Shown: in pieces, positions 1 through 64,000 of the stretch
Layout: every line of letters begins with the position of its first letter
How positions within the stretch are numbered: the stretch's first letter is position 1
Assembly (NCBI GenBank): GCA_022821685.1
Contig: JAJEDD010000027.1
Coordinates: 1,403-65,402 of the forward strand
Source: Acidimicrobiia bacterium
Lineage (GTDB): Bacteria; Actinomycetota; Acidimicrobiia; Acidimicrobiales; Aldehydirespiratoraceae
DNA length: 64,000 nucleotides
Reading direction: 5' to 3'
The notes under the pieces: model-generated
Told to the model about the DNA's origin: nothing
Databases searched by the model: none
What the model saw: only the letters and a program-made list of their open reading frames with translations
Translations under genes and position numbers: made by a program

Positions 1-874
1 TGACCCACGGATCCTCGCGGCTGTACATGTACGGGGCGGTGACCGCGTGCAGATACTGGCGGGACGCCTCCGGTGAACCGCCGCTGGCCGTCACCACCCG
101 GGCCCACATCACCCGAGCGGCCCGCAGGGCGGCGATGGTGACGAACTGCTCGGCCGTGGCCGGAAGGCAAAAGCCGATCAGCCCAGCTGCCGCGTCCACG
201 GGTATCCCCACCTCGCCCAGGACTCGCAAACAGTCGATGCCCACCGCCGTGGCCCAGCCCAGAGTCTGTGCCTCGGTCGCGCCCGCATCGGCGTAGCGCA
301 CCGCATCGACGGCGAAGAGTCGCACTCCCGGCGAGACCGCCACGCTGGCCGCGGCGGCGAGGTCGTTTGGGCAGCCCCCAATCGGATCGAGGCCGAGACT
401 GCTTGTAGCCGCGAGCGCCACACCCCGCCTCCGCGCGGCGGCAGCAAGGGCCTCGGCCGCGGCCAGATCGGCGTGAGGGGCCAGCGCGACCGGCGTGGCG
501 GCCATGTCGATGCCGGAGAGCACCCGGTCGAGCACATCCGCATCGACATCGACATCGGCGGCAAAGTCGAGTTCCACCGAGGTAACGCCGCCCGCCAAGT
601 CGTCCTCGATCCGCTGCTGGACCTCACTGAGACCGTCCGCAGTCGCGGCGACAACACGGTGGCGCTGGCGGATGTCCCAGCCCCGCTCCGTTCGCCGGGG
701 ATCGGCCGCCGCGGCAGCCGCGGCGGGACGGTCCGGGCCTGCGGTGTACAGGGGCTGTATCTCGATGCCGTCGCGGGTGGTGCTGATGAGATCGGCCAAC
801 TTCCGGCCCCGCAGGGTCCGCTCCGCCTCGGCCCGCCAATCGTCGCGGCCGGCGGAATCAGAGGCCGAGCGCAT
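1..874 (-). CDS. methylmalonyl-CoA mutase family protein, small/beta-subunit-like (N-terminal 291 codons; 3' end beyond left edge)
   Basis: Not in the ORF track because it is open-ended. My translation from ATG 874-872 is stop-free to nt 1: MRSASDSAGRDDWRAEAERTLRGRKLADLISTTRDGIEIQPLYTAG...RYADAGATEAQTLGWATAVGIDCLRVL...EQFVTIAALRAARVMWARVV. The W..E..L.G...T..GI.I.PLYT and IAxLRAAR..WA patterns are MCM-family hallmarks. Confidence 0.55.
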   Translation of the reverse strand, partial: MRSASDSAGRDDWRAEAERTLRGRKLADLISTTRDGIEIQPLYTAGPDRPAAAAAAADPRRTERGWDIRQRHRVVAATADGLSEVQQRIEDDLAGGVTSVELDFAADVDVDADVLDRVLSGIDMAATPVALAPHADLAAAEALAAAARRRGVALAATSSLGLDPIGGCPNDLAAAASVAVSPGVRLFAVDAVRYADAGATEAQTLGWATAVGIDCLRVLGEVGIPVDAAAGLIGFCLPATAEQFVTIAALRAARVMWARVVTASGGSPEASRQYLHAVTAPYMYSREDPWV

Positions 875-906
875 AAGCGAGCGAATCCGGCCCGCAGAGA
901 CGAGGC
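859..906 (-). repeat. partial copy (terminal ~45 bp) of the dispersed intergenic repeat family
   Basis: cagaggccgagcgcataagcgagcgaatccggccc aligns with ..agaggccgagcgaataggcgagcgattccggccc.. of full copies (40921-41060, 36129-36262). It overlaps the predicted MCM start codon. Confidence 0.5.
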
Positions 907-922
907 TTCGAGCTTGGGGTCA

Positions 923-1720
923 TCACATTGTGAAGCGGAGGCTACGGGCGGCTTGCTCGCCCCAGTGAGCGTCGCCGCTCCAGCAGATCGAGCCGTCGTC
1001 GATCTTGGTCTGCGGGTCAATGCGCCCGCAGGCGAGCATGATGAACGTCAGCGAGTCGGCGGTGAGCACCACATCGGGCGCCTCCAGCGAGCCTGGGTCC
1101 ACCGCCCGGGCCCGGCCGTCCACCACCACCGCCATCTGGCGCTCGACCGGGCCGGTGATATCGGCCCGCAGGCTCATGCCGTCGGGCAGGCCGACCCGCT
1201 TGCCCATGATGTAGCCGATCGAGCGCTCCACCTGATCGAAGGCGATCTCGGCCGCGGGACCGCCGTCGTCGGTGGCCCGCCCCAGCGGGATGGCGCAGTC
1301 GCGCACATGGACCCACAGGTCGAATATGCGGATGGCGAGGAAGTCTCCGTAGGTCTGCACCCCCACCGGCGTCCACGAGGGGCGCTCGACGTCTGCGTCG
1401 CTCAAGGCAGCCAGATCGGCTCGGCGGCCGTCGAAGATCTCCGCAACCCGGGCCGCGAACTCCGCCGACGACATGGCCGCGGCGGCCTCGGTGAGGGCCT
1501 GCATCCTCTCGAACGCAGGCAGGTCGTCGGTGCTGATGGCCCAGCCCCGGATGGCATCCTCCACTCCGACGGCATGGCCGATGGCCTGGCGCACCGTCCA
1601 GTCGGGGCACAGCGACGGCACCGCCCACTCCTCGTCGGAGAGGTCGGCACACAAGCCCGCGATCTCAGCGAAACAGGCTTCGGTAGTGTCGATGAGAGAC
1701 TGTCGTATGTGAGAATGCAT
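923..1720 (-). CDS. DinB-like / mycothiol-dependent maleylpyruvate-isomerase family protein
   Basis: 265-aa ORF. The N-terminal LSDEEWAVPSLCPDWTVRQAIGHAVG fits the W..PS.C..WTVR....H metal-binding pattern of the DinB_2/TIGR03083-type family. Confidence 0.65.
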   Translation of the reverse strand: MHSHIRQSLIDTTEACFAEIAGLCADLSDEEWAVPSLCPDWTVRQAIGHAVGVEDAIRGWAISTDDLPAFERMQALTEAAAAMSSAEFAARVAEIFDGRRADLAALSDADVERPSWTPVGVQTYGDFLAIRIFDLWVHVRDCAIPLGRATDDGGPAAEIAFDQVERSIGYIMGKRVGLPDGMSLRADITGPVERQMAVVVDGRARAVDPGSLEAPDVVLTADSLTFIMLACGRIDPQTKIDDGSICWSGDAHWGEQAARSLRFTM

Positions 1721-1811
1721 GAGGCATCATATGCTCGTGGAGCGGAGCGGCCGTCGGATTGCCGCGACGGTGGACGGCTTCGTTCAGGGGCTGGGATCGT
1801 GCAATGCCCAG

Positions 1812-2882
1812 CTATACCGTCATATAGGCAAGTACCGCTGCATCGAACCTGCGTTCGGGCTTCAATTCATGCTCACCGCCTCCAATGATCAGATCGCCCA
1901 GCACATGGTGGGACAGAACCGGTTCGGACAAGCGCGGGTGGTCGAGGTACCGGATGCTCTTGCGGCCGGCCAGTGCAAAGGACTTGTCGGTCTGGTGCCC
2001 CAGCGGCATCCCCTTGTAGATGTCGGAGTACGAGTAGTCGCCCGTGCTCAATAGGTCATAGAGACCCCTGACATGACGGGCCACCTCTCTCAGCGGACGC
2101 GACACGCTGTCGCTGCCATCGGAGGACTCAGCGACGGGTACCCGCATGATGGCAGCATCGGACCACACGAACACGTCGAAGCACTGCTCGGCCAACACGA
2201 ACGACTGGCCCTGGGTCCGCCACAGCGGCTGGATCAAGAATGGTCGCTGCAATCCGCGCTCAACAACCACGCGTAGTGCGCTGTCAAGAGCAGTGCGCAG
2301 CACAGCGGCGCGCTGGGCGATCTCCGTGGCGTTGTCCCATCCGGTGACCCGGTTGTACGCCTGACGCAGATGCTTGACTACCTCCGCACACGCTTCGGCA
2401 TCATCGGCCAACCGGTCAGCGAGGCTCATCATTGCGTAGGCAGAGCTGACGGGCCTCATCACCATCTCCGGTGCCCACCTGTCGGGTGGCTCCCCGGCAG
2501 TAGAACTGTCGGGCACAACTGTCAGCTTGACCTCCAGCGGACGCAACGGCTCGTCTTCGGCGCTCACTACCAAGTCGATGTTGTCCACCGCATCGCGGCA
2601 GTAGTTCGCGTATGGCTCGAACGCCGTTTCGAAACGATAATGACAGTTTGCCGAGATAGGGCCGATCACATCGGCCATCGTCCATTCGCTGTCGCAAGCG
2701 ACAATCCCCTCACCGCGCTCGACCACGGCCACGGGCGAAATGTCCTCGTCGCGCATGTATAGGCACAGCGCCAACGGGAACGTTGAGTTGAACTGATTCT
2801 TGCCCCAGAGACTCGATCCGTAGCGTGTCGAGTTCGCTTCCGTGATGCCGTACAGGGCTGGGCTACCGGTCGAGGGCATCAC
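1812..2882 (-). CDS. type II restriction endonuclease (family uncertain; N-terminus reminiscent of HindVP/HgiDI-type enzymes, from memory only)
   Basis: The 356-aa ORF start overlaps the stop of the upstream C5-MTase by 20 nt. It has a PD-(D/E)xK-like signature, NIDLVVSAEDEPLRPLEVKL. GC is lower than its surroundings (spot counts 53-57% against ~68%). Confidence 0.55.
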   Translation of the reverse strand: MMPSTGSPALYGITEANSTRYGSSLWGKNQFNSTFPLALCLYMRDEDISPVAVVERGEGIVACDSEWTMADVIGPISANCHYRFETAFEPYANYCRDAVDNIDLVVSAEDEPLRPLEVKLTVVPDSSTAGEPPDRWAPEMVMRPVSSAYAMMSLADRLADDAEACAEVVKHLRQAYNRVTGWDNATEIAQRAAVLRTALDSALRVVVERGLQRPFLIQPLWRTQGQSFVLAEQCFDVFVWSDAAIMRVPVAESSDGSDSVSRPLREVARHVRGLYDLLSTGDYSYSDIYKGMPLGHQTDKSFALAGRKSIRYLDHPRLSEPVLSHHVLGDLIIGGGEHELKPERRFDAAVLAYMTV

Positions 2883-3768
2883 GGACCGCGGTTCCCACCC
2901 GCGCTGCCAGCTGCACCGGCACGGCGTTTCCGATCAACAGCTCGGTGTCGGCGTTGCGGTCACCGCCATCCCACATCCACTCCCCGGGGAACGTTTGCAC
3001 ACGACCCCTCTCACGGGTCGTCAGCGGCCGGACCTGGGAGGGCGGAGCACTGTCGAGGCGGTTGCCGGCGTAGTTCGGAGGAACGGGGCGGTTCACGCCG
3101 CGCACCGTTGGCGACGGCTCATGCACCGAGAAGACCGAGCGTCGGGAGTAGTTGCGAGGGTGGCGGTAGTAGTACTCGACATCGATCTCGTCGCCCATGT
3201 ACTGCTTCACCGTGAGACGGTGAGACGACTTGGCTCTGTCGAGACTCTGCTCGAAGCGCTGCCCTCCCTCACCGTTGCCGCGGTAGCCGAAGGCGAAGAA
3301 CCGCTGACGGCGCTGGGGAACCCCGAACCAGCTGGCGTCAAGCACCGCCTCCACCAGCGAGTATCCCGCATCTGCGACGGTGCGACGCATCTGCTGGTAC
3401 GTCGCGCTGAGCCTTACCTGCGGAACGTTCTCCATCAAGAACGCAGGCGGCTTGCACCGCGACACGATCTGCCCGAAGGCAGTGGTGAGGTTGGCTTGCT
3501 CAGCCTCGACCCGCTTCCCCGCCGTCGAGAAGTCCTGACAGGGTGGCGCCCCAGCAAGCAGCGTCGGATCGATGCTCGCGATCCGCCCGGCAGCCGAGGC
3601 CACATCCATCAGGTCGAGCGGCACGACATGGGGGGCGATATTGCGCTCATAGGTATCGAGCGCTCGGGGCCAGCAGTCGTACGCCTCCTCGACGACGAAC
3701 CCCGCTTCGATCAGGCCGGCCGAGAGTCCGCCACAACCGCAGAACAAGTCCACCGCGGTGACCGTCAC
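2863..3768 (-). CDS. DNA (cytosine-5)-methyltransferase
   Basis: Motif I DLFCGCGG, motif IV PPCQDFS, motif VI ENV, motif VIII QRRQRFF and motif X GNAVP appear in canonical order. GTG start at 3768. Confidence 0.95.
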   Translation of the reverse strand: MTVTAVDLFCGCGGLSAGLIEAGFVVEEAYDCWPRALDTYERNIAPHVVPLDLMDVASAAGRIASIDPTLLAGAPPCQDFSTAGKRVEAEQANLTTAFGQIVSRCKPPAFLMENVPQVRLSATYQQMRRTVADAGYSLVEAVLDASWFGVPQRRQRFFAFGYRGNGEGGQRFEQSLDRAKSSHRLTVKQYMGDEIDVEYYYRHPRNYSRRSVFSVHEPSPTVRGVNRPVPPNYAGNRLDSAPPSQVRPLTTRERGRVQTFPGEWMWDGGDRNADTELLIGNAVPVQLAARVGTAVRDALDR

Positions 3769-4108
3769 GTCGACACCATCACAGTCGCGAGCACTTGTCC
3801 ATCATCGGTTGCGACCCTAGCGGTCGCTCGGCTCGCAGCCCGACATTTCGACTCTGTGAGGCAGTCGGCTTGGGTCGGATCAGTCAGGCCGGGAAGCGTC
3901 ATGGGCACCATGATTGCCGAGGGGTGTGACAGGCGTAGGGTGGTCGAGCTGCGTAGAAGGCAGACATCGTGGCGTTGCGAGGCATCGGGGTCGCCGCAGC
4001 GGATCAACCGGCAATCCCGCCGCCGAGCGTGTTGCCTATGCTCTCCTGCGCTGGTCCAGAGCATGGGACCGACAAAGCACCACCGCAAAAATCCGCCGGA
4101 GAAACGCC

Positions 4109-5323
4109 ATGACCACCACTGAAGCCTCCGCCGCCAGCGACGAGCAGAGCCACATCGCCACCGAGGCCGTGGGCGGGTTGCTAGCCGCCCACGACCCCGC
4201 AGAAGAGAGCCGGATCGAGTTCCGGGGCCACCAGTACGACACCGGGCTGGCCTGGGTGCACCATCCGCCGGGCTTCGGCGGGCTCGGCGTGTCCCGCCGA
4301 CTCCAGCACACCGTGGACCAGAGGCTGCGGGCCGGGGGCGCCCAGCCCGCCGACCCGTCCACGTTCTTCATGATGCTGGTCGGTCCGACCATCGTCACCC
4401 ACGGCACCGACGACCAGAAGCGCCGCTATCTGCGCCCCATGTTCACCGGCGAGGAGCGGTGGTGCCAACTGTTCAGCGAGCCCGGCTCCGGGTCGGACTT
4501 CGCCGGGCTGGGCACCCGGGCCGAGCGCGACGGCGACGAGTGGGTGGTGAGCGGCCAGAAGGTGTGGACCACGCTGGCCCACGTCGCCGATCTCGGAATG
4601 CTGGTGGCCCGCTCCAACCCGGAGCTGCCCAAGCACAAGGGGCTCACCTGCTTCGCGCTCGACATGCGGGCCCCCGGCGTGGAGGTGCGCCCGCTGCGCC
4701 AGATCACCGGCGAGGCCGAGTTCAACGAGGTGTACATGACCGACGTGAGGGTGCCCGACGCGGCCCGGATCGGCGCGGTGGGCGAGGGCTGGCGGGTGTC
4801 GCTAACCACGCTGATGAACGAGCGGAGCGCCATCGGCGCGGCCGGCACCGCCAGGCAGGGCCCGCTCGACGCCCTGGTGGGCGCCTACCGCAACATGGAT
4901 CCGTCGGTGCGCACCAAGGCCCACCGCGACGAGGTGATGCAGCTCTGGGTGCGGGGCGAGGCCCTGAGGCTCACCAACCTGCGGGCCGCCCAGAACGCCA
5001 GGGCCGGAAACCCCGGTCCCGAGGGCTCGATAAGCAAACTGGCGCTGGCCGAGTTCAACCAGGCGCTCACCGCCAAGGTGCTCGACCTCGAGGGTGCGGC
5101 CGCGATGGTGGACTACGACTACGAGTTCCGCCGTCCCACCGCGGCGTCGGTCGACAGCAAGTTCGGCGACGCCCACCACCTGTTCCTGAGGGCCCGAGCC
5201 AACTCCATCGAGGGCGGCACCAGCGAGATCATGCGCAACATCCTCGGCGAGCAGGTGCTGGGCCTGCCCGGCGAGCCCAGGGCGGACAAGGAGATCCCCT
5301 GGCGCGACGTTCCCCGCAACTAG
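4109..5323 (+). CDS. acyl-CoA dehydrogenase
   Basis: ORF 3914..5323 trimmed to ATG 4109 (MTTTEAS...). It contains LFSEPGSGSDFAGLGTRAERDGDEWVVSGQKVWTT and the C-terminal IEGGTSEIMRNILGE. Confidence 0.9.
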   Translation: MTTTEASAASDEQSHIATEAVGGLLAAHDPAEESRIEFRGHQYDTGLAWVHHPPGFGGLGVSRRLQHTVDQRLRAGGAQPADPSTFFMMLVGPTIVTHGTDDQKRRYLRPMFTGEERWCQLFSEPGSGSDFAGLGTRAERDGDEWVVSGQKVWTTLAHVADLGMLVARSNPELPKHKGLTCFALDMRAPGVEVRPLRQITGEAEFNEVYMTDVRVPDAARIGAVGEGWRVSLTTLMNERSAIGAAGTARQGPLDALVGAYRNMDPSVRTKAHRDEVMQLWVRGEALRLTNLRAAQNARAGNPGPEGSISKLALAEFNQALTAKVLDLEGAAAMVDYDYEFRRPTAASVDSKFGDAHHLFLRARANSIEGGTSEIMRNILGEQVLGLPGEPRADKEIPWRDVPRN

Positions 5324-5357
5324 CCCAAGCACCCCGGCAGCGAACGGAGCCGATGCC

Positions 5358-6218
5358 ATGGCAATGCCGACCGATGTGGGGATCATCGACACGATGATCG
5401 GCTTCCCAGCCGAGGACTTCGAGCACTACGAGTTCATCCGCAAGCAGCTCAAGGACGCCGAGTCGGCCAGCTTCGACTTCCCGGTGGAGCACTTGTTCAA
5501 GGGGGTGCCCAAGGAGCAATACGGCGCAACCGACCCGATCGGGCTGACGCTGGGCGAGATGGACGCCTGCGGCGTCGAGTGGGGCCTGATCGGCTGCGAG
5601 GGCGCGGTGAACCGCAAGGCCCTGACCGACCATCCCGACCGGTTCGCAGCCATCTGCGGGGCCGACGCCAACGACGTGATGGGCGCGGTGCGCAAGATCC
5701 GCCACTGCAAGGAGGCCTACGACATCCGGGCGGTGGGCACCTTCCCGGCCGGCTGCTTCCCGCAGATCCCCATCGACGACGCCAAGTGGTATCCGGTGTA
5801 CGCCGTCTGCTGCGAACTCGACATTCCCGTGTTCGTGTGCGCGGGGGTGCCCGGACCCCGACTGCCGATGGACTGCCAGCACGTGGAGCGCCTCGACCGG
5901 GTGATGTACGACTTCCCGGAGCTGACGCTGGTGACCCGCCACGGCTGCGAGCCCTGGGAGGACCTAGCCGTGAAGCTGATGCTGAAATGGCCAGGCCTGC
6001 ACTACTCCACCTCGGCGTTCGCGCCCAAGCACTACCCCTCCGCCATCATCGACTACGCCAACACCCGGGGCGCCGACAAGATCATCTACGCCGGCTACTT
6101 CCCCATGGGCCTGTCACTGCGGCGCATCATGGGCGAGATGCCCGAGGTCGGCTTCCGCGACGCCGTGTGGCCCAAGTTCCTGCGGGAGAACGCGGCCCGA
6201 GTCCTCAAGATCGACTGA
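5358..6218 (+). CDS. amidohydrolase-2 (TIM-barrel metal-dependent hydrolase) family protein
   Basis: 286-aa ORF with ...VFVCAGVPGP..., ...LVTRHGCEPW... and ...KIIYAGYFP..., typical of the ACMSD-like amidohydrolase family. Confidence 0.7.
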   Translation: MAMPTDVGIIDTMIGFPAEDFEHYEFIRKQLKDAESASFDFPVEHLFKGVPKEQYGATDPIGLTLGEMDACGVEWGLIGCEGAVNRKALTDHPDRFAAICGADANDVMGAVRKIRHCKEAYDIRAVGTFPAGCFPQIPIDDAKWYPVYAVCCELDIPVFVCAGVPGPRLPMDCQHVERLDRVMYDFPELTLVTRHGCEPWEDLAVKLMLKWPGLHYSTSAFAPKHYPSAIIDYANTRGADKIIYAGYFPMGLSLRRIMGEMPEVGFRDAVWPKFLRENAARVLKID

Positions 6219-6242
6219 TATGGACAGGACGGCCGCGGCCTC

Positions 6243-6602
6243 GTGGTGACGTTCGACGATGTGCGGCGGATCGGGCTGGCGCTGCCCGAGGTGACCGAGT
6301 CAACCTGGTACGGCACGCCGGGGCTGAAGGTTCGTAAGAAGGGCTTCTGCCGGTTGTGGGGCGAGCGCGAGCACCGGCGCGACAACGTGCACGACACCGA
6401 GGTGCTGGTGCTGTTCTGCGAGCTGGAGATGAAGCCCGTGCTGCTCGACAACCACCCCGGCGTGCTGTTCACAGTGCCCCACTACGACGGCTACGGCGCG
6501 GTCCTGGTGCGCATGGCCGACGCCGACATCGACGACGTGGCCGACTGGCTGGAGGACAGCTACCGGCGCGTCGCCCCGCCTACCCTCGCCTGCCAACTCT
6601 GA
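6243..6602 (+). CDS. MmcQ/YjbR-family protein (putative)
   Basis: 119 aa. LPEVTESTWYGTPGLKVRKKGFCRLW...DIDDVADWLEDSYRRV resembles the YjbR fold family consensus. Confidence 0.5.
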   Translation: MVTFDDVRRIGLALPEVTESTWYGTPGLKVRKKGFCRLWGEREHRRDNVHDTEVLVLFCELEMKPVLLDNHPGVLFTVPHYDGYGAVLVRMADADIDDVADWLEDSYRRVAPPTLACQL

Positions 6603-6629
6603 TGTCCGCGCCCGCTTGGGCCGCGGCTT

Positions 6630-7046
6630 CTAGGCGTAGACGGTGAACGCTTGGCGCCGGTCGCGGCCGAACCGGTAGATCGCGTAGTCCCGCTCGAACG
6701 CCACTGCCTCCCGTATCCCGAGGCGCTGCATGATCGACCAACTCGTGCGGTCGACGATCGAGAAGCCCTGATCACCGAAAGCGTCGTGAATCCGGGCCGC
6801 GGTCTCCAAGTCGGCTACGGAGGCCGGCTCCACTCGGGCGATTCCCATCCGGATCTCGTTCACCAGCGTCTCAGCGACGGCCGAGCCGAGACGCTTGGCT
6901 GCAAGATGCCAGGTCTCGACCAAGACATGATCGCTGGTCAGCAACCGGCCCGCAAACCTCTCCAGATGGGTTCTGGCTCGGTGGTGAGCGGTGTCGTCGG
7001 CGTCCGCCGCGGCGTACCAGGCGGACGTGTCGACGAAAACGGTCAT
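6630..7046 (-). CDS. vapC: PIN-domain toxin VapC
   Basis: MTVFVDTSAWYAAAD (PIN Asp), ...TSDHVLVET..., ...SIVDRTS... Its start has a 4-nt overlap with the upstream antitoxin gene. Confidence 0.85.
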   Translation of the reverse strand: MTVFVDTSAWYAAADADDTAHHRARTHLERFAGRLLTSDHVLVETWHLAAKRLGSAVAETLVNEIRMGIARVEPASVADLETAARIHDAFGDQGFSIVDRTSWSIMQRLGIREAVAFERDYAIYRFGRDRRQAFTVYA

Positions 7047-7291
7047 CGTGTTCGTTCTAGCCAGTGCGCCTCGACTGCATCGGCGACCGTGTCCTTCCCC
7101 TCAGCCGCGATGTCGCTGCCGCCCGAGCGGCCGAGGCAGAAGACGGCGGATACGTCGCCGCGGTTGTCGGCCCGCCCGAGATCGTGCTCGACAACCCGCC
7201 GGATGTACTCGGCCATGCTGATCCCCAGGTCGGCAGCCTTCTTCTTGGCTAGCGCATGCTGTTCGGGCTCAAGCGCAATCTGTGTCCGCAT
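7043..7291 (-). CDS. vapB: ribbon-helix-helix antitoxin (VapB-type)
   Basis: 82 aa. MRTQIALEPEQHALAKKKAADLGISMAEYIRRVV fits the CopG/RHH pattern. Translationally coupled to vapC. Confidence 0.7.
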   Translation of the reverse strand: MRTQIALEPEQHALAKKKAADLGISMAEYIRRVVEHDLGRADNRGDVSAVFCLGRSGGSDIAAEGKDTVADAVEAHWLERTR

Positions 7292-7317
7292 GGTGTCACA
7301 TCATAACGGCACCCTAG

Positions 7318-7446
7318 CCTCTGTCGGGCGGCAGCTACCCGCTGGAGGAGATCCACGCCGCGCGGCAGGCCTTCGCAGACAAGCGCCACGTCGGCAGCCT
7401 GGTGATCGTCGTCGGGGCCGCACTCGCCGATGCAGCTGCGGGCTGA
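7318..7446 (+). pseudogene. C-terminal remnant (42 codons) of a zinc-type alcohol dehydrogenase / quinone oxidoreductase (MDR) gene
   Basis: My translation reads PLSGGSYPLEEIHAARQAFADKRHVGSLVIVVGAALADAAAG*. It resembles the MDR C-terminus (..PLE.I.EA...L..G.H.GK.VL.V). An in-frame TAG at 7315 sits directly upstream and there is no N-terminal part. Confidence 0.3.
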
Positions 7447-7462
7447 TCTAGGGCACGTTGAG

Positions 7463-7801
7463 CTAGAGAACGCGGCGCATGGCGTCGCGGGCTCGCTCCT
7501 CGGCCACCCGCTTGCGGCCGACGATGGGCGTGGTGGGCGCGAATCCTGCCTCGGCCCGCTCCGACTCGCTCTCGCCGCCCCAGAAGCCCAGCTCGCGATT
7601 GCGGCGGGCATAGTCGCGGCACGACATCAGCACCACGCACTGCTCGCATATCGACCGGGCCCGGGCCTCTCGGCGCACCCTGGCCTCGGGTCGCTCCGCG
7701 AACGGGGCGAAGAAAAGGCTGCTCTCGCCAGCGCAGCGGCCGTGCTCCATCCACGATGTGGACCCCAGAGGCGCAGCGACCGTCTCGTAGGCTTCGAGCA
7801 T
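7463..7801 (-). CDS. WhiB-family transcription factor
   Basis: ORF trimmed to ATG 7801. It has the four Cys pattern C-x29-CEQCVVLMSC and the GFWGG turn. Confidence 0.85.
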   Translation of the reverse strand: MLEAYETVAAPLGSTSWMEHGRCAGESSLFFAPFAERPEARVRREARARSICEQCVVLMSCRDYARRNRELGFWGGESESERAEAGFAPTTPIVGRKRVAEERARDAMRRVL

Positions 7802-7905
7802 CGGTATACAATTTAGCAGCGGTATACAATCTGCGCAAGGCGAATGTAAGACAATTTGCAAACGACCCCATGTAGGGCCTAATTACAACCCGATGTAGGC
7901 CTAAT
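7802..7905. promoter_or_regulatory. AT-rich whiB upstream region with short repeated motifs
   Basis: cggtatacaat occurs twice (7802-7812, 7820-7830). An ACAATYTGC-like motif occurs three times (7808, 7826, 7851). Two copies of atgtagg(g)cctaat (7870-7883, 7893-7905) contain the palindrome TAGGCCTA. Confidence 0.35.
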
Positions 7906-8240
7906 CCAGGACTGCGCCTGAGACGATTCTGTCGTCGGGGCTCCAACACACTCCGCACTCGTCGAAGCGCTCGGCCACCTCGGCGAGGGGCCGGGTTGCG
8001 GTCCAGGCCTGCATGGCCGCCACCAGCGAGTCCCTCTGGCATCCGCTGATGGCCACCGCGTACAGGCGCCGGCCCTCGGAGGTGGACAAGCTCGGCGCCG
8101 AGCTGGGCCAGGGCCATTCCTCCCGAGGGTGCGGCCACAAAGGCTGAGCCTTCGACGACGCGCATGCCGTCGAGGAGAGCACGGCCGATCACCAGCGCCA
8201 AGCTAACCAGCAGGGAGCCATGGCATGAAGGCGCGGGCAC
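7901..8240 (-). pseudogene. collapsed family-III CoA-transferase (CaiB/BaiF-type) remnant
   Basis: One frame gives the N-terminal motif LLDGMRVVEGSAFVAAPSGGMALAQLGAE. A different frame gives a C-terminal-like RDSLVAAMQAWTATRPLAEVAERFDECGVCWSP. About 300 central codons of a normal enzyme are missing. Confidence 0.4.
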
Positions 8241-8249
8241 ACTGAAACC

Positions 8250-9464
8250 GTGAGTGGGGGCGTGCGCAAGTCACTTGGAGACCGGACGGACAGTCAGACG
8301 AGTCCGACCCGCGCGGGCGAGGCCGCCGGGGGCGTGCGATGCATGTTGATGCGAGGCGGGACGTCGAAGGGGGCCTACTTCTGCCGGGGGGACCTGCCCG
8401 ACGATCCGGCCCAGCGCGACGACCTCATCCTGCGCATTGTCGGCTCGCCGGATCCCCGCCAGATCGACGGCATCGGCGGTGCCCATGCGCTCACCACGAA
8501 GGTGGCCGTGGTTGGCCCGGCGACAGCCGCGAGTGCCGACGTGGACTACCTGTTTTTGCAGCCCTCGGTGGACGAGCCCCTCGTCAGCGACGCCCAGAAC
8601 TGCGGCAACATGCTGGCCGGGGTGGGGCCGTTCGCAGTGGAGCGGGGCCTGGTGTCGGCTGCCGGGGCCGTGGCCAGGGTTCGGATCCATATGGTGAACA
8701 CCGCATCGGCAGCCACCGCCACCTTCGGGCTGCGCCACGGCCTGCCCGACTACTCCGGGCCGGTCTCCATCGACGGGGTGCCCGGCACGGCCGCGGCGGT
8801 GAGGCTCGACTTCGAGGATGTGGCCGGAGGCTCCTGCGGCGCGCTGCTCCCCAGCGGCCGGCTCGTCGACTCAGTGGCCGGAGTGGCCTGCACCCTGGTC
8901 GACAACGGGATGCCAACGGTGGTGATGAGGGCAGGCGACCTGGGCGTGACCGGCTACGAGGACTGCGCCACCCTCGAGGCCGACGCCGCGCTGCGAGCCC
9001 GGCTCGAAGAGATGCGAGCCGCCGCTGGACGCCTGATGGGCCTGGGCGATATGACCGCCTCCACGGTGCCCAAGATGACCCTGGTGGCACCGCCCCGCAC
9101 CAACACCGGGGACATCTGCACCCGGACGTTCATCCCCCACCGCTGCCACGAGGCCATCGGCGTGCTGGGAGCGGTCTCGGTCGCTACCGCCGCAGTGCTG
9201 CCCGGCGCGGTCGGCCATGAGCTGCTGCCCGACGCCGATGGAGCCGAGCCTCCCTCCCGGTCGGGAGGCATGCCGCCAACCTCCAGCCGCGCCGAACCCG
9301 CTCGGATCGATCGCACTGTCACGCTGGAGCATCCCACCGGCACCTTCGCAGCTGCGGTGAGCCTGACCCTCCGGCTCGGCACCGCGCCCGAGGTTCACAG
9401 CGCGGGCATCATCCGCACCGCCCGCAAGCTGTTCGACGGCCTGGTGTTCCCCCGGCCCGGCTGA
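8250..9464 (+). CDS. PrpF / 4-oxalomesaconate tautomerase (GalD)-family isomerase
   Basis: CMLMRGGTSKGAYF near the N-terminus, NCGNMLAGVGPFAVERGL, VDNGMPTVVM and PKMTLVAPP. Confidence 0.8.
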   Translation: MSGGVRKSLGDRTDSQTSPTRAGEAAGGVRCMLMRGGTSKGAYFCRGDLPDDPAQRDDLILRIVGSPDPRQIDGIGGAHALTTKVAVVGPATAASADVDYLFLQPSVDEPLVSDAQNCGNMLAGVGPFAVERGLVSAAGAVARVRIHMVNTASAATATFGLRHGLPDYSGPVSIDGVPGTAAAVRLDFEDVAGGSCGALLPSGRLVDSVAGVACTLVDNGMPTVVMRAGDLGVTGYEDCATLEADAALRARLEEMRAAAGRLMGLGDMTASTVPKMTLVAPPRTNTGDICTRTFIPHRCHEAIGVLGAVSVATAAVLPGAVGHELLPDADGAEPPSRSGGMPPTSSRAEPARIDRTVTLEHPTGTFAAAVSLTLRLGTAPEVHSAGIIRTARKLFDGLVFPRPG

Positions 9465-9476
9465 AGGCAGGCGAAG

Positions 9477-9632
9477 TTGATCCGGGACTCATCAGGTTGC
9501 CGCGGTTTCATTCCCGCTCTTGTTCGCTGCGCTCACGGGCCGCCCAAACCCCGGCGTCACAGCCCACGGCCTCGCCCGTATAGCCGGACTCGCTCACCTG
9601 CCCGCTCGGCCTCTGAAAGCAGGCGAAGTTGA
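9477..9632 (+). other. 51-codon relay ORF through the repeat element (duplicated TTG start to a TGA overlapping the real ligI-like TTG)
   Basis: My translation is TTG 9477 ... AGT TGA, with TGA 9630-9632 overlapping TTG 9629-9631. The frame is open across the whole element. It is below the ORF-track size cut-off. Confidence 0.35.
9484..9612 (+). repeat. dispersed intergenic repeat, long variant, flanked by a 23-bp direct repeat
   Basis: Core ttcattcccgctcttgttcgctgcgctcacgggccg. Flanks are ctgaaggcaggcgaagttgatcc (9461-9483) and ctgaaagcaggcgaagttgatcc (9613-9635). Confidence 0.85.
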
Positions 9633-10501
9633 TCCCGCCGAGCATTCCGCCGCCGCATCCCGATCCGCATCCACCGGCCGCGTTCGCGCCGCCGCCGGGG
9701 GCCTGCGATGCCCACTGCCACGTCTTCGGGCCGGCGCACCGCTTCGGCTTCGCGCCCGGCCGCACCTACACGCCGCCCGACGCCGGAGTCGAGCAGCTCG
9801 AGGCTCTGCACGAGCGGATGGGCCTGAGCCGGGCGGTGCTGGTGCAGGCCAGCTGCCATGGCACCGACAACTCGGCCATGGTCGATGCCCTGCAGCGGGC
9901 GCCGGGCCGCTACGGCGGGGTAGCCATGATCGACGAGTCCTGCGAAGACTCCGAGATCGACCGGCTGCACGATGCCGGCGTGCGGGGCGCCCGATTCAAT
10001 TTCGTCAGGCACCTCGGGGGCGGCGATCTTGGGGCCCTCGAGCGCACCACCCGAAGGGTGGCACCCCGGGGCTGGCACATGGTGGTGCACCTCGACGCCG
10101 CCGATCTCGCCGAGTTCTCCAGCGTGCTGCTCGGCCTGCCGTGCCCGTTCATCGTCGATCACATGGCCCGGGTGCCGGCGGCCGGTGGCATCGACCAGGC
10201 CCCGTTCGCGGCGCTGCTGAAGCTGATGGAACACGAGCGGGCCTGGGTCAAGATCTCCGGTGCTGAGCGGCTCACCGACGGCGGGCGCCCTCCCTACGAC
10301 GACGTGGCCCCGCTGGCCCGAGCCCTCATCGCCGAGGCTGGCGACCGGGTTCTGTGGGGCACCGACTGGCCCCACCCGAACGTGGGCCACATGCCCGACG
10401 ACGGCGACCTGGTGGACCTGCTGGCCACCTTCGCTCCCGACGAGGAGGACCGCAACCGGATCCTCGTCCACAACCCGGAGCGCCTCTACGACTTCAGCTG
10501 A
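9629..10501 (+). CDS. LigI-like amidohydrolase (2-pyrone-4,6-dicarboxylate lactonase family)
   Basis: PGACDAHCHVFGP, ...GARFNFV... and ...LWGTDWPHP... TTG start as in the ORF track. Confidence 0.75.
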   Translation: MIPPSIPPPHPDPHPPAAFAPPPGACDAHCHVFGPAHRFGFAPGRTYTPPDAGVEQLEALHERMGLSRAVLVQASCHGTDNSAMVDALQRAPGRYGGVAMIDESCEDSEIDRLHDAGVRGARFNFVRHLGGGDLGALERTTRRVAPRGWHMVVHLDAADLAEFSSVLLGLPCPFIVDHMARVPAAGGIDQAPFAALLKLMEHERAWVKISGAERLTDGGRPPYDDVAPLARALIAEAGDRVLWGTDWPHPNVGHMPDDGDLVDLLATFAPDEEDRNRILVHNPERLYDFS

Positions 10502-11570
10502 CGCCGGCCTCCAGGCGGGGGTAGACGCGCCGGGCGTTGCCTTCGAAGATCTTGGCCCGAGCGGCATCGTCGAGGCTGGCGTTGTCGATGTAGCGGCGGG
10601 TGTCGTCGTAGTGGTGGCCGGTGGAGGGATCGACGCCGCGCACCGCGCCCACCATCTCCGACGCGAACACGATGTTGTCGACCGGCACCACGTCCAACAG
10701 CAGGTCGATGCCCCGCTGGTGGTACACGCAGGTGTCGAACCAGACGTGCTCCAGCAGCCCATCGAAGTCCCAGCCGGAGTCCTGGGCCATGCCTCTGAAG
10801 CGGCCCCAGTGGTAGGGAACGGCGCCCCCGCCGTGGGGGATCACCAGCCGCAGTCCGTCGAAATCGGCCGCGAAGCCGGAGGTCAGCGCCTGCATGAAGG
10901 CGGTGGTGTCGGCACCGAGGTAGTGCGAGCCGGTGGTGTGGAAGTTGTCGTTGCAGGATGCGCTCACATGGATCATGGCGGGCACGTCGAGCTCGCACAG
11001 TGCCTCCCACAGCGGCTGCCAGTAGCGATCCCAGAGGGGCGGCCCGCTCCAGTGCCCGCCGCTGGGATCGGGGTTGACGTTGCAGCCGACGAAGCCCATC
11101 TCCTCCACGCAGCGGCGCAGCTCCCGCACCGAGGCGTCGATGGGCGCCCCCGGCGACTGGGGCAGCTGGGCCGCGGGAGCGAAGTTGGACGGATACAGGT
11201 CGCACACCCGCCGGATCAGCTCGTTCTGGTGCTGCGACCAGAACCTGGAGGTGTGCTGGTTGCCGATGTGGTGGCCCATCCAGCTGGCCCGGGGCGAGAA
11301 GATCGTGAGGTCGGTGCCCCGCTCGCGCTGGAAGGCAAGCTGCGCGCCCTCCAGGCTCTCGCGGATCTCGTCGTCGCTGACCGCGATCTCGCCCTTGGCG
11401 CCCACATGATCGGGTTCGGCGGCCACCGCCGCCTTCTGGGCCTCGCGCCACTGCCCCACCGCGGCCGGGGCAGTGGTGTAGTGGCCGTGACAGTCGATGA
11501 TCACCGTTGGCGATCTTACGAGAGGGTCCGGCGAGGGAGTGACGCTGGGCGAGTGGACGGGCAGCGGCAC
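10494..11570 (-). CDS. LigJ-like amidohydrolase (4-oxalomesaconate hydratase family)
   Basis: VIIDCHGHYTTAP, PAMIHVSAS and VIPHGGGAVPYHWGRF. The start is uncertain (alternative GTG at 11504). Confidence 0.7.
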   Translation of the reverse strand: MPLPVHSPSVTPSPDPLVRSPTVIIDCHGHYTTAPAAVGQWREAQKAAVAAEPDHVGAKGEIAVSDDEIRESLEGAQLAFQRERGTDLTIFSPRASWMGHHIGNQHTSRFWSQHQNELIRRVCDLYPSNFAPAAQLPQSPGAPIDASVRELRRCVEEMGFVGCNVNPDPSGGHWSGPPLWDRYWQPLWEALCELDVPAMIHVSASCNDNFHTTGSHYLGADTTAFMQALTSGFAADFDGLRLVIPHGGGAVPYHWGRFRGMAQDSGWDFDGLLEHVWFDTCVYHQRGIDLLLDVVPVDNIVFASEMVGAVRGVDPSTGHHYDDTRRYIDNASLDDAARAKIFEGNARRVYPRLEAGVS

Positions 11571-11590
11571 GCGGTGCGTGAGTCGCTGCG

Positions 11591-11941
11591 CTACCGCGAA
11601 GGGTGCACCCTCCGTGGCAGCATCAGCTCATATCGGCCATCGGGGCCGAACATCACGAACTCCCCGAGCCTCAGCACGTCAAGACCAATCAGCATCTCCG
11701 CCCCCAAGACCTCAGGAACGGCGTAGGCACGAACCGAGATTGGATCGGGCGGTCTCTCCTGTCCCGCGCCCAACTGCAGCGTCAAGAAGTAGATGGCGCT
11801 CGGGCTCTCGCCCGACGCGGTGTTCAGCGTGGTGTGCCGAACCGGTTCCAGCAGAAGACGGTCGGCAGTCCCGGCGCGGATGCATGTCAGCTGGGCAGCC
11901 GTATCGATGACGCCCTGAAGATGAAACGGCGGAGGCGCCAT
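11591..11941 (-). CDS. retropepsin-like aspartic-protease-domain protein (putative)
   Basis: 116 aa. VIDTAAQLTCI (D-T-G/A-A type active-site loop) and MLIGLDVL, as in bacterial retropepsin-like domains. GC is lower than the flanks. Confidence 0.4.
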   Translation of the reverse strand: MAPPPFHLQGVIDTAAQLTCIRAGTADRLLLEPVRHTTLNTASGESPSAIYFLTLQLGAGQERPPDPISVRAYAVPEVLGAEMLIGLDVLRLGEFVMFGPDGRYELMLPRRVHPSR

Positions 11942-12053
11942 GCGCTCCTCCAGGCGGTATCGCTCCAGCTCGTCGCCATGCAGGCTGACCTCAACGTCGA
12001 CGATCGGTCCCCTTGGTCCGACACTTCCGACTATGCGAGAATAGTCGGATTCC

Positions 12054-12326
12054 TTAGCAATGATCGGCCAACACCGCCCACGGAACGCTGATCACGCGGT
12101 CCTGCTCCAAGACCTCCGTGATCATGAAGCGCCTGCCAATAGTGCTTCGGAAGCCAGCAGAGCACGCCTGATGTTCATCATCGAAGCACCCCACATACTC
12201 GGCCCGACGACGCCCGTCATTGGGCTGAACGAATAACGCCCAGCGTCCCTCGTCGGTCACGAGCAGTTCAGCACGCCGCTTCTCGAAGGCTCGCGCCAGC
12301 TTGTCCAAGATCGGATCAGGAGTCAT
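12054..12326 (-). CDS. small hypothetical protein
   Basis: 90-aa ORF upstream of, and co-directional with, the retropepsin-like gene. I recognise no motif with confidence. Confidence 0.35.
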   Translation of the reverse strand: MTPDPILDKLARAFEKRRAELLVTDEGRWALFVQPNDGRRRAEYVGCFDDEHQACSAGFRSTIGRRFMITEVLEQDRVISVPWAVLADHC

Positions 12327-12387
12327 GCCGCATTATGGCATGTTCAGCAGGCTAGAGGGTAGATTGTTTCAACAATTTTCAGTCTGT

Positions 12388-13872
12388 TTAGGAGAGCCAG
12401 TTTATGGCTTGGATCTCGGTGTATGCCTCTATGCCCCACTTGCCCCGGTCTCGGCCGATGCCCGACATTTTGAAGCCGCCGAAGGGAGCGTACAGGTGGG
12501 GCTGCACCGTGTTGAGGGCCACGTTGCCCGACTCCAGTTGGCTGCCGATCTCGTAGGCCCGCTTGGCGTCGCTGGCGTACACGTAGGAGAACAGCCCGTA
12601 GCACGAGTCGTTGGCCAGCGCCACGGCCTCGTCGTCGTCGTCGTGGGCCAGCACCACCACCACCGGGCCGAAGGCTTCGTCGCGCACCACGGCCATATCG
12701 GGCTTCACGTCCACCAGCAGGGTGGGGGCCACGAAGCAGCCGGGCCGGTGGGGCCGCCGCCCGCCACACACCGCGGTGGCGCCCGCCTCAAGCCCGCTGG
12801 AGATGAACGCCTCCACCCGGTCGCGGTGGGCCTCGGTGATGACCGGGCCGACGATGGTGTCGGGCGCACGACCGTCGCCCACCTTCATGCGGGCGGCGAA
12901 GGCCTGGAGCGTCTCGGTGGTCTGATCGAGGAGGCTGCGGTGGCAGATCACCCGGGTGGGGGCGGTGCAGATCTGGCCCGAGTGGAGCCTCCAGGTGGTG
13001 GCGATGCCCGTGCAGGCCGCGTTGACGTCGGCGTCCTCGGTCATGATCAGCGCGCCCTTGCCGCCCAGTTCCATCAGCACCCGCTTCATGGTGGCGGCGC
13101 CGTCGGCGTGGATCCGGGCGCCCACCTGCGTCGAGCCGGTGAACGACACCATGTTCACCTCCGGGGAGGCCACCAGGGCCGCGGGAGCCTCCGGTCCGGC
13201 GCCGGTGACGATGTTGACGACGCCGTCGTCGAAGCCGGCCTCGGCCACCGCCTCGCCCAGCAGCAGCACGCCGAGGGGGTCCTGCGGGGCGGGCTTGATC
13301 ACCACTGTGTTGCCTGCGGCCAGTGCGGGGGCGATCTTGCCGGCCACGCTCACCAGCGGCATGTTGTAGGGGGTGATGCAGGCCACCACCCCCACCGGAT
13401 GGCGCTTAACCGTGGCCGCCATCAGCCCGGCGGGACCCAGCGCCCCCGCCTCGGCCCCGACGGGAGCCACGTCAGCGTCCGCGTTGATCGGCGTCGCGTA
13501 GTAGCGGAACCGCTCGATCATGGGCCGGCCGACCTGCAGGCCCCTGGCGACGGAGGTCACCGAGCCGGTCTCGGCCTGCACCAGATCGAGCCACGACGGG
13601 GCCATGCGCTCGATCACGTCGGCCAGTCGGGCCAGCCGGTTGCCCCGCTCGGCGGGTGTCCGCGACCGCCACACACCGAGCGCCCCGCGGGCGGCGGCGG
13701 CCGCGTCCTCGGCCTGGGCTGCGGTGGCCTCGGGGGCGTGGCCCACCACCGCCCCGTCGTTGGGGTCGATGACGGGATAGGTGCCAGCGGCCGGGTCAAC
13801 CCACTCCCCGCCGATCAGCAGCTTCCAGGCCCGCTCGGCATCGATGCCGATGTCGTCGCGGTCGCAGGCCAC
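12388..13872 (-). CDS. NAD(P)-dependent aldehyde dehydrogenase
   Basis: FTGSTQVGARI, ELGGKGALIM and GQICTAPTR (catalytic Cys). Confidence 0.9.
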   Translation of the reverse strand: MACDRDDIGIDAERAWKLLIGGEWVDPAAGTYPVIDPNDGAVVGHAPEATAAQAEDAAAAARGALGVWRSRTPAERGNRLARLADVIERMAPSWLDLVQAETGSVTSVARGLQVGRPMIERFRYYATPINADADVAPVGAEAGALGPAGLMAATVKRHPVGVVACITPYNMPLVSVAGKIAPALAAGNTVVIKPAPQDPLGVLLLGEAVAEAGFDDGVVNIVTGAGPEAPAALVASPEVNMVSFTGSTQVGARIHADGAATMKRVLMELGGKGALIMTEDADVNAACTGIATTWRLHSGQICTAPTRVICHRSLLDQTTETLQAFAARMKVGDGRAPDTIVGPVITEAHRDRVEAFISSGLEAGATAVCGGRRPHRPGCFVAPTLLVDVKPDMAVVRDEAFGPVVVVLAHDDDDEAVALANDSCYGLFSYVYASDAKRAYEIGSQLESGNVALNTVQPHLYAPFGGFKMSGIGRDRGKWGIEAYTEIQAINWLS

Positions 13873-14028
13873 CGCACGAGCCTACTTCCGGGCCAGAGCC
13901 CGAGCCGCCCGCGAGCGAAGCGCCAGGAGCGGCAGTGGCGCCGCCGCAACTCGACGGATCTCGCATCTGTGAGCGCTCGGTCCTAGGGTTGTGGCCGTTG
14001 CGCCCCAGCACACCCACAAGGAGCCGAG

Positions 14029-15231
14029 ATGCCTGAAGCCGTGATCGTCGCCACCTCCCGCACCCCCATCGGCCGAGCGGTGAAGGGATCGCTCACCGAA
14101 GCACGGCCCGACGACATGTCGGCGTTCATCATCGGCGACGTGCTGACCAAGGTGCCGGGCCTCGACCCCGCCGAGGTGGAGGACGTGATTTGGGGCATCG
14201 GCCAGCCCGGCGGCGAGGGCGGCTACAACATCGCCCGGGTCGCCTCGATCCTGGCCGGGGTCAACGCTCCGGGCGTGACCGTCAACCGCTACTGCTCGTC
14301 GTCGCTGCAGACCATCCGCATGGCCGCCCACGCCATCAAGGCCGGAGAGGGCGACTGCTTCGTGGCCGGGGGCGTGGAGACCGTGTCCCGCTATGTGAAC
14401 GGCAGCGCCGACAACGGGCCGCACAACGACCAGTTCTCCGACGCGGAGGGCCGCACCGTCGGGCGCGCCGTCGAGGGCTCCGAGTCGTGGACCCCGCCGC
14501 AGGGCCTGCCCGACATCTACATCGCCATGGGCCAGACGGCCGAGAATGTGGCCCAGTACAAGGGCGTGTCCCGCCAGGCCCAGGACGAGTGGGGCGTGCG
14601 CTCGCAGAACCGGGCCGAGGCGGCTCGCAGCCGGGGCTTCTTCGAGCGGGAGATCACCCCCTATCCGCTCTCCGACGGCAGCGAGATGCGCCGCGACGAC
14701 GGCATCCGGGAGGGCGCCACCCTCGAGGGCGTGTCGCAGCTGCGGCCGGTGTTCCGCCCCGACGGCACCGTCACCGCGGGCAACTGCTGCCCCCTCAACG
14801 ACGGCGCGGCCGCGGTGGTGGTGATGTCCGATGCCAAGGCGACCGAAGTGGGGGCCAAGCCGCTGGCGAGGATCGTGGCCACCGGCGTTTCGGCGCTCAA
14901 CCCCGAGATCATGGGGCTCGGCCCGGTGGACGCCTGCCGCCAGGCCCTGGACCGGGCCGGCATGACCATCGACGACATCGACCAGGTGGAGATCAACGAG
15001 GCCTTCGCGGCCCAGGTCCTGCCCTCGGCCGACGATCTGGGCATCGACTACGACAAGCTCAATCCCAACGGCGGCTCCATCGCGCTGGGCCACCCCTTCG
15101 GCATGACCGGCTCGCGCATCATGTGCACCCTGCTCAACGGCCTAGAGGACGCCGACCACACCATCGGCCTCGAGTCGATGTGCGTGGGCGGCGGCCAGGG
15201 CATGGCCATGATCGTCGAGCGCCTCAACTAG
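14029..15231 (+). CDS. acetyl-CoA C-acyltransferase (thiolase)
   Basis: NRYCSSSLQTI (active Cys), GNCCPLNDGAAA and CVGGGQGMAMIVE. RBS aaggag lies upstream of ATG 14029. Confidence 0.95.
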   Translation: MPEAVIVATSRTPIGRAVKGSLTEARPDDMSAFIIGDVLTKVPGLDPAEVEDVIWGIGQPGGEGGYNIARVASILAGVNAPGVTVNRYCSSSLQTIRMAAHAIKAGEGDCFVAGGVETVSRYVNGSADNGPHNDQFSDAEGRTVGRAVEGSESWTPPQGLPDIYIAMGQTAENVAQYKGVSRQAQDEWGVRSQNRAEAARSRGFFEREITPYPLSDGSEMRRDDGIREGATLEGVSQLRPVFRPDGTVTAGNCCPLNDGAAAVVVMSDAKATEVGAKPLARIVATGVSALNPEIMGLGPVDACRQALDRAGMTIDDIDQVEINEAFAAQVLPSADDLGIDYDKLNPNGGSIALGHPFGMTGSRIMCTLLNGLEDADHTIGLESMCVGGGQGMAMIVERLN

Positions 15232-15273
15232 CGCCCGGGGTCATCCGCCGCCGAACCAGCGCCTGCTCCAGGA

Positions 15274-15357
15274 GCGGGCGCGAGTTGGCACAGGCCCGTC
15301 GCGCCGCAGCGGGGTCATTCCGCTCTCGTTCGCTGCGCTCGACCCTCTGCGGGCCGC
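15274..15357 (+). repeat. truncated copy (left half) of the dispersed intergenic repeat
   Basis: ..gcagcggggtcattccgctctcgttcgctgcgctcgaccc.. aligns to the family core. Confidence 0.6.
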
Positions 15358-15403
15358 AATCGAGGATTGACGCGACCGCGGGGTGCTGAGAAATTAGCGT
15401 CGC

Positions 15404-17335
15404 GTGCCGATCATGTTGCCGTTGCCCCGCCGCCCCCGTTGCTTTGCCGCGTGCGTTTGCCTCTTGTTGCTGGCCGCCGCGTGCTCGGGCAGCGAGCCCC
15501 GTCCGAGCTTCACGGGAGAGCGCGCCGTCTCGACTAGCACCGCGGCTACCACGACACAGCCGACCGACCCGCCTTCCACAACCGGGACAGCGGCGGCCGG
15601 TGAGGCCGGAATCGCACCGGTGCCGGTTCCGGTCTCGACCTCGACTGTTCCGTTCCAGGCTTCGGTGACACCACCGACCACCTCTGCCGCACCGGAACCG
15701 CCGCCCCGGGACTGCCCGCCCGGCACCGCCGACGATCTCCGCCTGGTTGACACGTCGCCGGAGTCGGCCAGCATCGAGATCTCGAGGGCGGTCTACGACT
15801 GCGCCCACGAGGCAGGCCTGGCTCCTGCCGACGATCTGGCCGCCATCGCCGCGCTGGCGTCCCATGAGATCGACGGCCCGCTGCTGTTGGCGGAGGCTGA
15901 CCTGAGCGACGCGCTGCTCGAGGAACTGGAGCGCTTGGCGCCGGAGCGAGTGATGGCGGCCGGCATCGACGAGCTACTCGCGCTGGAGGCGCTGTCCGAC
16001 TTCGAGGTTGAGCATGTGGACGCCAGCCAGGCGAACACTGGCACGCAGGTCGACCCCGAGCAGCAAGACGCCAACGAGCAAGGGGACAACGCCGCGCCAG
16101 CAGACACCGCGCCCGCCAACGGAGAGCAGACGAACACCGCCGATGATGCGGACACCGCCGATCCGACTAATGGCACCGGTGAATTGAGCGATGCCAACCC
16201 GGCGAACGATGCCGATGAAGCGGACACCGCCGATCCGACTAATGGCACCGGTGAGATGCACGACACCGAAGAGACGACGCCCGCCGTACCGGTGGACGGA
16301 GACGGGCGGCCGCTCCATGACCGGGTGTGGATTGTCGATGCGATGGACGCGGCGGCGCTGGCCGCGGTTGCCGGTCGGGTCGGGGTGGGGGTGGTGGCCG
16401 CCACCGACGATCTCAGAGCCTTGCCGCAAGCAGCCCGCGAGGCGATAGCGGCCGCGTCCGAGGTGGAGGTGCTGGCCGACCTGGGCGACGACGCCGCCTG
16501 GCAACTGGATGTCGTCCGCCGCGGCGAGGAATTGCCGGGCGGCGGCCTGCTGTTGTTCGAGCGGGGCGACGAGCACCCCCAGCGCCGTCTTGTGGCTGCC
16601 TACGGCCATCCCTCAACGGGGGCTCTCGGCGTGTTGGGCGAGCAGGGCCCCGAGAAGGCGGTGAAGCGCCTGGAGTCCATAGCCGAGGGCTACGGTGCCG
16701 ACGGATCAGAGGTGCTGCTCACCTTCGAGATCATCGCCACCGTGGCCTCCGCCTCCGCGGGCGCCGACGGCGACTATTCGAGCTCGACCGCCCACGAGGC
16801 GCTCCGACCCTGGATCGAGGCCGCGACAGCCAACGGGGCGTACGTGGTATTGGACCTGCAGCCGGGAAGGTCGGACTTCCTCTCGCAGGCCAAGCGCTAT
16901 GAGGAGTTCCTGCGCCTGCCCAATGTCGGGCTCGCCCTCGATCCAGAGTGGCGGCTCACACCAGACCAGGTCCACTTGAGACAGGTCGGCACCGTGGACG
17001 CAGCGGAGATCAACCGGGTGGTGGACTGGCTGGCCGGGATCGTCAGAGAGGAGGCCCTTCCCCAGAAGCTGCTGATCGTTCACCAGTTCCGATTCTCGAT
17101 GATCACCAACCGCGAGCAGATCAAGACGCCCCCAGAGCTGGCGGTGATGATCCACATGGACGGCCAGGGATCCCTCGGCGCCAAGTACAACACCTGGAAC
17201 GCGCTGACCGGCCTGCCCGACGCCGACCGCTACTACTGGGGATGGAAGAACTTCTACGACGAGGACAGCCCGATGGCCACCCCCGAGCAAGTGCTAGAGC
17301 TGTCCCCAGAGATCCTGTTCGTCTCATTCCAGTAG
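15404..17335 (+). CDS. secreted lipoprotein with an acidic repeat region and a conserved C-terminal domain of unknown function
   Basis: Signal peptide with lipobox LLLAAACSG. There is an Asp/Thr/Ala/Asn-rich tract, and the C-terminal ~270 aa are well ordered (VVLDLQPGRSDF...LIVHQFRF...). Confidence 0.7.
   Translation: MPIMLPLPRRPRCFAACVCLLLLAAACSGSEPRPSFTGERAVSTSTAATTTQPTDPPSTTGTAAAGEAGIAPVPVPVSTSTVPFQASVTPPTTSAAPEPPPRDCPPGTADDLRLVDTSPESASIEISRAVYDCAHEAGLAPADDLAAIAALASHEIDGPLLLAEADLSDALLEELERLAPERVMAAGIDELLALEALSDFEVEHVDASQANTGTQVDPEQQDANEQGDNAAPADTAPANGEQTNTADDADTADPTNGTGELSDANPANDADEADTADPTNGTGEMHDTEETTPAVPVDGDGRPLHDRVWIVDAMDAAALAAVAGRVGVGVVAATDDLRALPQAAREAIAAASEVEVLADLGDDAAWQLDVVRRGEELPGGGLLLFERGDEHPQRRLVAAYGHPSTGALGVLGEQGPEKAVKRLESIAEGYGADGSEVLLTFEIIATVASASAGADGDYSSSTAHEALRPWIEAATANGAYVVLDLQPGRSDFLSQAKRYEEFLRLPNVGLALDPEWRLTPDQVHLRQVGTVDAAEINRVVDWLAGIVREEALPQKLLIVHQFRFSMITNREQIKTPPELAVMIHMDGQGSLGAKYNTWNALTGLPDADRYYWGWKNFYDEDSPMATPEQVLELSPEILFVSFQ
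16148..16254 (+). repeat. in-frame tandem duplication, 72-bp period, inside the lipoprotein gene
   Basis: gcggacaccgccgatccgactaatggcaccggtga occurs at 16148-16182 and 16220-16254, encoding ADTADPTNGTGE twice. Confidence 0.9.
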
Positions 17336-17348
17336 CAATTCGGAGGAG

Positions 17349-18155
17349 TCACCGATCCTCCGGGCGAGGCTCGAGGCGAGTAGTCACCGCTCCGAGACCT
17401 CCCAGGTCGGCAACCACAGTCTCGCCGCCCGCCAGGGGGTGCATCGGCCCGAGTGCCCCCGTCATCACCACGTCGCCCGCCTTGAGCGGTGTGCCGCGGG
17501 CGCACATCGTGTCGGCGAGCCAGCGGGCCGCGTGCAAGGGGTGGCCGAGGCAGGCCGCGCCCTCCCCGGTCGATACCTCCGCACCGTCGATCCGCATCGA
17601 CATGGCAACGGTCCTCAGGTCCACGCGGTCGAGCGGCACAGGCCGACCGCCGAGCACATACACGCCGCAACTCGCATTGTCGGCCACGGTGTCGACGATG
17701 CGAATGTCCCAGTCGACGATCCGGCTGTCGACCACCTCGATCGACGCGAGCGCGTACGCGGTGGCGGCGATGATGTCGTTGAAGGAGTGCTCACCTCGGT
17801 CGAGGTCGTGTTCGAGCACGATGGCGACCTCGGCCTCGGCGCGGGGCTGAATGAGGCGCCCCGCCTCGATCTCGACGCCGTCGCCGTACTCCATGTCGAC
17901 GAACAGCGTGCCGAAATCGGGCTGATCGACCCCGATCTGGTCCATCACCGCCTTGGAGGTGACCCCGATCTTGCGCCCGCAGATGCGACGCCCCGCCGCT
18001 ACCGCGGCAACCGTGTTGTGATCCTGCACCGCGTAGGCCACGTCGATGTCGTCGTGGGTGCCGAGAATCTCCCTCACAGGGGCACACGGCACCCGCGAAT
18101 CGGCAGCATCTCGGAGCGCCGCGGCGGCCCTGGCCACAAGAGCGTCGCCGGTCAT
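17349..18155 (-). CDS. 2-keto-4-pentenoate hydratase family enzyme (MhpD/XylJ-like)
   Basis: 268 aa. ...GRKIGVTSKAVMDQIGVDQPDFGTLF..., ...EAEVAIVL... and ...DTVADNASCG... Confidence 0.85.
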   Translation of the reverse strand: MTGDALVARAAAALRDAADSRVPCAPVREILGTHDDIDVAYAVQDHNTVAAVAAGRRICGRKIGVTSKAVMDQIGVDQPDFGTLFVDMEYGDGVEIEAGRLIQPRAEAEVAIVLEHDLDRGEHSFNDIIAATAYALASIEVVDSRIVDWDIRIVDTVADNASCGVYVLGGRPVPLDRVDLRTVAMSMRIDGAEVSTGEGAACLGHPLHAARWLADTMCARGTPLKAGDVVMTGALGPMHPLAGGETVVADLGGLGAVTTRLEPRPEDR

Positions 18156-18412
18156 TGGCCTGGTGCCGGGTGCCCGCCGGGGTTGGTTTGGCGGGCTGCA
18201 GCTCCCGCCTCCTCGGCCAGGCGGGCCTGCTTGTCGGCCAGCAGTTCACCGCCGGTCATGAACTCGGTATTGGAGAACTCCGAGATCCAGACGCGCACCG
18301 ATTCGCGGGGTGCGCCGATGTGCTCGGCCATGGCCTCGGTGATCGCATCCATCAGGGCGCGCTTCTGTTCAGGGCTGCGACCCTCGGCCATATGCACATT
18401 CACTAACGGCAC
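18152..18412 (-). CDS. 4-oxalocrotonate tautomerase family protein
   Basis: MPLVNVHMAEGRSPEQKRALMDAITEAM has Pro-1 after Met and the tautomerase fold pattern. It has a 4-nt overlap with the downstream hydratase. Confidence 0.75.
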   Translation of the reverse strand: MPLVNVHMAEGRSPEQKRALMDAITEAMAEHIGAPRESVRVWISEFSNTEFMTGGELLADKQARLAEEAGAAARQTNPGGHPAPGQ

Positions 18413-18439
18413 GACGTCACCTGATCCCTGTTCGAGCCT

Positions 18440-18567
18440 ACGCGGGCAAGTAAGAGCCGGTCCGTCGCAACGGGGTCATTCCCGCTCTTGTTCGCTGCGC
18501 TCACGGGCCGCTCGGGCCACGGCCTCGCCCGTATGGGCCGGAATCGCTCACCCATGCGCTCGGCCTC
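18440..18567 (+). repeat. dispersed intergenic repeat, short variant
   Basis: gtcattcccgctcttgttcgctgcgctcacgggccgctcgggccacggcctcgcccgtatgggccggaatcgctc.. Its right end supplies the last ~6 codons and the stop of the 18548..19339 gene. Confidence 0.85.
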
Positions 18568-19339
18568 TCACCGAAACCGAGCCGAGATGGGAGTAGCGGG
18601 CGCACACCCGGGTTCCAGCGGCCAGCGGCTTGGCGTCGGTGGGGGCGCCTGCCAGGATGGTCCAACCAGCCTGCAGCCTCTGGCCGTGCTTTCCCAGGTG
18701 GTTGGCGAGCATGGCCACGCACCCGGCCGGATCGCCGAGCAGCGCAGCTCCGGCCGCGGTGGCCACGACTTCACCGTCCACTTCAAGGACACACCCAACG
18801 GTGGTGAGATCGGCGTCGCGGGGGCCGATGGCGCCAGACCCAATCGCGACTCGTGCCGCCGAGGTGTTGTCGGCGACGACATCGCTGAGCTTGAACGAGA
18901 ACGCCTCGTAGCGCGAGTCGATCACCTCGATGCCGCCGGTGACGGACTCCGTGGCATCGAGGACGTCCCCGCTGGTGAGGCCTGGGCCCGCGAGGTCGTC
19001 GCCCAACACGAACACGAACTCGGGTTCGCAGCGAGGGTGAATGAGCCCGCTGAGGTCGACCTCGCCGGAGTCGTCGAGGACCGACGACTCGAGCACCCAG
19101 CCGTACACCGGCTCGCTGACACCCATCTGCTCCTGCTTGGCTGCCGATGTCAGACCCAGCTTGGCGCCCGCGAGTGCATCACCCCGGCCGAGCCGAAGCT
19201 CCAGCAGCGCCGCCTGGATGGCGTAGGCGTCGTCGATGCTGAACTCGCCGACCTGCTTGGTGATGGCCGTCACCGCCGAGCAGTCGTCGGCGGCGGCGAG
19301 CAGGTAAGACGCCCACTCAGCGTGGTCGATCGATGTCAC
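18548..19339 (-). CDS. 4-oxalocrotonate decarboxylase / 2-oxopent-4-enoate hydratase family enzyme
   Basis: 263 aa. ...GAKLGLTSAAKQEQMGVSEPVYGWV..., ...EPEFVFVL... and ...DVVADNTSAA... Confidence 0.8.
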   Translation of the reverse strand: MTSIDHAEWASYLLAAADDCSAVTAITKQVGEFSIDDAYAIQAALLELRLGRGDALAGAKLGLTSAAKQEQMGVSEPVYGWVLESSVLDDSGEVDLSGLIHPRCEPEFVFVLGDDLAGPGLTSGDVLDATESVTGGIEVIDSRYEAFSFKLSDVVADNTSAARVAIGSGAIGPRDADLTTVGCVLEVDGEVVATAAGAALLGDPAGCVAMLANHLGKHGQRLQAGWTILAGAPTDAKPLAAGTRVCARYSHLGSVSVRGRAHG

Positions 19340-20592
19340 GGTCGCTCCAGATCCTCGCGGGCCGCCGCGGCCTCGATGTGCAGCTGCTTCATCTCCTCGG
19401 CGATCGGGCTGTAGCGCATCGAGCCGTCGTTGATCCAGTCGATCGCGAATCCGGCGCCACGGCCGAACTTCGACCGTTCGAGCGGCAGCTTGATCACGTC
19501 ATGGGGCTCCCGAACGACCGCCACCGGATCCTCGCCCCGCCCGACCGCCTGAATCGCTTCCTTGAACATGCGCCGACAGGCCAGCACCCCTACGTCACTC
19601 TTGGTGATCCTCTCGTTGACCCGGTCGGCAACCGGGCCCTGGGTGACCCACGCCATCACGTCCTGGCCCTCGATGTAGTCGACGATGTGGCGGCCGCGCT
19701 CGTCGATCCACTGATACTCGTAGTCAACAACAGGCAGATCGTCGTCGAGCTCCAGCCCGTCGGGGGCATGGACCGTGTAGAACAGCGCCCAAGTGTGGGT
19801 GTCATCGACCGGCACGCGGATCTGCATCTGATACACGCCGTTGCCGCCGACCCACATCTTGTAGGGGAAGACGAGCGGATGGCCGATCTTCCAGTCGTCG
19901 CTGTCCTCGGACTGGCCCTCAAGCAGGCGCCGCTTGATGATCCCGTGATCGAAGGGGTCGAACGCCACCTTCGCATGCTTGTTGGCCACGAACGACTCCG
20001 GCATCGGAGTCCCCTGCTGGCGGGCGATGAACTCGAAGTAGTTGCCATGGAGCGCCTCGACATGGTACGGATCAACGGCGTTCTCCATGATCTGAAGCCA
20101 GTTGCACGGCAGCAGGCTGTGGCCGACGTCCCGGTAGCCGCTCATCACGTAGGCCTCGTAGCGGGGAAGCTCCGGCGCGGGACCGTCGCCGACGTAGGCC
20201 CACACCATCCCGCCCAGCGCCTGCGCGGAGCCGGACCGAACCCCGCACCCGGCCCTGAACTTCGCTGACGAGTCCGGCTCGGCGAGGATCTCGACGCATT
20301 CCCCGGACGGGTTGAACAGCCAGCCGTGGTATCCGCAGCGCAAGCCGGCATCCTCGACGATCCCGTAGGTGAGCGACGCGCCGCGGTGCGGACAGCGCTC
20401 GTCCACGATCCCGTACTCGCCGGACGGGGTCTTGAACAACGCCCAGTTCTCGCCCAGGAGGCGCACCTCCTTGACGGGGAACTCGTCGAGCTCCCGCACG
20501 AACGCGACCGGGTACCAGTAGTGCCGCAGCACGTCGCCCATGGGCGTGCCGGGACCTACCTGGGTGAGCTCGTCGTTCTCTTGCGGTGTCAT
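19336..20592 (-). CDS. Rieske [2Fe-2S] / mononuclear-iron aromatic oxygenase, alpha-only (phthalate-family-like)
   Basis: Trimmed to ATG 20592, with aaggggg upstream. The Rieske motif is CPHRGASL...CGYHGW and the iron site is NAVDPYHVEALH. Confidence 0.9.
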   Translation of the reverse strand: MTPQENDELTQVGPGTPMGDVLRHYWYPVAFVRELDEFPVKEVRLLGENWALFKTPSGEYGIVDERCPHRGASLTYGIVEDAGLRCGYHGWLFNPSGECVEILAEPDSSAKFRAGCGVRSGSAQALGGMVWAYVGDGPAPELPRYEAYVMSGYRDVGHSLLPCNWLQIMENAVDPYHVEALHGNYFEFIARQQGTPMPESFVANKHAKVAFDPFDHGIIKRRLLEGQSEDSDDWKIGHPLVFPYKMWVGGNGVYQMQIRVPVDDTHTWALFYTVHAPDGLELDDDLPVVDYEYQWIDERGRHIVDYIEGQDVMAWVTQGPVADRVNERITKSDVGVLACRRMFKEAIQAVGRGEDPVAVVREPHDVIKLPLERSKFGRGAGFAIDWINDGSMRYSPIAEEMKQLHIEAAAAREDLERP

Positions 20593-20623
20593 GGTGAAGG
20601 CCCCCTTCGAGGACGGCGTTGAG

Positions 20624-22417
20624 TCAGTCGAGGATGGTGACGGTGCCCGAGGATCCATCGACCCGGATCCGGTCACCGGTGCTGATCGTGTTGGTCCCGA
20701 AGCCGGTTCCGGTCACAGCCGGGACGCCGTACTCGCGGCACACGATGGCGGCGTGGCTCATCATTCCGCCGATGTCGGTGACGCAGGCCCGGATCTTGGG
20801 GAAGACCGGGGCCCAGCTGGGCGCCGTGATCGGGGCGACGAGGATCTCGCCCTCCTCCAGTTCGCCCACATCGGCGGGGGAGAAGACGAGGCGGGCGACC
20901 CCCTCGGCCACACCCGGCGACGCGGCCATGCCGGTGATGCCATCGGCGTCGGCCCCCGCGCCCAGCCAGGAAGCCACCGACTCGCTGGTGATGCCCCACA
21001 ACATGATGGTGAAGGGCTCGGTGATGACCTCGGGCGGCTCGCCGAGCGCCTTCGGCGCCTGCCACTGCGACAGCTTGGCGTGGATGGCGCGACGCCTCTC
21101 CACAACCGGCCCCCACTTGGCCGCGCTCATCGTGGGGGAGTTCACGGCCCAGTTGGCGTAGTAGTCCCACAGGATCTGGTCGACCTCGTCGGGGCGCACG
21201 AACAGAAGATCGTCATCGTGGGCGAGCAGGCCGTCCTTGGCCAGGGTGGCGCCGAGCTCACGGACCTTGCGCCACACGACCGACATCGCCCAGTGCTCGA
21301 TGTAGAAGTTGTGGTTCTCGACGTAGGGGAACACAACCCGTGCGAGACCGAGCTTGGAGTCGAAGGCCTCCCGGTCTTCGTCACCGTTGAGCAGATCGCG
21401 ATACTCCGCCACGACCCGGTCGCGCTCGGCGGTGATGGCCTCAATCGGCCGGGTGATGTCCTCACCGGCCTCGATCTTGGCGATGTAGTCGCGGATGAAG
21501 CCGTAGGGGACCGACCGCTCCTCCTTCCAGATCTTGTCGAAGTGGTAGAAGCCGTTCCCGGACGTGAAGTTGAACCACGGATCCTCCACCGCATCCCAGG
21601 CGGCCTGCCATTCGGCGCCCGGGCCGCCCTCGAGCGACACGTTCTCGGGGTCGTCGAAAGCGCGGGCGATGCCTAGGTCGACCGCCTTCTGGGCGAGCAC
21701 CTTGAGCTCCTCGTTGGGGCGGAACAGGTCCACCTCGACGCCGGCGACCATCTTGGCGATCCCGAGATCGGGAATCGAGGGGAACGCCTCCTTGCAGAAG
21801 CCGAAGAAGTCCAGGTAGGCGGCGTAACCGAGGTTCAGGAACTCGAAGTGGTAGTTCCAGGCCTCGAGAACCAGATCGCGGAACTGGTGATACGACTTCA
21901 GCAGCTCGAAGCCACTGCCGAGACCGATGCCGCCGGTCACAACCTCGAGATCCTCCATCTCGGGCAGCGGGTTGAAGTCGAGCGCCTCGATGCGGGCGAT
22001 CGTGTCCTTGACCTTGCCCAGCCACTTGTCGTACAGATCGTTCCAGTTGCCGAAATAGAACCCGGCTCGCTCCATGAACTGCGGCACACGGTCCGCGATC
22101 TTCGACGGATCGACGCCGACCGGCGACAGGTACGCATAGCCGTAGAGGACTCGGAAATCGACGCCGTCGGCGGGCGGAATCCGGTAGTGCCGGCTGTTCA
22201 TCTGGCTCAACGAGGCGAGAGCGACCTCGAAGAAGTACGAGTCCCAGGGCGTCATTGCGTGACCCCAGTGCATCGAATCCCAGAACCAGAAGCGGTCGTC
22301 CTCGTACTGCCGCCGGGCCGCGCCGAACGACGCGGACGGGGAGTACAGCTCCTCCCAGCCCTCGACTCCTTCGGGTCCTTCGACCTCGAACGGGCTCTCA
22401 AAACGATTGGTGGACAT
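20624..22417 (-). CDS. PEP-utilizer (phospho-histidine swivel) domain protein with a ~480-aa uncharacterised N-terminal region; PpsA(phenylphosphate synthase)-like architecture
   Basis: The C-terminus reads GMAASPGVAEGVARLV...ILVAPITAPSWAPVF...TDIGGMMSHAAIVCREYGVPAVTG. No PEP/pyruvate TIM-barrel domain is visible. Confidence 0.8.
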   Translation of the reverse strand: MSTNRFESPFEVEGPEGVEGWEELYSPSASFGAARRQYEDDRFWFWDSMHWGHAMTPWDSYFFEVALASLSQMNSRHYRIPPADGVDFRVLYGYAYLSPVGVDPSKIADRVPQFMERAGFYFGNWNDLYDKWLGKVKDTIARIEALDFNPLPEMEDLEVVTGGIGLGSGFELLKSYHQFRDLVLEAWNYHFEFLNLGYAAYLDFFGFCKEAFPSIPDLGIAKMVAGVEVDLFRPNEELKVLAQKAVDLGIARAFDDPENVSLEGGPGAEWQAAWDAVEDPWFNFTSGNGFYHFDKIWKEERSVPYGFIRDYIAKIEAGEDITRPIEAITAERDRVVAEYRDLLNGDEDREAFDSKLGLARVVFPYVENHNFYIEHWAMSVVWRKVRELGATLAKDGLLAHDDDLLFVRPDEVDQILWDYYANWAVNSPTMSAAKWGPVVERRRAIHAKLSQWQAPKALGEPPEVITEPFTIMLWGITSESVASWLGAGADADGITGMAASPGVAEGVARLVFSPADVGELEEGEILVAPITAPSWAPVFPKIRACVTDIGGMMSHAAIVCREYGVPAVTGTGFGTNTISTGDRIRVDGSSGTVTILD

Positions 22418-22480
22418 GTCTCCTCCTGGGTATTGCGGTCGTGGTCTCGGTGGTTGGTCGACTTGAGGTGGGTGCGGCGG

Positions 22481-23572
22481 TCATCGTGCGTCTGGGGGGT
22501 CAGACTTCTTGTGAAGCGGCGACACGAGCGTCGAGACGATCGACGCCATCGTGTCGGTTCCGCCCCGGTTGAGCGGCTGCGTCTGCCGGCGCGACCAGAC
22601 GGTCTCGGGGCGACTCTGCAGCATCAGCACGTTCTCGCCCTCGGGCAGGTGCCGATCGATCGCCCACTCGACGTCTTGTGGGCAGCCATAGTGCTTCTCG
22701 GCCCGGCGGGCGAGTTGGGCGATTGCGACCAGCTCCGCATCGGACACCGACGCCTGAGCCTGACGGTCAACCTCGATCTCGACCTTCTCGACTACGCCGT
22801 CATCGGTGAGGCGATACTCCATGTGCTTGTGAGAGATCTCACGCTTCACCACCTCGTGCAGGACCTTGTCGACCAGGAAGTTGTCCGGGGTCACCTCACC
22901 GGACACGACAGCCTCGCCGAGCCCCCACGATGCGTCGATCGCCACCTGCGAGCGATCGCCATTCGACGGGTTGAGGGTGAAGGCCACCCCCGACGAGATC
23001 GGATCAACCATCTTCTGCACGCCGACCGACATCCCGATCCCCCGGTGGAGGTACCCCATCTGATGGCGGTAGGCGATGGCGCGGTCGGTGAACAGCGACG
23101 ACCAGCATCGCCGCGTGTGCTCGATCACCGACTGCACCCCGCAAATCCACAGGTACGTGTCCTGTTGCCCGGCGAAACTGGCGTCGGGGAGGTCCTCCGC
23201 GGTGGCCGACGATCGCACCGCGACGGGCAGGTCCGCGAGGTCGCAATGCGAGCACAGGTCCTCATAGGCGCGGCTCAGTGCGTCGACCACTTCCGCCGGC
23301 ACGGGGACGCTCTCGATGCGGCCGCGAATCCGGTTCGCCACCTCCGCGTTCTGCGCGAGATCATCGTGGTCGAGCTGTCGGAGCATGCCGTTGACGTCGT
23401 CGACGAGATCCTGGTGGCTCCAGATGATGCGGTAGGCCTCCGTGGTCAGCGCGAAACCGGGCGGCACCGGCATCCCGGCGCCCATCATCTCGCCGAGGCT
23501 GGCGTTCTTGGCGCCCACCAGCGGCTTCTGCTCGGGCTCATAGCGGTCGTACCACACGATGAACTCGGTCAT
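22481..23572 (-). CDS. PEP/pyruvate-binding ATP-grasp (PPDK_N-type) protein; PpsB-like
   Basis: Trimmed to ATG 23572 (alternative 23656). It contains LVGAKNASLGEM, VAVRSSATAEDLPDASFAGQQDTY and QDVEWAI. Confidence 0.8.
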   Translation of the reverse strand: MTEFIVWYDRYEPEQKPLVGAKNASLGEMMGAGMPVPPGFALTTEAYRIIWSHQDLVDDVNGMLRQLDHDDLAQNAEVANRIRGRIESVPVPAEVVDALSRAYEDLCSHCDLADLPVAVRSSATAEDLPDASFAGQQDTYLWICGVQSVIEHTRRCWSSLFTDRAIAYRHQMGYLHRGIGMSVGVQKMVDPISSGVAFTLNPSNGDRSQVAIDASWGLGEAVVSGEVTPDNFLVDKVLHEVVKREISHKHMEYRLTDDGVVEKVEIEVDRQAQASVSDAELVAIAQLARRAEKHYGCPQDVEWAIDRHLPEGENVLMLQSRPETVWSRRQTQPLNRGGTDTMASIVSTLVSPLHKKSDPPDAR

Positions 23573-23648
23573 GGACTCGCTCACCAGCCTCGCGGTGAAG
23601 GAGCGGACGGTCGGCAGCGCCTCGGCCCAGTCGATGATCGGACAGGCC

Positions 23649-24770
23649 TCACACATCGCATGGGCCTGCCCCTGAGCCTGGCGGCGCGGCGTCGCGGAAG
23701 CCGGCCCAGTCGTCGTGGACCGACCACTGCGGGAGCTGATCGATGTCGGGCACCTTCACCTCCTGCACACGATTGCGGTAGGCGACCGTCGCATCACGGC
23801 CGCCCGCCGTCCACGATGTGTCTTCGAGGAGCTTCACCCGGACATGTTCGGTGTTGTAGGGCTCACCGGGGTCGTAGCCGAGCGCCGACACGGCGAAAGC
23901 TCGAATGCAGCCCGAGTGCGAGCTGATGGCCAGGCGGGCGCCGGGGAACTCCGCGGACAGGCGATTGATTCCCGCCCAGAACCGCCGCACCGTCATCGAC
24001 GGCGGCTCGAAATGGACGAGCGGGATCGTCAGCCAGTGCTGGATCGGGTCGCCCCCGCCCTGTTGGGTTCGCCAGAACCGGTCCATCTCCACCAGCCAAA
24101 GCGGGCGATCCCCCGCTGCCGTGCGCTCATGGCCCTCGAGCAGGGCGCTGTACTGGCGGAACGCCGCGGTCACATCCTTCAAACCGTCGGGAGCGACGAA
24201 CTGGAAGTTACGGAATTCGGCGGCAGGCTCGGGCTCGACGACGATGACGGTTTTCTCGTACTGCGCGATCCCGTCAACGAGACCGCGGTGAATCTGTTGC
24301 GCGGTCTCCGCGGCCCGGTTGGTGGCCGCATGCCGGAACACGATGGTTTCACCGGACTTGATCCGCCGGGCCAGCGTCCGCCCGTAGGTGTGCGCCTGCC
24401 ATACGCCCTGCGGCGTGAGCCCGGAGTCCGTCGAGTAGCCCTGGGTCTCGCCGTGGCGGATGAGGTACACGTCGTTGAGGACCTGCCGGACGGCCGACGG
24501 CGGCGCGGCGACCTCCTTGTTGCGGTTGTCCTCGGTCAGCGCCTGTTGCGTCGCGAGGTCGGAGCGTTGCCAGAGGGGGGCGTTGGGCTGCGGCGGCGCG
24601 CCGCGGCCGCGGAACCGCTTCAGGTAGATCGGCAGGCTCGACGGGGAACCGTCCTCGTCGGCCGTCTCTTCGGGCGGCGGCCGTCGGTGACGCTCGCGGA
24701 ACCGGGCCAGGTACAGCGGAGCGTCAAAGCGGTCGCTGCGCTCGGGTGGCCGGCTGCCGTTGTCGGTCAT
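23649..24770 (-). CDS. histidine-phosphatase-fold protein with an N-terminal Arg/Pro-rich extension
   Basis: Trimmed to ATG 24770, since the longer ORF overlaps the dioxygenase gene. It has the RHG motif VYLIRHGETQGYS and a later ...ISSHSGCIRA... (His). The extension contains the duplicated PLYLARFRER / PIYLKRFRGR. Confidence 0.7.
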   Translation of the reverse strand: MTDNGSRPPERSDRFDAPLYLARFRERHRRPPPEETADEDGSPSSLPIYLKRFRGRGAPPQPNAPLWQRSDLATQQALTEDNRNKEVAAPPSAVRQVLNDVYLIRHGETQGYSTDSGLTPQGVWQAHTYGRTLARRIKSGETIVFRHAATNRAAETAQQIHRGLVDGIAQYEKTVIVVEPEPAAEFRNFQFVAPDGLKDVTAAFRQYSALLEGHERTAAGDRPLWLVEMDRFWRTQQGGGDPIQHWLTIPLVHFEPPSMTVRRFWAGINRLSAEFPGARLAISSHSGCIRAFAVSALGYDPGEPYNTEHVRVKLLEDTSWTAGGRDATVAYRNRVQEVKVPDIDQLPQWSVHDDWAGFRDAAPPGSGAGPCDV

Positions 24771-24828
24771 GCTCGGTCTCGGCTCCGATCCGGGCCGGTG
24801 CGCCGGGCCGTGCGGGCACCGTGTCGCC

Positions 24829-25749
24829 TCATGAGTGCACCGACATGAATCTCTGATCGACCTGTCCCCGGTACGAGAAGATCGCCCTTCCCATTTCCGC
24901 CTCGGTCCAGGTGGTCGGCTCGTCGTCGGGGTCGAACTGGTAGCCGCCGGTGAACACCTCGTTGCGGTTTCCAGCCGGATCGAAGAAGTACAGGCCGCAG
25001 CCCCGGGTGGCGCCGTGCCGGGTGGGGCCGGCATCGATCGGCACGCCGTGGTAGGTGCAGACGTCGGCGGCGGTGCGCAAGTCGTGCCACTCGTCGACCC
25101 AGTAGGCGAGGTGATGGAAGCCGCCGTCGGGTCCGGTCAGGAAGGCGACATCGTGAGCGGTGTGGCTGCGCTCGAGGAAAGTGACCAGTTGATGCCCGTC
25201 GTCGGCTAGGACCTGCTCGGTCAATCGAAACTCCAGCACGTCTTGGAAGAACCGCGTGACCCCGTCGACGTCTTCGCAGAGCAGGAAGATGTGGTCCACA
25301 CGAGGCGGGTGGATGCCGACGAGATGGTCCGGGGCGGGAGGCGGGTTGATCACCGGGAGGCCGTTGCCGACCTGCGCCATCCCGCATTCGAGGTCGACGA
25401 TGTGCCCACTCGGCGCGAGGAATCGCGCCGTCGTGCCCGATCCCTCAGCCAATTCGCCGGGCTCGAACCACTCCACCGCGAGCCCAGCCGCCACAACCCG
25501 CTCGGCCAGCCGGTCGAGCTCGGCTGAAGCAACCACCTTGAACGCCAGGTTGTCGAGCCCGTAGGTGGGTGCCTTGCGGAGGATGAGCGAATGATGCTGG
25601 TGCTCGTCCCAGCCCTTCAGGTACGCCCGCTCGGGCTCTTGGCCGGTGACGACCAGCCCGACGACCTCTGCGTAGTAGGCGAGCGCCAGTTCAAGATCAG
25701 GGACGCGCACCGTTGCGTGCGAGAGCCGCAGAATCCCCGGCGACGTCAT
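24829..25749 (-). CDS. type I extradiol (catechol 2,3-) dioxygenase, paralogue A
   Basis: 306 aa. RVDHIFLL, HDVAF, FHHLAYW, PTRHG, LYFFDPAGNRNEVF (His/His/Glu and catalytic residues in the XylE-like order). Confidence 0.9.
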   Translation of the reverse strand: MTSPGILRLSHATVRVPDLELALAYYAEVVGLVVTGQEPERAYLKGWDEHQHHSLILRKAPTYGLDNLAFKVVASAELDRLAERVVAAGLAVEWFEPGELAEGSGTTARFLAPSGHIVDLECGMAQVGNGLPVINPPPAPDHLVGIHPPRVDHIFLLCEDVDGVTRFFQDVLEFRLTEQVLADDGHQLVTFLERSHTAHDVAFLTGPDGGFHHLAYWVDEWHDLRTAADVCTYHGVPIDAGPTRHGATRGCGLYFFDPAGNRNEVFTGGYQFDPDDEPTTWTEAEMGRAIFSYRGQVDQRFMSVHS

Positions 25750-26666
25750 GTGTGCACCGTTGCGAAGCGCTCGTTGAGCACGCCCTCGTAGTAGAAGACG
25801 GCACGCCCGGCTCGGTCGTCGGTCCAGGTGATGGTCGGGAAGTCCGGATCGGGCCGGTAGCCGCCGGAGAACACCTCGTTGCGGGTGCCCATCGGATCGA
25901 AGAAGTAGATCGTGCTGCCGCGGGTGAGGCCGTGGCGGGTGGGGCCGACATCGATGGTCACCCGGTGGTACGCCAGGAGGTCGGCAGCCCGGCGGACATG
26001 GTCCCAGTCGTCGAGCCAGAACGCGAAGTGGTGGAGCGCTCCGTTGGGGCCGCTTACGAAGGCGATGTCGTGGGGCTTCGCCGAGCGCTCCAAGAAGGCG
26101 ATGGTCTGATGCCCGCCGCCGTCGAGGAGTTGCTCGGTGAGCCGGAAGTCGAGCACGTCCTCGAAGAAGCGGGCGGCCTCTGCCACTTCCTCAGCATGCA
26201 CCAGCAGGTGGTCGATGCGCGGCGGTGCGATCCCTCGCGGGTCGGCCACGATTGGGGGCGGATTCAGCAACGGCAGGCGCGAGCCGACCTTCTCGACGTC
26301 GTAGACCAACTCCATCTCGTGGCCGGAGGGAACTTCGAAGCGGATCGACTCGCCCTGCCCGACCTCCTCGTTGCGGCTGACGCGCCGCACCGGCGAGCCG
26401 GCCCGCTCGATGCGGGTCTCGAAGGCATCGATGTCGCCGGGATGATCGACCTTGAAGGCGAAGCGGTCGATGCCCACCCGAGTGTCGTGACGAATCGCCA
26501 GGCAGTGATGGTCCCGCTCGTCCCAAGCCTTGAGGAAGACCCGCTCACCGGTCTCGTCGGCGACTCGCCCGCTGATGTCGAGGCCCATCACCTCGGTGTA
26601 GTACGCGGTGGCCAGTTCAAGATCCGGTGCCGTGATGTCGACATGGCTCAGACGCAGAACCCCCAC
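25746..26666 (-). CDS. type I extradiol (catechol 2,3-) dioxygenase, paralogue B
   Basis: 306 aa. RIDHLLVH, HDIAF, LHHFAFW, PTRHG, IYFFDPMGTRNEVF. ATGA overlap with paralogue A. Confidence 0.9.
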   Translation of the reverse strand: MGVLRLSHVDITAPDLELATAYYTEVMGLDISGRVADETGERVFLKAWDERDHHCLAIRHDTRVGIDRFAFKVDHPGDIDAFETRIERAGSPVRRVSRNEEVGQGESIRFEVPSGHEMELVYDVEKVGSRLPLLNPPPIVADPRGIAPPRIDHLLVHAEEVAEAARFFEDVLDFRLTEQLLDGGGHQTIAFLERSAKPHDIAFVSGPNGALHHFAFWLDDWDHVRRAADLLAYHRVTIDVGPTRHGLTRGSTIYFFDPMGTRNEVFSGGYRPDPDFPTITWTDDRAGRAVFYYEGVLNERFATVHT

Positions 26667-26741
26667 GCCGGCGACAGTAGCGGCGGCCCTTCCGGCCGGG
26701 CCAGCAACATCCCGTATAGCGGGAAGAACTAGGCTTCGACC

Positions 26742-27509
26742 GTGTCCCGCAACCGCCTGAGGACCGTGGCCAGCGCCGCCACAGTGCTCAAGACATTCAC
26801 GGCGTCCCGGCCGGACTGGGGTGTGTCCGATCTAGCGGCGCATCTCGGCAAGTCCACGTCGTCGGTGCATCGCATCCTCAGCACCCTCGCCGACGAGAAG
26901 TTGCTCGAGCAGGATCCCGAAACGGGGCGCTACAAGCTGGGGCTGGCGCTCTTCGACCTCGCGGCGGCGGTGCCGTCGCAACGCACACTGCAAGAGGCGG
27001 TGCTGCTGCCGATGACCGACCTGCGCAACACAACCCGCGAGACCGTCCAAGTCGGCGTGCTCGACGGTCGCCACGTGGTGTATGTCGAGCGGTTGGACAG
27101 CCCCCACAGCCTCCGGTTCTTCAGTGAGTTCGGCCGCCGCGCCGACGCCCATTGCACTTCGACGGGCAAGGCGCTGCTGGCGTACACGCCGACCTCGCGC
27201 CTCGACCGGCTGCTCAAGGGCTGGGATCTGCCCCAGCGCACCGAGCACACGATCATCGCTCACAGTGCCTTGCGAGCTGAACTGAAACGCGTGCGTCGGA
27301 GGGGATTCGCAACCAACCGGCACGAGTCGGCAGTCGGGGTGGTCTCCATCGCCGCCCCGATCCGGGACCAGAGGCGGACGACCGTGGCCGCCATCAGCGT
27401 GGCCGGTCCAGCCGAGCGGTTCGACGAGCACCAAGACTCGATCGCCCAGGCGGTGACCCACGCCGCCCTCGCAGCCTCGCGCCGCCTCGGATTCACCGTC
27501 GCCGCGTGA
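26742..27509 (+). CDS. IclR-family transcriptional regulator
   Basis: wHTH region DLAAHLGKSTSSVHRILSTLADEKLLEQD followed by an IclR-type effector domain. Divergent from the dioxygenase operon. Confidence 0.9.
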   Translation: MSRNRLRTVASAATVLKTFTASRPDWGVSDLAAHLGKSTSSVHRILSTLADEKLLEQDPETGRYKLGLALFDLAAAVPSQRTLQEAVLLPMTDLRNTTRETVQVGVLDGRHVVYVERLDSPHSLRFFSEFGRRADAHCTSTGKALLAYTPTSRLDRLLKGWDLPQRTEHTIIAHSALRAELKRVRRRGFATNRHESAVGVVSIAAPIRDQRRTTVAAISVAGPAERFDEHQDSIAQAVTHAALAASRRLGFTVAA

Positions 27510-27584
27510 TGAGTTGTTCCCGCACTGCGGGACGCGGGGTGCCGGCGAGGCACGGATCGGCAATAGTGTGCACGCGACGAACCG

Positions 27585-28244
27585 ATGACCAACCGCAGCT
27601 ACGACATCCTCCTGCTCGACTTCGGCGGCGTGTGCCTCCTCAATCCCGTGGAGCTGCACCACGTCACCGAGGACCAGCTCGGGCTCCCGCCGGGGACGCT
27701 GAGGTGGATGGGGCCGGTTGACCCCGCCACCGATCCAGACTGGCAGGCCATGGCCGCTGGCAACGGCGTGACAGAACGCGAGTACTGGGAGAGGCGCGCC
27801 GCCGAGATCGGGGAGTTGGCGGGAGTCGAATTGACGCTGACGGCCTATATGCGGCTGATGTTCGACCCGCCGCGCTCCGAGCTCATTCGCCCCGAAGCAT
27901 TAGCCGTCGCCAGCCGAGCCAAGGCCGCCGGCCTCGGAGTCTCGGTCCTGTCGAACGACCTGCGCACATTCCATGGCCGTGTGTGGGAGCACGGCGTGGA
28001 GTTTCTCCAAGGCGTCGACCACATCATCGACTGCTCCGACACGAACATCTTCAAGCCCGATCCGAGGGCCTACGAGCGGGCCATCGAGATCGTGGCGACC
28101 TCGCCTGAACGAGTGCTGTTCATTGACGACCAGCAGCAGAACGTCGCCGGCGCCATCGGGGCCGGGCTCGCCGGCCGGTGGTTCGATATCGCGAACGCGA
28201 AGCAGGCCTGGCACGAAGTCGCGGCCACCCTCGGACTCGAATGA
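27585..28244 (+). CDS. HAD-superfamily hydrolase-like protein with atypical motif I
   Basis: YDILLLDFGGV (D-x-G instead of D-x-D), VLSND, K-P-D and FIDDQQQNV. Confidence 0.7.
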   Translation: MTNRSYDILLLDFGGVCLLNPVELHHVTEDQLGLPPGTLRWMGPVDPATDPDWQAMAAGNGVTEREYWERRAAEIGELAGVELTLTAYMRLMFDPPRSELIRPEALAVASRAKAAGLGVSVLSNDLRTFHGRVWEHGVEFLQGVDHIIDCSDTNIFKPDPRAYERAIEIVATSPERVLFIDDQQQNVAGAIGAGLAGRWFDIANAKQAWHEVAATLGLE

Positions 28245-28308
28245 GCCGCCCAGCCCCCATGCCGCCAGCAAGAACACGCGCGGAGAGCGACACCATGACC
28301 CCAGCACC

Positions 28309-29100
28309 ATGATCGACAACGACACGGTTGACGCAATCGCCCACGAACTGCGCCGGGCCGAACTCGACCGCGGCTGGTGCGCGCTTCCGTCGGAGAGGAT
28401 CAGCGGCCTGACGTGGGCTGATGCCCGAGCGATCGCTCGACGGCGAGACGCCCTGCGCCTCGATGACGGCGACACGCTCATCGGGTACAAGCTCGGGTGG
28501 ACGTCGCAAGCGATGCGCGAGGCCCTCAACATCGACCGCCCGAACTGGGGAACCCTCTGGCGCTCACAGGTGCTCGACGGCCAGCTCGACCTCGGCGAGC
28601 TGCGTCACCCGAAGGCGGAGCCCGAGATCGTCTTCATTGCCGCGGAGCCGATCGACAGTCCCTCAGTCACCGCCGACGACATCGGCTCGCTGGCCGAGGG
28701 CTGGGCACTGGGCATCGAGGTGGTGGATCCGCGGTGGGCGTCGTACGACTTCACCTGGCTCGACAACACCGCAGACAACTCGTCGGCGGGCAGAGTCGTC
28801 GTCGCCGGCGCGGCGGTCGACGGCCCGGCCGACCAGCAAGATCTTGTGGACGCGGCCATCGAGTTCTCCGACGGGACCACCACGAGACGCGGCCGCGGGA
28901 GCGCCGCCATGGGTTCGCCCGCGGCGGCGGTGGCCTGGCTCGCTCAGTCGCTCGCGCAGGAGGGCGAGCGCATCGAGAAGGGCCAGTGGGTGTTCACGGG
29001 CGGATTGACGGCCCCGTTCGATGTCGCGGCCGGAGGCCTCTACACGGCCCGATCCCCAAGACTGGGCAAGGCTCAGCTGTCGGTGCGCGGCAGTACGTGA
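28309..29100 (+). CDS. 2-keto-4-pentenoate hydratase / 4-OD family enzyme (third paralogue)
   Basis: ORF 27973..29100 trimmed to ATG 28309. It contains ...GYKLGWTSQAMREALNIDRPNWGTLW..., ...EPEIVFIA... and ...LDNTADNSSAG... Confidence 0.8.
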   Translation: MIDNDTVDAIAHELRRAELDRGWCALPSERISGLTWADARAIARRRDALRLDDGDTLIGYKLGWTSQAMREALNIDRPNWGTLWRSQVLDGQLDLGELRHPKAEPEIVFIAAEPIDSPSVTADDIGSLAEGWALGIEVVDPRWASYDFTWLDNTADNSSAGRVVVAGAAVDGPADQQDLVDAAIEFSDGTTTRRGRGSAAMGSPAAAVAWLAQSLAQEGERIEKGQWVFTGGLTAPFDVAAGGLYTARSPRLGKAQLSVRGST

Positions 29101-29112
29101 CCTGCCTTGCCC

Positions 29113-29583
29113 TCAGGGCCCGATGACTCGCTTCTCGATCTCGCTCCAGCAGGCCGCGGCGCGGTCGGCATCGAACAGCAGCGCCTCCATGCCGGCCGCA
29201 CGAGCCCCGGCGACGTTCTCGGGCTCGTCATCGACGAAGAAGACCTGATCGGCTGAGCTGTCGGTCACCATGAGTGCCCGTTGGTAGGCACGGCGGTCCG
29301 GCTTGAGCACACCGTTGTCGGAGCAGGCGATGATGTGGTCGACCTCGGCTAGGAGCGGCACTGATGTCGCCCAGGACCGGTCGATCTCGTTGCTGAGGAT
29401 CGCGACGCAGATCCCGGCCGCCCGGGCCCGGGCCACAACCGGGCGGCACTCGGGTCGTGTGGTGTCGTGCTCGGCAACCAGAGGCGAACAGCCACCGGTG
29501 TCCTGCCCGGCCACGACCTCTTGGGGGCTCAGGGTGCACACGCCGCCGTAGTCCAACAGGAGCACGCCGATGTCGCGCATCAT
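29113..29583 (-). CDS. short HAD-like protein with atypical motif I
   Basis: GVLLLDYGGV, ILSNE, LKPD and FVDDEPENV. Its start has a 4-nt overlap with the upstream ATPase gene. Confidence 0.6.
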   Translation of the reverse strand: MMRDIGVLLLDYGGVCTLSPQEVVAGQDTGGCSPLVAEHDTTRPECRPVVARARAAGICVAILSNEIDRSWATSVPLLAEVDHIIACSDNGVLKPDRRAYQRALMVTDSSADQVFFVDDEPENVAGARAAGMEALLFDADRAAACWSEIEKRVIGP

Positions 29584-30923
29584 TGCTGCCAGAGAGTCGC
29601 GACGGGTGCGGACCAGATGGTGCCGCCGCCGGTGTCGCTAGAGGCTGGCGAGAGGATCGTCGGTCGTCTGGGGCCGGTGTGGAGCACTACGCCACCGGCG
29701 AAGCGGTCCCCAAGCTGGTCGCGAAGCCATAGCAGGTGCCGGGCCTCGTTCAGCCCGGCGCGGTCGCCAGCCTTGACCTCTACACCGACCACGCCCTGCA
29801 GGCCGCCGTCGAGCACGAAGTCCACCTCCTGACCGCCGTCGCGGCGGAAGTGGCGCAGCCGATAGCCCGCCACCGTGGGATCGTGCTCGGACCGGAGCTG
29901 CGCGGCCACGAACGTCTCCATCAACCGGCCTCGCAGGTCGCCGCTGCGACCGATCGCCCAAGCGTCGGCGTCCCACATCGCGGCGGCGAGTCCGGCGTCC
30001 ACCAGCAGTCGCTTGGGAGACTTCTGCACCCGGCTGACCCCGCCGGGAATGAAAGCCGGAGCCTCGCAGGCCAGGAAGGTTCGCTCCAGCAAAGCCAGAT
30101 ACTCGCGGCCAGTGGCCCGAGTGATGCCGCTCTGCGCGCAGAGCCGCGTCAATGGCATGACCCGGCCACTGTGGGACGCATAGACGCGAGCGAACTCGAG
30201 CAGCTTGACCCGGTCCTGGCGCCCGAGCAGAGAGTCGACGTTGAGGGTCTGATCGACGCGGGCTCGAAGCGCGGCCGCTCGCAGCGGCTTGGACGACATG
30301 GCCATGGGCCTCGGGTAACCGCTCACGAGGGCCATCTCGATGTAGTCGTTGGTGTTGAACGTCGACGCGGCGTCGCCGAGATCACCGGCCGCGAGCCTGT
30401 CGAACAGCGGGGCAGCGACCGTCTGTTGCTTCTCCGCCTCCGTCAGCGGGAACATGTCGAGCGGCACGACCCGCCCGGTGCTCGGCAGTTGGCTGGCCTG
30501 CGTCGAGCGGAACGAGCCGGTGATTATGAACAGCCCGTTCTCGGCGGGTGCCCGGTCGACGATGCGTTTGACCGTCCACAGCACCTCAGGCGCCTGCTGC
30601 CACTCGTCAATCAATATCGGGGTCTCGCTCGCCTCGAACGCAGCCTGGGCGTCACGCTGGAGCAGCTCCGCGTCGTTGGGGTCGTCGAGGTAGAAGCAAG
30701 TGCCGGCATGACGCTCGGCCGTGGTCGTCTTGCCGCAGCCTCTGGGGCCGCGCAGCTCGACCGCAGGCACGGCGGCCAGCATGTCGCTGAGCCGCCGGTC
30801 GACAAGCCGCGGGATGTAGGCCCCGGACGGCGATGCTTCAAGCCGCTCGCCGAGAGTACGGCTCGGCGCAGCCCGGTCACCGCTCGCCCGAGCGGAACCC
30901 TCAAGGTCGTGCCCGCTCTTCAC
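29580..30923 (-). CDS. AAA-ATPase (AAA_14-type) with DUF4143 and a C-terminal PD-(D/E)xK-like module, paralogue 1
   Basis: Walker A GPRGCGKTT, Walker B ILIDEWQ, and the C-terminal EVDFVLDGG...VGVEVKAG. GTG start at 30923. Confidence 0.8.
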   Translation of the reverse strand: MKSGHDLEGSARASGDRAAPSRTLGERLEASPSGAYIPRLVDRRLSDMLAAVPAVELRGPRGCGKTTTAERHAGTCFYLDDPNDAELLQRDAQAAFEASETPILIDEWQQAPEVLWTVKRIVDRAPAENGLFIITGSFRSTQASQLPSTGRVVPLDMFPLTEAEKQQTVAAPLFDRLAAGDLGDAASTFNTNDYIEMALVSGYPRPMAMSSKPLRAAALRARVDQTLNVDSLLGRQDRVKLLEFARVYASHSGRVMPLTRLCAQSGITRATGREYLALLERTFLACEAPAFIPGGVSRVQKSPKRLLVDAGLAAAMWDADAWAIGRSGDLRGRLMETFVAAQLRSEHDPTVAGYRLRHFRRDGGQEVDFVLDGGLQGVVGVEVKAGDRAGLNEARHLLWLRDQLGDRFAGGVVLHTGPRRPTILSPASSDTGGGTIWSAPVATLWQQ

Positions 30924-30932
30924 GCAGTCAGA

Positions 30933-31024
30933 CTATCCAGTTTTCGGATGGGTGTCTGCGCGGTTTACGGGCACATTCTTGCGCGATTTCCGGGTGACTT
31001 CCTATCCGGTTTCTCGGATGGCCT
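30933..31024. repeat. 4-unit ~23-bp tandem array abutting the paralogue-1 start codon
   Basis: The units are ctatccagttttcggatgggtgt, ctgcgcggtttacgggcacatt, cttgcgcgatttccgggtgactt and cctatccggtttctcggatggcct. Units 1 and 4 are alike and palindromic (ATCCG..CGGAT); units 2 and 3 are alike. Confidence 0.75.
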
Positions 31025-31056
31025 CTACTCGACAACTAACTGTGGCCGGGGGCTCG

Positions 31057-32088
31057 TCAGCCTTGGCCGCCTGAGGCTTCCTTCACTGAGGCTTTGCCGG
31101 CTGATATCCACGGCATCATGGCTCTCAGCTCCTGGCCCACTGCCTCGATGGGGTGATCGTGGCCGGCGGCCTCCAGGCGCAGGAAGTTGGACCGGCCGCC
31201 CCGGCTCTCGGCCACCCACTCCTTGGCGAACGAGCCGTCCTGCACCTCAGTCAGGATCTGGCGCATCTCGGCTCGCACCGCGTCGTTCACGATGCGCGGC
31301 CCCCGGGTGAGGTCGCCGTACTCGGCGGTGTCCGACACCGAGTAGCGCATCCCGGAGATGCCCTCCTCGTACATGAGGTCCACGATCAGCTTCAGCTCGT
31401 GGAGGCACTCGAAGTAGCAGATCTCGGGCTGGTAGCCGGCATCGACCAGCGTCTCGAAGGCGGCTTGCACCAGCGCGGTGGTGCCCCCGCACAGCACGGA
31501 CTGCTCGCCGAACAGGTCGGTCTCGGTCTCCTCGGTGAAGGTGGTCTCGATCACTCCGGCCCGGGCCCCGCCGATGGCGTCGGCGTAGGCGAGGGCCAGC
31601 GGCAGCGCCGAGCCCGACGCGTCCTGCTCGATGGCCACCAGGCACGGCACCCCGCCACCCTCGACGTAGGTGCGCCGCACCAAATGTCCTGGCCCCTTGG
31701 GGGCCACCATGCACACGTCCACCGAGTCGGGCGGCTCGATCAGCCCGTAGCGGATGTTGAAGCCGTGGGCGAAGAAGATCGCCTCGCCCGGCTGCAGGTT
31801 CGGGGCGACGTGCTCTGTGTAGATGGCCCCCATCTCGGTGTCGGGCATGAGCATCATCACCAGATCGGCCTCGGCGGTCGCTTCGGCGATAGACCGGACC
31901 TCGAGCCCGGCCTCCTGCGCCTTCGCGGCCGACGACGAGCCGTCGCGCAGGCCGACGCGCACGTCGATCCCCGACTCCTTGAGGTTGAGCGCGTGGGAAT
32001 GGCCCTGCGAGCCGTAGCCCAGCACCGCCACCCTCCGGCCGGCGATGGCCGACCGGTCGACGTCGGATTCGTAATAGATGTTGACCAC
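31057..32088 (-). CDS. ilvC: ketol-acid reductoisomerase
   Basis: [21 protein letters not shown], ...FAHGFNI... and ...[11 protein letters not shown]... Confidence 0.97.
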
Positions 32089-32148
32089 GAGAACCTCTCC
32101 TATGTCGGGTTGCGAATGGGATCGTAGGACAGGCCCGGCGTGAACCCC

Positions 32149-32661
32149 TCAGAGGCCCAGCAGGCGCAGGGCCACCCGGCCGGTGCGCTGGAGCTGCACG
32201 ATCCCGAAGGCTCGCAGACGCTCCTCGAACTCGTCGAGCCTGTTGGGTCGGGCCGCCAGCGACAGCATCATCTGCGACTGGTCGGCGTCGAGCACGTAGG
32301 CCCGGAAGTCGTCGATCAGCTCCAGCAGCTCGTGGCGGCGCTCGCCGGAGTCCACCGCCACCGTCACCAGCATCAGCTCGCGCTCCACCGACTCTGTGGG
32401 GCTCAGCTCGCTGATCTCCACCACGTTGATGAGCTTGTCGAGCTGCTTCACCACCTGATCCAGCGGCGCCGAGGCCACGTCCACAGTGAAGGTGATGCGG
32501 CTGAAGCGCTCATCGGCGGTGGGGGCCACGGCCAGCGACTCGATGTTGAAGCCGCGCCGGGCGAACAGCCCCGCCACCCGGGCCAGAACGCCCGGCTTGT
32601 TCTCCACCGTGGTGACGATGGTGTGGAACTGGACGGCATCGGACACGGCGGGAGAACTCAT
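32149..32661 (-). CDS. ilvN: acetolactate synthase small (regulatory) subunit
   Basis: 170 aa. The ACT-domain start is HTIVTTVENKPGVLARVAGLFARRGFNIESL. Confidence 0.95.
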   Translation of the reverse strand: MSSPAVSDAVQFHTIVTTVENKPGVLARVAGLFARRGFNIESLAVAPTADERFSRITFTVDVASAPLDQVVKQLDKLINVVEISELSPTESVERELMLVTVAVDSGERRHELLELIDDFRAYVLDADQSQMMLSLAARPNRLDEFEERLRAFGIVQLQRTGRVALRLLGL

Positions 32662-32692
32662 AGTTGAGAGGGGTCGGACACGGCGAGAAAAC

Positions 32693-34426
32693 TCATCGCT
32701 GCGACGGGTCTACGACGATGTCGGAGTTGGACTGGCCCGCGGGGACCATCGGATAGACGTTCTCCTCCGCGGCGCTGCGGAACTCCAGCACCACGGGACG
32801 GTCGTCGATCTCGTTGGCCTTGGCGATGGCCGGGGCCACCTCCTCGGGGGCCTCCACCCGCATGGCGACGCAGCCCATGGCCTCGGCCCACTTCACGTAG
32901 TCGGGGACCTCGTGGGAGAGGTACACCTCGCTGTAGCGCTCTTCGTAGAACATCTCCTGCCACTGGCGCACCATGCCCAGGTAGGCGTTGTTGAACAGCG
33001 CGACCTTGATGGGGATGCGCTCGGTCGAGGCGGTGACCAGCTCCTGGGCGGTCATCTGGAAGCAGCCGTCGCCATCGACGGCCCACACCATCCGGTCGGG
33101 CATCCCGACCTTGGCCCCGATGGCGGCCGGCACCGAGAAGCCCATGGTTCCCAGCCCGCCGGAGTTGATCCAGGTGTAGGGATGGTCGAAGCGCCAGTAT
33201 TGGCTGGCCCACATCTGGTGCTGGCCCACCCCCGAGGTGACGATGGTGTCTTCGGGGGTCGAGTCGCGCAGCACCTCCAGCACGTACTGGGGCTTGAGCA
33301 GCTCGCCCGGCTCGGACTGCTCATAGACGAGCGGGTAGCGCTCCTGCCAGCCGCTGATCTGCGAGCGCCACTGTTGGCGATCGGCCTGGGTGCCGCGGCC
33401 CCCGCAGGCTCGCACCGCCTCGACCAGGTCGCCGATCACCAGCTTGCAGTCGCCCCGGATGGCCACGTCGGGGGTGCGGACCTTGCCCAGCTCGGCCGCG
33501 TCGATGTCGACGTGGATCACCTTGGCGTCGGGGGCGAAGCCGTCGAGGCGCCCGGTCACCCGGTCGTCGAATCGGGCGCCCAGCGCGATCAGCAGGTCCG
33601 AGCTCTGCATGGCGGTGACCGCGGTGTAGTTGCCGTGCATGCCGGGCATGCCCAGGCAGAGCTCGTGGCTGTCGGGGAAGCAGCCCCGGGCCATGAGCGT
33701 GGTGACCACCGGAACGTCGATCAGCTCGGCCAGAGCGATCAGCTCGGCCGCGGCCCGGGCCTTGAGGATCCCGCCCCCGGCGTAGATCACGGGACGCTCG
33801 GCGGCGCAGATCAGCTCGGCCGCGGCCTGCACCAGCTCGGGATCGCCGACGGTGGCGGGGCGGTAGCCGGGCAGCTCCATGAGGTCGTCGGTGGGCTCGT
33901 ACCAGGTCATGGCCGAGCGCGGGTTGCGGGGGTCGACGATGTCTTTGGGGATGTCGACCAGTACCGGGCCGGGACGGCCGGTGGTGGCGATGTGGAAGGC
34001 CTCGTGGACGATGCGGGGGATGTCCTGGGCCTCGGTCACCAGGAAGTTGTGCTTGGTGACCGACAGGGTTATGCCGGTGGTGTCGCACTCCTGGAAGGCG
34101 TCGGTGCCGATGGCGGCGTAGGGCACCTGGCCGGTGATGCACACCACCGGAACCGAGTCCATGTAGGCGTCGCACAGCGCGGTCACGGCGTTGGTGGCCC
34201 CGGGGCCGGAGGTGATCATCATCACGCCGGGGCGCCCGGTGGCGTGAGCGTAGCCCTCGGCCATGTGGCCCGCGCCCTGCTCGTGGCGCACCAGGATGTG
34301 GCGGATCGGCGACTCGATGATCGGGTCGTACACGGGCAGGATGGCCCCGCCAGGCAGCCCGAACACCACGTCGGCGCCCTCGCATTCGAGGGTCTTGACT
34401 AGGGCCTGTCCGCCGTTCATGTCCAT
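32693..34426 (-). CDS. ilvB: acetolactate synthase large subunit
   Basis: Trimmed to ATG 34426, with ggagg upstream. It contains GGQALVKTLECEGADVVFGLPGGAILPVYD and the ThDP motif GLGTMGFSVPAAIGAK...DGDGCFQM. Confidence 0.97.
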   Translation of the reverse strand: MDMNGGQALVKTLECEGADVVFGLPGGAILPVYDPIIESPIRHILVRHEQGAGHMAEGYAHATGRPGVMMITSGPGATNAVTALCDAYMDSVPVVCITGQVPYAAIGTDAFQECDTTGITLSVTKHNFLVTEAQDIPRIVHEAFHIATTGRPGPVLVDIPKDIVDPRNPRSAMTWYEPTDDLMELPGYRPATVGDPELVQAAAELICAAERPVIYAGGGILKARAAAELIALAELIDVPVVTTLMARGCFPDSHELCLGMPGMHGNYTAVTAMQSSDLLIALGARFDDRVTGRLDGFAPDAKVIHVDIDAAELGKVRTPDVAIRGDCKLVIGDLVEAVRACGGRGTQADRQQWRSQISGWQERYPLVYEQSEPGELLKPQYVLEVLRDSTPEDTIVTSGVGQHQMWASQYWRFDHPYTWINSGGLGTMGFSVPAAIGAKVGMPDRMVWAVDGDGCFQMTAQELVTASTERIPIKVALFNNAYLGMVRQWQEMFYEERYSEVYLSHEVPDYVKWAEAMGCVAMRVEAPEEVAPAIAKANEIDDRPVVLEFRSAAEENVYPMVPAGQSNSDIVVDPSQR

Positions 34427-34472
34427 GGTGGCCTCCGGGGCGGTGGATGGTGGTGGGGGCCGCACGCGAAAC

Positions 34473-34491
34473 GACCTCCCTGGGGGAGGTC
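34473..34491 (-). terminator. putative attenuator hairpin in the ilvB leader
   Basis: On the transcribed strand GACCUCCC-CCA-GGGAGGUC (perfect 8-bp stem) is followed by GUUUCG, ~46 nt upstream of the ilvB ATG. Confidence 0.4.
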
Positions 34492-34526
34492 TGCGCACGA
34501 TCGGTTGGGGCGGCGAGCGCGCGCTG

Positions 34527-34550
34527 TCAGGCCAGTACTTCCACGAGCAT
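34527..34550 (-). CDS. candidate ilvB leader peptide MLVEVLA
   Basis: ATG CTC GTG GAA GTA CTG GCC TGA is enclosed by the 8-bp inverted repeat cgctgtca/tgacagcg (34522-34557). Four of seven codons are Val/Leu. Confidence 0.3.
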   Translation of the reverse strand: MLVEVLA

Positions 34551-34635
34551 GACAGCGTCGTTCACGGCGCCAAGTATGGCCGCGGATTCGCTGGGAGGCA
34601 ACCAAGAGGCCGAGCGCGCCCCATAGCCTCGCGCA

Positions 34636-35961
34636 ATGTTCCCGCGGCTGCGCTGGACCGGCGACGACACCGAGATCTGGCGGCTGGCGTGGCCGGCGCT
34701 GGGGGCGCTGGTGGCCGAGCCGCTGTATGTGCTGGCCGACACCGCCATCGTGGGCCGCCTCGGCACCCCCCAACTCGGCGGACTGGCGGTGGCCTCGTCG
34801 ATCCTGCTGAGCGCCCACGCCATGTTCATCTTCCTCGCCTACGGGACGACGGCCGCGGTGGCCCGGCTGCTGGGAGCGGGCCAGCACCGGCGGGCGGCCC
34901 ACCAGGCGGTGCAGAGCATCTGGCTGGCGCTGGCCGCGGGGGTCGTGCTGGCGGTGGTGGGGTTTGCTCTGGCGCCGGCCCTGGTGGACGCCCTCGGCGG
35001 CGACGACCCCGCTGTGCTCCACAACGCCCGCGTGTACCTGCGCATCTCGCTGTTCGGCCTGCCGGCCATGCTGGTGATGCTGGCGGGGGTGGGCTACCTG
35101 CGGGGCGTGCAGGACACCAAGCGGCCCTTCGCGGTGGCTCTGGGCTCGGCGGTGGGGAACTTCCTGCTCGAGGTGGTGCTGGTGTACGGGTTCGACCGGG
35201 GCATCGGCGCCTCGGCGCTGTCGACGGTGATCGCGCAGACCGCGGCGGCGGCCACCTTCGTGTGGTGGATCCGCGGTGCGGTGGCCCGCCACGGCGTGGG
35301 CCTGCGACCCGATCCGGCGGTGATCCGGCGCTTGGCGGTTGCCGGCTGGGACCTGTTGATCCGGACCTCGGCGCTGCGGGCCGGCCTGACCGTCACGGTG
35401 GCGATGGCGGCCCGGATCGGCACCGACGACCTGGCCGCGCACCAGATCGTGTTCGAGGTGTGGACGGTGCTGGCCCTGCTGCTCGACGCGGTGGCCATCG
35501 CGGGGCAGGCCCTGATCGGTCTGGCCCTCGGCGCGGGCCGGGCCGACCGGGCTCGGGCGCTGGGGCAGCGCATGATCGGCTGGGGCGCGGTGGCGGGAGT
35601 GATGACCGGCGCGATGGTGCTGGCGCTGTCGCCGGTGCTGCCCCGGGTGTTCACCTCCGACGCCGCGGTGGTGGCGCTGGCCGGCTTCCTGCTGCTGCAC
35701 GTCGGCTTCGCGCAGCCCGCGGCGGGGGTGGTGTTCGCCCTCGACGGGGTGCTCATCGGCGCCGGCGATCTGCGCTTCCTGGCCGTGTCGATGATCGGCG
35801 CGGGCGCAGTGCTGGCGGGCGGCGGGCTGCTGGTCGTGGCCGCCGGGGCCGGCATCGGCTGGCTGTGGGCCGCGCTCCACGCCTGGATGGCGACCCGCCT
35901 AGTGCTCATGCTGTGGCGCTTCTCGGGCTCAGCCTGGCAGATAACCGGCGCCGACCGCTAG
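34636..35961 (+). CDS. MATE-family efflux transporter (DinF-like)
   Basis: 441 aa, hydrophobic throughout. The N-terminal EIWRLAWPALGALVAEPLYVLADTAIVGRLG is typical of MATE proteins. Confidence 0.85.
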   Translation: MFPRLRWTGDDTEIWRLAWPALGALVAEPLYVLADTAIVGRLGTPQLGGLAVASSILLSAHAMFIFLAYGTTAAVARLLGAGQHRRAAHQAVQSIWLALAAGVVLAVVGFALAPALVDALGGDDPAVLHNARVYLRISLFGLPAMLVMLAGVGYLRGVQDTKRPFAVALGSAVGNFLLEVVLVYGFDRGIGASALSTVIAQTAAAATFVWWIRGAVARHGVGLRPDPAVIRRLAVAGWDLLIRTSALRAGLTVTVAMAARIGTDDLAAHQIVFEVWTVLALLLDAVAIAGQALIGLALGAGRADRARALGQRMIGWGAVAGVMTGAMVLALSPVLPRVFTSDAAVVALAGFLLLHVGFAQPAAGVVFALDGVLIGAGDLRFLAVSMIGAGAVLAGGGLLVVAAGAGIGWLWAALHAWMATRLVLMLWRFSGSAWQITGADR

Positions 35962-35993
35962 AAGCGGCGCCCGGAACCCCGACCTGACAATCC

Positions 35994-36089
35994 GACAATC
36001 TGTACAAGAACCCTCCTGTGAATCTGTACAAGAACCACCCTGCGATTCTGTACAAGAACTACCCCGACAATCTGTACAAGAACCACCCA
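35994..36089. repeat. 4 x 24-bp perfect-period tandem array
   Basis: The units are gacaatctgtacaagaaccctcct, gtgaatctgtacaagaaccaccct, gcgattctgtacaagaactacccc and gacaatctgtacaagaaccaccca. The invariant core is tctgtacaagaac, with palindromic TGTACA. Confidence 0.95.
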
Positions 36090-36128
36090 GCGAACTTCCG
36101 CTTTGTCTCCAATGGTGCGGCAAGGGCC

Positions 36129-36262
36129 TAGAGGCCGAGCGAATAGGTGAGCGAATCCGGTTCATACGGGCGAGGCCGTGGCCCGAGCGGCCGTGAGCGC
36201 AGCGAACAAGAGCGGGAAAGACAACCTTGCGACGCGACGGGCTCTCACCTATTTGCGCTCGC
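36129..36262 (-). repeat. dispersed intergenic repeat, short variant
   Basis: tagaggccgagcgaataggtgagcgaatccggttcatacgggcgaggccgtggccc..gtgagcgcagcgaacaagagcgggaaag.. Confidence 0.85.
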
Positions 36263-36284
36263 TCTTACGGGATCAGCGATGCGT

Positions 36285-37616
36285 TCAGGCCCATAGCACT
36301 GATAGCGGTGCCGACCAGATTCGGCCCCTACGCGCATCATCGAGGGGACGGGGCCTGCGACGGCCCGTGTGCAGCAGTACGCCGCCGGTGAAGCTCTCCC
36401 CGAGCAGTTCTCTCATCCAGAAGAGGTGGCGGGCTTCGCTGCGCCCGCCGTGCACGCCCACCTTCACCTCCACCGCCACGACGCCATTGACTCCTCCGTC
36501 GAGCACGAAGTCGACCTCGCGGTCGTTGCGACGCAGATGCGCGAGCCGGTACCCGGCTGCCGATGCCGAAGCCTGGACTCGCAGCTGGGCCGCTACGAAC
36601 GTCTCCAACAGCCGACCGCGCAGATCCGCGTTGGCGCAGATGGCAGCCGCGTCGGTGTTCCAGGCAGCGGCCAACAGTCCGGCGTCGACCAACAGACGCT
36701 TGGGAGCGCGCCGCAGATGGCTGATCCTGTTGGTGTGATACGACGGGGCGTCGGCCACCAGATAGGTGCGCGACAACAGGGTCAGATACGCATCCGCAGT
36801 GTTGCGGGAGATGCCGACCTCGTCGCAGAGCCGCTGCAGCGGCACCACGCCGGCCGAATGGAGGGCGTAGCAGGCGAAGAACTCGGCCAGCTTGGAACGG
36901 TCATGGCGCCCGATCAGGCCATCGACGTTGATCGTGCCGTCGATGCGGCTGCGCAGCCGCGCTCTGCGGGCCTCCGGATCCCCCTCGTCCATCGTGGCGG
37001 GATACCCGCTCTGCAAGGCCAGGTCGATGTAGTCGTTGACGGAAAGGTCAGTCTCGTCGGTCTCCAAGTCGAGGCCCTCGAACAGTCGCCGAATAAGCGA
37101 CACCGATGCTGTGCCGCGCCGTTCGGCGACGCTGAATGGGAACATGTCGATTACTTCGCTGCGTCCCGTGAGCGGCATCTGCTCACGGTCGGCGCCGCGC
37201 ACCGACCCGGCGATGATGAACTGGCCAGGCAACGCCGAAGAGTCGACATGGGCCTTCACCGCCCACAGCACCTCGGGTGCCTCCTGCCATTCGTCGATCA
37301 GCAGAGGCGCAGGTTGGCCGAGCAGCACCGAGCCCGGATCCTCGCGGACAGCCGCAGCGGTGTGAGGATCCTGCATGACCAGCACCGCCCCTGCCTGCTG
37401 CAGAGCAGTGGTGGTCTTGCCCACGCCGCGGGGTCCGCGCAACTCGACCGCAGCCGAACGCGACAACGCCTGTTCCAATTGCACATCGGCCAGCCTTGAG
37501 ATGTAGGGCTCGCCGCCCCCCGGCGCGGCCGAGGTGAGCGCGGGCAGCGCGCTCTGCAACCTCACCGCGCGGTCACCCGCGGTCACTCGAGTTCCCTCCG
37601 CAGGCACAATCCCCAT
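36285..37616 (-). CDS. AAA-ATPase (AAA_14-type) with DUF4143 and a C-terminal PD-(D/E)xK-like module, paralogue 2
   Basis: GPRGVGKTT, LLIDEWQ and EVDFVLDGG...VAVEVKVG. It is colinear with paralogue 1 over its full length. Confidence 0.8.
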   Translation of the reverse strand: MGIVPAEGTRVTAGDRAVRLQSALPALTSAAPGGGEPYISRLADVQLEQALSRSAAVELRGPRGVGKTTTALQQAGAVLVMQDPHTAAAVREDPGSVLLGQPAPLLIDEWQEAPEVLWAVKAHVDSSALPGQFIIAGSVRGADREQMPLTGRSEVIDMFPFSVAERRGTASVSLIRRLFEGLDLETDETDLSVNDYIDLALQSGYPATMDEGDPEARRARLRSRIDGTINVDGLIGRHDRSKLAEFFACYALHSAGVVPLQRLCDEVGISRNTADAYLTLLSRTYLVADAPSYHTNRISHLRRAPKRLLVDAGLLAAAWNTDAAAICANADLRGRLLETFVAAQLRVQASASAAGYRLAHLRRNDREVDFVLDGGVNGVVAVEVKVGVHGGRSEARHLFWMRELLGESFTGGVLLHTGRRRPRPLDDARRGRIWSAPLSVLWA

Positions 37617-37663
37617 TGCCGATCCTCTGATCAGCCCGATGGCCGCTCATGCCAATATTCTAC

Positions 37664-37757
37664 AGCTTGCGCGTTCTGAAGGCTCCAACTTGAGTATTTT
37701 GAAGGCTCTAACTTGCGCGTTCTGAAGATCGTTACTTGCGCGTTTTGAAGGCTCGCC
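37664..37757. repeat. 4-unit ~23-bp tandem array upstream of ATPase paralogue 2
   Basis: The units are agcttgcgcgttctgaaggctcc, aacttgagtattttgaaggctct, aacttgcgcgttctgaagatcgtt and acttgcgcgttttgaaggctcgcc. A TAGAAT -10-like hexamer (37657-37662, minus strand) lies between the array and the start codon. Confidence 0.85.
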
Positions 37758-37800
37758 TTGATGGTGCTAGCCAAGGCTGGACACGGGCGGGCGATGGGGT

Positions 37801-39258
37801 CTACTGATCGGCGTGCTGCTCTAGGAGGCGGTTTATGGCGGCGCCGTCGGCTTTGCCTTTGGTGGCTCGCATGACTTGGCCGGTGAGGAAGCCGGCCAGC
37901 TTCTTGCGCTCGGTTTCGTCGCCGGCGCGGTAGCGGTCCCAGGCGTCGGGGTTGTCGGCGATGACCTCCTCGAGGACCGCGGCCAGGTCGTCGCCGGCCA
38001 TGGCCTCGAAGCCCCGGCGCCGGGCGATCTCGTCGGGGGCACCGCCCGCTTCGGCCATCTCGGCCAGCACCTGCTTGGCCTGGGTGGCGGTGAGCTGTCC
38101 CGCCGTCTCCATGGCGACCAGGGCGGCCAGACCGTCGGGGGTGACGCGCGACCAATTGTCGGTGGCCAGGTCGTTCACCACCCGGGTGGCGGTCACCGCC
38201 GGGTCGGCTCCGGCCGCGACAGCGGCCCGCACCAGCCGGTCCTGGTTCCGCTCCACCAGCACGGCGGCATCCGCGGCTCCCACCCCGCCCACGGCGATGA
38301 GTTCGGCCCGACGGGCGGCGGGCAGCGGTGGCAGCGCGGCATCGATAGCCGCGACCGTGTCGGCCTCTGGAGCCAGCGGCACCAGGTCGGGATCCTGGAA
38401 GTAGCGGTAGTCCTCCGCGTCCTCCTTGGAGCGGCCCGGCGTGGTGCGCCCCCGCGCCTCGTCCCAGTGGCGGGTCTCCTGGCGGGGCCGTTCACCGCTG
38501 GTCCACAGCTCCACATGGCGCTGGGCCTCGTAGACGATGGCCCGGCCGAGGGACCGCAGCGAACTCAGGTTCTTGATCTCGCAGCGGGTGCGGAGCTCGT
38601 CGGCGCCGGCGGGGCGGACCGACACGTTGGCGTCCACCCGCATCGAGCCCTCCTCCATCCGGGCGTCGGACACGCCGACGGCCAGCAGCACGGCCCGCAG
38701 CTCTCGCACATACGACCGGGCCTGCTCGGCGGTGCGGATGTCGGGGCGGCTGACGATCTCCACCAGCGGAACCCCGGCCCGGTTGTAGTCGACCAGCGCA
38801 TAGTCGGCGTCGTGGATGCGCCCGCCGCCGCCGATGTGGGTGGTCTTGCCGGTGTCCTCCTCGATGTGGGCCCGCTCGATGCCGACGGTGTGGCCGTCAA
38901 CCAGCTCGAGGCGGCCGTCGATGCTGGTGGGCTGGTCGTACTGGGAGATCTGGTAGTCCTTGGGCATGTCGGGGTAGAAGTAGTTCTTGCGGGCGAACAC
39001 CGCCCCCTGCACCTCGCATCCCAGCGCCCGGCCCAGGCGCATGGCGAAGCTAACCGCGGTGGCGTTGGGTACCGGCAGCGAGCCCGGCAGGCCCAGACAC
39101 ACCGGACACACGTTGGTGTTGGGCTCGTCGCCGAAGCGGTTGGCGCAGCCGCAGAACAGCTTGGTGGCCGTGCTCAGCTCCACATGGACCTCCAGGCCCA
39201 CCACCAGCTCCCAGCCCTCGGCCAGCGCCTGCTCCCGGCCCGTCGCAGCCGGGCTCAT
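37801..39258 (-). CDS. gatB: Asp/Glu-tRNA(Asn/Gln) amidotransferase subunit B
   Basis: Trimmed to ATG 39258. It contains WELVVGLEVHVELSTATKLFCGCANRFGDEPNTNVCPVCLGLPGSLP. Confidence 0.97.
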   Translation of the reverse strand: MSPAATGREQALAEGWELVVGLEVHVELSTATKLFCGCANRFGDEPNTNVCPVCLGLPGSLPVPNATAVSFAMRLGRALGCEVQGAVFARKNYFYPDMPKDYQISQYDQPTSIDGRLELVDGHTVGIERAHIEEDTGKTTHIGGGGRIHDADYALVDYNRAGVPLVEIVSRPDIRTAEQARSYVRELRAVLLAVGVSDARMEEGSMRVDANVSVRPAGADELRTRCEIKNLSSLRSLGRAIVYEAQRHVELWTSGERPRQETRHWDEARGRTTPGRSKEDAEDYRYFQDPDLVPLAPEADTVAAIDAALPPLPAARRAELIAVGGVGAADAAVLVERNQDRLVRAAVAAGADPAVTATRVVNDLATDNWSRVTPDGLAALVAMETAGQLTATQAKQVLAEMAEAGGAPDEIARRRGFEAMAGDDLAAVLEEVIADNPDAWDRYRAGDETERKKLAGFLTGQVMRATKGKADGAAINRLLEQHADQ

Positions 39259-39314
39259 CGGGCACCTCCGCCAGATGGCGCAGCCTGCGTCCGGCCGGGA
39301 GCAGGCCCGCTCAT
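39255..39314 (-). other. relay mini-ORF 2 (19 codons, [19 protein letters not shown])
   Basis: Its ATG overlaps the stop of mini-ORF 1 (ATGA), and its TGA overlaps the gatB ATG (ATGA). Its C-terminus copies the GatA C-terminus APSGGGAR. Confidence 0.4.
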
Positions 39315-39385
39315 GAGGCACCTCCGCCAGCGGCTGTCGTGCCACCCTGGGAGTGCTGCCGACGGCCCGCGGCAGCCGGGCTCAT
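39311..39385 (-). other. relay mini-ORF 1 (24 codons, [24 protein letters not shown])
   Basis: Its ATG overlaps the gatA TGA (ATGA). Its first 5 residues copy the GatB N-terminus MSPAA. Confidence 0.4.
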
Positions 39386-40857
39386 CGGGCACCTCCGCCA
39401 GATGGCGCGGCCTGCTCCAGCACAGCCGCGGCCCGCAGCAGTATCGGCTCCGACAGGGCCGGACCCATGAGCTGCACCCCCACCGGGAGGCCGTCGTCGC
39501 CGCTGCCGAAGGGCACCGACACTGCCGGATGGCCGGTCAGGTTCGCCGGGATCGTGCACACGTCGTTCAGGTACATCAGCAGCGGGTCGGCGGTTTTTGC
39601 CCCCAGCTCGAACGCGGTGGTCGGCGTGGTGGGGCCCAGCAGAACGTCGACATCGGCGTAGGCCGCGGCGAACTCCCGCCGCATCAGCGTGCGCACCCGC
39701 AGCGCCTTGCCGTAGAAGGCGTCGTAGTAGCCCGCCGACAGCGCGTAGGTGCCCAGCATGATCCGGCGCTTGACCTCGGCCCCGAAACCGGCGGTGCGGG
39801 TGTTGACGTTCATCTCGGCGGCGTTGGCCGCATCGACCCGCAGCCCGTAGCGCACACCGTCGTAGCGGGCCAGATTGCTCGACGCCTCGGCCGGCGCGAT
39901 CAGGTAGTACGCCGACAGGCCCAGCACCGCCGACGGCGCCGACACCACCGAGATCGACGCGCCCGCGGCCTCCAGGGCGGCCGCGGCGGTGTCGACCCTG
40001 GCGATGACGTCGGCCGCCACACCCTCTACCGCCGAACCGGCCGCACCCTCCACCCTTGTGCTGCCGGCGCACAGCTCGGCCAGCACCCCGACCCGCAGGC
40101 CGTCCACGCCCCGCTCCAGGCTGGCGGTGACAAGCTCGCGGGGGCTGTCTATCGAGGTGGAGTCGAGCGGGTCGTGGCCCGAGATGGCCTCGTAACAGGC
40201 TGCCGCGTCGGCGACGGTGGCCGCGATGGGGCCGATCTGGTCGAGCGACGAGGCGAAGGCCACCAGCCCGTAGCGCGACACCCGACCGTAGGTGGGCTTG
40301 AGGCCGACCACGCCGCACAGCGCGGCGGGCTGGCGAATCGACCCGCCGGTGTCGGACCCCAGCGCCAGGGGCGCGAATCGGGCCGCCACCGCCGCAGCCG
40401 AGCCGCCGCTGGAGCCTCCCGGCACCCGGCTGGTGTCGTGGGGATTGCGGGTGGGACCGAAGGCGGAGTTCTCGGTGGAGGAGCCCATGGCAAACTCGTC
40501 GAGATTGGTCTTTCCCACCACGACCGCGCCGGCGGCGCGAAGCCGCTGAACCACGGTGGCGTCGTAGGGCGGATGCCAGCCCTCGAGCATCCGCGACGAG
40601 CAGGTGGTGGGAACGCCCCGGGTGCAGAGGTTGTCCTTGAGCGCCACGGGCACGCCGGCCAGCGGCCCGACCGGCTCGCCCCGAGCCAGCGCCGAGTCGA
40701 TCCTGGCGGCATCGGCGCGGGCCTCGGCGGCCAGCACCAGGTTGAAGGCACCGATCTCGCCGTCTCGTTCGGCGATGCGGTCCAGATGCTCCTCCACGAC
40801 GGCCGCGGCGCTGCGTTCCCCAGATTTGACCGCAGCCGCAAGCGCAAGGGCGCTCAC
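39382..40857 (-). CDS. gatA: Asp/Glu-tRNA(Asn/Gln) amidotransferase subunit A
   Basis: [24 protein letters not shown] and the amidase signature [16 protein letters not shown] start at 40857. Confidence 0.97.
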
Positions 40858-41090
40858 GTCGCCGTCCCTTGTGTCAGCGGCAACTCGAACCGGCCGCCGG
40901 CGAGCGACCTTGCCGTCTCGGGGCTAAGAGGCCGAGCGAATAGGCGAGCGATTCCGGCCCATACGGGCGAGGCCGTGGCCCGAGCGGCCCGTGAGCGCAG
41001 CGAACAAGAGCGGGAATGACCCCGCTGCGACGCGAGGGGCTTGCACCTACCCGCGCACGCTCTAGGCAACCGGGCTGTCCGACGGCTCAC
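40854..41090 (-). other. 78-codon relay ORF spanning the repeat element between gatC and gatA
   Basis: Listed in the ORF track. Its GTG (41090-41088) overlaps the gatC TGA (41089-41087), and its TGA (40856-40854) overlaps the gatA GTG (40857-40855). Confidence 0.4.
40921..41060 (-). repeat. dispersed intergenic repeat, short variant, full length (reference copy)
   Basis: gggctaagaggccgagcgaataggcgagcgattccggcccatacgggcgaggccgtggcccgagcggcccgtgagcgcagcgaacaagagcgggaatgaccccgctgcgacgcgaggggcttgcacctacccgcgcacgc. Confidence 0.9.
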
Positions 41091-41422
41091 GGTGCCTCGC
41101 CCAGGATGGGCGGCACCCGGAACTGGCCGCTGTCGACCGACGGCGCCTGGGCCAGCACCTCGTCGCGCTCCAGCGACGCCCGCACCTCGTCGGCGCGCAT
41201 CACGTTGACGAGTGGATGGGGATGCGATGTCGGCTCGATGTCGGTCACGTCGAGCGCCTCGACATCGGCGGCGTGGTCGAGCACCGCCGAGAGCTGCGCA
41301 GCCAGCTCGTCGAGTTCCTCGTCGCGGAAGCGCAGACGGGCCAGCCGGGCCACATGGGCCGCCTCTGCGCGGGTTATCCGGCCGGACACGTCGGAAGGAT
41401 AGGCCGCTCGCTCTAGCAGCAA
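41087..41422 (-). CDS. gatC: Asp/Glu-tRNA(Asn/Gln) amidotransferase subunit C
   Basis: ITRAEAAHVARLARLRFRDEELDELAAQLSAVLDHA...L. The start is uncertain: TTG 41422 from the track, or GTG 41389 giving MSGRITRAE... Confidence 0.85.
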   Translation of the reverse strand: MLLERAAYPSDVSGRITRAEAAHVARLARLRFRDEELDELAAQLSAVLDHAADVEALDVTDIEPTSHPHPLVNVMRADEVRASLERDEVLAQAPSVDSGQFRVPPILGEAP

Positions 41423-41540
41423 GCGCGGATTGACGGTGGGGTCTCGCGCCGCAGCGGGTCTTTCCCGCTCTTGTTCGCTGCGCTCACGGGCCGCCCAAAC
41501 CCCAGCGACACAGCCGACGGCCTCGCACGCTCGGCCTCAG
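41423..41540 (+). repeat. dispersed intergenic repeat, long variant with an internal deletion
   Basis: ..gcagcgggtctttcccgctcttgttcgctgcgctcacgggccgcccaaaccccagcgacacagccgacggcctcgcacgctcggcctca. The kinase stop codon (41537-41539) lies in its right end. Confidence 0.8.
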
Positions 41541-43351
41541 GAGTCGGAGTCCTCGCTCTCGGGTTCGAGGTCCTCGGCTTCGTCTGCTGGGGGCTCAGGC
41601 TCGGGTGGCGGCACGGGGCCCAGCGAGACCAGTACTCGCACCGTGCTGCCTATCGGCACCGCCGAGCCGCTGGCCGGGCGGAAGCCGATCACGCTTCCCT
41701 CGGCCACGTCGTCCGAGAACTCCAGCACGACCCGCGGCGCCAGCCCTGTGTCGTCCAGCGCGTCGGCGGCGTCCCCCGGCTCCAGGCTCTCGGGCACCGC
41801 GGGAACCGTCCGATCAGCCGGGCCGTCCGACACCAGCAGCTTGACCTCGCGGCCCGGCTCCAGCTCGTAGACGCCCTCAGCGACGTCGAGGCCGACCACG
41901 TTCCCAGACGGCACCACTTCATCGTGGACCGGCGTCGTGCCGCCCAGACCCAAACCGGCGGCGTCGAGCTCCGCGGCGGCGTCGTTCACCGTCATGCCGT
42001 ACAGCCCGTCGAGATCGGCGAGCGGCACCAGCGGCTCGCCCAGCGAGACGAACACGTCCAGCGTCGCACCTTCGGCCAGCGTGGCGCCGGCCGCGGGCTC
42101 GGTGCCGACGATCTCGCCCCGCTCGGTGCCCGCGGCGCGAACCAGGATCTCGTTGGCCTCCCAACCCATGTCGGCCGCAGCCGACACCGCCGCCTCACCG
42201 GTGTGGCCCGCGAGCTCGGGAACGGTGGGATCGGACTCGCCGAGCCAAACCCAGACCCCGCCCGCGGCGGCGCCCGCCACCAGCATGGTGGCCAGCGCCA
42301 GCCCCGGCCAGCGTCGGCGAAGCACGTCGTCGTGGGGGATGGCCGAACGCTCCGACACGGTGGGGCCGACCTGCTCGAAGGCCTCGGTGCTGTCGGCCGG
42401 GGGCGGACCCTCGTCGCTGGGCGGGGCCTTTGCGACAGCCAGCGGGAGCGGGTCGGGGCGCGGCAGCAGCGACGCCACCCGCAGCAGTTCCGATGCCAGC
42501 TCGGAGGCGGTCAGCCGTCCGATGGGGTCGGCCGCGATGGCGCGCTCCAGCACGGCTTGGAGCGGACCGAGGGCGGTGATGGGAATCGGGTCCGAGCCAC
42601 CGACGTCAACCGTCAGCTCTCGGGCGCCGGTGACCGCCTCGCACAGGACCAGGGCCAAGTCGTGAACGTCCTGGGCCTGCTCGATCCGGGAGTGGCTCAG
42701 CGCCCCGCCACCGGGATCGGCGGCATCACGGCTAGCCGGGTCGGCGCCCTCGGGGCCATCGCGCAACTGGGGGCCGGCATCTCGCGCCACCGCGGGATCA
42801 TCCCCGCTGTGGTGTGCCGCGCTCGCGGGCTGCTCCTCCCCGAGGGCCACCGCCAGACCGAGGTCGGAGATGTAGGGCCTGGAGCTGGAGTCGAACAGGA
42901 TGCTGGCAGGCGTGAGGCCGAGATGGGCCCGACCGTCGCGGTGGACGTTCACCAGTGCTCGTGCAGCCTCCAGCCCGACCATGAGCGCCTGCGACGGAGT
43001 GAGCCGATATCCCTCCCGCAGCACCGCGGCCAAGCTGCCGCCGGTGAGGTACTCCGTCACCGCGTAGGGCTGCGGCTCGAGGCCCCAGTCGTACACCGGC
43101 AGCACCCGAGGATGGCTCAGCGCGGCGGTCGCACGCATCTCGTCGGCGAAGCGCTCAGCGAAGCCGGCCCGCTCAGCGGCGTCGGCCCGCAGGATCTTGA
43201 GCGCCACCCGCCGACGCAGCGCGAGATCCTCGGCCACGTAGACGCGTGCGTTCGATCCCTCGCCCACGAACTCCAGCAGCCGGTAGCGGCCACCGAAGGC
43301 CCGGCTGGCGTCCTGGCTGGCGATCACCGTCGCCACGGTACCGCCCGACAC
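41537..43351 (-). CDS. PASTA-domain Ser/Thr-kinase-like protein, predicted pseudokinase
   Basis: GEGSNARVY and VALK are present. However, the catalytic loop reads HLGLTPASIL instead of HRDxKPxN, DFG is DLG, and APE is absent. It has one TM segment and three PASTA-like repeats. Confidence 0.8.
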   Translation of the reverse strand: MSGGTVATVIASQDASRAFGGRYRLLEFVGEGSNARVYVAEDLALRRRVALKILRADAAERAGFAERFADEMRATAALSHPRVLPVYDWGLEPQPYAVTEYLTGGSLAAVLREGYRLTPSQALMVGLEAARALVNVHRDGRAHLGLTPASILFDSSSRPYISDLGLAVALGEEQPASAAHHSGDDPAVARDAGPQLRDGPEGADPASRDAADPGGGALSHSRIEQAQDVHDLALVLCEAVTGARELTVDVGGSDPIPITALGPLQAVLERAIAADPIGRLTASELASELLRVASLLPRPDPLPLAVAKAPPSDEGPPPADSTEAFEQVGPTVSERSAIPHDDVLRRRWPGLALATMLVAGAAAGGVWVWLGESDPTVPELAGHTGEAAVSAAADMGWEANEILVRAAGTERGEIVGTEPAAGATLAEGATLDVFVSLGEPLVPLADLDGLYGMTVNDAAAELDAAGLGLGGTTPVHDEVVPSGNVVGLDVAEGVYELEPGREVKLLVSDGPADRTVPAVPESLEPGDAADALDDTGLAPRVVLEFSDDVAEGSVIGFRPASGSAVPIGSTVRVLVSLGPVPPPEPEPPADEAEDLEPESEDSDS

Positions 43352-43404
43352 AGCCCCGACCGGGCCTCTCCCGCCCGCTCAAGCCAGTACCGTGACCGAT
43401 TGGG

Positions 43405-43881
43405 ATGTCAAGCAACGGACGCGGCCCCGAGCAGTCGCCGGCCCCTCGCAGTTCTCTGCGGGTGCGGGTGGGCATCGCGGCGCTGGTGCTGTTGGGGGTC
43501 TTGGGGTTCGTCGTGGCCGCCCTGATCGGGTCGAGCGACGACGACGCCGACAGTGCGGTCACTGCCAGCGGGGCCGTGGAGCGGGTGATCCCGAGCCCGG
43601 GGGACGAGGTGCTGCAGCAACAGCAGGTGGCCGTGGTCCTCGATGCTCGCTACCGGCTGTCGTCGCTAGTCGTATATGCCAGCGAGCAGGCCGGCAGCGG
43701 CATCGACGTGACCGCTGAGGTCAATCACATCGAGGGCCTGAACCGATTCGAGTTCAACCCCGGCGAGGGCCAGCTCATCGAGGCGCTGTCGCCCGACACC
43801 AACTGCGCGGTGGCAACCTTCGTGCTGATTGCCCGACCCGAGGAGGCCGACACCGCCCGCTGGTGCTTCGAAGTGTCCTGA
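43405..43881 (+). CDS. membrane-anchored hypothetical protein
   Basis: 158 aa. There is an N-terminal TM helix, VGIAALVLLGVLGFVVAALIG, followed by a soluble domain. I recognise no motif. Confidence 0.5.
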   Translation: MSSNGRGPEQSPAPRSSLRVRVGIAALVLLGVLGFVVAALIGSSDDDADSAVTASGAVERVIPSPGDEVLQQQQVAVVLDARYRLSSLVVYASEQAGSGIDVTAEVNHIEGLNRFEFNPGEGQLIEALSPDTNCAVATFVLIARPEEADTARWCFEVS

Positions 43882-44077
43882 TCCTGCGGCGCAGCACTCC
43901 GCGTGCCACGACTCGTATGGAAGCGCGATGAGGAACAGTGCCGCATGTTGCAGTGGCTTCTGCGCTGGCCCCAAAGAAAGCCCCGCCAGTGCACCACCGA
44001 CAAGCGATGGTGGACGGCGGGGAAGATTGATGACTGTCTAGCGCATCATCGCTAGTAGCGCAACCACAGTGGCATCA

Positions 44078-44396
44078 CTAGCGCCGGTAGTCAAAGGAAT
44101 CGTGAACTGCGTCATAGTCGCGCTGACCGAGGCGATGCTCCCATCTGAGGTAGCTCCTCTGCGGCTGTCGCCTGCCTCCTCCGGTCCAGGCAGCGGTTTC
44201 GCACGCCACGCCCGACGCGTGCGCGCGCTCCAGTGCCGGCAACAGATCGGAATCTCCTGAGAACAACACGACGATATCGAAGAAGGGGATCGACGTACTG
44301 CTCGCTCTTGATCTCCCACGGTTGACCGGTGCGATAGTCAAGGGGCCGTGTCCGCACATCTAGGGCCGTGTAGTTCAGTGACCCTGGTCTGGCCTG
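44078..44396 (-). pseudogene. truncated, frameshifted NYN (LabA-like) domain gene
   Basis: Frame 1 reads FDIVVLFSGDSDLLPALERAHASGVACETAAW...WEHRLGQRDYDAVHDSFDY. The upstream part (..LDYRTGQPWEIKSEQYVD..) is in another frame. The N-terminal half is absent and the remnant abuts the MTase 3' end. Confidence 0.5.
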
Positions 44397-44404
44397 TCAG
44401 ATGC

Positions 44405-45916
44405 TCAGGCTTCGCCGCAGGCCAAGGCTCTCAGCAACTTCAAGTCCTTAGGATCTTCCATCTCGATGACGGCGTGGACCGGCTTGTCGGGTCCGGTCAC
44501 TGCCTGAAGGGCGCGATGCCCGGCGCTGTTGGTGGCGGGCCGGTCGGTGGTGAGCAGCACCAGCGGCTGGTCGCAGCCAGCCGTGTGGAGGACGGACGCC
44601 CGACCGATCGCCTTCCACAGGGTGTCAGTGCGACGAAGCCCGGGCCGTTGGGTGACGCTGAAGGCACCCGACACGTCGAACAGCCATCGCCGGCCCTGGA
44701 GGTCGACAGCGGAAAAATTGACTTCGACGCCGCAAGAGAAGGAGACCTTGTCACGGATCCGTTCGAAGCCGCACTTCTCCAGGACTTTCCGGGCCTTCTC
44801 CTGCGCCTTGCGGCCTTCGAGCACAGACCGAGCCTGAAAATCTTCGCCCGGCGAAGGATGAGCTCCGTTGGCGGACACCGGTGAGGTGGAGGTTGTCCTG
44901 CGAGCATCCTCACCCAAATCCTCGAACAGGCTGGACTGGCCGTTTGCACTCGTCGATTCCCACCGCGGGGGGCTTGTGCCTTCGAGGCCGCTCTCCCTTT
45001 CTCTGGCGATGCGCTGTTTGGCTAGTTCGATGTAGCCCTCATCGGTATCGAAGCCGACGTAATGGCGGCCGGTGCGGACCGCGGCGACTGCCGTCGTTCC
45101 CGATCCCATGAATGGATCTAGCACGAGATCTTGCTCATAGGTGTAGAGGTCGATTAGTCGCTCCGGCAAGGCGACTGGGAACGGTGCGGGATGTCCCACC
45201 CGGGTAGCCGATTCGGTTGGGATTTTCCAGACATCGACCGTGGCGTCCATGAACTCGTCGGCGTTGGTTGTCGGACGAGAAGGCAACTCTCGATCAACCC
45301 TGTAGGACGGGGACAGAGCCCGGTCGAATCGGCCCTTGGACGCGATCACGATGCGCTCGGTCAGATCTCGGAGAACCGGGTTGGTCGGCAATTCGAAGCT
45401 GCCCCAAGCGCAGTTCCCGCCCGCTCCCTCGGCCTTTTGCCAGATCACCTCACCCCGCAGCAACAAACCCAGGTCGTCCTGGAGGATTCCAATCACATCC
45501 GAAGAAAGCGAGCGATACGGACGGCGTCCGAGATTAGCGACGTTGACAGCAATACGGCCCCCCGGCTCGAGCTTGCGGCTGCACACGTCCAACACGTCTC
45601 GAAGCATCTGCAGATAATCCTTGTAGCTGGCCGGGACATGGCCCTCCCCGACTGCCTGCTCGTACTCCTTGCCTGCGAAGTACGGCGGAGAGGTAACGAC
45701 TAGCGCGACCGAATTGTCCGCTACCTGCTCGTCGCTCATCCGTCGGGCGTCGGCCACCCAGAGACGGTCCCGGCACGCAGGCGGCGTGATGTGGTCTTCG
45801 TTGCTGGTTTCCGGCACCGGAAACCGTTCGTAGAACGCTGAAGAGTCGTGGCCCTCCCGTCGGCCCACACCGAAGCTGGATGTGGCCGTGGCCGCGCGCT
45901 GGGTCAAGAGGCTCAC
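44405..45916 (-). CDS. beta-class N4/N6 DNA methyltransferase with an extra ~150-aa C-terminal domain
   Basis: Motif IV VVTSPPY precedes motif I LDPFMGSGTT (beta order). SPPY favours N4-cytosine. The C-terminal domain (GRKAQEKARKVLEKCGFERI...VNFSAVD...WLFDVSG) is unassigned. Confidence 0.85.
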   Translation of the reverse strand: MSLLTQRAATATSSFGVGRREGHDSSAFYERFPVPETSNEDHITPPACRDRLWVADARRMSDEQVADNSVALVVTSPPYFAGKEYEQAVGEGHVPASYKDYLQMLRDVLDVCSRKLEPGGRIAVNVANLGRRPYRSLSSDVIGILQDDLGLLLRGEVIWQKAEGAGGNCAWGSFELPTNPVLRDLTERIVIASKGRFDRALSPSYRVDRELPSRPTTNADEFMDATVDVWKIPTESATRVGHPAPFPVALPERLIDLYTYEQDLVLDPFMGSGTTAVAAVRTGRHYVGFDTDEGYIELAKQRIARERESGLEGTSPPRWESTSANGQSSLFEDLGEDARRTTSTSPVSANGAHPSPGEDFQARSVLEGRKAQEKARKVLEKCGFERIRDKVSFSCGVEVNFSAVDLQGRRWLFDVSGAFSVTQRPGLRRTDTLWKAIGRASVLHTAGCDQPLVLLTTDRPATNSAGHRALQAVTGPDKPVHAVIEMEDPKDLKLLRALACGEA

Positions 45917-46045
45917 ATCGTCACGGGGGCGCAGGAGCGGCTCCCGCTCCGCCTCGGTATCGATGGCAAACGCCTCTGAATCACAGGTCCGAACCTACAT
46001 CGCCCATGGGACACGATGGGGGAGGGGCTAGCTCGATCCCGGCCT

Positions 46046-48142
<2,097 letters not shown>

Positions 48143-48236
48143 CTACATCTGGCCCCAGTTGCACAACGGCACGAGGACTCGAGTGTCCGCAGCGACGCCG
48201 TGGGGCATTCTTGCCCCGACTGGCAGAGCGGGCATA

Positions 48237-48358
48237 GCGGCCGAGCTTGCGAGGCCGTGGGCTGTGTTGCCGGGGTTTGGACGGCCCGGGCGCGAAGCGA
48301 ACAAGAGCGGTAATGACACCACTGCGACGCAACCGGCTTGCACCTACCCGCGAACGCG
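48237..48358 (-). repeat. dispersed intergenic repeat, long variant (diverged)
   Basis: gcggccgagcttgcgaggccgtgggctgtgttgccggggtttggacggcccgggcgcgaagcgaacaagagcggtaatgacaccactgcgacgcaaccggcttgcacctacccgcgaacgc. Confidence 0.8.
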
Positions 48359-48427
48359 CTTGGGGACTGCCCGGTGGCACACTTGCAGGCCGTGCGAGCT
48401 GCTGAACGAACCCAGGGGAGGGCCGCG

Positions 48428-49291
48428 ATGTGGCTGCGTGCCGCGGCGGCAGCGGCCTGGCTGGCGGTCGGAGCAGCAGCACTGCTAGCCGATGTGGTCC
48501 ACACCGGGCTGCGGCCCGACGACGAAGCGGCTCACAACACGGTGATCGCAGCCATGTGGCTTGCCTATGCCCTGGTGCTGGCGGCACTGCTGCTGCCCGG
48601 AGCCCGCGCCCTCACCGTGGCCCGGATCGGCGTGTCGGCGGGTGCGGTGGAACTGGCGGCTGCCGCCGCCTCCTCAGGCGAGCCGGCCGGCTGGGTCGGG
48701 CTGGTTTCTGGGCTGATCGGCACCGTCGTCGTGCTGCAACCCGCCTACGCCGATGCTCAGGTGGACGCGGCGAGCTACGGCGACGAGCGACGCTTCCTGC
48801 TGCGTCCGCCCGCGCCGGTCCTCGTTGCCCTGGTTGTGCCGACATGGGCGGTGTCGGTGGCCGGCGTGGCCGTCGGGCCGCTGCTGCTGGCCGGGCGTGG
48901 CTGGGCGGCGGGGATCGTCGCCGCCGCGGTGGGCCTGCCCGTCGCCGCGTTCGCGGCCCACACCCTTTATCGGCTGGCCCGGCGCTGGCTGGTGTTCGTC
49001 CCCAACGGGCTGGTGGTGCACGACCACCTGGCCGTGGCCGAGCCCCTGCCGCTGAGCCGCCGCGGCATTCATTCCATCGGCCCGGCGCCCGCCGACACCG
49101 CCGCGGCCGACCTGACCGCGCAGGCCCTGGGCATGGCCTTGGAACTGCGCCTCTCCAACCCGGTGACCGCGGCGGTGATGACCGGCCGCAACCGCAGCGA
49201 GCCGCGCACCGTCACCGACGTACTGGTGTCGCCCAGCCGCCCCGCAGCCGTGCTCTCCACCGCCCAGCGCCGCGGCCTCAAGCTCGCCTGA
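48428..49291 (+). CDS. polytopic membrane protein of unknown function
   Basis: ORF 48338..49291 trimmed to ATG 48428, because the upstream part lies in the repeat element. It has several Ala/Leu/Val-rich helices followed by a soluble C-terminal part. Confidence 0.5.
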   Translation: MWLRAAAAAAWLAVGAAALLADVVHTGLRPDDEAAHNTVIAAMWLAYALVLAALLLPGARALTVARIGVSAGAVELAAAAASSGEPAGWVGLVSGLIGTVVVLQPAYADAQVDAASYGDERRFLLRPPAPVLVALVVPTWAVSVAGVAVGPLLLAGRGWAAGIVAAAVGLPVAAFAAHTLYRLARRWLVFVPNGLVVHDHLAVAEPLPLSRRGIHSIGPAPADTAAADLTAQALGMALELRLSNPVTAAVMTGRNRSEPRTVTDVLVSPSRPAAVLSTAQRRGLKLA

Positions 49292-49343
49292 CACGCGGGG
49301 CCGAGCGGACAGCCGGTACACTGATGCATCATGGTGCTATGAT

Positions 49344-49580
49344 GTGATGATGCGAACGACGATTGACATACCAGCCGACCTGCACGCGCTGGCCCGTGAA
49401 CTTGCCCATCAGCAGCGCAAGACCTTGAGCCAGGTCGTCACCGAATGTATGCGGCGAGGACTCGGTGTTGATGATGAGAGCAGGCTGACGGTCAGTGTGT
49501 CTCCCTCAGGATGGCCAACGGTCACGCTGGGGCGACCGATCACGGCCGAGGATGTCAGGGCCCTAGAGGACGAGTGGTGA
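49344..49580 (+). CDS. vapB: type II antitoxin (VapB-like)
   Basis: 78 aa, MRTTIDIPADLHALARELAHQQRKTLSQVVTECMRRGL. It is preceded by the inverted repeat catcat-N6-atgatg (49327-49344). Confidence 0.7.
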   Translation: MMMRTTIDIPADLHALARELAHQQRKTLSQVVTECMRRGLGVDDESRLTVSVSPSGWPTVTLGRPITAEDVRALEDEW

Positions 49581-49596
49581 GAGCACGAGAGAGCCG

Positions 49597-49995
49597 GTGA
49601 CCACGGCGCTGGCTGACGGCAATGTCCTTATCGCGCTGACGGTAACCGACCACATCCACCATCGGGGGGCGCGGGAGTGGGTTGCGAGCCATTGCGACCA
49701 ACTGGCCACCTGTCCGATCACTCAGGGAACTCTGTTGCGGTTCTTGCTGCGGACGGAGGTGGGCGCAAACGGCGCCCTCGAAGCCCTGATCCAGATTGTC
49801 TCGCTGCCCCGACACGTCTTCTGGCCCGACGAGATCGGCTACGACGCGGCGGTTCTCAGGGGAGTGGCCGGACACCGTCAGGTCACCGACTCATATCTCG
49901 TCGCGCTGGCCAAACACTTCGGGGGATCGCTGGTGACCCTGGACAAGGCGCTGGCGGCCGTCCATCCCGACACGGTCGAGCTGATCGCCACCTGA
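49597..49995 (+). CDS. vapC: PIN-domain toxin VapC
   Basis: LADGNVLIAL (PIN Asp), ...CPITQGTLLRFL... and ...QVTDSYLVALA...LVTLD. Confidence 0.8.
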   Translation: MTTALADGNVLIALTVTDHIHHRGAREWVASHCDQLATCPITQGTLLRFLLRTEVGANGALEALIQIVSLPRHVFWPDEIGYDAAVLRGVAGHRQVTDSYLVALAKHFGGSLVTLDKALAAVHPDTVELIAT

Positions 49996-50011
49996 CGGCT
50001 CGCAGCGGGGC

Positions 50012-50160
50012 GGCTAAGGGGCCGAGCGAATAGGCGAACGAATTCGGCCCATACGGGCGAGGCCGTGGGCTGTGGTGCCGGGGTTTGGGCGACCCGTGAG
50101 CGCAGCGAACAAGAGCGGGAATGCCCCCAGTGCGACGCGACTGGCTCTCACCGATTTGCA
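50012..50160 (-). repeat. dispersed intergenic repeat, long variant, full length
   Basis: ggctaaggggccgagcgaataggcgaacgaattcggcccatacgggcgaggccgtgggctgtggtgccggggtttgggcgacccgtgagcgcagcgaacaagagcgggaatgcccccagtgcgacgcgactggctctcaccgatttgca. Confidence 0.9.
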
Positions 50161-50166
50161 GGCCCT

Positions 50167-51375
50167 CTAAGGAACCTCGGCCCTTGTCGAGCGGGTGGCG
50201 GTGCCGCCTCCCACTACGACATCGCCCGCGTAGGCGACCACGCTCTGGCCGGAGGCAACCTTGCGGCGGGGCTCGGCCCAGTACACCGCGGCACCGTCGG
50301 AGTCGATGGTGGCCTCCGCCGCGGTGCCGTGGGCCGAGGTCTGCACCAGCACGGGGCCGTCCACAGGTCCGTGCGTCCAGCGCCAGTCCTGCAGCGGCGT
50401 CGCCGAGCAGTCGAGCTCTGACCGGCTGCCCACCGTCACCGTCGACGACTCGGGGTGGACATCGAGCACATAGCGGGGCGATCCCCCGCCCATCGCGCCG
50501 AGGCCGCGGCGCTGGCCGACCGTCACCAACTCCAGCGCCTCGACGGTGCCGACCTGGCGGCCCGCAGTGTCCACCACCCGGCCCGGACGCATCGGGATGC
50601 GCTCATCGAGGAACTTGCGGCGACCGGCCGCGGCGGTGATGAAACACACGTCCTGGCTGTCGGGCTTGGCCGCCGTGACCAGACTCCGGGCCTCGGCCTC
50701 GCGCCGCACCTCGTCCTTGGTCGTCTCCCCCACCGGCAGCAGCAGCCGCTCCAGCACCGAAGTGCCGAGCATGTGCAAAACGTAGGACTGGTCCTTGGCG
50801 GCATCGGCGCCCCGGGCCAGCCGGGGTCCGGCCGCGGTCGAGACGATGCGGGCGTGGTGGCCGGTCGCCACCCGGTCGAAGCCCAGCGCGTCGGCCCGGC
50901 GCAGCAGTCGGTCGAACTTGATGTGCCGGTTGCACTCCACACAGGGATTGGGGGTGAGGCCGGCGGCATGGTCGGCGGCGTACGGGGCCACCACATGGCG
51001 CTCGAAGTCGTCGCCGAAGTTGAAGACGTGGTGCTCGATGCCCAACTCGTCGGCCGCCCAGCGGGCATCGTCCACATCGGACACCGAGCAGCAGCCGGTG
51101 TCGCTGGGTCCGCCCCAGAGCTTCATGGTGACTCCCGCTACGTCGTATCCCGCGTCGAGCAGGCGGGCCGCGGCCACCGATGAGTCCACCCCACCCGACA
51201 TGGCCACCAGCACCCTCGGGCCTCGAGCCCCGCCGATGCCGCCGGTTCCGTCCGCCCCGGCCGCTTCGCGAGGCGCGGACCGACCGCTCACACCGGCACC
51301 GCCGGTTCCGTCCGCCTCAGCCGCTTCGCGAGGCGCGGACCGCCTGATCGCGCCAGTGCCGCCGGTTCCGTCCAT
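50167..51375 (-). CDS. mnmA: tRNA 2-thiouridine(34) synthase
   Basis: PP-loop VAMSGGVDSS and CVECNRHIKFD. ATG 51375 would add a 54-aa repeat-containing extension; alternative starts are GTG 51213 and ATG 51201. Confidence 0.93.
   Translation of the reverse strand: MDGTGGTGAIRRSAPREAAEADGTGGAGVSGRSAPREAAGADGTGGIGGARGPRVLVAMSGGVDSSVAAARLLDAGYDVAGVTMKLWGGPSDTGCCSVSDVDDARWAADELGIEHHVFNFGDDFERHVVAPYAADHAAGLTPNPCVECNRHIKFDRLLRRADALGFDRVATGHHARIVSTAAGPRLARGADAAKDQSYVLHMLGTSVLERLLLPVGETTKDEVRREAEARSLVTAAKPDSQDVCFITAAAGRRKFLDERIPMRPGRVVDTAGRQVGTVEALELVTVGQRRGLGAMGGGSPRYVLDVHPESSTVTVGSRSELDCSATPLQDWRWTHGPVDGPVLVQTSAHGTAAEATIDSDGAAVYWAEPRRKVASGQSVVAYAGDVVVGGGTATRSTRAEVP
51231..51374. repeat. 60-bp tandem repeat, ~2.4 copies, at the iscS-mnmA junction
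   Basis: Units at 51241-51300 and 51301-51360 both begin gccggttccgtccgcc..gccgcttcgcgaggcgcggaccg, with a partial third unit at 51361-51374. On the minus strand they read in frame as DGTGG.G...RSAPREAA.A. Confidence 0.9.
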
Positions 51376-51376
51376 G

Positions 51377-52549
51377 TCAGCCTCCGTCGAAGCGGTCGAG
51401 GCGTGCGACGGACTCCGCGATGACCTCGACGGCCTGCTCCACGTCGGAGGCGGCGCTGGTGTGGCCGAGCGACAGCCGCAGCGACCCCAGGGCCACTTCG
51501 CGGGGCACCCCCATGGCGGCCAGCACATGGGACGGATCCTGGGCGCCGCTGGAGCACGAGGAGGCGGCCGAGGCCCGCACCCCGGCCGCGTCGATCAGGA
51601 ACAGCAGCGCCTCGCTCTGAACCCCGGTGATGCACACGTTGGCGATGCCGGCCGCGATGTGGCCGCGGTCGCTCCCGCAGGGCGCGGCCGAGACTGTCAA
51701 CCGGTCGCCGAGCCGGTCGGCGAGGCCGTCGATCAGGGCATCGCGCAGGACGCGGAGCCGCTCGACGCTGCCCTCGCGCTGCTCGACGGTCTCAGTCAGC
51801 GCCGCCGCCAGCGACACCGCTCCGGCCACATCGGGAGTTCCGGCCCGCCGGCCCCTCTCCTGTCCACCCCCGACGATCAGCGGGTCGAGCTCAACGCCGT
51901 CTCGCACGACCAGCACACCGGTCCCGACGGGGGAGCCCACCTTGTGGCCGGTCACCGACACGAGGTCGTAGTCGGCCGTCTCCGCGGCCACATCGATCCA
52001 GTTCACCGCCTGCACTGCGTCGGTGTGCAGCAAGGCGACGGGAGCCAGCTCGCGCACGACGCCGGCCACCTCTCGAAGCGGCGTGATCGATCCGGTCTCG
52101 TTGTTGACTGCGATCACCGACACCACCGCCACGTTGCCGTCGCGGGCTCGCAGCACCTCGGCCAGCGCGTCGAGGTCGACGATGCCCCGCCGGTCAACCC
52201 CCACCATCACGCCGCCGGAGCGCTCCACCGGATCGTGCACCGCGTGGTGCTCGGCCTCAGTGGTCACCGCCACCGCGTCAGGCCCTCGGAGCCCGAGAGC
52301 GCCCCGCACCGCCATGTTGTCGGCCTCGCTGCCACCCGAGGTGAACACGATCTCACCGGGACGGGCGCCAAGCGCGGCAGCTACCTGCTCGCGGGCCCGG
52401 TCCAGCGCCCGACGGGCCTCACGGGCGGCCAGATGCGACCCGGTGGGGTTGGCGTGGTGCCGGTCGGCCGCGGCCAGCCAGGCGTCTCGGGCCACGGCCC
52501 GCAGCGGCGTGGATGCGGCGTGGTCGAGATAGACCTCGCGCTCAGACAC
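51377..52549 (-). CDS. iscS: cysteine desulfurase (IscS/NifS family)
   Basis: YLDHAASTP, FTSGGSEADN, SVTGHKVGSPVGTG (PLP Lys) and the C-terminal SSCSSG active-site Cys loop. Confidence 0.9.
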   Translation of the reverse strand: MSEREVYLDHAASTPLRAVARDAWLAAADRHHANPTGSHLAAREARRALDRAREQVAAALGARPGEIVFTSGGSEADNMAVRGALGLRGPDAVAVTTEAEHHAVHDPVERSGGVMVGVDRRGIVDLDALAEVLRARDGNVAVVSVIAVNNETGSITPLREVAGVVRELAPVALLHTDAVQAVNWIDVAAETADYDLVSVTGHKVGSPVGTGVLVVRDGVELDPLIVGGGQERGRRAGTPDVAGAVSLAAALTETVEQREGSVERLRVLRDALIDGLADRLGDRLTVSAAPCGSDRGHIAAGIANVCITGVQSEALLFLIDAAGVRASAASSCSSGAQDPSHVLAAMGVPREVALGSLRLSLGHTSAASDVEQAVEVIAESVARLDRFDGG

Positions 52550-52641
52550 CCAGTCATCCTACGGAACAAGCACTGCGGCGGACCTGAAGCCCACCAGCAG
52601 ACACGGCCAAGGCCATGTGGCCGGCGGCTACTGGGCGGCGG

Positions 52642-53541
52642 CTACTGGGCGGCGGCGATCACCGACCCGGCCACCAGCAGCGCCGAGAGCACCACGCCCA
52701 GCGACACCGTTGCCCACCTCGGCGCGTTGCGGCGCTCCAATGCCAGCATCAGCGCGCCCATGACCGCGCCGGCGATGAGCCCGCCGAAGTGGCCGCCTAT
52801 CGACACCCGCGGGACCAGCAGAGTGAAGACGAGGTTGATCATCAGCAGCGGAGCCAGCGGCGAGCGCCAGATGCTGCCGCCGACGGCCCGTTGAACCAGC
52901 ACGGTGGCGCCCATCAGGCCGAACACGGCCCCCGAGGCCCCCACCGTGGGCGAACTCGGCGACACCAACAGCACTCCGAACGCACCGCCGAGCAGCGACA
53001 CTGCGAACAGCGACAGGAAGCGGGCCCGACCGAACCCGGCCTCGAGAATTTGGCCGAGGATCCACAGCACGTACATGTTGAAGGCCAGATGGAAGATGCC
53101 GTCATGGAGGAAGGCGGAGGTGACCAGCCGGTAGTACTCGCCGGTGTCCACGCCGATCAGGCGGAGCTCGAAGCCGTCGAAGAGCCGGGCCCGGGCGAAC
53201 AGGCCACCGTCGATGAGCAGCCCCTCGTTAAGCCGGGTGATGCCCCGGGCCGAGCCGCTGAGCACGATCGAGTACAGGAAGGCCAGCCCGTTGAGCCCCA
53301 GCAGGACCTGAGTGACTATCGGGCGCGAGGGGCCTGCAGCCATCAGGGGCCGAGCGGTGATCGAGGGTGCGCCACGCGGCGCCGCGCACTCCGGGCAATG
53401 GAAGCCGACCGACGCCTGATGCATGCAGTCCGGGCAGATCAGGCGGTCGCAGCGCTGGCAGCTCACTCCGCCCCGCCGGTCGGGATGCCGATAGCAGCGG
53501 CGCTCGGGGAGCCGGGGAACCACCTCCGGCGTGTCGCTCAC
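52642..53541 (-). CDS. rhomboid-family intramembrane serine protease with an N-terminal zinc ribbon
   Basis: CYRHP...CQRCDRLICPDC...CPEC, then HLAFNM and GASGAVFGLMGA (catalytic Ser), with a later His in GGHFGGLIAG. Confidence 0.85.
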   Translation of the reverse strand: MSDTPEVVPRLPERRCYRHPDRRGGVSCQRCDRLICPDCMHQASVGFHCPECAAPRGAPSITARPLMAAGPSRPIVTQVLLGLNGLAFLYSIVLSGSARGITRLNEGLLIDGGLFARARLFDGFELRLIGVDTGEYYRLVTSAFLHDGIFHLAFNMYVLWILGQILEAGFGRARFLSLFAVSLLGGAFGVLLVSPSSPTVGASGAVFGLMGATVLVQRAVGGSIWRSPLAPLLMINLVFTLLVPRVSIGGHFGGLIAGAVMGALMLALERRNAPRWATVSLGVVLSALLVAGSVIAAAQ

Positions 53542-53585
53542 GGCCCGGTCTTCGCTCGCTCTTCGCTCGCCTGTTCGCTCGACCG

Positions 53586-53897
53586 CTAGAGCGAGACGAA
53601 GGCCTCGCTCATGCCCAGGGCGTTGACCTCGACCACCTCGGTCACGCCGGGCACGCGGTCGCGCATGATCCGCTCGATGCCCGCTTTGAGGGTCTGGGTG
53701 GACGCCGGGCAGGTGACGCAGGCGCCGTGGAGCTCGACGGTGACGACCCCGGTGGCCTCGTCGACCTCGACCAGGTCGATGTCTCCCTCGTCAGCCTGAA
53801 TGGCGGGCCGGATGATCTTGATGATCTTCTCCACTTCGGCCCGCACGGCCCCAGTCTCGCAGCACCCGCCCCCAACTCCGACCCGCTGGCCCGCCAC
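53586..53897 (-). CDS. NifU C-terminal (Nfu-type) Fe-S scaffold domain protein
   Basis: IRPAIQADEGDIDLVEVDEATGVVTVELHGACVTCPAS. The start codon is uncertain. Confidence 0.75.
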   Translation of the reverse strand: MAGQRVGVGGGCCETGAVRAEVEKIIKIIRPAIQADEGDIDLVEVDEATGVVTVELHGACVTCPASTQTLKAGIERIMRDRVPGVTEVVEVNALGMSEAFVSL

Positions 53898-54021
53898 CGC
53901 TACTCCTGAAAGACACTGGAAATGATGTTTGAACCTATTTCATAGTTGACTAGCTTCGGCCGCGCACATGACGGCGGATCACGTGCGACGGGTTCGAGAG
54001 GTGCTGACGGAGATCAGCTAG

Positions 54022-54687
54022 ATGCCCGAATCGACTTCACTGCTGCAGGAACCGCTCTATCGGATTGCGGACGTGGACCGCCTGCTGGGAACCCCGAGAG
54101 GCACCGCGCGCGGCTGGATAGACGGCTGCCGCCGAGGGCGCCGCAGCCCTGTGATCCGTAACGAGCGGACCGGATCAGACAGGGTGACGTGGGGCGAGTT
54201 CGTCGAGGCTCGCATGATCGCCGAGTACCAGGACCGCGGGGACGTCGTGTTCGGACTCAGGCCCGTGATCGCCGCCCTGCGTGAGACGTTCCGCGAGCCC
54301 TATCCGCTCGCCATCGCCCGTCCCTTCCTCGACGCCGAGGGCCGGAAGGCGGTTCTGGACGTTCAACGCGGCCTCAACCTGGATTCCGGCCTCTGCCTTG
54401 TGGTACCCAACGGCCGAACCGTTGTTCTCTCGCCTGAGGTGGCGCAATTCACGGACGTCGCCAGATTCGGCGCCGCCGGTGTCGTCAAGCGGATCGTGCT
54501 CGAAGGGGCCATCGTCGCCGACCCGGAGTACTCCGCGGGTCGGCCAACGATTGCGGGGCGCCGCCTTCGGGCCGACGTCATCGCGGAAGCCGTGGCCGCA
54601 GGCGAGCGCCGGAGCGAAGTCGCAAGGATGTGGGACATCTCCCCCGCGGCCGTCGACGATGCCGTCCGCTTCTTGAGCCTTGCGTGA
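54022..54687 (+). CDS. DUF433-domain protein (antitoxin-like) with an N-terminal HTH-like region
   Basis: The C-terminal ADPEYSAGRPTIAGRRLRADVIAEAVAAGERRSEVARMWDISPAAVDDAVRF matches the DUF433 pattern (DP....G.P.I.GTR). Confidence 0.6.
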   Translation: MPESTSLLQEPLYRIADVDRLLGTPRGTARGWIDGCRRGRRSPVIRNERTGSDRVTWGEFVEARMIAEYQDRGDVVFGLRPVIAALRETFREPYPLAIARPFLDAEGRKAVLDVQRGLNLDSGLCLVVPNGRTVVLSPEVAQFTDVARFGAAGVVKRIVLEGAIVADPEYSAGRPTIAGRRLRADVIAEAVAAGERRSEVARMWDISPAAVDDAVRFLSLA

Positions 54688-54841
54688 GATCTGGGGCATC
54701 TTCGTAGACGAGAACCTCCTACCCGTCGGCCGCGCCCTCGATGAAGCAGGAACCGCGCTCTATCCCGGCCACCCCGCCATTCCCGAGCTGCCCAGAGGAA
54801 CGGTGGACACGGCGATCTTCGCTATGCGGCCATTTGGATGA
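54680..54841 (+). pseudogene. truncated DUF5615 (Mut7-C/PIN-like toxin) N-terminal fragment, 53 codons
   Basis: My translation from TTG 54680 reads MREIWGIFVDENLLPVGRALDEAGTALYPGHP...*. FVDENL is the family N-terminal signature, but full-length members are about twice as long. It overlaps the DUF433 stop and the convergent ASCH 3' end. Confidence 0.35.
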
Positions 54842-55322
54842 GCCGGTCGCCGGTCCTGGAGTCGACGTAGGAGAAGCTCTGGGGCGGGCGGAAGCCTCTC
54901 GGCTCTGCTCGCAGATCTTGGAGCGTGACCAGCTGCGTGAAGGCTCGCGGCTGGACCAGCGTAAGGGCGGTGCCCACGTCTGCGCCCTCGAAGTACTCGT
55001 GGAACTCGTGGTAGGTCAGCCCTGCCCCGGAGCCGTGCTCTCGCCACAGGGTCGCGAGAGCCAAGGACTGGACGCTGGTGATGATGCAGGTGCCGAGGAG
55101 CGCCCGCACCGGGGAGGCCGCATACAGGAGCGCCCGTGTCGGGACCACGATCTTCGGTTCGGTGCGTCGCAGCTCGACGGTCTTGACGCCCGCGAGGATG
55201 GCTTCTGCGAATCTCGGCTTGAGCGACAGCACAACCATCCGGTCTGGATCGAGTCCGGACATTTCAACCGTCATTGCTTCCCACCCCCTCTTCGCGGAAT
55301 CGACGGACTGCTTCCTCATCAA
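54822..55322 (-). CDS. ASCH (PUA-like) domain protein
   Basis: VVLSLKPRFAEAILAGVKTVELRRTEP fits the ASCH N-terminal pattern. An alternative start is ATG 55274. Confidence 0.6.
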   Translation of the reverse strand: MMRKQSVDSAKRGWEAMTVEMSGLDPDRMVVLSLKPRFAEAILAGVKTVELRRTEPKIVVPTRALLYAASPVRALLGTCIITSVQSLALATLWREHGSGAGLTYHEFHEYFEGADVGTALTLVQPRAFTQLVTLQDLRAEPRGFRPPQSFSYVDSRTGDRLIQMAA

Positions 55323-55387
55323 TCTGCTGGATCTCTTGGAAGAATCCTGCCTTGTTCATGCTGTCGGCCCGTGCCTGGCTCGGCCTG

Positions 55388-56770
55388 CTAGGCGAGGGCG
55401 AACAGGCGGCTGGAACTGCTGCCAGCGGGCTGGGCCGGTCGGCCATCGTCGACCTCCTTGGCGAAGTCGTCACGGGGACGGCCGGAGCTTCCGACAGGTT
55501 GGCGGTATTCGGCGATCCGGTGGCCGGCCGGGGCCGGGTCGCGGGCACGTGCCGGACCGTAGGCAACCCGATCGTCGGGGGGCCGCAGGATGTGCTCCCC
55601 GTTGTGGGAGTGGATCTTCCAGCGGTGGTGATGGATCCGGTTGTGGCAGTCCCAGCAGACCGGGACCATGTTGTCGAGGCGGGTGGATCCGCCCTGGGAA
55701 ACGGGCTTGATGTGGTGGATCTGGCACAGCGCCGGGTGCGCCGCGCAGTGGAAGCAGCCGCCGTAGCGGGCGAAGAGAATCTGGCGCTGAGCCTTGGTGG
55801 CGGTGCGCACCGAGTGGGTCCGCCAGATGGGGTTGCCCTCCCGGTCGTAGACAAGGCCGGTGAACTTCGCGTTGCAGGCAAACTGCTCAAGAACGTCGGA
55901 CGGCAGCCGTGCACCGTCGGCGAGTTCGGCGACGAACTCGCCGGTGCGGTCGTCGACTTGCGCTACCACGCAGATGTCGGCGAAGGGCATGCCGTTAGCA
56001 GCGGCCTCGCCGGGGGTGGAGGTGAGGCTTTCCAGCGCGTCGGCCATGCACTGGTCGAAGGTGCGCCGCTGGTCGCGGTTGCCATTGGCGGCACCCTTCT
56101 TGTCGCAATCGTGCATGCGGCGGGCCTCAGCTTCGAGCCGGTTGTGGATGCGCTTGCCGGTGACGGCATCGAGTTCGCCGTAGAGGTGCACCATTCCGTC
56201 GTCGCCGTCCCACATTCGCAGGCGGCGCCTCGATCGCTGGCGAGCGTGGTCGGCCGCCCCGCCGTCGCCCTGGCGGTCGGTTGCCCACCGGCGGGCCTCC
56301 TTGGCGAACTGCTCGGGCCGCATCGTTTCGGCTTTGGCCAGCAATTCGCGATCTGATTCGACATCTGCGGCGCTGGTCTTGTCGACGGCCTCGGCTAGGC
56401 GCTTGGCGTTGGCCGTCGACACCCGACCGTCAGCCACCGCATCGCGAAGCCTCTTGGTCTTGCTCAACGCCTCGGCTGTCTTGACCTGGCTGCGGGCCTC
56501 GTGCCTTGACAGACCCGCGCTGGCGGCTAGCACTTCCGCACCGCCGTCACCGTGACGCTCACGGCCTGCCACCGCAGCCGCAGCCGAGACCTGGAACGCA
56601 GTGTTCACGCCAGCGATGATCTTCGAGATCTCCAGTCCCTCAAGCAGTTCCGGGCACGAAGCCGCCCCTTCATCGGCGCAGGCCAGCATCTCCTTCACGG
56701 CGGCCTCGGCCCGTCGAGCGGCTTCGATCAGCATGGATACATCATCCCACAGAGGTGTGACATCTATCAA
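55388..56770 (-). CDS. DUF222 + HNH endonuclease (actinobacterial 13E12-type)
   Basis: A long helical DUF222-like N-terminus is followed by the HNH core CQIHHIKPVSQGGSTRLDNMVPVCWDCHNRIHH. Confidence 0.85.
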   Translation of the reverse strand: MIDVTPLWDDVSMLIEAARRAEAAVKEMLACADEGAASCPELLEGLEISKIIAGVNTAFQVSAAAAVAGRERHGDGGAEVLAASAGLSRHEARSQVKTAEALSKTKRLRDAVADGRVSTANAKRLAEAVDKTSAADVESDRELLAKAETMRPEQFAKEARRWATDRQGDGGAADHARQRSRRRLRMWDGDDGMVHLYGELDAVTGKRIHNRLEAEARRMHDCDKKGAANGNRDQRRTFDQCMADALESLTSTPGEAAANGMPFADICVVAQVDDRTGEFVAELADGARLPSDVLEQFACNAKFTGLVYDREGNPIWRTHSVRTATKAQRQILFARYGGCFHCAAHPALCQIHHIKPVSQGGSTRLDNMVPVCWDCHNRIHHHRWKIHSHNGEHILRPPDDRVAYGPARARDPAPAGHRIAEYRQPVGSSGRPRDDFAKEVDDGRPAQPAGSSSSRLFALA

Positions 56771-56828
56771 GCATTTACATCAGATGCTCTGCTATTTCTT
56801 AGCTCGGCCTATCATGTCAGGACGGGAC

Positions 56829-58460
56829 CTAGAGCGACAAGTCGATTCCGGCATGGAAGGCGAGGTCATACAGCAGGCGTTCGGCATCTTGGAGCATTGT
56901 GGCGACTTCTTGGATGGGGTCGGGGTTGACGTTCTCGTCCGCTAGGACTTGCCGGTAGTCCGAGCCCTTGCGGTGTGCGGTGACCTTGCTGCGGAGGCGT
57001 TGAAGCCGTTTCAGGAACACTGTGTCGCGCTCAGCCCACGGGTACTGCTCCTGGAGCATCCAGCGCTGCAACTTGGCGATGCCCTTGTCGCCGGGCTGCC
57101 CGTCGGGGAGCCGCTCCTGAATCTCCTTCTCGTTGAGGGCGTCGACCAATAGCTTGGCTAGGCCCATGACTTGGCTCTCGAACTCAGGCTGGCTGCCATC
57201 GAGTGGGATACGGAGCCGTTGAAGGACATGGGCGTCCTCGGGCTCTGGTTCTCTGAAGAGCGCCCATCCGAATTGCTCCCGCCACTTGCTGTTGAACCGT
57301 CTGTAGGCCGACTTGAACCGCAGGTCCGGCGCCTGCGAGGTGGTCCACTGACCCAAGAAGGACCGTCTGATCAGCGTGCTGCTCGGCCCTCGCGTCGGGA
57401 CGACGTTGAAGGTCTGCCAATGGGGCCGCTCCGACTCGGGGAGGTCTCGCCCCAGGTCTCCCAGGAAGACCATCACTTGATCGCGAAGGTCGAGGTCGAG
57501 ACGGATCCCCCATAGGCCGCCACACGACAGGCTGCTGCCCTCTATGGAGTATCTCTCGGGCTCCTCGTAGTAGCGCTTCAGCACCGCCCGACGGAAGAAG
57601 ACCGGGGTCAGGTGGTGGGGGGCTTCGGGGTTCTTGCCGAAGTAGCTGCCCAACTGCTTCGGGTCGCAGGTGTGCTTGATGGGCTCGCCGTCGGTGTCCT
57701 CATCGATTATGAACTCCTGGTAGGTCTCGTCCCGGCGCTCGAACGGCCAGACGCCGGCCTTCTCCTGAGGAGGCGCAGGGACCACCTTCGTGCCATCCAG
57801 CATCGAACAGGGCCGCTGCCTGTCGTACCTGACGTCCGCGACATGGACGCTGACACTCACGTCGTCCCGGTCGTTGACTGAGACGATCTCACCCATCGGG
57901 GCCACCTCGTCGGGGTCGTCAACGTATTGGTAGGAGCTGATGCGGAGCACCAGATCCAGTTGCTTGGCGGCCTGGAACTGTCGCAGCAGCGGGGTGCGAA
58001 CCCGCACACTCTCAGTACCGATCTCCGCGGCCAGTTCATCGAAGCCATCATCGCGGACCTTGAAGAACGCCGTCCCGGTCTCGTCGCTCCACAGGTTGTG
58101 GTACAGCCGGAACTCCTCGCTGAGTTGCGGCCGCATCGGTGGGCGCACCCCGTAGTGATCCTGGTGTATGACCAGAGGCTCGAAGCCCTTGTCGTCACCG
58201 TATCTCTCATACTGGGTCCGCTCACCGGCGCCGAAGCCCGTCTGGGAGAAGCCCGGAGCCCCGAAGTCGATGCGGGGCAGCCGGTTGATGTCAGCGAGGA
58301 TGGCTCGCCTCAAGCTCGGTGGAGCGAGCATGCTCCACCGCAACACATCCAGATCGCCGTCCTTGGAGGACTCGTAGAGCACTGTCCACGGGCCACCCCC
58401 AGCGCTGTCAAATGCTCGCCGCACGGCACGCTGCTCAAGGACGCTTTGCGCATCGCTCAT
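56829..58460 (-). CDS. hypothetical 543-aa protein, no recognisable domain
   Basis: ORF 56829..58577 trimmed to ATG 58460, with RBS aaggag 8 nt upstream. The composition is globular and non-biased. It is divergent from hsdM. Confidence 0.7.
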   Translation of the reverse strand: MSDAQSVLEQRAVRRAFDSAGGGPWTVLYESSKDGDLDVLRWSMLAPPSLRRAILADINRLPRIDFGAPGFSQTGFGAGERTQYERYGDDKGFEPLVIHQDHYGVRPPMRPQLSEEFRLYHNLWSDETGTAFFKVRDDGFDELAAEIGTESVRVRTPLLRQFQAAKQLDLVLRISSYQYVDDPDEVAPMGEIVSVNDRDDVSVSVHVADVRYDRQRPCSMLDGTKVVPAPPQEKAGVWPFERRDETYQEFIIDEDTDGEPIKHTCDPKQLGSYFGKNPEAPHHLTPVFFRRAVLKRYYEEPERYSIEGSSLSCGGLWGIRLDLDLRDQVMVFLGDLGRDLPESERPHWQTFNVVPTRGPSSTLIRRSFLGQWTTSQAPDLRFKSAYRRFNSKWREQFGWALFREPEPEDAHVLQRLRIPLDGSQPEFESQVMGLAKLLVDALNEKEIQERLPDGQPGDKGIAKLQRWMLQEQYPWAERDTVFLKRLQRLRSKVTAHRKGSDYRQVLADENVNPDPIQEVATMLQDAERLLYDLAFHAGIDLSL

Positions 58461-58783
58461 GAGGATCGTTCTCCTTGCGGTCAGGGGGGTACCATGCGCC
58501 AACCTAACGAAGCAGTAGGACATCTGAGGGGCGCAGTCGGGGCACGGCCGCTGCCAGCCTCTGCGTCTCAGCGGCAACCTGCTCTGAGCGCCGATTGAGC
58601 GTACGTCACCCCAGCCCGTAACGGCACACGAGGTAGGCGCTCAACGCGGCTTGGTTCTCGGGTCGCCATGCCTCCAAGCGTCTTGCCTCCCCATGACATC
58701 CGGTTCTCCGGGTGTTCCACGATCAATCCGGTGGGTCGCCAGGGGCGGAGGGTCTCTTGGCAGTTGCCGAAGGCTGGGACACA

Positions 58784-60358
58784 ATGGAGCGGCTACGGGA
58801 AGGAGAGGGCGTGGCGACTGATCTCGGCGAACTGCAGAGCAAGCTCTGGGAGGCGGCGGACCAGCTTCGGGCCAACTCCGGGCTGAAGGCATCGGAGTAC
58901 GCCTCGCCGGTGCTGGGGCTCATCTTCTTGAGGTATGCCGACGAGCGGTTCGCCCAGGCGTCGCAGTTGGTGGGTCCGGGGTCTGCTCGCCGGCCGACCG
59001 GGCCGGAGGACTACCAGGCCATCGGAGCGCTGTACCTGCCGGAGGAGTCCCGGTTCGAGGGGCTGCTCGACCTGCCGGAGGGCGCCGACATTGGCAAGGC
59101 CATCAACCAGGCCATGGGCGGCATCGAGGTCTACAACCCCGACCTTCAAGGAGTCCTGCCGAAGGACTACTCCCGCATCCCCGACGACATCCTCGCAGAG
59201 CTGCTGCGACTCCTGAGGGCACTGCCGGAGGCGATCGAGGGCGACGGGTTCGGCCTGATCTACGAGTACTTCCTCGGCAAGTTCGCCTTCTCAGAGGGCC
59301 AGAAGGGCGGCGAGTTCTTCACTCCCACGTCGATCGTGCGGCTCATCGTGGAGATCCTCGAACCCTTCCACGGCAAGATCTACGACCCTGCTTGCGGCTC
59401 CGGCGGCATGTTCGTGCAGTCGGCGCATTTCGTTGAGCGCCACCGCCGCGACCCCGGCCAGGAGCTGTCGATCTATGGCCAGGAGAAGACCGGCGACACC
59501 GTCCGTCTCGCCAAGATGAACCTCGCCGTGCACGGGCTCGGCGGCGACATCCGAGAGGGCAACACCTATTACGAGGACCTCCACGACTCGGTCGGCAAGT
59601 TCGACTTCGTTATGGCCAATCCGCCCTTCAACGTCAACAAGATCGACAAGACGAAACTCGAGGACGACCCCCGGTTCCTGTTCGGCCTGCCGAAGCCCGA
59701 CAACGGCAACTACCTCTGGATCCAGACCTTCTACTCCGCTCTCAACGACACCGGAAGGGCGGGGTTCGTCATGGCCAACTCCACCTCCGACGCGCGAGGC
59801 AGCGAACTCGACATCCGTCGCAAACTCATCGAGGACCGCAGCGTCGACGTGATCATCGCCACCGGCACAAACATGTTCTACACCGTCACCCTCCCCGTGA
59901 CGCTCTGGTTCCTCGACCGCGGCAAGAAGCACACAGACCGAGCCGACCAGATCCTGTTCATCGACGCCCGCGAGATCTACAACCAGATCGACCGAGCGCA
60001 CCGTGACTGGACCCCTCAACAAGTCGAATTCCTCGCCAATATCGTCCGCCTCTGGCGGAGCGAGGAGCCTGAGTTCAACACCGGCAGCGGGGAAATGGTG
60101 CGGACGACGTTTCCCGATCTGACATACTCCGATGTGGCTGGCATTTGTGCTGCTGCGACGACCGCGCAAGTCAAGGAGCAAGGCTGGAGCCTCAATCCGG
60201 GGCGGTATGTCGATATTGCCCCTACCCGACTCGACGAAGCCACATTCGTCGCGACATTCACGGACCTGCATCGTGAGTTCGTCGAGCTCAGTGGTGCTGC
60301 CTATGTACTGTCAGGTCAGGTATCCAAGATCGGTCAGGCGATCACCGAGGATGGTTGA
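58784..60358 (+). CDS. hsdM: type I restriction-modification system methyltransferase subunit
   Basis: Trimmed to ATG 58784. It has the N-terminal HsdM_N pattern LWEAADQLRANSGLKASEYASPVLGLIFLRY, motif I YDPACGSGGMF and motif IV VMANPPFN. Confidence 0.95.
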   Translation: MERLREGEGVATDLGELQSKLWEAADQLRANSGLKASEYASPVLGLIFLRYADERFAQASQLVGPGSARRPTGPEDYQAIGALYLPEESRFEGLLDLPEGADIGKAINQAMGGIEVYNPDLQGVLPKDYSRIPDDILAELLRLLRALPEAIEGDGFGLIYEYFLGKFAFSEGQKGGEFFTPTSIVRLIVEILEPFHGKIYDPACGSGGMFVQSAHFVERHRRDPGQELSIYGQEKTGDTVRLAKMNLAVHGLGGDIREGNTYYEDLHDSVGKFDFVMANPPFNVNKIDKTKLEDDPRFLFGLPKPDNGNYLWIQTFYSALNDTGRAGFVMANSTSDARGSELDIRRKLIEDRSVDVIIATGTNMFYTVTLPVTLWFLDRGKKHTDRADQILFIDAREIYNQIDRAHRDWTPQQVEFLANIVRLWRSEEPEFNTGSGEMVRTTFPDLTYSDVAGICAAATTAQVKEQGWSLNPGRYVDIAPTRLDEATFVATFTDLHREFVELSGAAYVLSGQVSKIGQAITEDG

Positions 60359-61544
60359 CGCGTATCACTGGCCGTGGGTCAAACTCGGGGAGGTACTGAC
60401 CTTCTGGGGAAGTGGGGCCACACCCCGCGGAGGAAAGAACTCCTACAAGGCCTCTGGCATCCCCCTAGTGCGCTCCATGAACGTCCACGATCTACGTTTT
60501 GAGAGGTCCGCTCTCGCCTTCATTGACGAGGAGCAGGCGAGGGAGTTGGATCGCGTCGAGATCAGGAAGAACGATGTTCTGCTCAACATCACCGGGGCAT
60601 CCGTTGCGAGGTGTTGCCTTGCGGGGGCTTCAGCCGTAGGTGGACGGGTGAATCAGCATGTAATGATCCTGCGTGCGGACCCATCCGTGGCTGATGCACG
60701 ATGGCTTGCACTGGCACTCGCGGGGCCCTGCAAAGGCAGGCTGTTGGCCATCGCAGGCTCAGGCGCCACGCGGGAGGCGCTCACAAGATCTGATGTCGCA
60801 GACTTCGCGATCTCTCTGCCATCGATCGGCTACCAGCATCAGATCTCGGAGGTCCTGGATTCCTACGACCGACTTCTTGAGAACAATCGGCGGCGGATTG
60901 AGATTCTGGAGGAGATGGCACGGTTGTTGTATCGGGAGTGGTTCGTGCACTTCCGGTTCCCGGGGCATGAGAACGTCGAACTACTCGACTCCGACCTCGG
61001 CCCAATGCCTGAGGGGTGGACGGACCGTCGGCTGGGTGAATTCCTGGAACTCTCATACGGCAAGGCTCTGAAGTCCGATGACCGAAAGGACGGGCCCAAT
61101 GCCGTCTATGGCTCGGGAGGGCAAGTTGGCTGGCACGACAGAGCCCTCGTGTCAGGCCCCGGGATCGTGGTTGGGCGAAAGGGCAACGTCGGCTCTGTCT
61201 ATTGGTCCGATCGTGACTTCTTCCCAATTGACACCACCTACTACGTTGAATCGGCCCTGCCGCTCCGGTTCCTCGACCAGTTGCTGCGGACGCTCAAGTT
61301 CATCGACTCACATGCTGCCGTACCTGGGCTCTCTCGCGATCAGGCGTACGGGCTAGTTGTTGCCGAGCCGACCAGCGACCTGATGTCGCAATACGACACT
61401 GCTGTACGACCAATGTATAGCTTGCGGCAAGTCCTCTTAGACCAGGCCGCCATCTTGCGAAAGGCCCGGGATCTACTGCTGCCTCGATTGGTCTCTGGTG
61501 AGTTGGAGGTGTCGGAACTTGACTCGGACTTGGTGGCGGTGTGA
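60351..61544 (+). CDS. hsdS: type I restriction-modification system specificity subunit
   Basis: Trimmed to ATG 60351 (8-nt overlap with hsdM). Two TRDs are separated by the conserved helix ...LLENNRRRIEILEEMARLLYREWFVHFRFPG... and closed by ...ILRKARDLLLPRLVSGELEV. Confidence 0.9.
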   Translation: MVDAYHWPWVKLGEVLTFWGSGATPRGGKNSYKASGIPLVRSMNVHDLRFERSALAFIDEEQARELDRVEIRKNDVLLNITGASVARCCLAGASAVGGRVNQHVMILRADPSVADARWLALALAGPCKGRLLAIAGSGATREALTRSDVADFAISLPSIGYQHQISEVLDSYDRLLENNRRRIEILEEMARLLYREWFVHFRFPGHENVELLDSDLGPMPEGWTDRRLGEFLELSYGKALKSDDRKDGPNAVYGSGGQVGWHDRALVSGPGIVVGRKGNVGSVYWSDRDFFPIDTTYYVESALPLRFLDQLLRTLKFIDSHAAVPGLSRDQAYGLVVAEPTSDLMSQYDTAVRPMYSLRQVLLDQAAILRKARDLLLPRLVSGELEVSELDSDLVAV

Positions 61545-64000
61545 GTCCGTCGGGGCTGACTGAGGATGAGCTGGTTGAGCAGCCTGCGTTGCGGTTGTTG
61601 TCGCAGTTGGGGTGGGAGGTGGCGTCGGGGTTCGAGGAGGTGTTGGGGCCGGCGGGCACGCTGGGTCGTGATTCGCAGTCGGAGCCGGTGCTCGCTCATC
61701 GGCTCGATGAGGCGCTACGTGCTTTGAATCCTGGTCTTTCTGATGCGGTTCTGTCGGAGGCCGTTGAGCAACTGCTTCAGGATCGGTCGGCGATGGATCG
61801 GACGAGGGCTAACCGCGAGGTGTACCGCCTGCTGCGGGAGGGGGCGAGGGTCGAGTCCGTCGGCGGTGATGGGAGCCGTCGGACGGTCACGGTGCGGTTC
61901 GTCAACTGGAACGCGGCGGACGAGAACGACTGGCTGGCGGTTTCGCAGTTCTGGATCGCGGGCGACATGTACAAGCGGCGGGCCGATGTGGTGCTGTTCG
62001 TCAACGGGATCCCGCTGGTGTTCATCGAGTTGAAGGTGTCGCACAAGAACGTCCGTGACGCCTACGACGCCAACCTGAGCGACTACCGCGACACGGTCCC
62101 GCACCTGTTCTGGTCCAATGCGTTCGTCATCCTCTCCAATGGAGCTGACACGCGGGTCGGTTCGACGTTCGCCTCCTGGGGCCACTTCGCGGAGTGGAAG
62201 AAGATCAACTCCGAGGGCGAGCAGGGTGTCGTCTCGCTTGAGACTGCACTGCGGGCGACGTGCGACAGGCATCGACTGCTCGACCTGGTGGAGAACTTCG
62301 TGGCGTTCACCGAACGTCCGGGCGGGCTGGTGAAGGCGTTGGCCAAGAACCACCAGTTCCTCGGGGTGAACAACTCACTGGACGCGCTGCGGGAACTCAA
62401 GCAGCGTGAGGGCCGGCTCGGGGTGTTCTGGCACACCCAGGGGTCGGGCAAGTCGCTGTCGATGCTGTGGTTCACCCAGAAGGTGCTGCGCAAACAGCCC
62501 GGCAACTGGACCTTCGTGCTCGTCACCGACCGCAAGGAACTCGACGAGCAGCTCTACGAGGACTTCACCGACTCCGGGGTGATCACTTCCGGCCAGCAGG
62601 TCCACGCCGATACATCGGCGCATCTGCGGGAGCTGTTGGGTCAGGACCACCGATACGTGTTCACGCTGATCCACAAGTTCATCCCACCCAACAGGGGCCA
62701 GCGGATGCCGGTGCTGTCCGAGCGCGACGACATCGTGGTCATCACCGACGAGGCCCACCGCTCCCAGTACGACACGCTGGCGGCCAACATGCGCCTGGCG
62801 CTGCCCAACGCCTCGTTCCTCGGGTTCACCGGCACACCGCTCATCGTCGGCGAAGAGGAGACCCGCCGGGTGTTCGGCGACTACGTGTCGATCTACAACT
62901 TCCGGGACTCCATCGCCGACGGCGCCACCGTCCCGCTCTACTACGAGAACCGCACACCGGAACTGCAACTCACCAACGAGGACTTCGACGACGAACTCGA
63001 CGACCTCCTGGAGGAGGCGACCCTCGATGATGCCCAGGAGAAGGCGGTGGCGCGCCGCTTCTCCCAGCAGTACGAGCTGATCACCCGACCCCAGCGCCTC
63101 AAGGAGATCGCAGCCGACCTCGTCCATCACTTCGTGAACCGTGGCTTCAGGGGCAAAGCCATGTACGTGGCCATCGACAAGGCCACCGCGGTGCGCATGT
63201 ACGACCTGGTCGATGCTGAGTGGGCGCGCTACCTGACCGAGCTCGAAGCCAAGTTGGCAGACACGCCCGAGTTGGAGCGCCCGCATCTGGAGTCGCTGAT
63301 CGACTTCATGCGCACCACCGACATGGCCGTGGTGGTGTCACAGGCCCAGAACGAGATCGCCGACATGGCCAAAGCCGGTCTCGACATAGCCAAGCACCGC
63401 AAGCGGATCGTCAACGAGGACCTCGACTCCAAGTTCAAGGACCCCGACGATCCGTTCCGGCTCGTGTTCGTCTGCGCCATGTGGCTCACCGGATTCGACT
63501 CGCCGTCGACCTCGACGGTGTACCTCGACAAGCCCATGCGCAACCACCTGCTGATGCAGACCATCGCCCGGGCCAACCGGGTATTCGGTGACAAGGACAA
63601 CGGCCTCATCGTCGACTACGTGGGCGTGTTCCGGAACCTCGAGAGGGCCCTCGCCATCTACGCCGCCGACCGGGCCGGGGCAGATGTCGACTCGCCGATC
63701 CGGCCCAAGGACGACCTCATCGCCGAACTCGAGGCCGCTCTCGCAGAGATCACCGAGTTCTGCGAAGCGAACGATGTCGATCTTCGCGACCTTGAGGCCG
63801 CGCAGGGCTTCGAATTCGTCGCTCTGCAGAAGGCGGCCGTGGAGGCGCTGCTCATCGACGAACAAACCCGCCGCCGGTATGTGTCCCTGGCCCGGCAGGT
63901 CCGCAAGACCTTCAAAGCGCTGCTGCCGGATCCACAGGCGATGGCGGTCACCCACCGCGTCGCTGTGATCCGCTCGATCGCGTCGAAGATCGAATCCTCC
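61541..64000 (+). CDS. hsdR: type I restriction enzyme R subunit (first 820 codons; 3' end beyond right edge)
   Basis: Not in the ORF track because it is open-ended. The GTG start overlaps the hsdS TGA (GTGA). It has the nuclease motif [19 protein letters not shown], Walker [13 protein letters not shown] box ITDEAHRSQ and FTGTP. The frame is stop-free to nt 64000. Confidence 0.9.

Follow-up and report, generated by a model that had tools for sequence, protein, structure and literature searches.

Gene content and organization of the locus

Within the 64 kb stretch of DNA that was analysed (the window), nine minus-strand genes, a divergent gene for an IclR-family regulator, two genes for HAD-like proteins and a third hydratase paralogue are all intact (Table 1). 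The order and coordinates of the nine co-directional genes, originally predicted to be joined by 4-nt overlaps or short gaps, were reproduced, and the protein motifs quoted in that prediction, including LLLDYGGV, were all found in the translations. With gene starts that agree with independent database gene calls (P0121 and P0241 are 100% identical), the successive junctions in operon order are a 4-nt overlap, a 58-nt gap, an 8-nt overlap, a 63-nt gap, a 31-nt gap, a 4-nt overlap, a 135-nt gap and a 4-nt overlap; the longest open reading frames overshoot the phosphatase and Rieske genes, the true starts of which are internal (24770 and 20592, respectively). The close spacing and overlaps, together with terminator-like sites that show no excess within the operon, point to an operon structure.

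Table 1 Features of the locus and the basis of their assignment
Feature	Coordinates	Strand	Basis or remark
2-oxopent-4-enoate hydratase-like, last operon gene	17349..18155	-	NF008461, 316 bits (below 350); Pfam FAA_hydrolase
4-oxalocrotonate tautomerase (4-OT)	18152..18412	-	NF002571, 69.7 bits (cut-off 55)
4-oxalocrotonate decarboxylase (4-OD)-like, FAA-hydrolase family	18548..19339	-	TIGR03218, 265 bits (below cut-off 350)
Alpha-only Rieske non-heme-iron oxygenase, phthalate family (class IA), 418 aa	19336..20592	-	Pfam Rieske + LigXa_C
Substrate-binding and swivel phospho-His dikinase subunit, 597 aa	20624..22417	-	NF006150, PEP-utilizers
ATP-grasp (PPDK_N) dikinase subunit	22481..23656	-	Pfam PPDK_N, E=1.5e-112
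Divergent histidine-phosphatase-superfamily protein, 373 aa	23649..24770	-	Pfam His_Phos_1, 50.7 bits
Catechol 2,3-dioxygenase paralogue b	24829..25749	-	TIGR03211, 343 bits (cut-off 320)
Catechol 2,3-dioxygenase paralogue a, first operon gene	25746..26666	-	TIGR03211, 352 bits (cut-off 320)
Palindrome TCCCGTATAGCGGGA, IclR/dioxygenase divergent promoter region	26710..26724	.	Putative IclR operator
IclR-family regulator, divergent from operon	26742..27509	+	Pfam HTH_IclR + IclR_C
Second palindrome TCCCGCACTGCGGGA, IclR stop to HAD1 start	27518..27532	.	Sequence match
HAD1, HAD-IA fold hydrolase	27585..28244	+	Pfam Hydrolase
Third hydratase/decarboxylase paralogue, FAA-hydrolase family	28309..29100	+	TIGR03220, TIGR03218, ~115 bits
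HAD2, short HAD-like, 156 aa	29113..29583	-	Pfam Hydrolase; D-Y-G-G-V motif as in HAD1, reduced cap
DUF4143 ATPase gene	29580-30923	-	Upstream of HAD2

The two catechol 2,3-dioxygenase paralogues share 49% identity and their catalytic motifs; paralogue a carries the Pfam domains Glyoxalase and Diox-like_N, its top PDB matches are 5znh, 3hpv and 1mpy (at ~1e-70), and the Fe ligands and the catalytic His/His/Tyr motifs are seen in the alignment. The gene that overlaps the Rieske gene by 4 nt, encoding the 4-OD-like enzyme, is present in 36 of 44 related loci, and 4-OT has its Pro1 at the N terminus, directly after the start codon. The third hydratase paralogue, downstream of HAD1 (263 aa in the database gene call), scores far below the TIGR03220 and TIGR03218 cut-offs and occurs in closer relatives only. 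The 64 kb window holds no homologue of a UbiD/UbiX carboxylase, as originally noted, nor of a P450 or a biotin carboxylase; it also has no reductase for the Rieske enzyme, no orthologue of hydroxymuconic-semialdehyde dehydrogenase and no aldolase/acetaldehyde dehydrogenase pair.

A two-component dikinase of the phenolic family

Judged by its sequence, the ATP-grasp/swivel pair belongs over its full length to the family of two-component phenolic dikinases (PpsAB, CreHI, HpeHI/AcvAB), and the proposed PpsAB-like split architecture holds for both subunits. Reference clusters were recognised by their own context: a P450 and an HD phosphohydrolase for Cre-type, PpsC and PpcBDAG for Pps-type, and biotin carboxylase and HAD for Hpe-type clusters. 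The ATP-grasp subunit is 52%, 50% and 43% identical to CreI-, PpsB- and HpeI-type subunits, respectively, and the swivel protein is 51%, 48% and 43% identical over its full length to CreH-, PpsA- and HpeH-type proteins; these values are about as high as those of the references among themselves. The ~480 N-terminal residues of the swivel protein had been called unassigned, but NCBIfam NF006150 (PRK08296.1-2; 793 bits, cut-off 650) covers the protein over its full length, and the protein aligns end to end with its CreH-, PpsA- and HpeH-type counterparts. Its PEP-utilizers domain is C-terminal (residues 520–591 by Pfam) and contains T547-DIGGMMS-H555, a T/SxxGGxxxH motif with Met at −2 and Ser at −1 relative to the His; this motif with Met at −2 is a trait of phenolic dikinases (PMC12167813).

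The Cre-type clade is closest to the kinase, and in both the ATP-grasp gene precedes the swivel gene. In the tree, the kinase belongs to none of the three reference clades (Cre, Pps, Hpe); both subunits group apart from the clades of PpsA, CreH and HpeH. The Cre clade is separate in 95/100 bootstraps, with the same support for the grouping RPC+UbiD+Cre. The clade that holds the kinase tracks the Rieske/phosphatase/dioxygenase context, and its monophyly as defined by that context has an NJ bootstrap of only 48%.

A block conserved across actinobacterial orders

The block is a conserved unit in many Actinomycetota. Of the 44 related loci with sufficient flank, 41 have the Rieske gene after the kinase, 40 an adjoining phosphatase gene, 41 both dioxygenases, 41 the IclR gene and 34 HAD1; the synteny suggested for kinase, phosphatase, dioxygenases and Rieske gene is kept in ~40/44. 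Carriers come from several actinobacterial orders and include Acidimicrobiia, Nocardioides, Longivirga, Nanopelagicales and Pseudonocardiales, among others. In two well-flanked loci (L059, L062) the kinase and Rieske genes are kept but the phosphatase gene is missing; in another (L063) the kinase and phosphatase genes are kept and the Rieske gene is missing.

Within the Rieske protein, CPHR...CGYHGW, DPYHVEALH and GQDV are kept among 63 orthologues, and in Nocardioides loci a PDR-type reductase comes after Rieske-HAD1. Among relatives of the oxygenase that have been characterised, the substrates are anionic aromatic acids. The top PDB match of the protein is phthalate 4,5-dioxygenase (PDO; 7FJL, E=1.6e-46), the substrate of which is a dianion (PMC8649396); Arg207 and Arg244, with which PDO binds phthalate, have no conserved counterparts here.

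The histidine phosphatase (database gene call P0121) has an N-terminal extension of ~100 aa. RHGETQG and SHSG, and with them the catalytic residues, are invariant across 59 orthologues; the AlphaFold model is poor (pLDDT 61), and its Foldseek matches are histidine phosphatases only. Of the two HAD-like genes originally linked to the cluster, one stands and the other is doubtful. HAD1 belongs to the unit: apart from its occurrence in 34/44 loci and its share in the putative operator described below, it lies directly between the Rieske gene and the reductase in distant loci. It has the Asp nucleophile with Gly at Asp+2, in place of the missing general acid/base Asp of HAD phosphatases; motifs II–IV are retained, and of 44 orthologues at least 95% keep D-F/Y-G-G. 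HAD2 is probably outside the system, because only close relatives carry it and because its start overlaps the stop of the upstream DUF4143 gene by 4 nt.

The IclR regulator may control both the main operon and HAD1-Hyd3 via putative TCCCG-N5-CGGGA operators. Only two exact matches to this palindrome occur in the 64 kb window, at the main-operon and HAD1 promoters. Across related loci, it precedes the first dioxygenase gene by no more than 200 nt in 17/49 and lies upstream of HAD1 in 7/16 of like arrangement; 1.5 Mb of loci contain 37 exact palindromes, of which 24 fall inside these two small promoter windows.

Proposed route and its alternatives

Domain searches, phylogeny and synteny, the in-silico tests suggested with the original prediction, all favour its reading that a phenolic is transiently phosphorylated in an aerobic operon; the principle is already known. 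Phosphorylation, modification and dephosphorylation of phenols under aerobic conditions is established for CreHI/CreJEF/CreD and for HpeHI/HpeCBA/HpeD or AcvAB, in which a phosphatase and an enzyme strictly specific for the phosphorylated intermediate accompany the dikinase (PMC12167813, PMC9618137). The cluster looks like an undescribed variant of these recent “phosphorylate first” routes of phenolic degradation: it would share their logic of dikinase, modifying enzyme and phosphatase, with the Rieske oxygenase as the candidate modifying enzyme. Its novelty lies in the partner set, as we found no description in the literature of a dikinase combined with a Rieske oxygenase, a histidine phosphatase and catechol 2,3-dioxygenases.

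We consider an aerobic phosphorylation-initiated route from a simple phenolic (phenol, an alkylphenol or a 2-methoxyphenol being candidates) to a catechol to be the best explanation of the gene content, with a probability of roughly 0.55. From family membership, ATP would be bound by the ATP-grasp subunit and its β-phosphate passed to His555 of the swivel subunit, with release of AMP and Pi, and then to the phenolic hydroxyl held in the N-terminal domain; the product would be an anionic aryl phosphate, trapped in that it could not diffuse back out of the cell. Synteny suggests that this aryl phosphate is the substrate of the Rieske oxygenase, which would place oxygen beside the phosphoester through ortho-hydroxylation or, where a methoxy group is adjacent, through its O-demethylation. 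The histidine phosphatase, possibly helped by HAD1, would then strip the phosphate to give a catechol; equivalog-level annotation predicts ring opening by the two catechol 2,3-dioxygenases, and 4-OT, the 4-OD-like enzyme and the hydratase would handle the cleavage product. The overall logic (phosphorylation of a phenol, Rieske attack on the aryl phosphate, meta-cleavage of a catechol) appears somewhat probable, whereas the specific order of steps with enzymatic dephosphorylation last is tentative. Several observations count against this route: the reductase, dehydrogenase and aldolase genes that the window lacks, the loci without a phosphatase or a Rieske gene, the two PDO arginines that are not conserved, the missing acid/base Asp of HAD1, the low bootstrap of the kinase clade and the context of related Rieske genes described next.

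The first step could also be followed, though we think this unlikely, by a true dioxygenation in which the Rieske enzyme targets the carbon that bears the phosphate together with the adjacent one (1,2-dioxygenation), and the geminal hydroxy/phosphate intermediate sheds phosphate spontaneously to yield catechol directly. In that case the histidine phosphatase and HAD1 would serve as safety valves, hydrolysing surplus or dead-end aryl phosphates or catechol re-phosphorylated by a promiscuous kinase. The closest Rieske homologues that occur independently of the kinase (44% identity) are encoded in dioxygenase clusters of the cis-dihydroxylating type that include a diol dehydrogenase, which favours dioxygenation over mono-oxygenation or demethylation. 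Each of these homologues adjoins a Gfo/Idh/MocA dehydrogenase, whereas no cis-diol dehydrogenase was found in the conserved block; this contrast, the best structural relative being a dioxygenase, and the two loci that lack the phosphatase but keep kinase and Rieske genes all speak for phosphate as the leaving group. Eliminative or angular dioxygenation by class IA enzymes has precedents with phenoxybenzoate, 4-sulfobenzoate and carbazole. A system-level precedent is aniline dioxygenase, in which an ATP-dependent ligase activates the substrate, a Rieske dioxygenase turns the activated amide into catechol and a hydrolase keeps the intermediate in check (PMC11335346). Against this reading, the phosphatase gene lies inside the operon and is conserved as strongly as the oxygenase gene (40/44), and a phosphatase is a genuine pathway step in both characterised aerobic dikinase pathways; moreover, we know of no described aryl-phosphate dioxygenase.

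The proximity of the kinase to the Cre-type clade, in identity, gene order and bootstrap grouping, would suit a route in which a 4-alkylphenol is phosphorylated and the Rieske enzyme oxidises the alkyl chain in place of the P450 CreJ, the catechol dioxygenases being a separate, merely co-located lower pathway; the phthalate family does include methyl mono-oxygenases. We regard this route as improbable: Cre clusters carry SDR and ALDH genes, whereas the block has no alcohol or aldehyde dehydrogenase genes; the dioxygenase pair opens the same operon and co-occurs in 41/44 loci; and the side-chain products, hydroxybenzoates, are unfit as catechol 2,3-dioxygenase substrates.

Still less probable is an aromatic amine substrate, from which the dikinase would make a phosphoamidate for conversion to catechol by the Rieske enzyme. 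A phosphoamidate has been proposed in anaerobic aniline activation, with Pps-type synthases implicated in making phenylphosphoamidate in Desulfatiglans anilini (PMC7500099), and Amidohydro_2 and RidA-type genes flank the cluster in one locus (L081); however, a deaminase/RidA gene is absent from the window and from most loci, and phenolic hydroxyls are the target of all characterised aerobic relatives (PMC12167813). That the pair is a fragmentary or housekeeping PEP synthase/PPDK, the case named at the outset as fatal to the prediction, or a rifampicin-like phosphotransferase placed in the operon by chance, is very improbable: NCBIfam PEP synthase and RPH models do match the ATP-grasp and swivel parts, but far below cut-offs and over shared domains only (the ATP-grasp subunit matches the PEP synthase models over just their first ~340 positions), the PEP/pyruvate TIM barrel is absent from the pair in Pfam/NCBIfam domain searches, and both subunits are instead full-length homologues of phenolic dikinases with synteny to catabolic genes kept across orders.

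Gene block, conservation and putative operator

Gene calls and domain matches bear out the original prediction of a nine-gene minus-strand cluster and its neighbours. By Pfam and NCBIfam content, the operon comprises, in order, two catechol 2,3-dioxygenase paralogues, a His_Phos_1 phosphatase, a PPDK_N ATP-grasp protein, a 597-aa PEP-utilizers swivel protein, a Rieske/LigXa_C oxygenase, a 4-oxalocrotonate-decarboxylase-like protein (4-OD), a 4-oxalocrotonate tautomerase (4-OT) and a 2-oxopentenoate-hydratase-like protein; transcribed divergently is an IclR gene, with HAD1 and a third hydratase paralogue (Hyd3) after it on the plus strand, and HAD2 is convergent. All of the predicted genes are there, but for the phosphatase and the Rieske gene the longest ORF extends beyond the real start. 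Database proteins with 100% identity, together with the gene calls made for an identical contig, place these starts so that the products are 373 aa and 418 aa long, respectively.

Coordinates of features in the window and in related loci
Sequence	Feature	Position	Strand
Window	Nine-gene operon	17349-26666	-
Window	Swivel phospho-His subunit	20624-22417	-
Window	ATP-grasp subunit	22481-23656	-
Window	Histidine phosphatase	23649-24770	-
Window	Palindrome copy 1	26710-26724	
Window	Palindrome copy 2	27518-27532	
Window	HAD1	27585-28244	+
Window	Hyd3	28309-29100	+
Window	HAD2	29113-29583	-
Window	First AAA_14 + DUF4143 ATPase	29580-30923	
Window	Second AAA_14 + DUF4143 ATPase	36285-37616	
Window	Lipoprotein-like ORF	15404-17335	+
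Window	Protocatechuate 4,5-cleavage / lignin-type genes	5358-11570	
Window	4-Oxalomesaconate tautomerase	8250-9464	
Window	Maleylpyruvate isomerase-like gene	923-1720	
Window	DNA methyltransferase	2863-3768	
Window	DNA methyltransferase	44405-45916	
L046	ORF between IclR and first dioxygenase	5040-5726	
L046	Cys-rich ORF	13079-13411	
L075	Fused ATP-grasp + swivel ORF	8948-11806	
L058	Second dikinase pair	15030-20515	
L062	Second dikinase pair	4280-5305	
L038	Second dikinase pair	19484	
L088	Rieske homologue	7998-9236	
L089	Rieske homologue	7998-9254	

Junctions in the operon are overlaps of 4 or 8 nt or else gaps of 31-135 nt. A terminator scan gave no excess of terminator-like sites over shuffle expectation, a promoter scan found no sigma-70-like sites, and an Rfam scan of 15-31 kb in the window returned no match at gathering score. 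The GC content of the window around the locus is ~0.67-0.69, and the closest homologues of the window's proteins are from Acidimicrobiia. As the housekeeping genes ilvBNC, gatAB and ligA lie downstream of the operon, we regard the locus as chromosomal DNA.

We scanned one genome per GTDB species for relatives, kept the best 80 of the 560 loci returned, and mapped the window's proteins onto these 80 by tblastn. The order of a divergent IclR gene, dioxygenase a, dioxygenase b, phosphatase, ATP-grasp, swivel and Rieske, often with HAD1 directly after, recurs across several actinomycetotal lineages: Acidimicrobiia, Nocardioides, Longivirga, Nanopelagicales, Pseudonocardiales, Streptosporangiaceae and others. 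The Rieske gene, dioxygenase a, dioxygenase b and IclR are each present at 41 of 44 well-flanked loci, the phosphatase at 40 and HAD1 at 34; two such loci carry the kinase and the Rieske gene without the phosphatase, and one carries the kinase and the phosphatase without the Rieske gene. Two conserved ORFs without Pfam match occur at the more distant related loci and not in the window: a Cys-rich ORF of ~110 aa (CPRC...CAEC) directly 3' of the Rieske gene (L046 and ~38 others), and an ORF of 228-268 aa between IclR and the first dioxygenase (L046 and ~33 others).

The window (64 kb) contains exactly two copies of the palindrome TCCCG-N5-CGGGA: the first lies between the divergent IclR and dioxygenase genes, the second between the end of IclR and the beginning of HAD1. 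In 1.5 Mb of related loci, 24/37 exact copies fall in the corresponding small promoter windows, and this placement points to a common putative IclR operator that would link HAD1-Hyd3 to the main operon.

A member of the two-component phenolic dikinase family

The ATP-grasp subunit (391 aa) and the swivel subunit are adjacent, with a 63-nt gap. Stand-ins for the CreH, HpeH and PpsA of the type organisms were clusters picked by their diagnostic gene contexts: Rhodococcus plasmids for the Cre type (IclR, P450, ATP-grasp, swivel, SDR, ferredoxin, reductase, HD phosphohydrolase, ALDH), Azoarcus KH32C (L083) for Pps (PpsA, PpsB, CBS protein, PpcBDAG), and Rhizobium for the Hpe/Acv type (biotin carboxylase and HAD). 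The swivel protein shares 51%, 48% and 43% identity over residues ~2-597 with the CreH-, PpsA- and HpeH-type proteins, and the ATP-grasp protein shares 52%, 50% and 43% with the Cre-, Pps- and Hpe-type references; the reference proteins share 43-45% with one another. The N-terminal region of ~480 aa in the swivel protein, first described as unassigned, turns out to belong to a recognised family (NCBIfam NF006150, 793 bits vs a cut-off of 650).

The swivel motif reads T547-DIGGMMS-H555, with Met at -2 and, like PpsA and CreH, Ser at -1. Phenolic dikinases are distinguished by T/SxxGGxxxH with Met at -2, in place of the regulatory Thr found there in PEP synthase (PMC12167813). No PEP/pyruvate-binding TIM barrel was found by Pfam in either subunit, and PEP synthase models match the shared domains only (367 bits vs a cut-off of 598). 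Given identities at the inter-reference level, the swivel motif and the lack of a PEP/pyruvate barrel, the pair is, on sequence grounds, a member of the two-component phenolic dikinase family rather than a fragment of a housekeeping PEP synthase or PPDK; the PpsAB-like architecture originally proposed thus stands. It is accordingly unlikely that a PEP-synthase-like gene is located in the block by chance.

PpsAB-like pairs also occur in aerobes: CreHI starts aerobic 4-cresol catabolism in Corynebacterium, and HpeHI and AcvAB start that of acetovanillone and 4-hydroxyacetophenone; two-component small-molecule dikinases form a defined subfamily that corresponds structurally to a split rifampicin phosphotransferase (PMC12167813, PMC9618137). 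The rifampicin enzyme (RPH) shares the ATP-grasp / substrate-binding / swivel-His mechanism, but it is a single polypeptide of ~865 aa, and here the shared domains alone score (296 and 112 bits vs 999).

In a neighbour-joining tree of 89 tblastn-derived swivel subunits, the window's protein lies inside a large group whose members carry the block context. The successive sisters of this context clade are a UbiD-linked Chloroflexi pair, the Cre clade (loci L072-L080, with P450, HD and SDR genes), PpsA and the biotin-carboxylase-linked Hpe group. Bootstrap support is 95/100 for the Cre clade, 95/100 for the context clade plus the UbiD pair plus Cre (with PpsA outside), 76/100 for the context clade plus the UbiD pair, and 48/100 for the context clade alone, the last value being low because of three basal loci without a Rieske gene and the UbiD-linked pair. 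At one related locus (L075) the ATP-grasp and swivel parts are fused in a single 952-aa ORF, followed by a Pyr_redox_2 flavoprotein in place of the Rieske gene; at three others (L058, L062, L038) a second dikinase pair, Hpe-type (biotin-carboxylase-linked) or divergent, lies <10 kb from the Rieske-linked one.

Oxygenases, histidine phosphatase and HAD proteins of the block

The Rieske protein keeps the CxH...CxxH and DxxHxxxxH + Asp mononuclear-iron motifs, and no beta-subunit gene is present, in keeping with an alpha-only layout. Its closest solved relative is phthalate 4,5-dioxygenase PDO_KF1 (PDB 7FJL, E=1.6e-46), with which, as a probable class IA enzyme, it shares the alpha-only layout, a PDR-type reductase in some related loci and anionic aromatic substrates as the expected type. 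The phthalate-binding residues of PDO_KF1 are Arg207 and Arg244 (PMC8649396). In the alignment with the present protein, Arg207 stands opposite a gap and the position of Arg244 is taken by Ile, and on this ground we rejected an assignment as phthalate dioxygenase; the block also differs in having no diol dehydrogenase or decarboxylase and in a conserved, invariant Lys-Arg-Arg triplet on the strand that holds the pocket Arg231 in PDO. We infer that this triplet may bind the phosphate.

The nearest kinase-independent homologues of the Rieske protein are 44% identical and lie on Burkholderia, Caballeronia and Peribacillus replicons, where a Gfo/Idh/MocA dehydrogenase, decarboxylase-like genes and a PDR-type reductase are among their neighbours, the make-up of classical cis-dihydroxylating clusters for aromatic acids. 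Two of them, in Burkholderia/Caballeronia insect symbionts and on an Arctic Peribacillus plasmid (L088, L089), hold Gfo/Idh/MocA dehydrogenase, class II aldolase-like and dihydroxyphthalate-decarboxylase-like genes. The same Pfam pattern occurs in these homologues, so that neither LigXa_C nor the automated JGI label "5,5'-dehydrodivanillate O-demethylase" is diagnostic of O-demethylation, and we did not accept either as evidence for it. In Nocardioides-type loci a PDR/VanB-type reductase (FNR-type [2Fe-2S] class expected) follows Rieske-HAD1, and other loci have a Pyr_redox_2 flavoprotein; neither kind of Rieske reductase was found within the window.

The histidine phosphatase is a strongly conserved, enlarged member of branch 1 of its superfamily (Pfam His_Phos_1, 50.7 bits vs a cut-off of 21.7), with RHGETQG and SHSG invariant among orthologues and >1,000 database clusters of this specialised form. 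Its predicted structure is of low confidence (pLDDT 61, pTM 0.55), and the Foldseek matches, all to histidine phosphatases, speak to fold and superfamily only. Residues 14-56 of the protein, in an N-terminal extension, contain two copies of a conserved (L/I)YL(A/K)RF(R) motif with a variable acidic linker between them.

Of the two HAD proteins originally put forward as a pair, HAD1 holds its place by its recurrence and the common operator. HAD2 is confined to close relatives, and its start overlaps by 4 nt the end of the upstream DUF4143 ATPase gene, and for these reasons we do not count it in the system; that ATPase gene is one of two AAA_14 + DUF4143 paralogues in the window. Motif I is DFGGV in HAD1 and DYGGV in HAD2; of 44 HAD1 orthologues, at least 95% have Gly at Asp+2. 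HAD1 keeps the Asp nucleophile and motifs II-IV; both proteins lack the Asp+2 general acid/base, the defining DxD feature of HAD phosphatases.

Both dioxygenase paralogues are intact and 49% identical to each other, score 352 and 343 bits against TIGR03211 (equivalog cut-off 320), and carry the His/His/Glu iron ligands and the catalytic His/His/Tyr. Searches of the window returned no aldolase, acetaldehyde dehydrogenase, RidA, ferredoxin or reductase. In close relatives the hydratase gene is followed by an aldehyde dehydrogenase gene that has no orthologue in the window; the missing reductase, aldehyde dehydrogenase and aldolase / acetaldehyde dehydrogenase pair may lie elsewhere in the genome.

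Role of the phosphate and relation to known pathways

What the sequences show directly is the families to which the proteins belong, catalytic motifs and a gene linkage that are both conserved, and a shared operator; the functional scheme goes beyond this by inference. We consider it somewhat better than an even chance that a phenol is phosphorylated, that the Rieske oxygenase acts on the aryl phosphate, and that the resulting catechol is meta-cleaved. The most economical version of this logic, to which we give a probability of about 0.35, copies two characterised aerobic systems and places the phosphatase step after oxygenation: the dikinase would phosphorylate a phenol with ATP; the Rieske oxygenase would introduce oxygen beside the ester of the aryl phosphate; release of a catechol would fall to the histidine phosphatase; and the dioxygenases with 4-OT, 4-OD and hydratase would degrade this catechol. 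Characterised phthalate-family Rieske members act on anionic aromatic acids, so that phosphorylation would lend a neutral phenol the charge that such enzymes recognise. It would also trap the phenol inside the cell, as has been proposed for HpeHI (PMC12167813).

The two models for this scheme are the Cre and Hpe/Acv systems, in both of which the enzyme after the kinase requires its substrate to be phosphorylated and the final step falls to a dedicated phosphatase (PMC9618137). The Cre system (CreHI/CreJEF/CreD, Corynebacterium glutamicum; Rhodococcus plasmid loci L082 and L086) is likewise aerobic, has the dikinase order ATP-grasp then swivel and an IclR regulator, encodes both an O2-dependent oxygenase and its own phosphohydrolase within the cluster, and acts on a phosphorylated phenol. 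However, in Cre a methyl side chain is oxidised by a P450 that works with a ferredoxin and a reductase, the phosphatase is an HD-domain protein, the dehydrogenases lead to 4-hydroxybenzoate, and the kinases form a separate clade; here we find a Rieske protein, a histidine phosphatase with an atypical HAD, and two extradiol dioxygenases, and none of P450 CreJ, ferredoxin/reductase, HD phosphohydrolase, SDR or ALDH in the block. A Cre-like side-chain oxidation is thus unlikely. The hydroxyphenylethanone pathway (HpeHI/HpeCBA/HpeD of Rhodococcus rhodochrous GD02; AcvABCDEF of Sphingobium SYK-6) is also aerobic and has a homologous dikinase, but it employs a biotin carboxylase and a NagD-type HAD phosphatase, places the swivel gene before the ATP-grasp gene, and has no oxygenase or ring cleavage in its cluster; homologues of the biotin-dependent carboxylase and the NagD-type HAD are absent from the window. 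The Pps system (PpsABC and phenylphosphate carboxylase; Thauera, Aromatoleum, Azoarcus KH32C) is alike in subunit architecture and swivel-His motif, whereas it is anaerobic, with a PpsC CBS protein, a UbiD/UbiX-type carboxylase, another gene order and another clade; the window has no PpsC, PpcA or PpcB homologues.

The main rival, which lies within the same common logic and which we hold to be only somewhat less probable than the order with the phosphatase last, shares the phosphorylation step and makes the phosphate the leaving group of an ipso,ortho-dioxygenation. The phosphate would then both render the neutral phenol anionic for the Rieske enzyme and supply the leaving group; catechol would arise directly, without phenol hydroxylase or diol dehydrogenase; and the histidine phosphatase and the Asp+2-less HAD would be proofreading hydrolases. 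In its favour, a diol dehydrogenase is missing from the block, the relatives of the Rieske protein are dioxygenases, and aniline dioxygenase offers a precedent that combines an ATP-dependent activating ligase, a catechol-forming Rieske enzyme and a hydrolase that limits the intermediate (PMC11335346). The likeness to aniline dioxygenase (AtdA1-A5 / TdnQTA1A2B) is one of system logic only, namely ATP activation of a ring heteroatom substituent, Rieske conversion to catechol, an activation-reversing hydrolase and meta-cleavage; its ligase is glutamine-synthetase-like and its hydrolase amidotransferase-like, neither being homologous to the proteins here, and its Rieske component has two subunits. 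An aromatic amine as the substrate of the block is unlikely. It is conceivable, if doubtful, that the cluster, with a dephosphorylating aryl-phosphate 1,2-dioxygenase, encodes an oxygenase reaction hitherto unknown, serving ATP-driven, high-affinity phenol scavenging that is widespread in Actinomycetota; were this so, such scavenging would extend across aquatic and soil Actinomycetota, including Acidimicrobiia and Nanopelagicales.

Aerobic phosphorylation-initiated catabolism of phenolics is a recent finding with two characterised pathway types, Cre and Hpe/Acv, and their discoverers regard the reason for the phosphate as unclear. A literature search of incomplete coverage found no description of a dikinase-Rieske-histidine phosphatase-extradiol cluster; the phosphorylate-first principle is already known, and the partner set appears new. 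The block would be a third pathway type, apparently much more widespread (~40 syntenic genomes among the 44 well-flanked loci, with >2,800 database clusters of Rieske homologues), and the first link of a dikinase to ring oxygenation and extradiol cleavage. Its carriers include abundant, poorly cultured aquatic Actinomycetota, so that the block may play a part in how phenolic dissolved organic matter is turned over, and it could also be a source of new enzymes for the conversion of lignin-derived phenols. The cultured carriers Nocardioides zhouii, N. psychrotolerans and Longivirga aurantiaca make the hypothesis directly testable.

Further genes of the window surround the operon. A 643-aa lipoprotein-like ORF (LAAC lipobox, T/P/A/D-rich linker) matches no Pfam or NCBIfam model, is absent from the best 80 of the 560 related loci, and occupies the place after the hydratase that the aldehyde dehydrogenase holds at four of them (L002, L006, L025, L027). 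Two DNA methyltransferases are encoded, one C5 and one N6/N4. The window also carries a mycothiol-dependent maleylpyruvate isomerase-like gene and a set of protocatechuate 4,5-cleavage / lignin-type genes, which includes three Amidohydro_2 genes; the 4-oxalomesaconate tautomerase scores 457 bits against NF033377 (cut-off 440).

What the first reader, a model, noticed from the sequence alone, without database searches (positions are those of the whole stretch)
37664..37757. Four-unit ~23-bp tandem array directly upstream of an AAA-ATPase/DUF4143/nuclease gene, related to the array upstream of its paralogue
Seen: four head-to-tail units have the consensus aaCTTGCGCGTTCTGAAGGCTC and a period of 23-24 bp, about two helical turns. 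The array ends ~48 nt before the start codon, with a TAGAAT -10-like hexamer in between. The paralogue at 29580-30923 has its own four-unit array (30933-31024) whose inner units share CTTGCGCG.TTYC with this consensus. These stretches are markedly AT-richer than the surrounding genome.

Inference: these are phased binding sites, iteron- or operator-like, probably for the encoded protein. DUF4143-type proteins are thought to contain a winged-helix DNA-binding part, and these two end in an E-V-D...E-V-K nuclease-like motif. I know of no description of such arrays for this protein family. The pairing of a repeat array with an ATPase-nuclease could be a self-regulated defence or mobile module.
Basis: partly seen in the sequence, partly recalled or inferred. 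Interest (0 to 1): 0.7.

Follow-up and report, generated by a model that had tools for sequence, protein, structure and literature searches.

The report
Promoter repeat array of ATPase-nuclease genes
The four 23-bp repeats in front of this ATPase-nuclease gene are real and are shared by most related genes tested across many bacterial phyla; the last repeat carries the promoter's -10 box, so the array is most likely where the protein switches off its own gene, which has not been described for this very common but uncharacterised "defence candidate" family.

Summary
Four head-to-tail 23-bp units lie at 37657-37748 (- strand), upstream of an AAA_14/DUF4143 gene that PADLOC classes as PDC-S01. The paralogue at 29580-30923 has its own four-unit array at 30930-31021.

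A 23-bp self-repeat is the best lag in 70 of 81 upstream regions of homologues (35-78% identity), against 0-4 in three controls. It is also best in 34 of 41 more distant metagenomic homologues. Alphaproteobacterial plasmid copies carry a 22-bp version.

Unit sequences differ between loci and between paralogues in one genome. The period, orientation, copy number (usually 3-4) and position are constant. In 61 of 82 loci the gene-proximal unit ends in TANNNT, followed 5-8 nt later by the start codon. That layout predicts a leaderless mRNA, so the array lies upstream of the transcription start and overlaps the -10 and -35 positions.

Best explanation: a paralogue-specific operator on which the encoded protein binds head-to-tail and represses its own promoter. 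Binding is inferred, not shown. I found no prior description. Novelty: a new variant of a known kind (iteron/parC-like operator array). Interest is moderate to high, because the array gives a testable handle on an abundant family of unknown function.

The parts
37726..37748 (-). Repeat unit -3 (most distal full unit) of the W1 array: TCAAAACGCGCAAGTAACGATCT
37703..37725 (-). Repeat unit -2: TCAGAACGCGCAAGTTAGAGCCT
37680..37702 (-). Repeat unit -1: TCAAAATACTCAAGTTGGAGCCT. It lies over the -35 position of the predicted promoter.
   Evidence: promoter geometry inferred
37657..37679 (-). Repeat unit 0 (gene-proximal): TCAGAACGCGCAAGCTGTAGAAT. Its last six bases are the predicted -10 box.
   Evidence: family register
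37657..37662 (-). Predicted -10 hexamer TAGAAT
   Evidence: Sequence. A TANNNT hexamer sits at the same place in 61/82 homologous loci, against 2/1434 internal start-like codons.
37573..37650 (-). Short non-conserved ORF (25 codons). It starts 6 nt after the -10, at the position of the family's leaderless start codon, and is out of frame with the main gene. It is probably just the 5' leader in this clade.
36285..37616 (-). AAA_14/DUF4143 ATPase-winged helix-PD-(D/E)xK protein, 443 aa, PADLOC PDC-S01 ('W1')
30930..31021 (-). Four-unit 23-bp array of the paralogue. The proximal unit ends in the -10 TAGTCT (30930-30935), followed by 6 nt and then GTG at 30923, which predicts a leaderless mRNA.
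29580..30923 (-). Paralogous AAA_14/DUF4143 gene, 447 aa, 49.5% identical to W1 ('W2')

Best explanation
The array is a paralogue-specific operator built into the promoter of the ATPase-nuclease gene.

Each 23-bp unit has about 18 bp of recognised sequence in two blocks (unit positions 6-13 and 15-19), plus a 4-5-bp variable spacer. Three or four protomers of the encoded protein bind the direct repeats head-to-tail, probably through the winged helix at residues ~240-310. The PD-(D/E)xK domain may contribute.

The proximal unit contains the -10 box. The 23-bp period equals the start-to-start distance between the -35 and -10 hexamers, so the next unit covers the -35 position. Occupancy would therefore exclude RNA polymerase and hold expression of a potentially toxic ATPase-nuclease at a low, self-limiting level.

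The promoter needs no -35 box. In most family members the mRNA is leaderless. The array, promoter and gene thus form a self-contained cassette that works in many phyla.

Shown here: the repeats, their conservation, their fixed geometry relative to the predicted -10 and start codon, and their co-inheritance with the gene. Inferred: that the encoded protein binds the array, and that binding represses.
For: (1) Family-wide conservation of period but not of sequence.
- Lag 23 is the best self-match lag (tested 12-40) in 70/81 upstream regions. Controls: 2/81 downstream regions, 0/77 far-upstream regions, 4/81 shuffles.
- It is best in 34/41 more distant metagenomic loci, including low-GC organisms.
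- TRF finds period-23 arrays directly upstream of the gene in 23 loci; the listing (period 15-50, at least 2.5 copies) shows none elsewhere in the 80 loci.
- Unit-to-unit identity is 0.51 at lag 23, against 0.22-0.27 at lags 18-28.
- Plasmids of cultured bacteria (M. riyadhense, Collinsella, Thermus) show ~23-bp repeats; several alphaproteobacteria show 22-bp repeats.

(2) Promoter overlap.
- 61/82 loci have TANNNT 5-8 nt before an in-frame start codon, 46 of them at exactly 6 nt. Only 2/1434 internal start-like codons do.
- The units stack in register ending at that hexamer.
- W2 fits exactly. W1 has TAGAAT at the same place.

(3) A footprint-like conservation profile within arrays.
- Positions 6-13 and 15-19 agree in 63-80% of loci between units -1 and -2. 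Positions 1-4 agree in 31-40%.

(4) Locus-specific recognition.
- The W1 and W2 unit consensuses are only 35% identical.
- Unit similarity tracks protein identity: Mantel r = 0.32, with 0/2000 permutations reaching it. Unit identity is 0.74 above 80% protein identity and ~0.33 below 50%.
- W1-clade orthologues sit in unrelated contexts (IS elements, GmrSD, Fic, other DUF4143 genes) yet keep TTCAGAACGCGCARGYTG + TAGNNT.

(5) The protein has a plausible DNA-binding module.
- The AF2 model (pLDDT 87) shows AAA+, a helical lid, a winged helix with invariant K306/R307 in the wing, and PD-(D/E)xK.
- Fold neighbours are ORC/Cdc6, RuvB, RFC, and the STAND proteins NLR and MalT.

(6) One suggestive case.
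- L135 is the single W1-clade member with an altered left half of the unit.
- 12 of its 14 lineage-unique substitutions fall in the winged helix plus nuclease domains.
Against: - There is no direct evidence of binding or of the direction of regulation.
- A mutual-information scan between protein columns and unit positions was dominated by phylogeny. It showed no enrichment in the winged helix.
- The promoter and leaderless start are predicted from consensus, not mapped. The generic sigma-70 scan finds nothing at W1 because there is no -35 box.
- About 10-15% of homologous loci show no clear array. A Moraxella homologue has a palindrome instead.
- An array reaching to about -95 is longer than simple promoter occlusion needs. 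That leaves room for cooperative assembly or activation.
- In W1 the conserved core of each unit lies 5' of the -10-like part, so occlusion of the -10 itself is less certain in this clade.
Confidence: 0.6

Rival explanations
1. The encoded protein binds the array, but the array is mainly an assembly platform or activator site rather than a simple repressor site. ATP- or signal-dependent head-to-tail oligomerisation on the direct repeats would build a nucleoprotein complex, as with DnaA on DnaA boxes, Orc1/Cdc6 on ORB elements or MalT on MalT boxes. That complex would either activate transcription or keep the nuclease parked and inactive until a trigger releases it.
For: - The fold is AAA+/STAND-like with a winged helix. 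Its neighbours include ORC/Cdc6 bound to origin DNA, MalT, NLRs and Avs.
- Direct repeats imply head-to-tail protomers, as in AAA+ spirals.
- Three to four units span ~70-95 bp, more than promoter occlusion needs.
- The promoter has no -35 box, which would fit activator dependence.
- A Thermus AAA_14/DUF4143 gene was reported 6.6-fold up when plasmid DNA was present (PMC4406477).
Against: - The proximal unit overlaps the -10 itself. That is the classic position of a repressor, not an activator.
- Many promoters in the family have good or extended -10 boxes (TATTAT, TGGTATCAT) that should work without an activator.
- No data exist on oligomeric state.
Confidence: 0.17
2. The array is bound by a factor other than the encoded protein, such as a host regulator or nucleoid protein. 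Alternatively it acts only through DNA shape.
For: - Binding by the encoded protein is untested.
- The covariation scan did not single out the winged helix.
- A weak family-wide consensus (TG.GGgAAA..gGTA) exists. A conserved host factor could in principle read it.
Against: - Unit sequences differ almost completely between paralogues in one genome and between hosts. They stay conserved among orthologues in different hosts and contexts.
- The only locus-specific trans factor that travels with the array is the gene product.
- The architecture spans Actinomycetota, Pseudomonadota, Deinococcota, Chloroflexota-like and low-GC organisms. These share no dedicated regulator.
- A 23-bp period is out of phase with the helical repeat, so A-tracts spaced at 23 bp would not add up to intrinsic curvature (inference).
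Confidence: 0.07
3. The array is a cis-acting site for mobility or replication. It could be one end of a single-gene mobile cassette recognised by the ATPase-nuclease, or an iteron-type origin.
For: - Both copies in the window are single-gene insertions among housekeeping genes: gatB | W1 | MATE, and ilvC | W2.
- W1 orthologues sit in unrelated and often IS-rich contexts.
- The array always travels with the gene.
- Unit length and phasing resemble plasmid iterons and the TnsB-binding sites at Tn7 ends (established knowledge).
Against: - There is only one array per gene, always at the 5' end.
- No terminal inverted repeats or target-site duplications flank W1.
- No recombinase, transposase or Rep domain is present in the protein.
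- The W2 orthologue is syntenic after ilvBNC in another genome, so it is stably inherited there.
- No similar DNA was found in the plasmid or phage collections, and no relatives on viral contigs.
- The array's fixed relation to the -10 and start codon is already explained by promoter function.
Confidence: 0.05

Closest known systems
Plasmid iterons and their Rep initiators (pPS10 RepA, R6K pi, RK2 TrfA)
   Same: - Three to seven direct repeats, phased at about 22 bp.
- They lie next to the gene of the winged-helix protein that binds them.
- Their sequence is specific to each replicon.
- They are involved in autoregulation.
(established knowledge)
   Different: - Both arrays in the window lie between housekeeping genes on the chromosome, not at an origin.
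- No DnaA boxes or AT-rich unwinding element were noted next to either array in the window (not searched for systematically).
- The protein is an AAA+ ATPase-nuclease, not a WH1-WH2 Rep protein.
- The array is fused to the -10 box of the gene's own promoter. In iteron plasmids, a separate inverted repeat usually mediates autorepression.
Type II partition centromeres parC bound by ParR (R1, pSK41)
   Same: Tandem direct repeats directly upstream of the operon contain the promoter. The encoded DNA-binding protein binds them cooperatively, which autoregulates the operon (established knowledge).
   Different: - ParR is a small ribbon-helix-helix protein and the repeats are 10-20 bp.
- The centromere's main job is segregation.
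- No partner ATPase gene or plasmid context is present here. ATPase and DNA binder are a single polypeptide that also carries a nuclease domain.
STAND/AAA+ transcription factors and initiators that oligomerise on repeated sites (MalT boxes, SARP/AfsR repeats, DnaA boxes upstream of dnaA, Orc1/Cdc6 ORB elements)
   Same: - The domain order is an NTPase module followed by a helical lid and a winged or helix-turn-helix domain; fold neighbours are.
- These proteins show nucleotide-dependent cooperative binding to arrays of sites in the same orientation at or near promoters.
- dnaA is autoregulated (established knowledge).
   Different: - Structural similarity is weak (TM about 0.2-0.35), and no sequence relative has a solved structure.
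- The site period here is 22-23 bp, not 9-11 bp.
- The sites differ for every paralogue instead of defining a regulon.
- The protein ends in a PD-(D/E)xK nuclease domain.
PADLOC candidate defence system PDC-S01 (COG1373; Pfam AAA_14 + DUF4143)
   Same: Both window proteins match model PDLC04790 end to end (E = 7e-88 and 3e-84). They have the Pfam pair AAA_14 + DUF4143.
   Different: Nothing differs at the protein level. The family has no assigned mechanism. It is described as the fourth most common defence candidate in prokaryotes (PMC12988326). One representative did not protect E. coli B against T7, T5 or T4. The literature I could search mentions no upstream repeat array.

Membership tests
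AAA_14/DUF4143 proteins (COG1373, PADLOC PDC-S01) | Pfam AAA_14 followed by DUF4143, above the gathering cut-offs | tested here: met
   W1: AAA_14 49.4 bits, DUF4143 105.9 bits. W2: 53.0 and 100.4 bits.
AAA_14/DUF4143 proteins (COG1373, PADLOC PDC-S01) | Full-length match to a PDC-S01 model | tested here: met
   PDLC04790, residues 38-443 against model positions 11-419 of 422.
AAA_14/DUF4143 proteins (COG1373, PADLOC PDC-S01) | Intact Walker A/B motifs and the PD-(D/E)xK catalytic motif | tested here: met
   G61, G66-K67-T68, D108-E109, E367 and E383 are invariant; D369 and K385 are at least 90% conserved. The AF2 model places them in an AAA+ core and an alpha/beta nuclease fold.
AAA_14/DUF4143 proteins (COG1373, PADLOC PDC-S01) | Anti-phage activity | not testable with these tools
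   The family is only a candidate. One representative gave no protection against T7, T5 or T4.
Autoregulatory operator array | Sites overlap the core promoter of the gene | tested here: met
   By prediction only. The proximal unit ends in TANNNT, 5-8 nt before the start codon, in 61/82 loci against 2/1434 controls. W1 has TAGAAT and W2 has TAGTCT. No experimental transcription start is available.
Autoregulatory operator array | Site sequence co-varies with the regulator and is specific to each paralogue | tested here: met
   Mantel r = 0.32, 0/2000 permutations. W1 and W2 units are 35% identical. Orthologues in unrelated contexts keep the same unit. Residue-level covariation was inconclusive.
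Autoregulatory operator array | The gene product binds the sites and changes transcription | not testable with these tools
   Needs EMSA or footprinting, plus reporter assays.
Plasmid iterons | Tandem direct repeats phased at about 22 bp next to the gene of a winged-helix protein | tested here: met
Plasmid iterons | Part of a replication origin with a Rep-family initiator | tested here: not met
   The protein has no Rep domain. Both arrays lie between chromosomal housekeeping genes, gatB and ilvC. The array is fused to the promoter's -10 box.
Transposon or IS end | Terminal inverted repeats or matching sites at both ends, a target-site duplication, and a transposase | tested here: not met
   No matching inverted or direct repeats flank the gene. 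No transposase domain is present. No similar DNA occurs in plasmids or phages.
Structured or repeat RNA (riboswitch, CRISPR-like array, sRNA) | The array is transcribed, and matches an RNA family or has repeat-spacer organisation | tested here: not met
   No Rfam match at the gathering threshold or at E <= 1. The units are contiguous, without spacers. The array lies upstream of the predicted transcription start.

The most novel reading that the evidence does not exclude
The 22-23-bp array may be more than a repressor site. It could be the home base of a DNA-templated AAA+ machine.

In this reading, three to four ATPase-nuclease protomers polymerise head-to-tail on their own private repeat track, one per paralogue. 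The nuclease would be held inactive there. It would be released or activated when foreign DNA or an ATP-state change disrupts the complex.

The array, the -35-independent leaderless promoter and the gene would together form a portable one-gene sensor-effector cassette. That would explain why the family is so abundant, so often multi-copy, and so easily transferred between phyla.
Probability: 0.15. Interest if true: 0.85.

Novelty: new variant of a known kind. Interest (0 to 1): 0.65.

Why it matters
AAA_14/DUF4143 (PDC-S01) proteins are among the most common uncharacterised ATPase-nucleases in bacteria and archaea. PADLOC-based surveys rank them as the fourth most frequent defence candidate. 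Yet they have no known mechanism, ligand or target, and the one heterologous phage test I found was negative.

A conserved, paralogue-specific DNA array at a fixed place in the promoter is the first concrete clue to what these proteins recognise. Three consequences follow.

1. It predicts a sequence-specific DNA ligand for each protein. That makes EMSA, footprinting, ChIP and cryo-EM directly feasible, including in tractable hosts whose plasmids carry the 22-23-bp version (Agrobacterium, Rhizobium, Thermus, Mycobacterium).
2. It suggests these genes are tightly self-limited. Heterologous tests from foreign promoters may therefore misreport their activity.
3. It corrects gene starts. The leaderless start 6 nt after the -10 is better supported than some database starts: the paralogue is annotated 47 codons too short, and one orthologue's annotated ATG overlaps the -10 box.

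The architecture is also a compact example of a promoter built from operator repeats that works across phyla.

Tried and rejected
- Residue-by-base mutual information between 64 aligned proteins and their unit consensuses was dominated by phylogeny. The top pairs were scattered over all domains, with no enrichment in the winged helix. Result: inconclusive, and not used as support.
- Rfam scans of the whole window (gathering threshold) and of 35900-37850 (E <= 1) found nothing. Together with the predicted transcription start downstream of the array, the RNA-element reading is rejected.
- The generic sigma-70 and terminator scan of 35900-37850 found nothing, as expected for a promoter without a -35 box.
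- blastn of the array region against plasmids and phages gave no match. The unit pattern hit viral contigs twice, both as isolated single copies with no neighbouring repeats (one reads like a helicase-type protein motif), so I treat them as chance. No relatives of the protein were found on viral contigs. A known repeat or IS end is rejected.
- A search for terminal inverted repeats or target duplications around W1 found none.
- The sequence search against PDB found no homologue. Foldseek gave only weak AAA+/STAND/ORC-type hits, so no structural template for the DNA complex exists.
- I tested whether the 24-bp array at 35997-36092 is an orphan array of the same kind or a remnant of another DUF4143 gene. 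There is no protein remnant, no ORF of note and no stable fold. Its period and block spacing also differ from the family's. It remains unexplained.
- The HAD-like ORF downstream of W2 is not truncated by an insertion. It starts with a motif-I-like LLLDYGGV.

Full report
**1. What is in the window**

The window is high-GC (0.68) and comes from an Acidimicrobiia-like genome; the closest protein hits are Acidimicrobiaceae/Acidimicrobiales MAGs. On the minus strand the gene order is:
- gatB (37801-39345)
- an AT-rich gap
- an AAA_14/DUF4143 gene, 'W1' (36285-37616)
- a convergent MATE-like gene
- ilvB, ilvN, ilvC (31057-32088)
- a second AT-rich gap
- a paralogue, 'W2' (29580-30923; 49.5% identical to W1)

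Both proteins match the PADLOC candidate PDC-S01 end to end.

**2.

TRF reports 37666-37754 with period 23 and 3.9 copies. Lag-23 self-match is 0.725, against at most 0.478 in 5000 shuffles. Only one of 12,782 windows sampled across the 64 kb reaches that value. The array has GC 0.46. The core 17-mer occurs nowhere else in the window.

The W2 array is too diverged for TRF. It still shows four units in a 23-nt register at 30930-31021, with self-match 0.536 against a shuffle maximum of 0.464. Its inner two units share AAWHCGCGCARG-like cores with W1. That pattern occurs only twice in the window, once per array, with 0.06 expected.

**3.

I fetched 80 loci encoding homologues (35-78% identity) from one-genome-per-species contigs. 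They come from Acidimicrobiia, Pseudonocardiaceae, Mycobacteriales, Bifidobacteriaceae, Gammaproteobacteria, Polyangiaceae, Dormibacteraceae and others.

- TRF found period-23 arrays (2.5-4.6 copies) ending just before the gene in 23 loci. The listing (period 15-50, at least 2.5 copies) shows no period-23 array anywhere else in these loci.
- A more sensitive test took the best self-match lag, among lags 12-40, in any 92-nt window of the 200 nt upstream. Lag 23 won in 70 of 81 loci. Controls gave 2/81 for downstream regions, 0/77 for regions 600-800 nt upstream, and 4/81 for shuffles.
- Forty-one further loci from metagenomes (27-50% identity, several from low-GC organisms) gave lag 23 in 34 cases.
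- On plasmids of cultured bacteria, M. riyadhense, Collinsella and T. thermophilus show ~23-bp repeats.
- Alphaproteobacterial plasmids carry three or four 22-bp units, CTTTCAAT.GGTC-like. These are Salipiger, Qingshengfaniella, Mesorhizobium and Rhizobium acidisoli, and more weakly Agrobacterium and Ensifer.
- A Moraxella homologue (24% identity) has a palindrome instead, and Trichlorobacter shows nothing clear.

The array is therefore widespread in the PDLC04790-type lineage, with some exceptions.

**4. Anatomy**

When all loci are aligned on the gene, the units stack in a fixed register.
- In 61 of 82 loci the proximal unit ends in TANNNT, followed 5-8 nt later by an in-frame ATG, GTG or TTG. 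In 46 loci the gap is exactly 6 nt. The same configuration occurs at only 2 of 1434 internal start-like codons.
- This is the signature of a leaderless mRNA whose -10 box is the 3' end of the last repeat.
- Gammaproteobacterial members have extended -10 boxes such as TGGTATCAT. No -35 box is evident.
- The family consensus unit is nnnnTG.GGgAAA..gGTA.Tnn.
- Within arrays, positions 6-13 and 15-19 are the conserved blocks, while positions 1-4 are a variable spacer.
- Identity between neighbouring units is 0.51 at lag 23, and 0.22-0.27 at every other lag from 18 to 28.
- Most loci have three units (43 loci) or four (16 loci); the signal is gone by the fifth.
- The period of 23 bp equals the start-to-start distance of the -35 and -10 hexamers (17 + 6). 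Units 0 and -1 therefore cover both polymerase contact regions (inference).

W2 fits this plan exactly...CCCATCCGAAAACTGGATAGTCT gactgc GTG(30923). A database protein on a contig of the same length that appears to be W2 is annotated at 400 aa (P0031). That start would cut off the conserved YIPRL motif.

W1 has TAGAAT + attggc + ATG at the same place, but this ATG (37650-37648) is out of frame with the gene, which starts 34 nt downstream. The whole W1 clade (72-81% identity) shows this pattern:
- an N-terminal extension (…LPVLTSAAPGG…);
- a 35-75-nt leader;
- a short, non-conserved uORF at the ancestral start position.

**5. Who binds it?**

Unit sequences diverge quickly.
- Consensus identity between loci is about 0.33 when proteins are less than 50% identical, and 0.74 when they are more than 80% identical. 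Mantel r = 0.32, with 0 of 2000 permutations reaching it.
- The two paralogues in this genome have different units (35% identity).
- W1 orthologues keep TTCAGAACGCGCARGYTG-TAGNNT although they lie in unrelated neighbourhoods: next to IS elements, GmrSD, Fic, Schlafen/AlbA genes or other DUF4143 genes.
- The W2 orthologue in another Acidimicrobiales genome is syntenic after ilvBNC. It has evolved faster than its neighbour: 76% identity, against 94% for IlvC.

A trans factor that is locus-specific and travels with the array is most simply the gene's own product.

The AF2 model (pLDDT 87) has four parts:
- an AAA+ core (43-170);
- a helical lid (174-234);
- a winged helix (240-310), with recognition helix 271-283 and invariant K306/R307 in the wing;
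- a PD-(D/E)xK domain (357-440) with E367/D369 and E383/K385.

Fold neighbours are weak (TM at most 0.35) but telling: NLR/Apaf-1/Avs STAND proteins, RuvB, RFC, ORC and Cdc6/Orc1 on origin DNA, and MalT. No sequence relative has a solved structure.

A residue-by-base mutual-information scan was swamped by phylogeny and is inconclusive. One suggestive case exists. L135 is the only W1-clade member with a changed left half-unit, and 12 of its 14 lineage-unique substitutions lie in the winged helix plus nuclease domains.

**6. Mechanism**

The best-supported reading (confidence about 0.6) is a private operator. Three or four protomers bind the direct repeats head-to-tail and block the -10 and -35 positions, which gives negative autoregulation of a potentially toxic ATPase-nuclease.

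Shown: the repeats, their conservation, their fixed geometry and their co-inheritance with the gene. Inferred: binding by the encoded protein, and the sign of regulation.

The main rival (about 0.17) keeps self-binding but sees the array as an ATP-dependent assembly or activation platform, in the style of DnaA, ORC or MalT.

Less likely readings are:
- Binding by another factor (about 0.07).
- A role in mobility or replication (about 0.05). There is only one array per gene, no inverted repeats or target duplications, no recombinase or Rep domain, and no similar DNA in plasmids, phages or viral contigs.
- An RNA element. This is rejected: there is no Rfam hit, and the array lies upstream of the predicted transcription start.

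**7. Comparison with what is known**

Functionally the array resembles plasmid iterons and parC/ParR centromere-operators. Like them, it consists of phased direct repeats next to, and regulating, the gene of the protein that binds them. It also resembles the arrays used by AAA+/STAND DNA binders.

It is not an iteron in the strict sense, because it has no origin context and no Rep protein. It is not a transposon end.

The protein is a bona fide member of AAA_14/DUF4143 = PDC-S01. That family is described as the fourth most common defence candidate in prokaryotes but remains unvalidated (PMC12988326). One representative failed to protect E. coli B against T7, T5 and T4 (bioRxiv 10.1101/2024.09.26.614923).

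Full-text searches for DUF4143, PF13635, COG1373, PDC-S01, Rv2008c and combinations of repeat terms returned no description of upstream repeats. The searchable library is incomplete, so absence of a report is not proof.

**8. Verdict**

The finding generalises from one locus to a lineage-wide promoter-operator architecture. I rate it a new variant of a known kind of system, with interest 0.65.

Noticed in passing
window 35997-36092 (+): A second, unrelated array: four 24-bp direct repeats (TCTGTACAAGAACCACCC + 6 variable nt). GC is 0.48 and lag-24 self-match is 0.82. It lies between the convergent stops of the MATE-like gene (35961) and W1 (36285). It has no Rfam match, no convincing ORF, no DUF4143 remnant and no stable fold, and the motif occurs nowhere else in the window. 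Its function is unknown.
   Followed up: partly
window 36130-36265: An imperfect 22-nt inverted repeat (77% complementary, 92 nt apart) lies just downstream of the W1 stop codon. The region folds no better than shuffled sequence (z = +1.1).
   Followed up: yes
window 32639-32708: A 35-bp direct duplication (83% identical) sits at the ilvB/ilvN junction. Both copies contain the reverse complement of an ATG-led N-terminus (…CTCAT…).
   Followed up: no
window 51237-51373: A 60-bp tandem repeat, 2.3 copies, 84% matches (TRF score 204).
   Followed up: no
window 29580-29583: The W2 stop codon overlaps the ATG of a small HAD-like ORF (29113-29583, 156 aa) in an ATGA arrangement. This suggests co-transcription. 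The HAD-like gene is absent downstream of the W2 orthologues in L004 and L005.
   Followed up: partly
window 37573-37650 (-); L001, L002, L133-L135: In the W1 clade, a short non-conserved uORF (9-25 codons) begins 5-12 nt (5-7 in most) after the -10 box, where other family members have their leaderless start. In L001 and L134 its stop overlaps the main ATG. The annotated ATG of orthologue P0004 (L133) overlaps the -10 hexamer and is probably wrong.
   Followed up: partly
L140-L144, L125 (alphaproteobacterial plasmids): Homologues at 27-31% identity carry three or four repeats with a 22-bp rather than 23-bp period (CTTTCAAT.GGTC), followed by a leader containing a Shine-Dalgarno sequence. The unit boundary reads TTGACT/TTTACT, so the same hexamer could serve as -35 in one unit and as -10 in the next.
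   Followed up: partly
L128 (Moraxella bovis plasmid): A 24%-identical homologue has a ~45-bp perfect palindrome (AAACCTAGTTTAATTTAAGATATAATCTTAAATTAAACTAGGTTT) over its promoter instead of direct repeats.
   Followed up: no
L133 4236-4287, L134 4055-4094, L136 3881-3969: Three W1-clade orthologues have unrelated tandem repeats (periods 19, 18 and 29) within 80-400 nt downstream of the gene. This echoes the 24-bp array downstream of W1. It could be coincidence in variable regions.
   Followed up: no
L133, L136: W1-type genes lie next to a second AAA_14/DUF4143 gene in two metagenomic contigs. Other orthologues neighbour GmrSD, Fic, Schlafen/AlbA and IS transposase genes, i.e. contexts typical of defence islands or mobile regions.
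   Followed up: partly

Follow-up and report, generated by a model that had tools for sequence, protein, structure and literature searches.

The genes for the three subunits of GatCAB, an essential heterotrimer whose genes are normally joined stop to start, were located on the minus strand of the window (the whole 64,000-nt stretch of Acidimicrobiia DNA that was analyzed) in the order gatC, gatA, and gatB (Table 1). The operon contained 229 + 123 nt of inserted DNA in its gatC-gatA and gatA-gatB gaps, respectively, and a walk from stop codon to overlapping start codon ran through all of it as gatC -GTGA- 78 codons -GTGA- gatA -ATGA- 24 codons -ATGA- 19 codons -ATGA- gatB. The original prediction had given this gene order with five 4-nt stop/start overlaps, and the walk reproduced it exactly; the coordinates and frame that it had assigned to the 78-codon open reading frame (ORF78), with GTGA overlaps at the gatC stop and the gatA GTG, were likewise confirmed.

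Table 1. Features of the gatC-gatA-gatB locus, with positions counted from the first nucleotide of the window.
Feature	Position	Strand	Description
gatC	41087..41389	(-)	100 codons; GatC 85-95% identical in congeners
gatC stop	41089-41087		TGA; overlapped by the ORF78 GTG (41090-41088)
ORF78 (relay ORF)	40854..41090	(-)	78 codons, GTGA to GTGA
5' spacer remnant	41066..41086	(-)	GCCGTCGGACAGCCCGGTTGC; homologous sequences in G005 (26-nt spacer) and G008 (unit 1)
5' flanking trinucleotide	41063..41065	(-)	CTA; copy of a putative TNA-type target-site duplication
MITE-like core	40928..41062	(-)	135 nt, GAGCGTGCGCGG...GCTCGGCCTC, subfamily GGTAGGTGCAAG
3' flanking trinucleotide	40925..40927	(-)	TTA; second copy of the putative TNA duplication
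3' spacer remnant	40858..40924	(-)	End of unit 1 and whole of unit 2 (..GGCCGGTTCGAGTTGCCGCTGACACAAGGGACGGCGAC)
ORF78 stop	40856-40854		TGA; overlaps the gatA GTG (40857-40855)
gatA	39382..40857	(-)	491 codons; GTG start 40857-40855
gatA stop	39384-39382		Overlapped by the next ATG
24-codon mini-ORF	39311..39385	(-)	ATGA at both ends; duplicate of the gatA/gatB junction
19-codon mini-ORF	39255..39314	(-)	ATGA at both ends; second duplicated gatA/gatB junction unit
gatB	37801..39258	(-)	ATG start (39258-39256); overlaps the 19-codon mini-ORF stop

The final codons of gatC, CTGGGCGAGGCACCG, include the GAGG Shine-Dalgarno sequence of the ancestral gatA start, and this tail was kept in all genomes of the genus. 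The 3' end of the gene reads ...GGCGAGGCACCG TGA (...GCACCG TGA), in which the G preceding the stop creates the overlapping GTG. The GAGG lies 7-10 nt upstream of the ORF78 GTG, such that ORF78 inherits the whole ancestral gatA initiation region and should therefore initiate wherever gatA once did. The gatA start itself was backed by homology, as relatives with a direct overlap begin GatA at the same GTGAC/GTGAG, and it was preceded at 9-10 nt by a weak Shine-Dalgarno-like AAGGGA, weaker than the GGAGGAGG or GAGG of congeners. Within the 229-nt gatC-gatA gap, the relay frame was the only one of the three sense frames without internal stops, the other two being closed by a TGA at offset 214 and by three TAGs. 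Arithmetic from the genome composition indicated that a random stretch of 78 codons at 69% GC has a chance of about 20% of being open; both GTGAs of ORF78 descend by copying from the ancestral gatC/gatA overlap and are not coincidences. As a single case, ORF78 is unusual and statistically not decisive. A second 78-codon case in 229 nt (C22:23503-23733) was considered as evidence of a mobile cassette and rejected, the flanks being unrelated and the shared length a coincidence.

The gap also carries a dispersed repeat, described in the original prediction as a 140-bp element through which the ORF stays open; its openness was borne out, and its length was revised to a 135-nt core. A family HMM built from 140 full-length copies yielded 424 nhmmer matches in the 3.19-Mb, 69% GC genome, of which about 200 spanned the entire element and fell into a 135-nt and a 150-nt main class. 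The ends of the consensus were imperfect inverted repeats at 21/30 positions (GAGGGCGCGCAAATAGGTGAG versus GAGGCCGAGCGAATAGGCGAG), and most copies were bordered on both sides by a TNA trinucleotide (TAA, TTA, TGA...) that was often, not always, identical; the flanks of the gatC-gatA copy would be imperfect duplicates (CTA versus TTA). Copies were nearly all intergenic, occupying co-directional, divergent, and convergent gaps, and showed no orientation bias relative to the genes (51 same, 49 opposite), while 117 of the 126 co-directional gaps with a copy had no relay chain. The 135-nt repeat is a MITE-like element and not a MIRU, and the relay property is not a trait of the family. Almost every species of the genus Ca. 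Aldehydirespirator (Acidimicrobiales) carried the family, roughly 35 congeners in all, with hundreds of first-look candidates per genome; it was essentially absent from other genera of the order, 2 of 16 giving one marginal match each. A search for an autonomous partner, covering this 96%-complete genome alone, returned 20 pairs of inverted ends 0.6-3.5 kb apart; the ten that were inspected, with translations read by eye, enclosed ordinary genes and no transposase.

Together with one copy of the putative TNA duplication, the core adds 138 nt or 46 codons. Since this is a multiple of three, the reading frame is kept automatically upon insertion, and openness in the phase that is hit decides whether the frame survives. 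Only 13-15% of copies of the same class were open in the orientation and phase used at gatC-gatA, and most were closed there by a GGTGAG with an in-phase TGA. The gatC-gatA copy belongs to a subfamily with GGTGCAAG in which the closing TGA is missing, and the three most similar copies elsewhere in the genome (95.6-98.5% identical) were likewise open in this phase; thus, the openness of the gatC-gatA copy is an inherited subfamily trait and not a local repair. Selection on the whole family for an open sense strand was considered and rejected, as the open frames per copy in operon gaps did not differ between sense and antisense (0.98 versus 1.08 forward and 0.80 versus 0.76 reverse).

Misplacement of a high-copy repeat in a metagenome-assembled contig could in principle produce such an arrangement, as the assembly consists of 47 contigs and the repeat has >400 matches. 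Such an artefact is extremely unlikely, however, given that the copy is surrounded by unique sequence on both sides, has its own TNA flanks, is at most 98.5% identical to every other copy, and has flanks that align with the orthologous spacers of relatives. Strain-level relatives, either carrying or lacking the MITE, were sought in metagenomes; the best match was only 85% identical, and no empty site was recovered.

The MITE might alternatively act mainly as an RNA element, such as a hairpin for RNA processing or stability, or an attenuator setting the gatC:gatAB ratio, in which case the ORF would be incidental. The 143-nt consensus RNA was predicted to form a long imperfect hairpin (-65 kcal/mol) and the 287-nt intercistronic RNA to fold at -142 kcal/mol, and a second, inverted MITE copy occurs just upstream of gatC, 433 nt away, with 97% complementarity over 39 nt. 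Yet an Rfam scan of positions 36000-42000 at E<=1 found no family, the element has no terminator-like tail, and a scan of 39100-41700 found no promoter- or terminator-like sites. The MITE was missing at gatC-gatA in all other congeners examined, and its family occupies every intergenic context without an orientation preference, leaving a primary role in RNA very unlikely.

It is still less likely that ORF78 encodes a functional small protein, a reading that is close to refuted. The ORF is intact and has a good inherited Shine-Dalgarno sequence and start codon; against this, the MITE, read in an arbitrary phase, supplies 46 of the 78 codons, and the frame is missing in the closest relative, which has a 26-nt spacer. 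The codon-usage score of ORF78 (-0.23 per codon versus +0.31 for gatA) argues against a functional protein, and neither GC3 periodicity nor a Pfam match was found.

The sequence on either side of the MITE revealed the origin of the remainder of the gap. Unit 2 was homologous to 46-nt units of G010, G008, and L061 and carries the AAGGGA before the gatA GTG, while the internal GTGA of unit 1 has decayed to GTCG in the window. The peptides of the mini-ORFs have a GatA-like beginning (V-T/S-..) and a GatC-like end (..LGEAP*), which identifies the units as tandem duplications of the junction itself. In silico removal of the MITE and one TNA from the window gave a sequence that could be aligned over its full length with the G008 spacer, which has two units, the start-to-start spans being 95 nt in the excised window and 98 nt in G008 (both 3n-1), and the excised form constitutes a 32-codon relay ORF (95 nt = 3x32-1). 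In the closest relative (G005), the overlapping GTG of the 26-nt spacer is in frame with gatA, and this spacer looks like a deletion derivative.

These alignments support well a three-step history of the gatC-gatA gap. The gatC stop and gatA start ancestrally overlapped as GTGA. Tandem duplication of this junction then produced a spacer of about 95 nt with two units, in which decay of the internal GTGA left a 32-codon ORF; this ORF begins at the old gatA start, now orphaned beside gatC, and its TGA overlaps the start codon that gatA uses today. Finally, the 135-nt MITE inserted into a TNA inside this ORF, adding 46 codons in the phase that is open in its subfamily and extending the frame to 78 codons.

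The comparison of the gatC-gatA junction in related genomes proposed with the original prediction was carried out, and all 40 distinct junction sequences of the genus (40/40) kept an unbroken chain of GTGA overlaps from end to end through varied inserts. They comprised 14 direct overlaps and 26 junctions with one to four mini-ORFs, with inserts from 22 to 229 nt. Mini-ORFs were of 9, 16, 17, 20, and 21 codons, and fused ORFs of 33, 42, 54, and 78 codons. The junction-derived units varied from 0 to 4 copies across the genus with a start-to-start spacing of 47, 50, 59, or 62 nt, and single-unit gaps of 43, 46, and 55 nt showed that apparently related units differ in length by 3 or 9 nt. In the Acidimicrobiales, the gatC-gatA junctions were mostly NTGA overlaps or had an overlapping NTG in frame with gatA. 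Three outgroup inserts that were not obviously derived from the junction also kept the chain (L074 with 45 codons, L077 with 31, and L105 with 54), and the nine broken gatC-gatA junctions all belonged to distant taxa, where gatC mostly ends in TAG or TAA.

A similar picture was obtained for gatA-gatB, for which the ancestral state is NTGA. Eight distinct relay junctions were identified in the genus, with mini-ORFs of 24+19 codons in the window, 24 in G005, and 19, 17, 12, 5, 5, and 131 codons in the others, the longest crossing six 66-nt repeats. The sole break at this junction was a 1.67-kb low-GC gene cassette in G012.

Chains of this type were not confined to the gat operon. In the genome of the window, 216 complete chains, each with one or more mini-ORFs, were counted in 1311 co-directional gaps of 20-600 nt on the basis of rough in-house gene calls, compared to about 88 in control gaps shifted by +/-1 and +/-2 nt. 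Mononucleotide shuffles of the gaps were dropped as a null because they preserve gap length and hence phase. Gap lengths were skewed to 3n+1 in co-directional gaps only (481/377/348).

Such an excess can be produced by mutation. A 4-nt overlap offsets the two frames by one base, and a duplication joining equal phases across it therefore has a length of 3n-1, which is the relay condition. When microhomologies of 4-10 nt were counted across junctions of the ancestral type, the frame-breaking class (3n+1) accounted for only 7-22% of the gatC-gatA pairs and 10-24% of the gatA-gatB pairs, and the relay class for up to 40% and 50-80%, respectively. Newly formed duplicates are, moreover, open by descent. 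The lengths of the units, and likewise the surplus of chains across the genome, can therefore be explained largely by the way in which the spacers originated, and after this null the argument for selection from unit length modulo 3 was for the most part withdrawn.

The relay could thus be a neutral by-product of mutationally biased in-phase joins, a MITE whose length is a multiple of three, and the scarcity of stops in GC-rich DNA, with gatA translated from its own ribosome binding site; translation of ORF78, should it occur, would then have no bearing on gatA. The microhomology null supports this explanation with about 80-90% relay-compatible or in-frame lengths, as do the roughly one-in-five openness of a 78-codon frame at this GC content and a MITE family without sense-strand bias in openness or orientation. 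The AAGGGA 5' of gatA is also Shine-Dalgarno-like, and gatA could initiate independently. A further test used the first GTGA, the G of which occupies a synonymous site and was invariant in 26 relay species; the result was not significant (P ~0.1), and the test is weak because the remaining Pro codons also seldom end in C. In opposition to a neutral origin, 0 of the 40 genus junctions were broken, although the units have diverged strongly in sequence and changed in length by 3 or 9 nt; the long fused ORFs (54, 78, and 131 codons) were still open; the three outgroup inserts with no obvious origin from the junction retained the relay; and only 13% of MITE copies are open in the phase occupied at gatC-gatA. 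The neutral account appears less likely than a functional relay.

The MITE is not a duplication and thereby escapes the junction-duplication bias. Thirteen gaps with a MITE showed a complete chain after excision of the element in silico, and in the real sequence 7 of these kept the chain and 6 were broken. The original prediction had held that insertions survive only when they restore the relay, a claim contradicted by the six broken gaps at apparently coupled junctions. One of these was unscorable, and among the 12 scored gaps (5 broken) 7 were retained compared to 4.76 expected (P(>=7)=0.08), a trend that is suggestive of chain keeping and not significant; the broken gaps and this P value also speak for the neutral account. 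In one broken case (C9:10457), the MITE had inserted at the TGA stop such that the TGA is directly followed by GTG, an arrangement that the strict stop/start walker ignores. The absence of broken chains in the genus despite strong unit divergence, the single-unit gaps with lengths that differ by multiples of three, the long fused ORFs that are still open, and the relay through non-duplicative inserts are suggestive of constraint. As to whether selection or mutational bias maintains the chain, the evidence for selection is only suggestive.

The most likely reading is that ORF78 probably serves as a pass-through relay frame for translational coupling, its peptide having no function of its own. 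Ribosomes ending gatC would reinitiate on the overlapping GTG, using the ancestral gatA GAGG; their passage through the insert would melt the MITE hairpin, and termination on the TGA overlapping the gatA GTG would be followed by reinitiation at gatA. The same hand-over would occur via the 24- and 19-codon ORFs to gatB, such that the three GatCAB amidotransferase subunits would stay translationally coupled despite the inserted DNA. According to passages in two papers, termination-reinitiation coupling depends on genes that overlap or lie very close together and is often seen among the subunits of heteromeric complexes (PMC10666635, PMC6728339), and MIRUs are thought to be tolerated since their ORF remains coupled at -4 nt (PMC12548453). 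The weakness of the AAGGGA before gatA fits a dependence on coupling. In such a relay, the act of translating ORF78 would matter and not the peptide.

Parallels to parts of this arrangement occur in several known systems. Rickettsia palindromic elements are bacterial MITEs that insert in frame and, like the element at gatC-gatA, are short, palindromic, and non-autonomous and add whole codons without a stop. In contrast to those elements, the frame here is an intercistronic relay ORF and not a protein gene, and in-frame tolerance is not a property of the whole MITE family, most copies of which lie in untranslated spacers.

The closest known system is the MIRU, the small ORFs of which, according to part of a review, have 4-nt overlaps with the flanking stop and start codons (Supply et al., 1997, cited in PMC12548453). 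The gat spacers resemble MIRUs as short repeats between operon genes, often in tandem, with copy numbers varying among relatives, and ORF78 and the gatA-gatB mini-ORFs have the small ORF that overlaps the flanking stop and start (-4 nt). Tandem units of about 40-100 bp are found in the junction-derived units and not in the single-copy 135-nt repeat. The tandem units differ from MIRUs in that they copy the local junction (GatA head and GatC tail) and not one dispersed family, whereas the dispersed 135-nt repeat has inverted ends, TNA flanks, both orientations, and no ORF property. The likeness to MIRUs is one of arrangement, in a lineage of Acidimicrobiia and not Mycobacterium. The MIRU parallel of the original prediction applies to the units that were derived from the junction on either side of the MITE and fails for the repeat itself, in view of its even orientation and the many gaps where it occurs outside a relay. 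At the gat locus, the units were made locally; the dispersed element is a MITE of the ordinary kind that happened to land in frame.

The locus further resembles termination-reinitiation at NTGA/TGATG and the "ribosome delivery" of uORFs, as portrayed in passages of three papers, in its 4-nt overlaps in an operon for a heteromeric complex and in short ORFs without a product that hand ribosomes to the next start (PMC6728339, PMC10666635, PMC12548453). It differs in that the predicted coupling is chained via three intermediate ORFs, one of which has 78 codons and crosses a transposable element. A literature search found no publication on the junction-duplication pattern in this Acidimicrobiia lineage, and the one paper naming the genus Ca. 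Aldehydirespirator concerns, in the portion available, sponge symbiosis.

A more speculative and unlikely idea is that the dominant MITE of the genus has been shaped for life in translated intercistronic frames and, together with the junction minisatellites, makes the spacers a translated, evolvable layer. Both main length classes form exact multiples of three with the 3-nt duplication (135+3 and 150+3), many of the TNA targets are stop codons, and the open phases differ between subfamilies. If this were true, the copy number and insert content of about 200 chains in a 3.2-Mb genome could tune ribosome delivery.

The gat locus is a case in which a coupled junction absorbed >200 nt of foreign and duplicated DNA with its series of stops and starts unbroken. 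Caution is needed in its interpretation, as microhomology-mediated duplication across a -1 frame junction largely predicts lengths that close the frame, and conservation of the chain alone is therefore no proof of selection. If the relay is functional, the logic of MIRUs would extend to uncultured Acidimicrobiia, to local junction copies, and to a MITE, and the intercistronic spacers of high-GC operons should be annotated and modeled as translated.

A second MITE-containing junction in the window's own genome (G000) reproduces the arrangement between gatC and gatA, with a 229-nt gap bridged by a 78-codon ORF running from GTGA to GTGA that is reduced to 32 codons when the MITE-like repeat and one copy of its TNA flank are excised in silico. 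The sequences flanking this site on contig C22 bear no relation to those at gatC-gatA, and it is an independent instance of the same relay and MITE architecture. On contig C9, another copy was inserted precisely at the TGA stop of a gene, the TGA being duplicated as the flank repeat (cTTGA-MITE-TGAGTG), and the TNA target of the element can evidently coincide with a stop codon where two genes meet. Across the whole G000 genome, the 135-nt class (92 copies) and the 150-nt class (45 copies) amount with the 3-nt flank repeat to 138 and 153 nt, respectively, and as both main classes are thus multiples of three, their insertions never shift the reading frame; these lengths could be due to chance, there being only two classes.

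MITE-family copies were also identified on both sides of gatC in mutually inverted orientation, including arms of 39 nt with 97% complementarity separated by 433 nt. If carried on one transcript, the arms could pair across the entire gatC message.

Coordinates of the MITE copies and gene junctions
Feature	Location	Coordinates
MITE at a TGA stop	G000, C9	10457-10591
MITE-containing junction with 78-codon ORF	G000, C22	23503-23733
MITE copies flanking gatC	window	41405-41536; 40928-41062
Complementary arms	window	40984-41022; 41456-41494
gatA-gatB locus with insert (L187)	G012, C1	1794050-1798400
gatC-gatA locus with insert (L068)	JAPPJC010000080.1	

Within the genus Ca. Aldehydirespirator, the stop/start chain was broken only at the gatA-gatB junction of the congener G012, where the genes were separated by a 1.67-kb low-GC insert. 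Inspection by eye suggested a pair of ORFs, with DNA-methyltransferase-like motifs (SPPY and DPFLGSGT) in one of them, and the insert looks like a restriction-modification cassette. In the congener G023 (locus L161), the gatA-gatB junction carried a 66-nt junction unit repeated six times in tandem; as the unit is a multiple of three, its internal GTGs are in frame and the array forms a single 131-codon relay ORF terminating on the gatB GTGA. Outside the genus, gatC of a sponge-associated Acidimicrobiaceae MAG (L068) ended in TAG followed by a 215-nt AT-rich insert before gatA, containing a direct repeat of approximately 40 nt. This insert was without a relay, in contrast to the Aldehydirespirator gatC-gatA pattern.

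Genome-wide, using home-made gene calls, approximately 216 complete chains with at least one mini-ORF were found in the 1311 co-directional gaps of G000 compared to approximately 88 in phase-shifted controls. Many of these chains contained tandem mini-ORFs of equal length (12+12, 13+13, 24+24, and 25+25 codons) and junction duplication is therefore pervasive in this genome.
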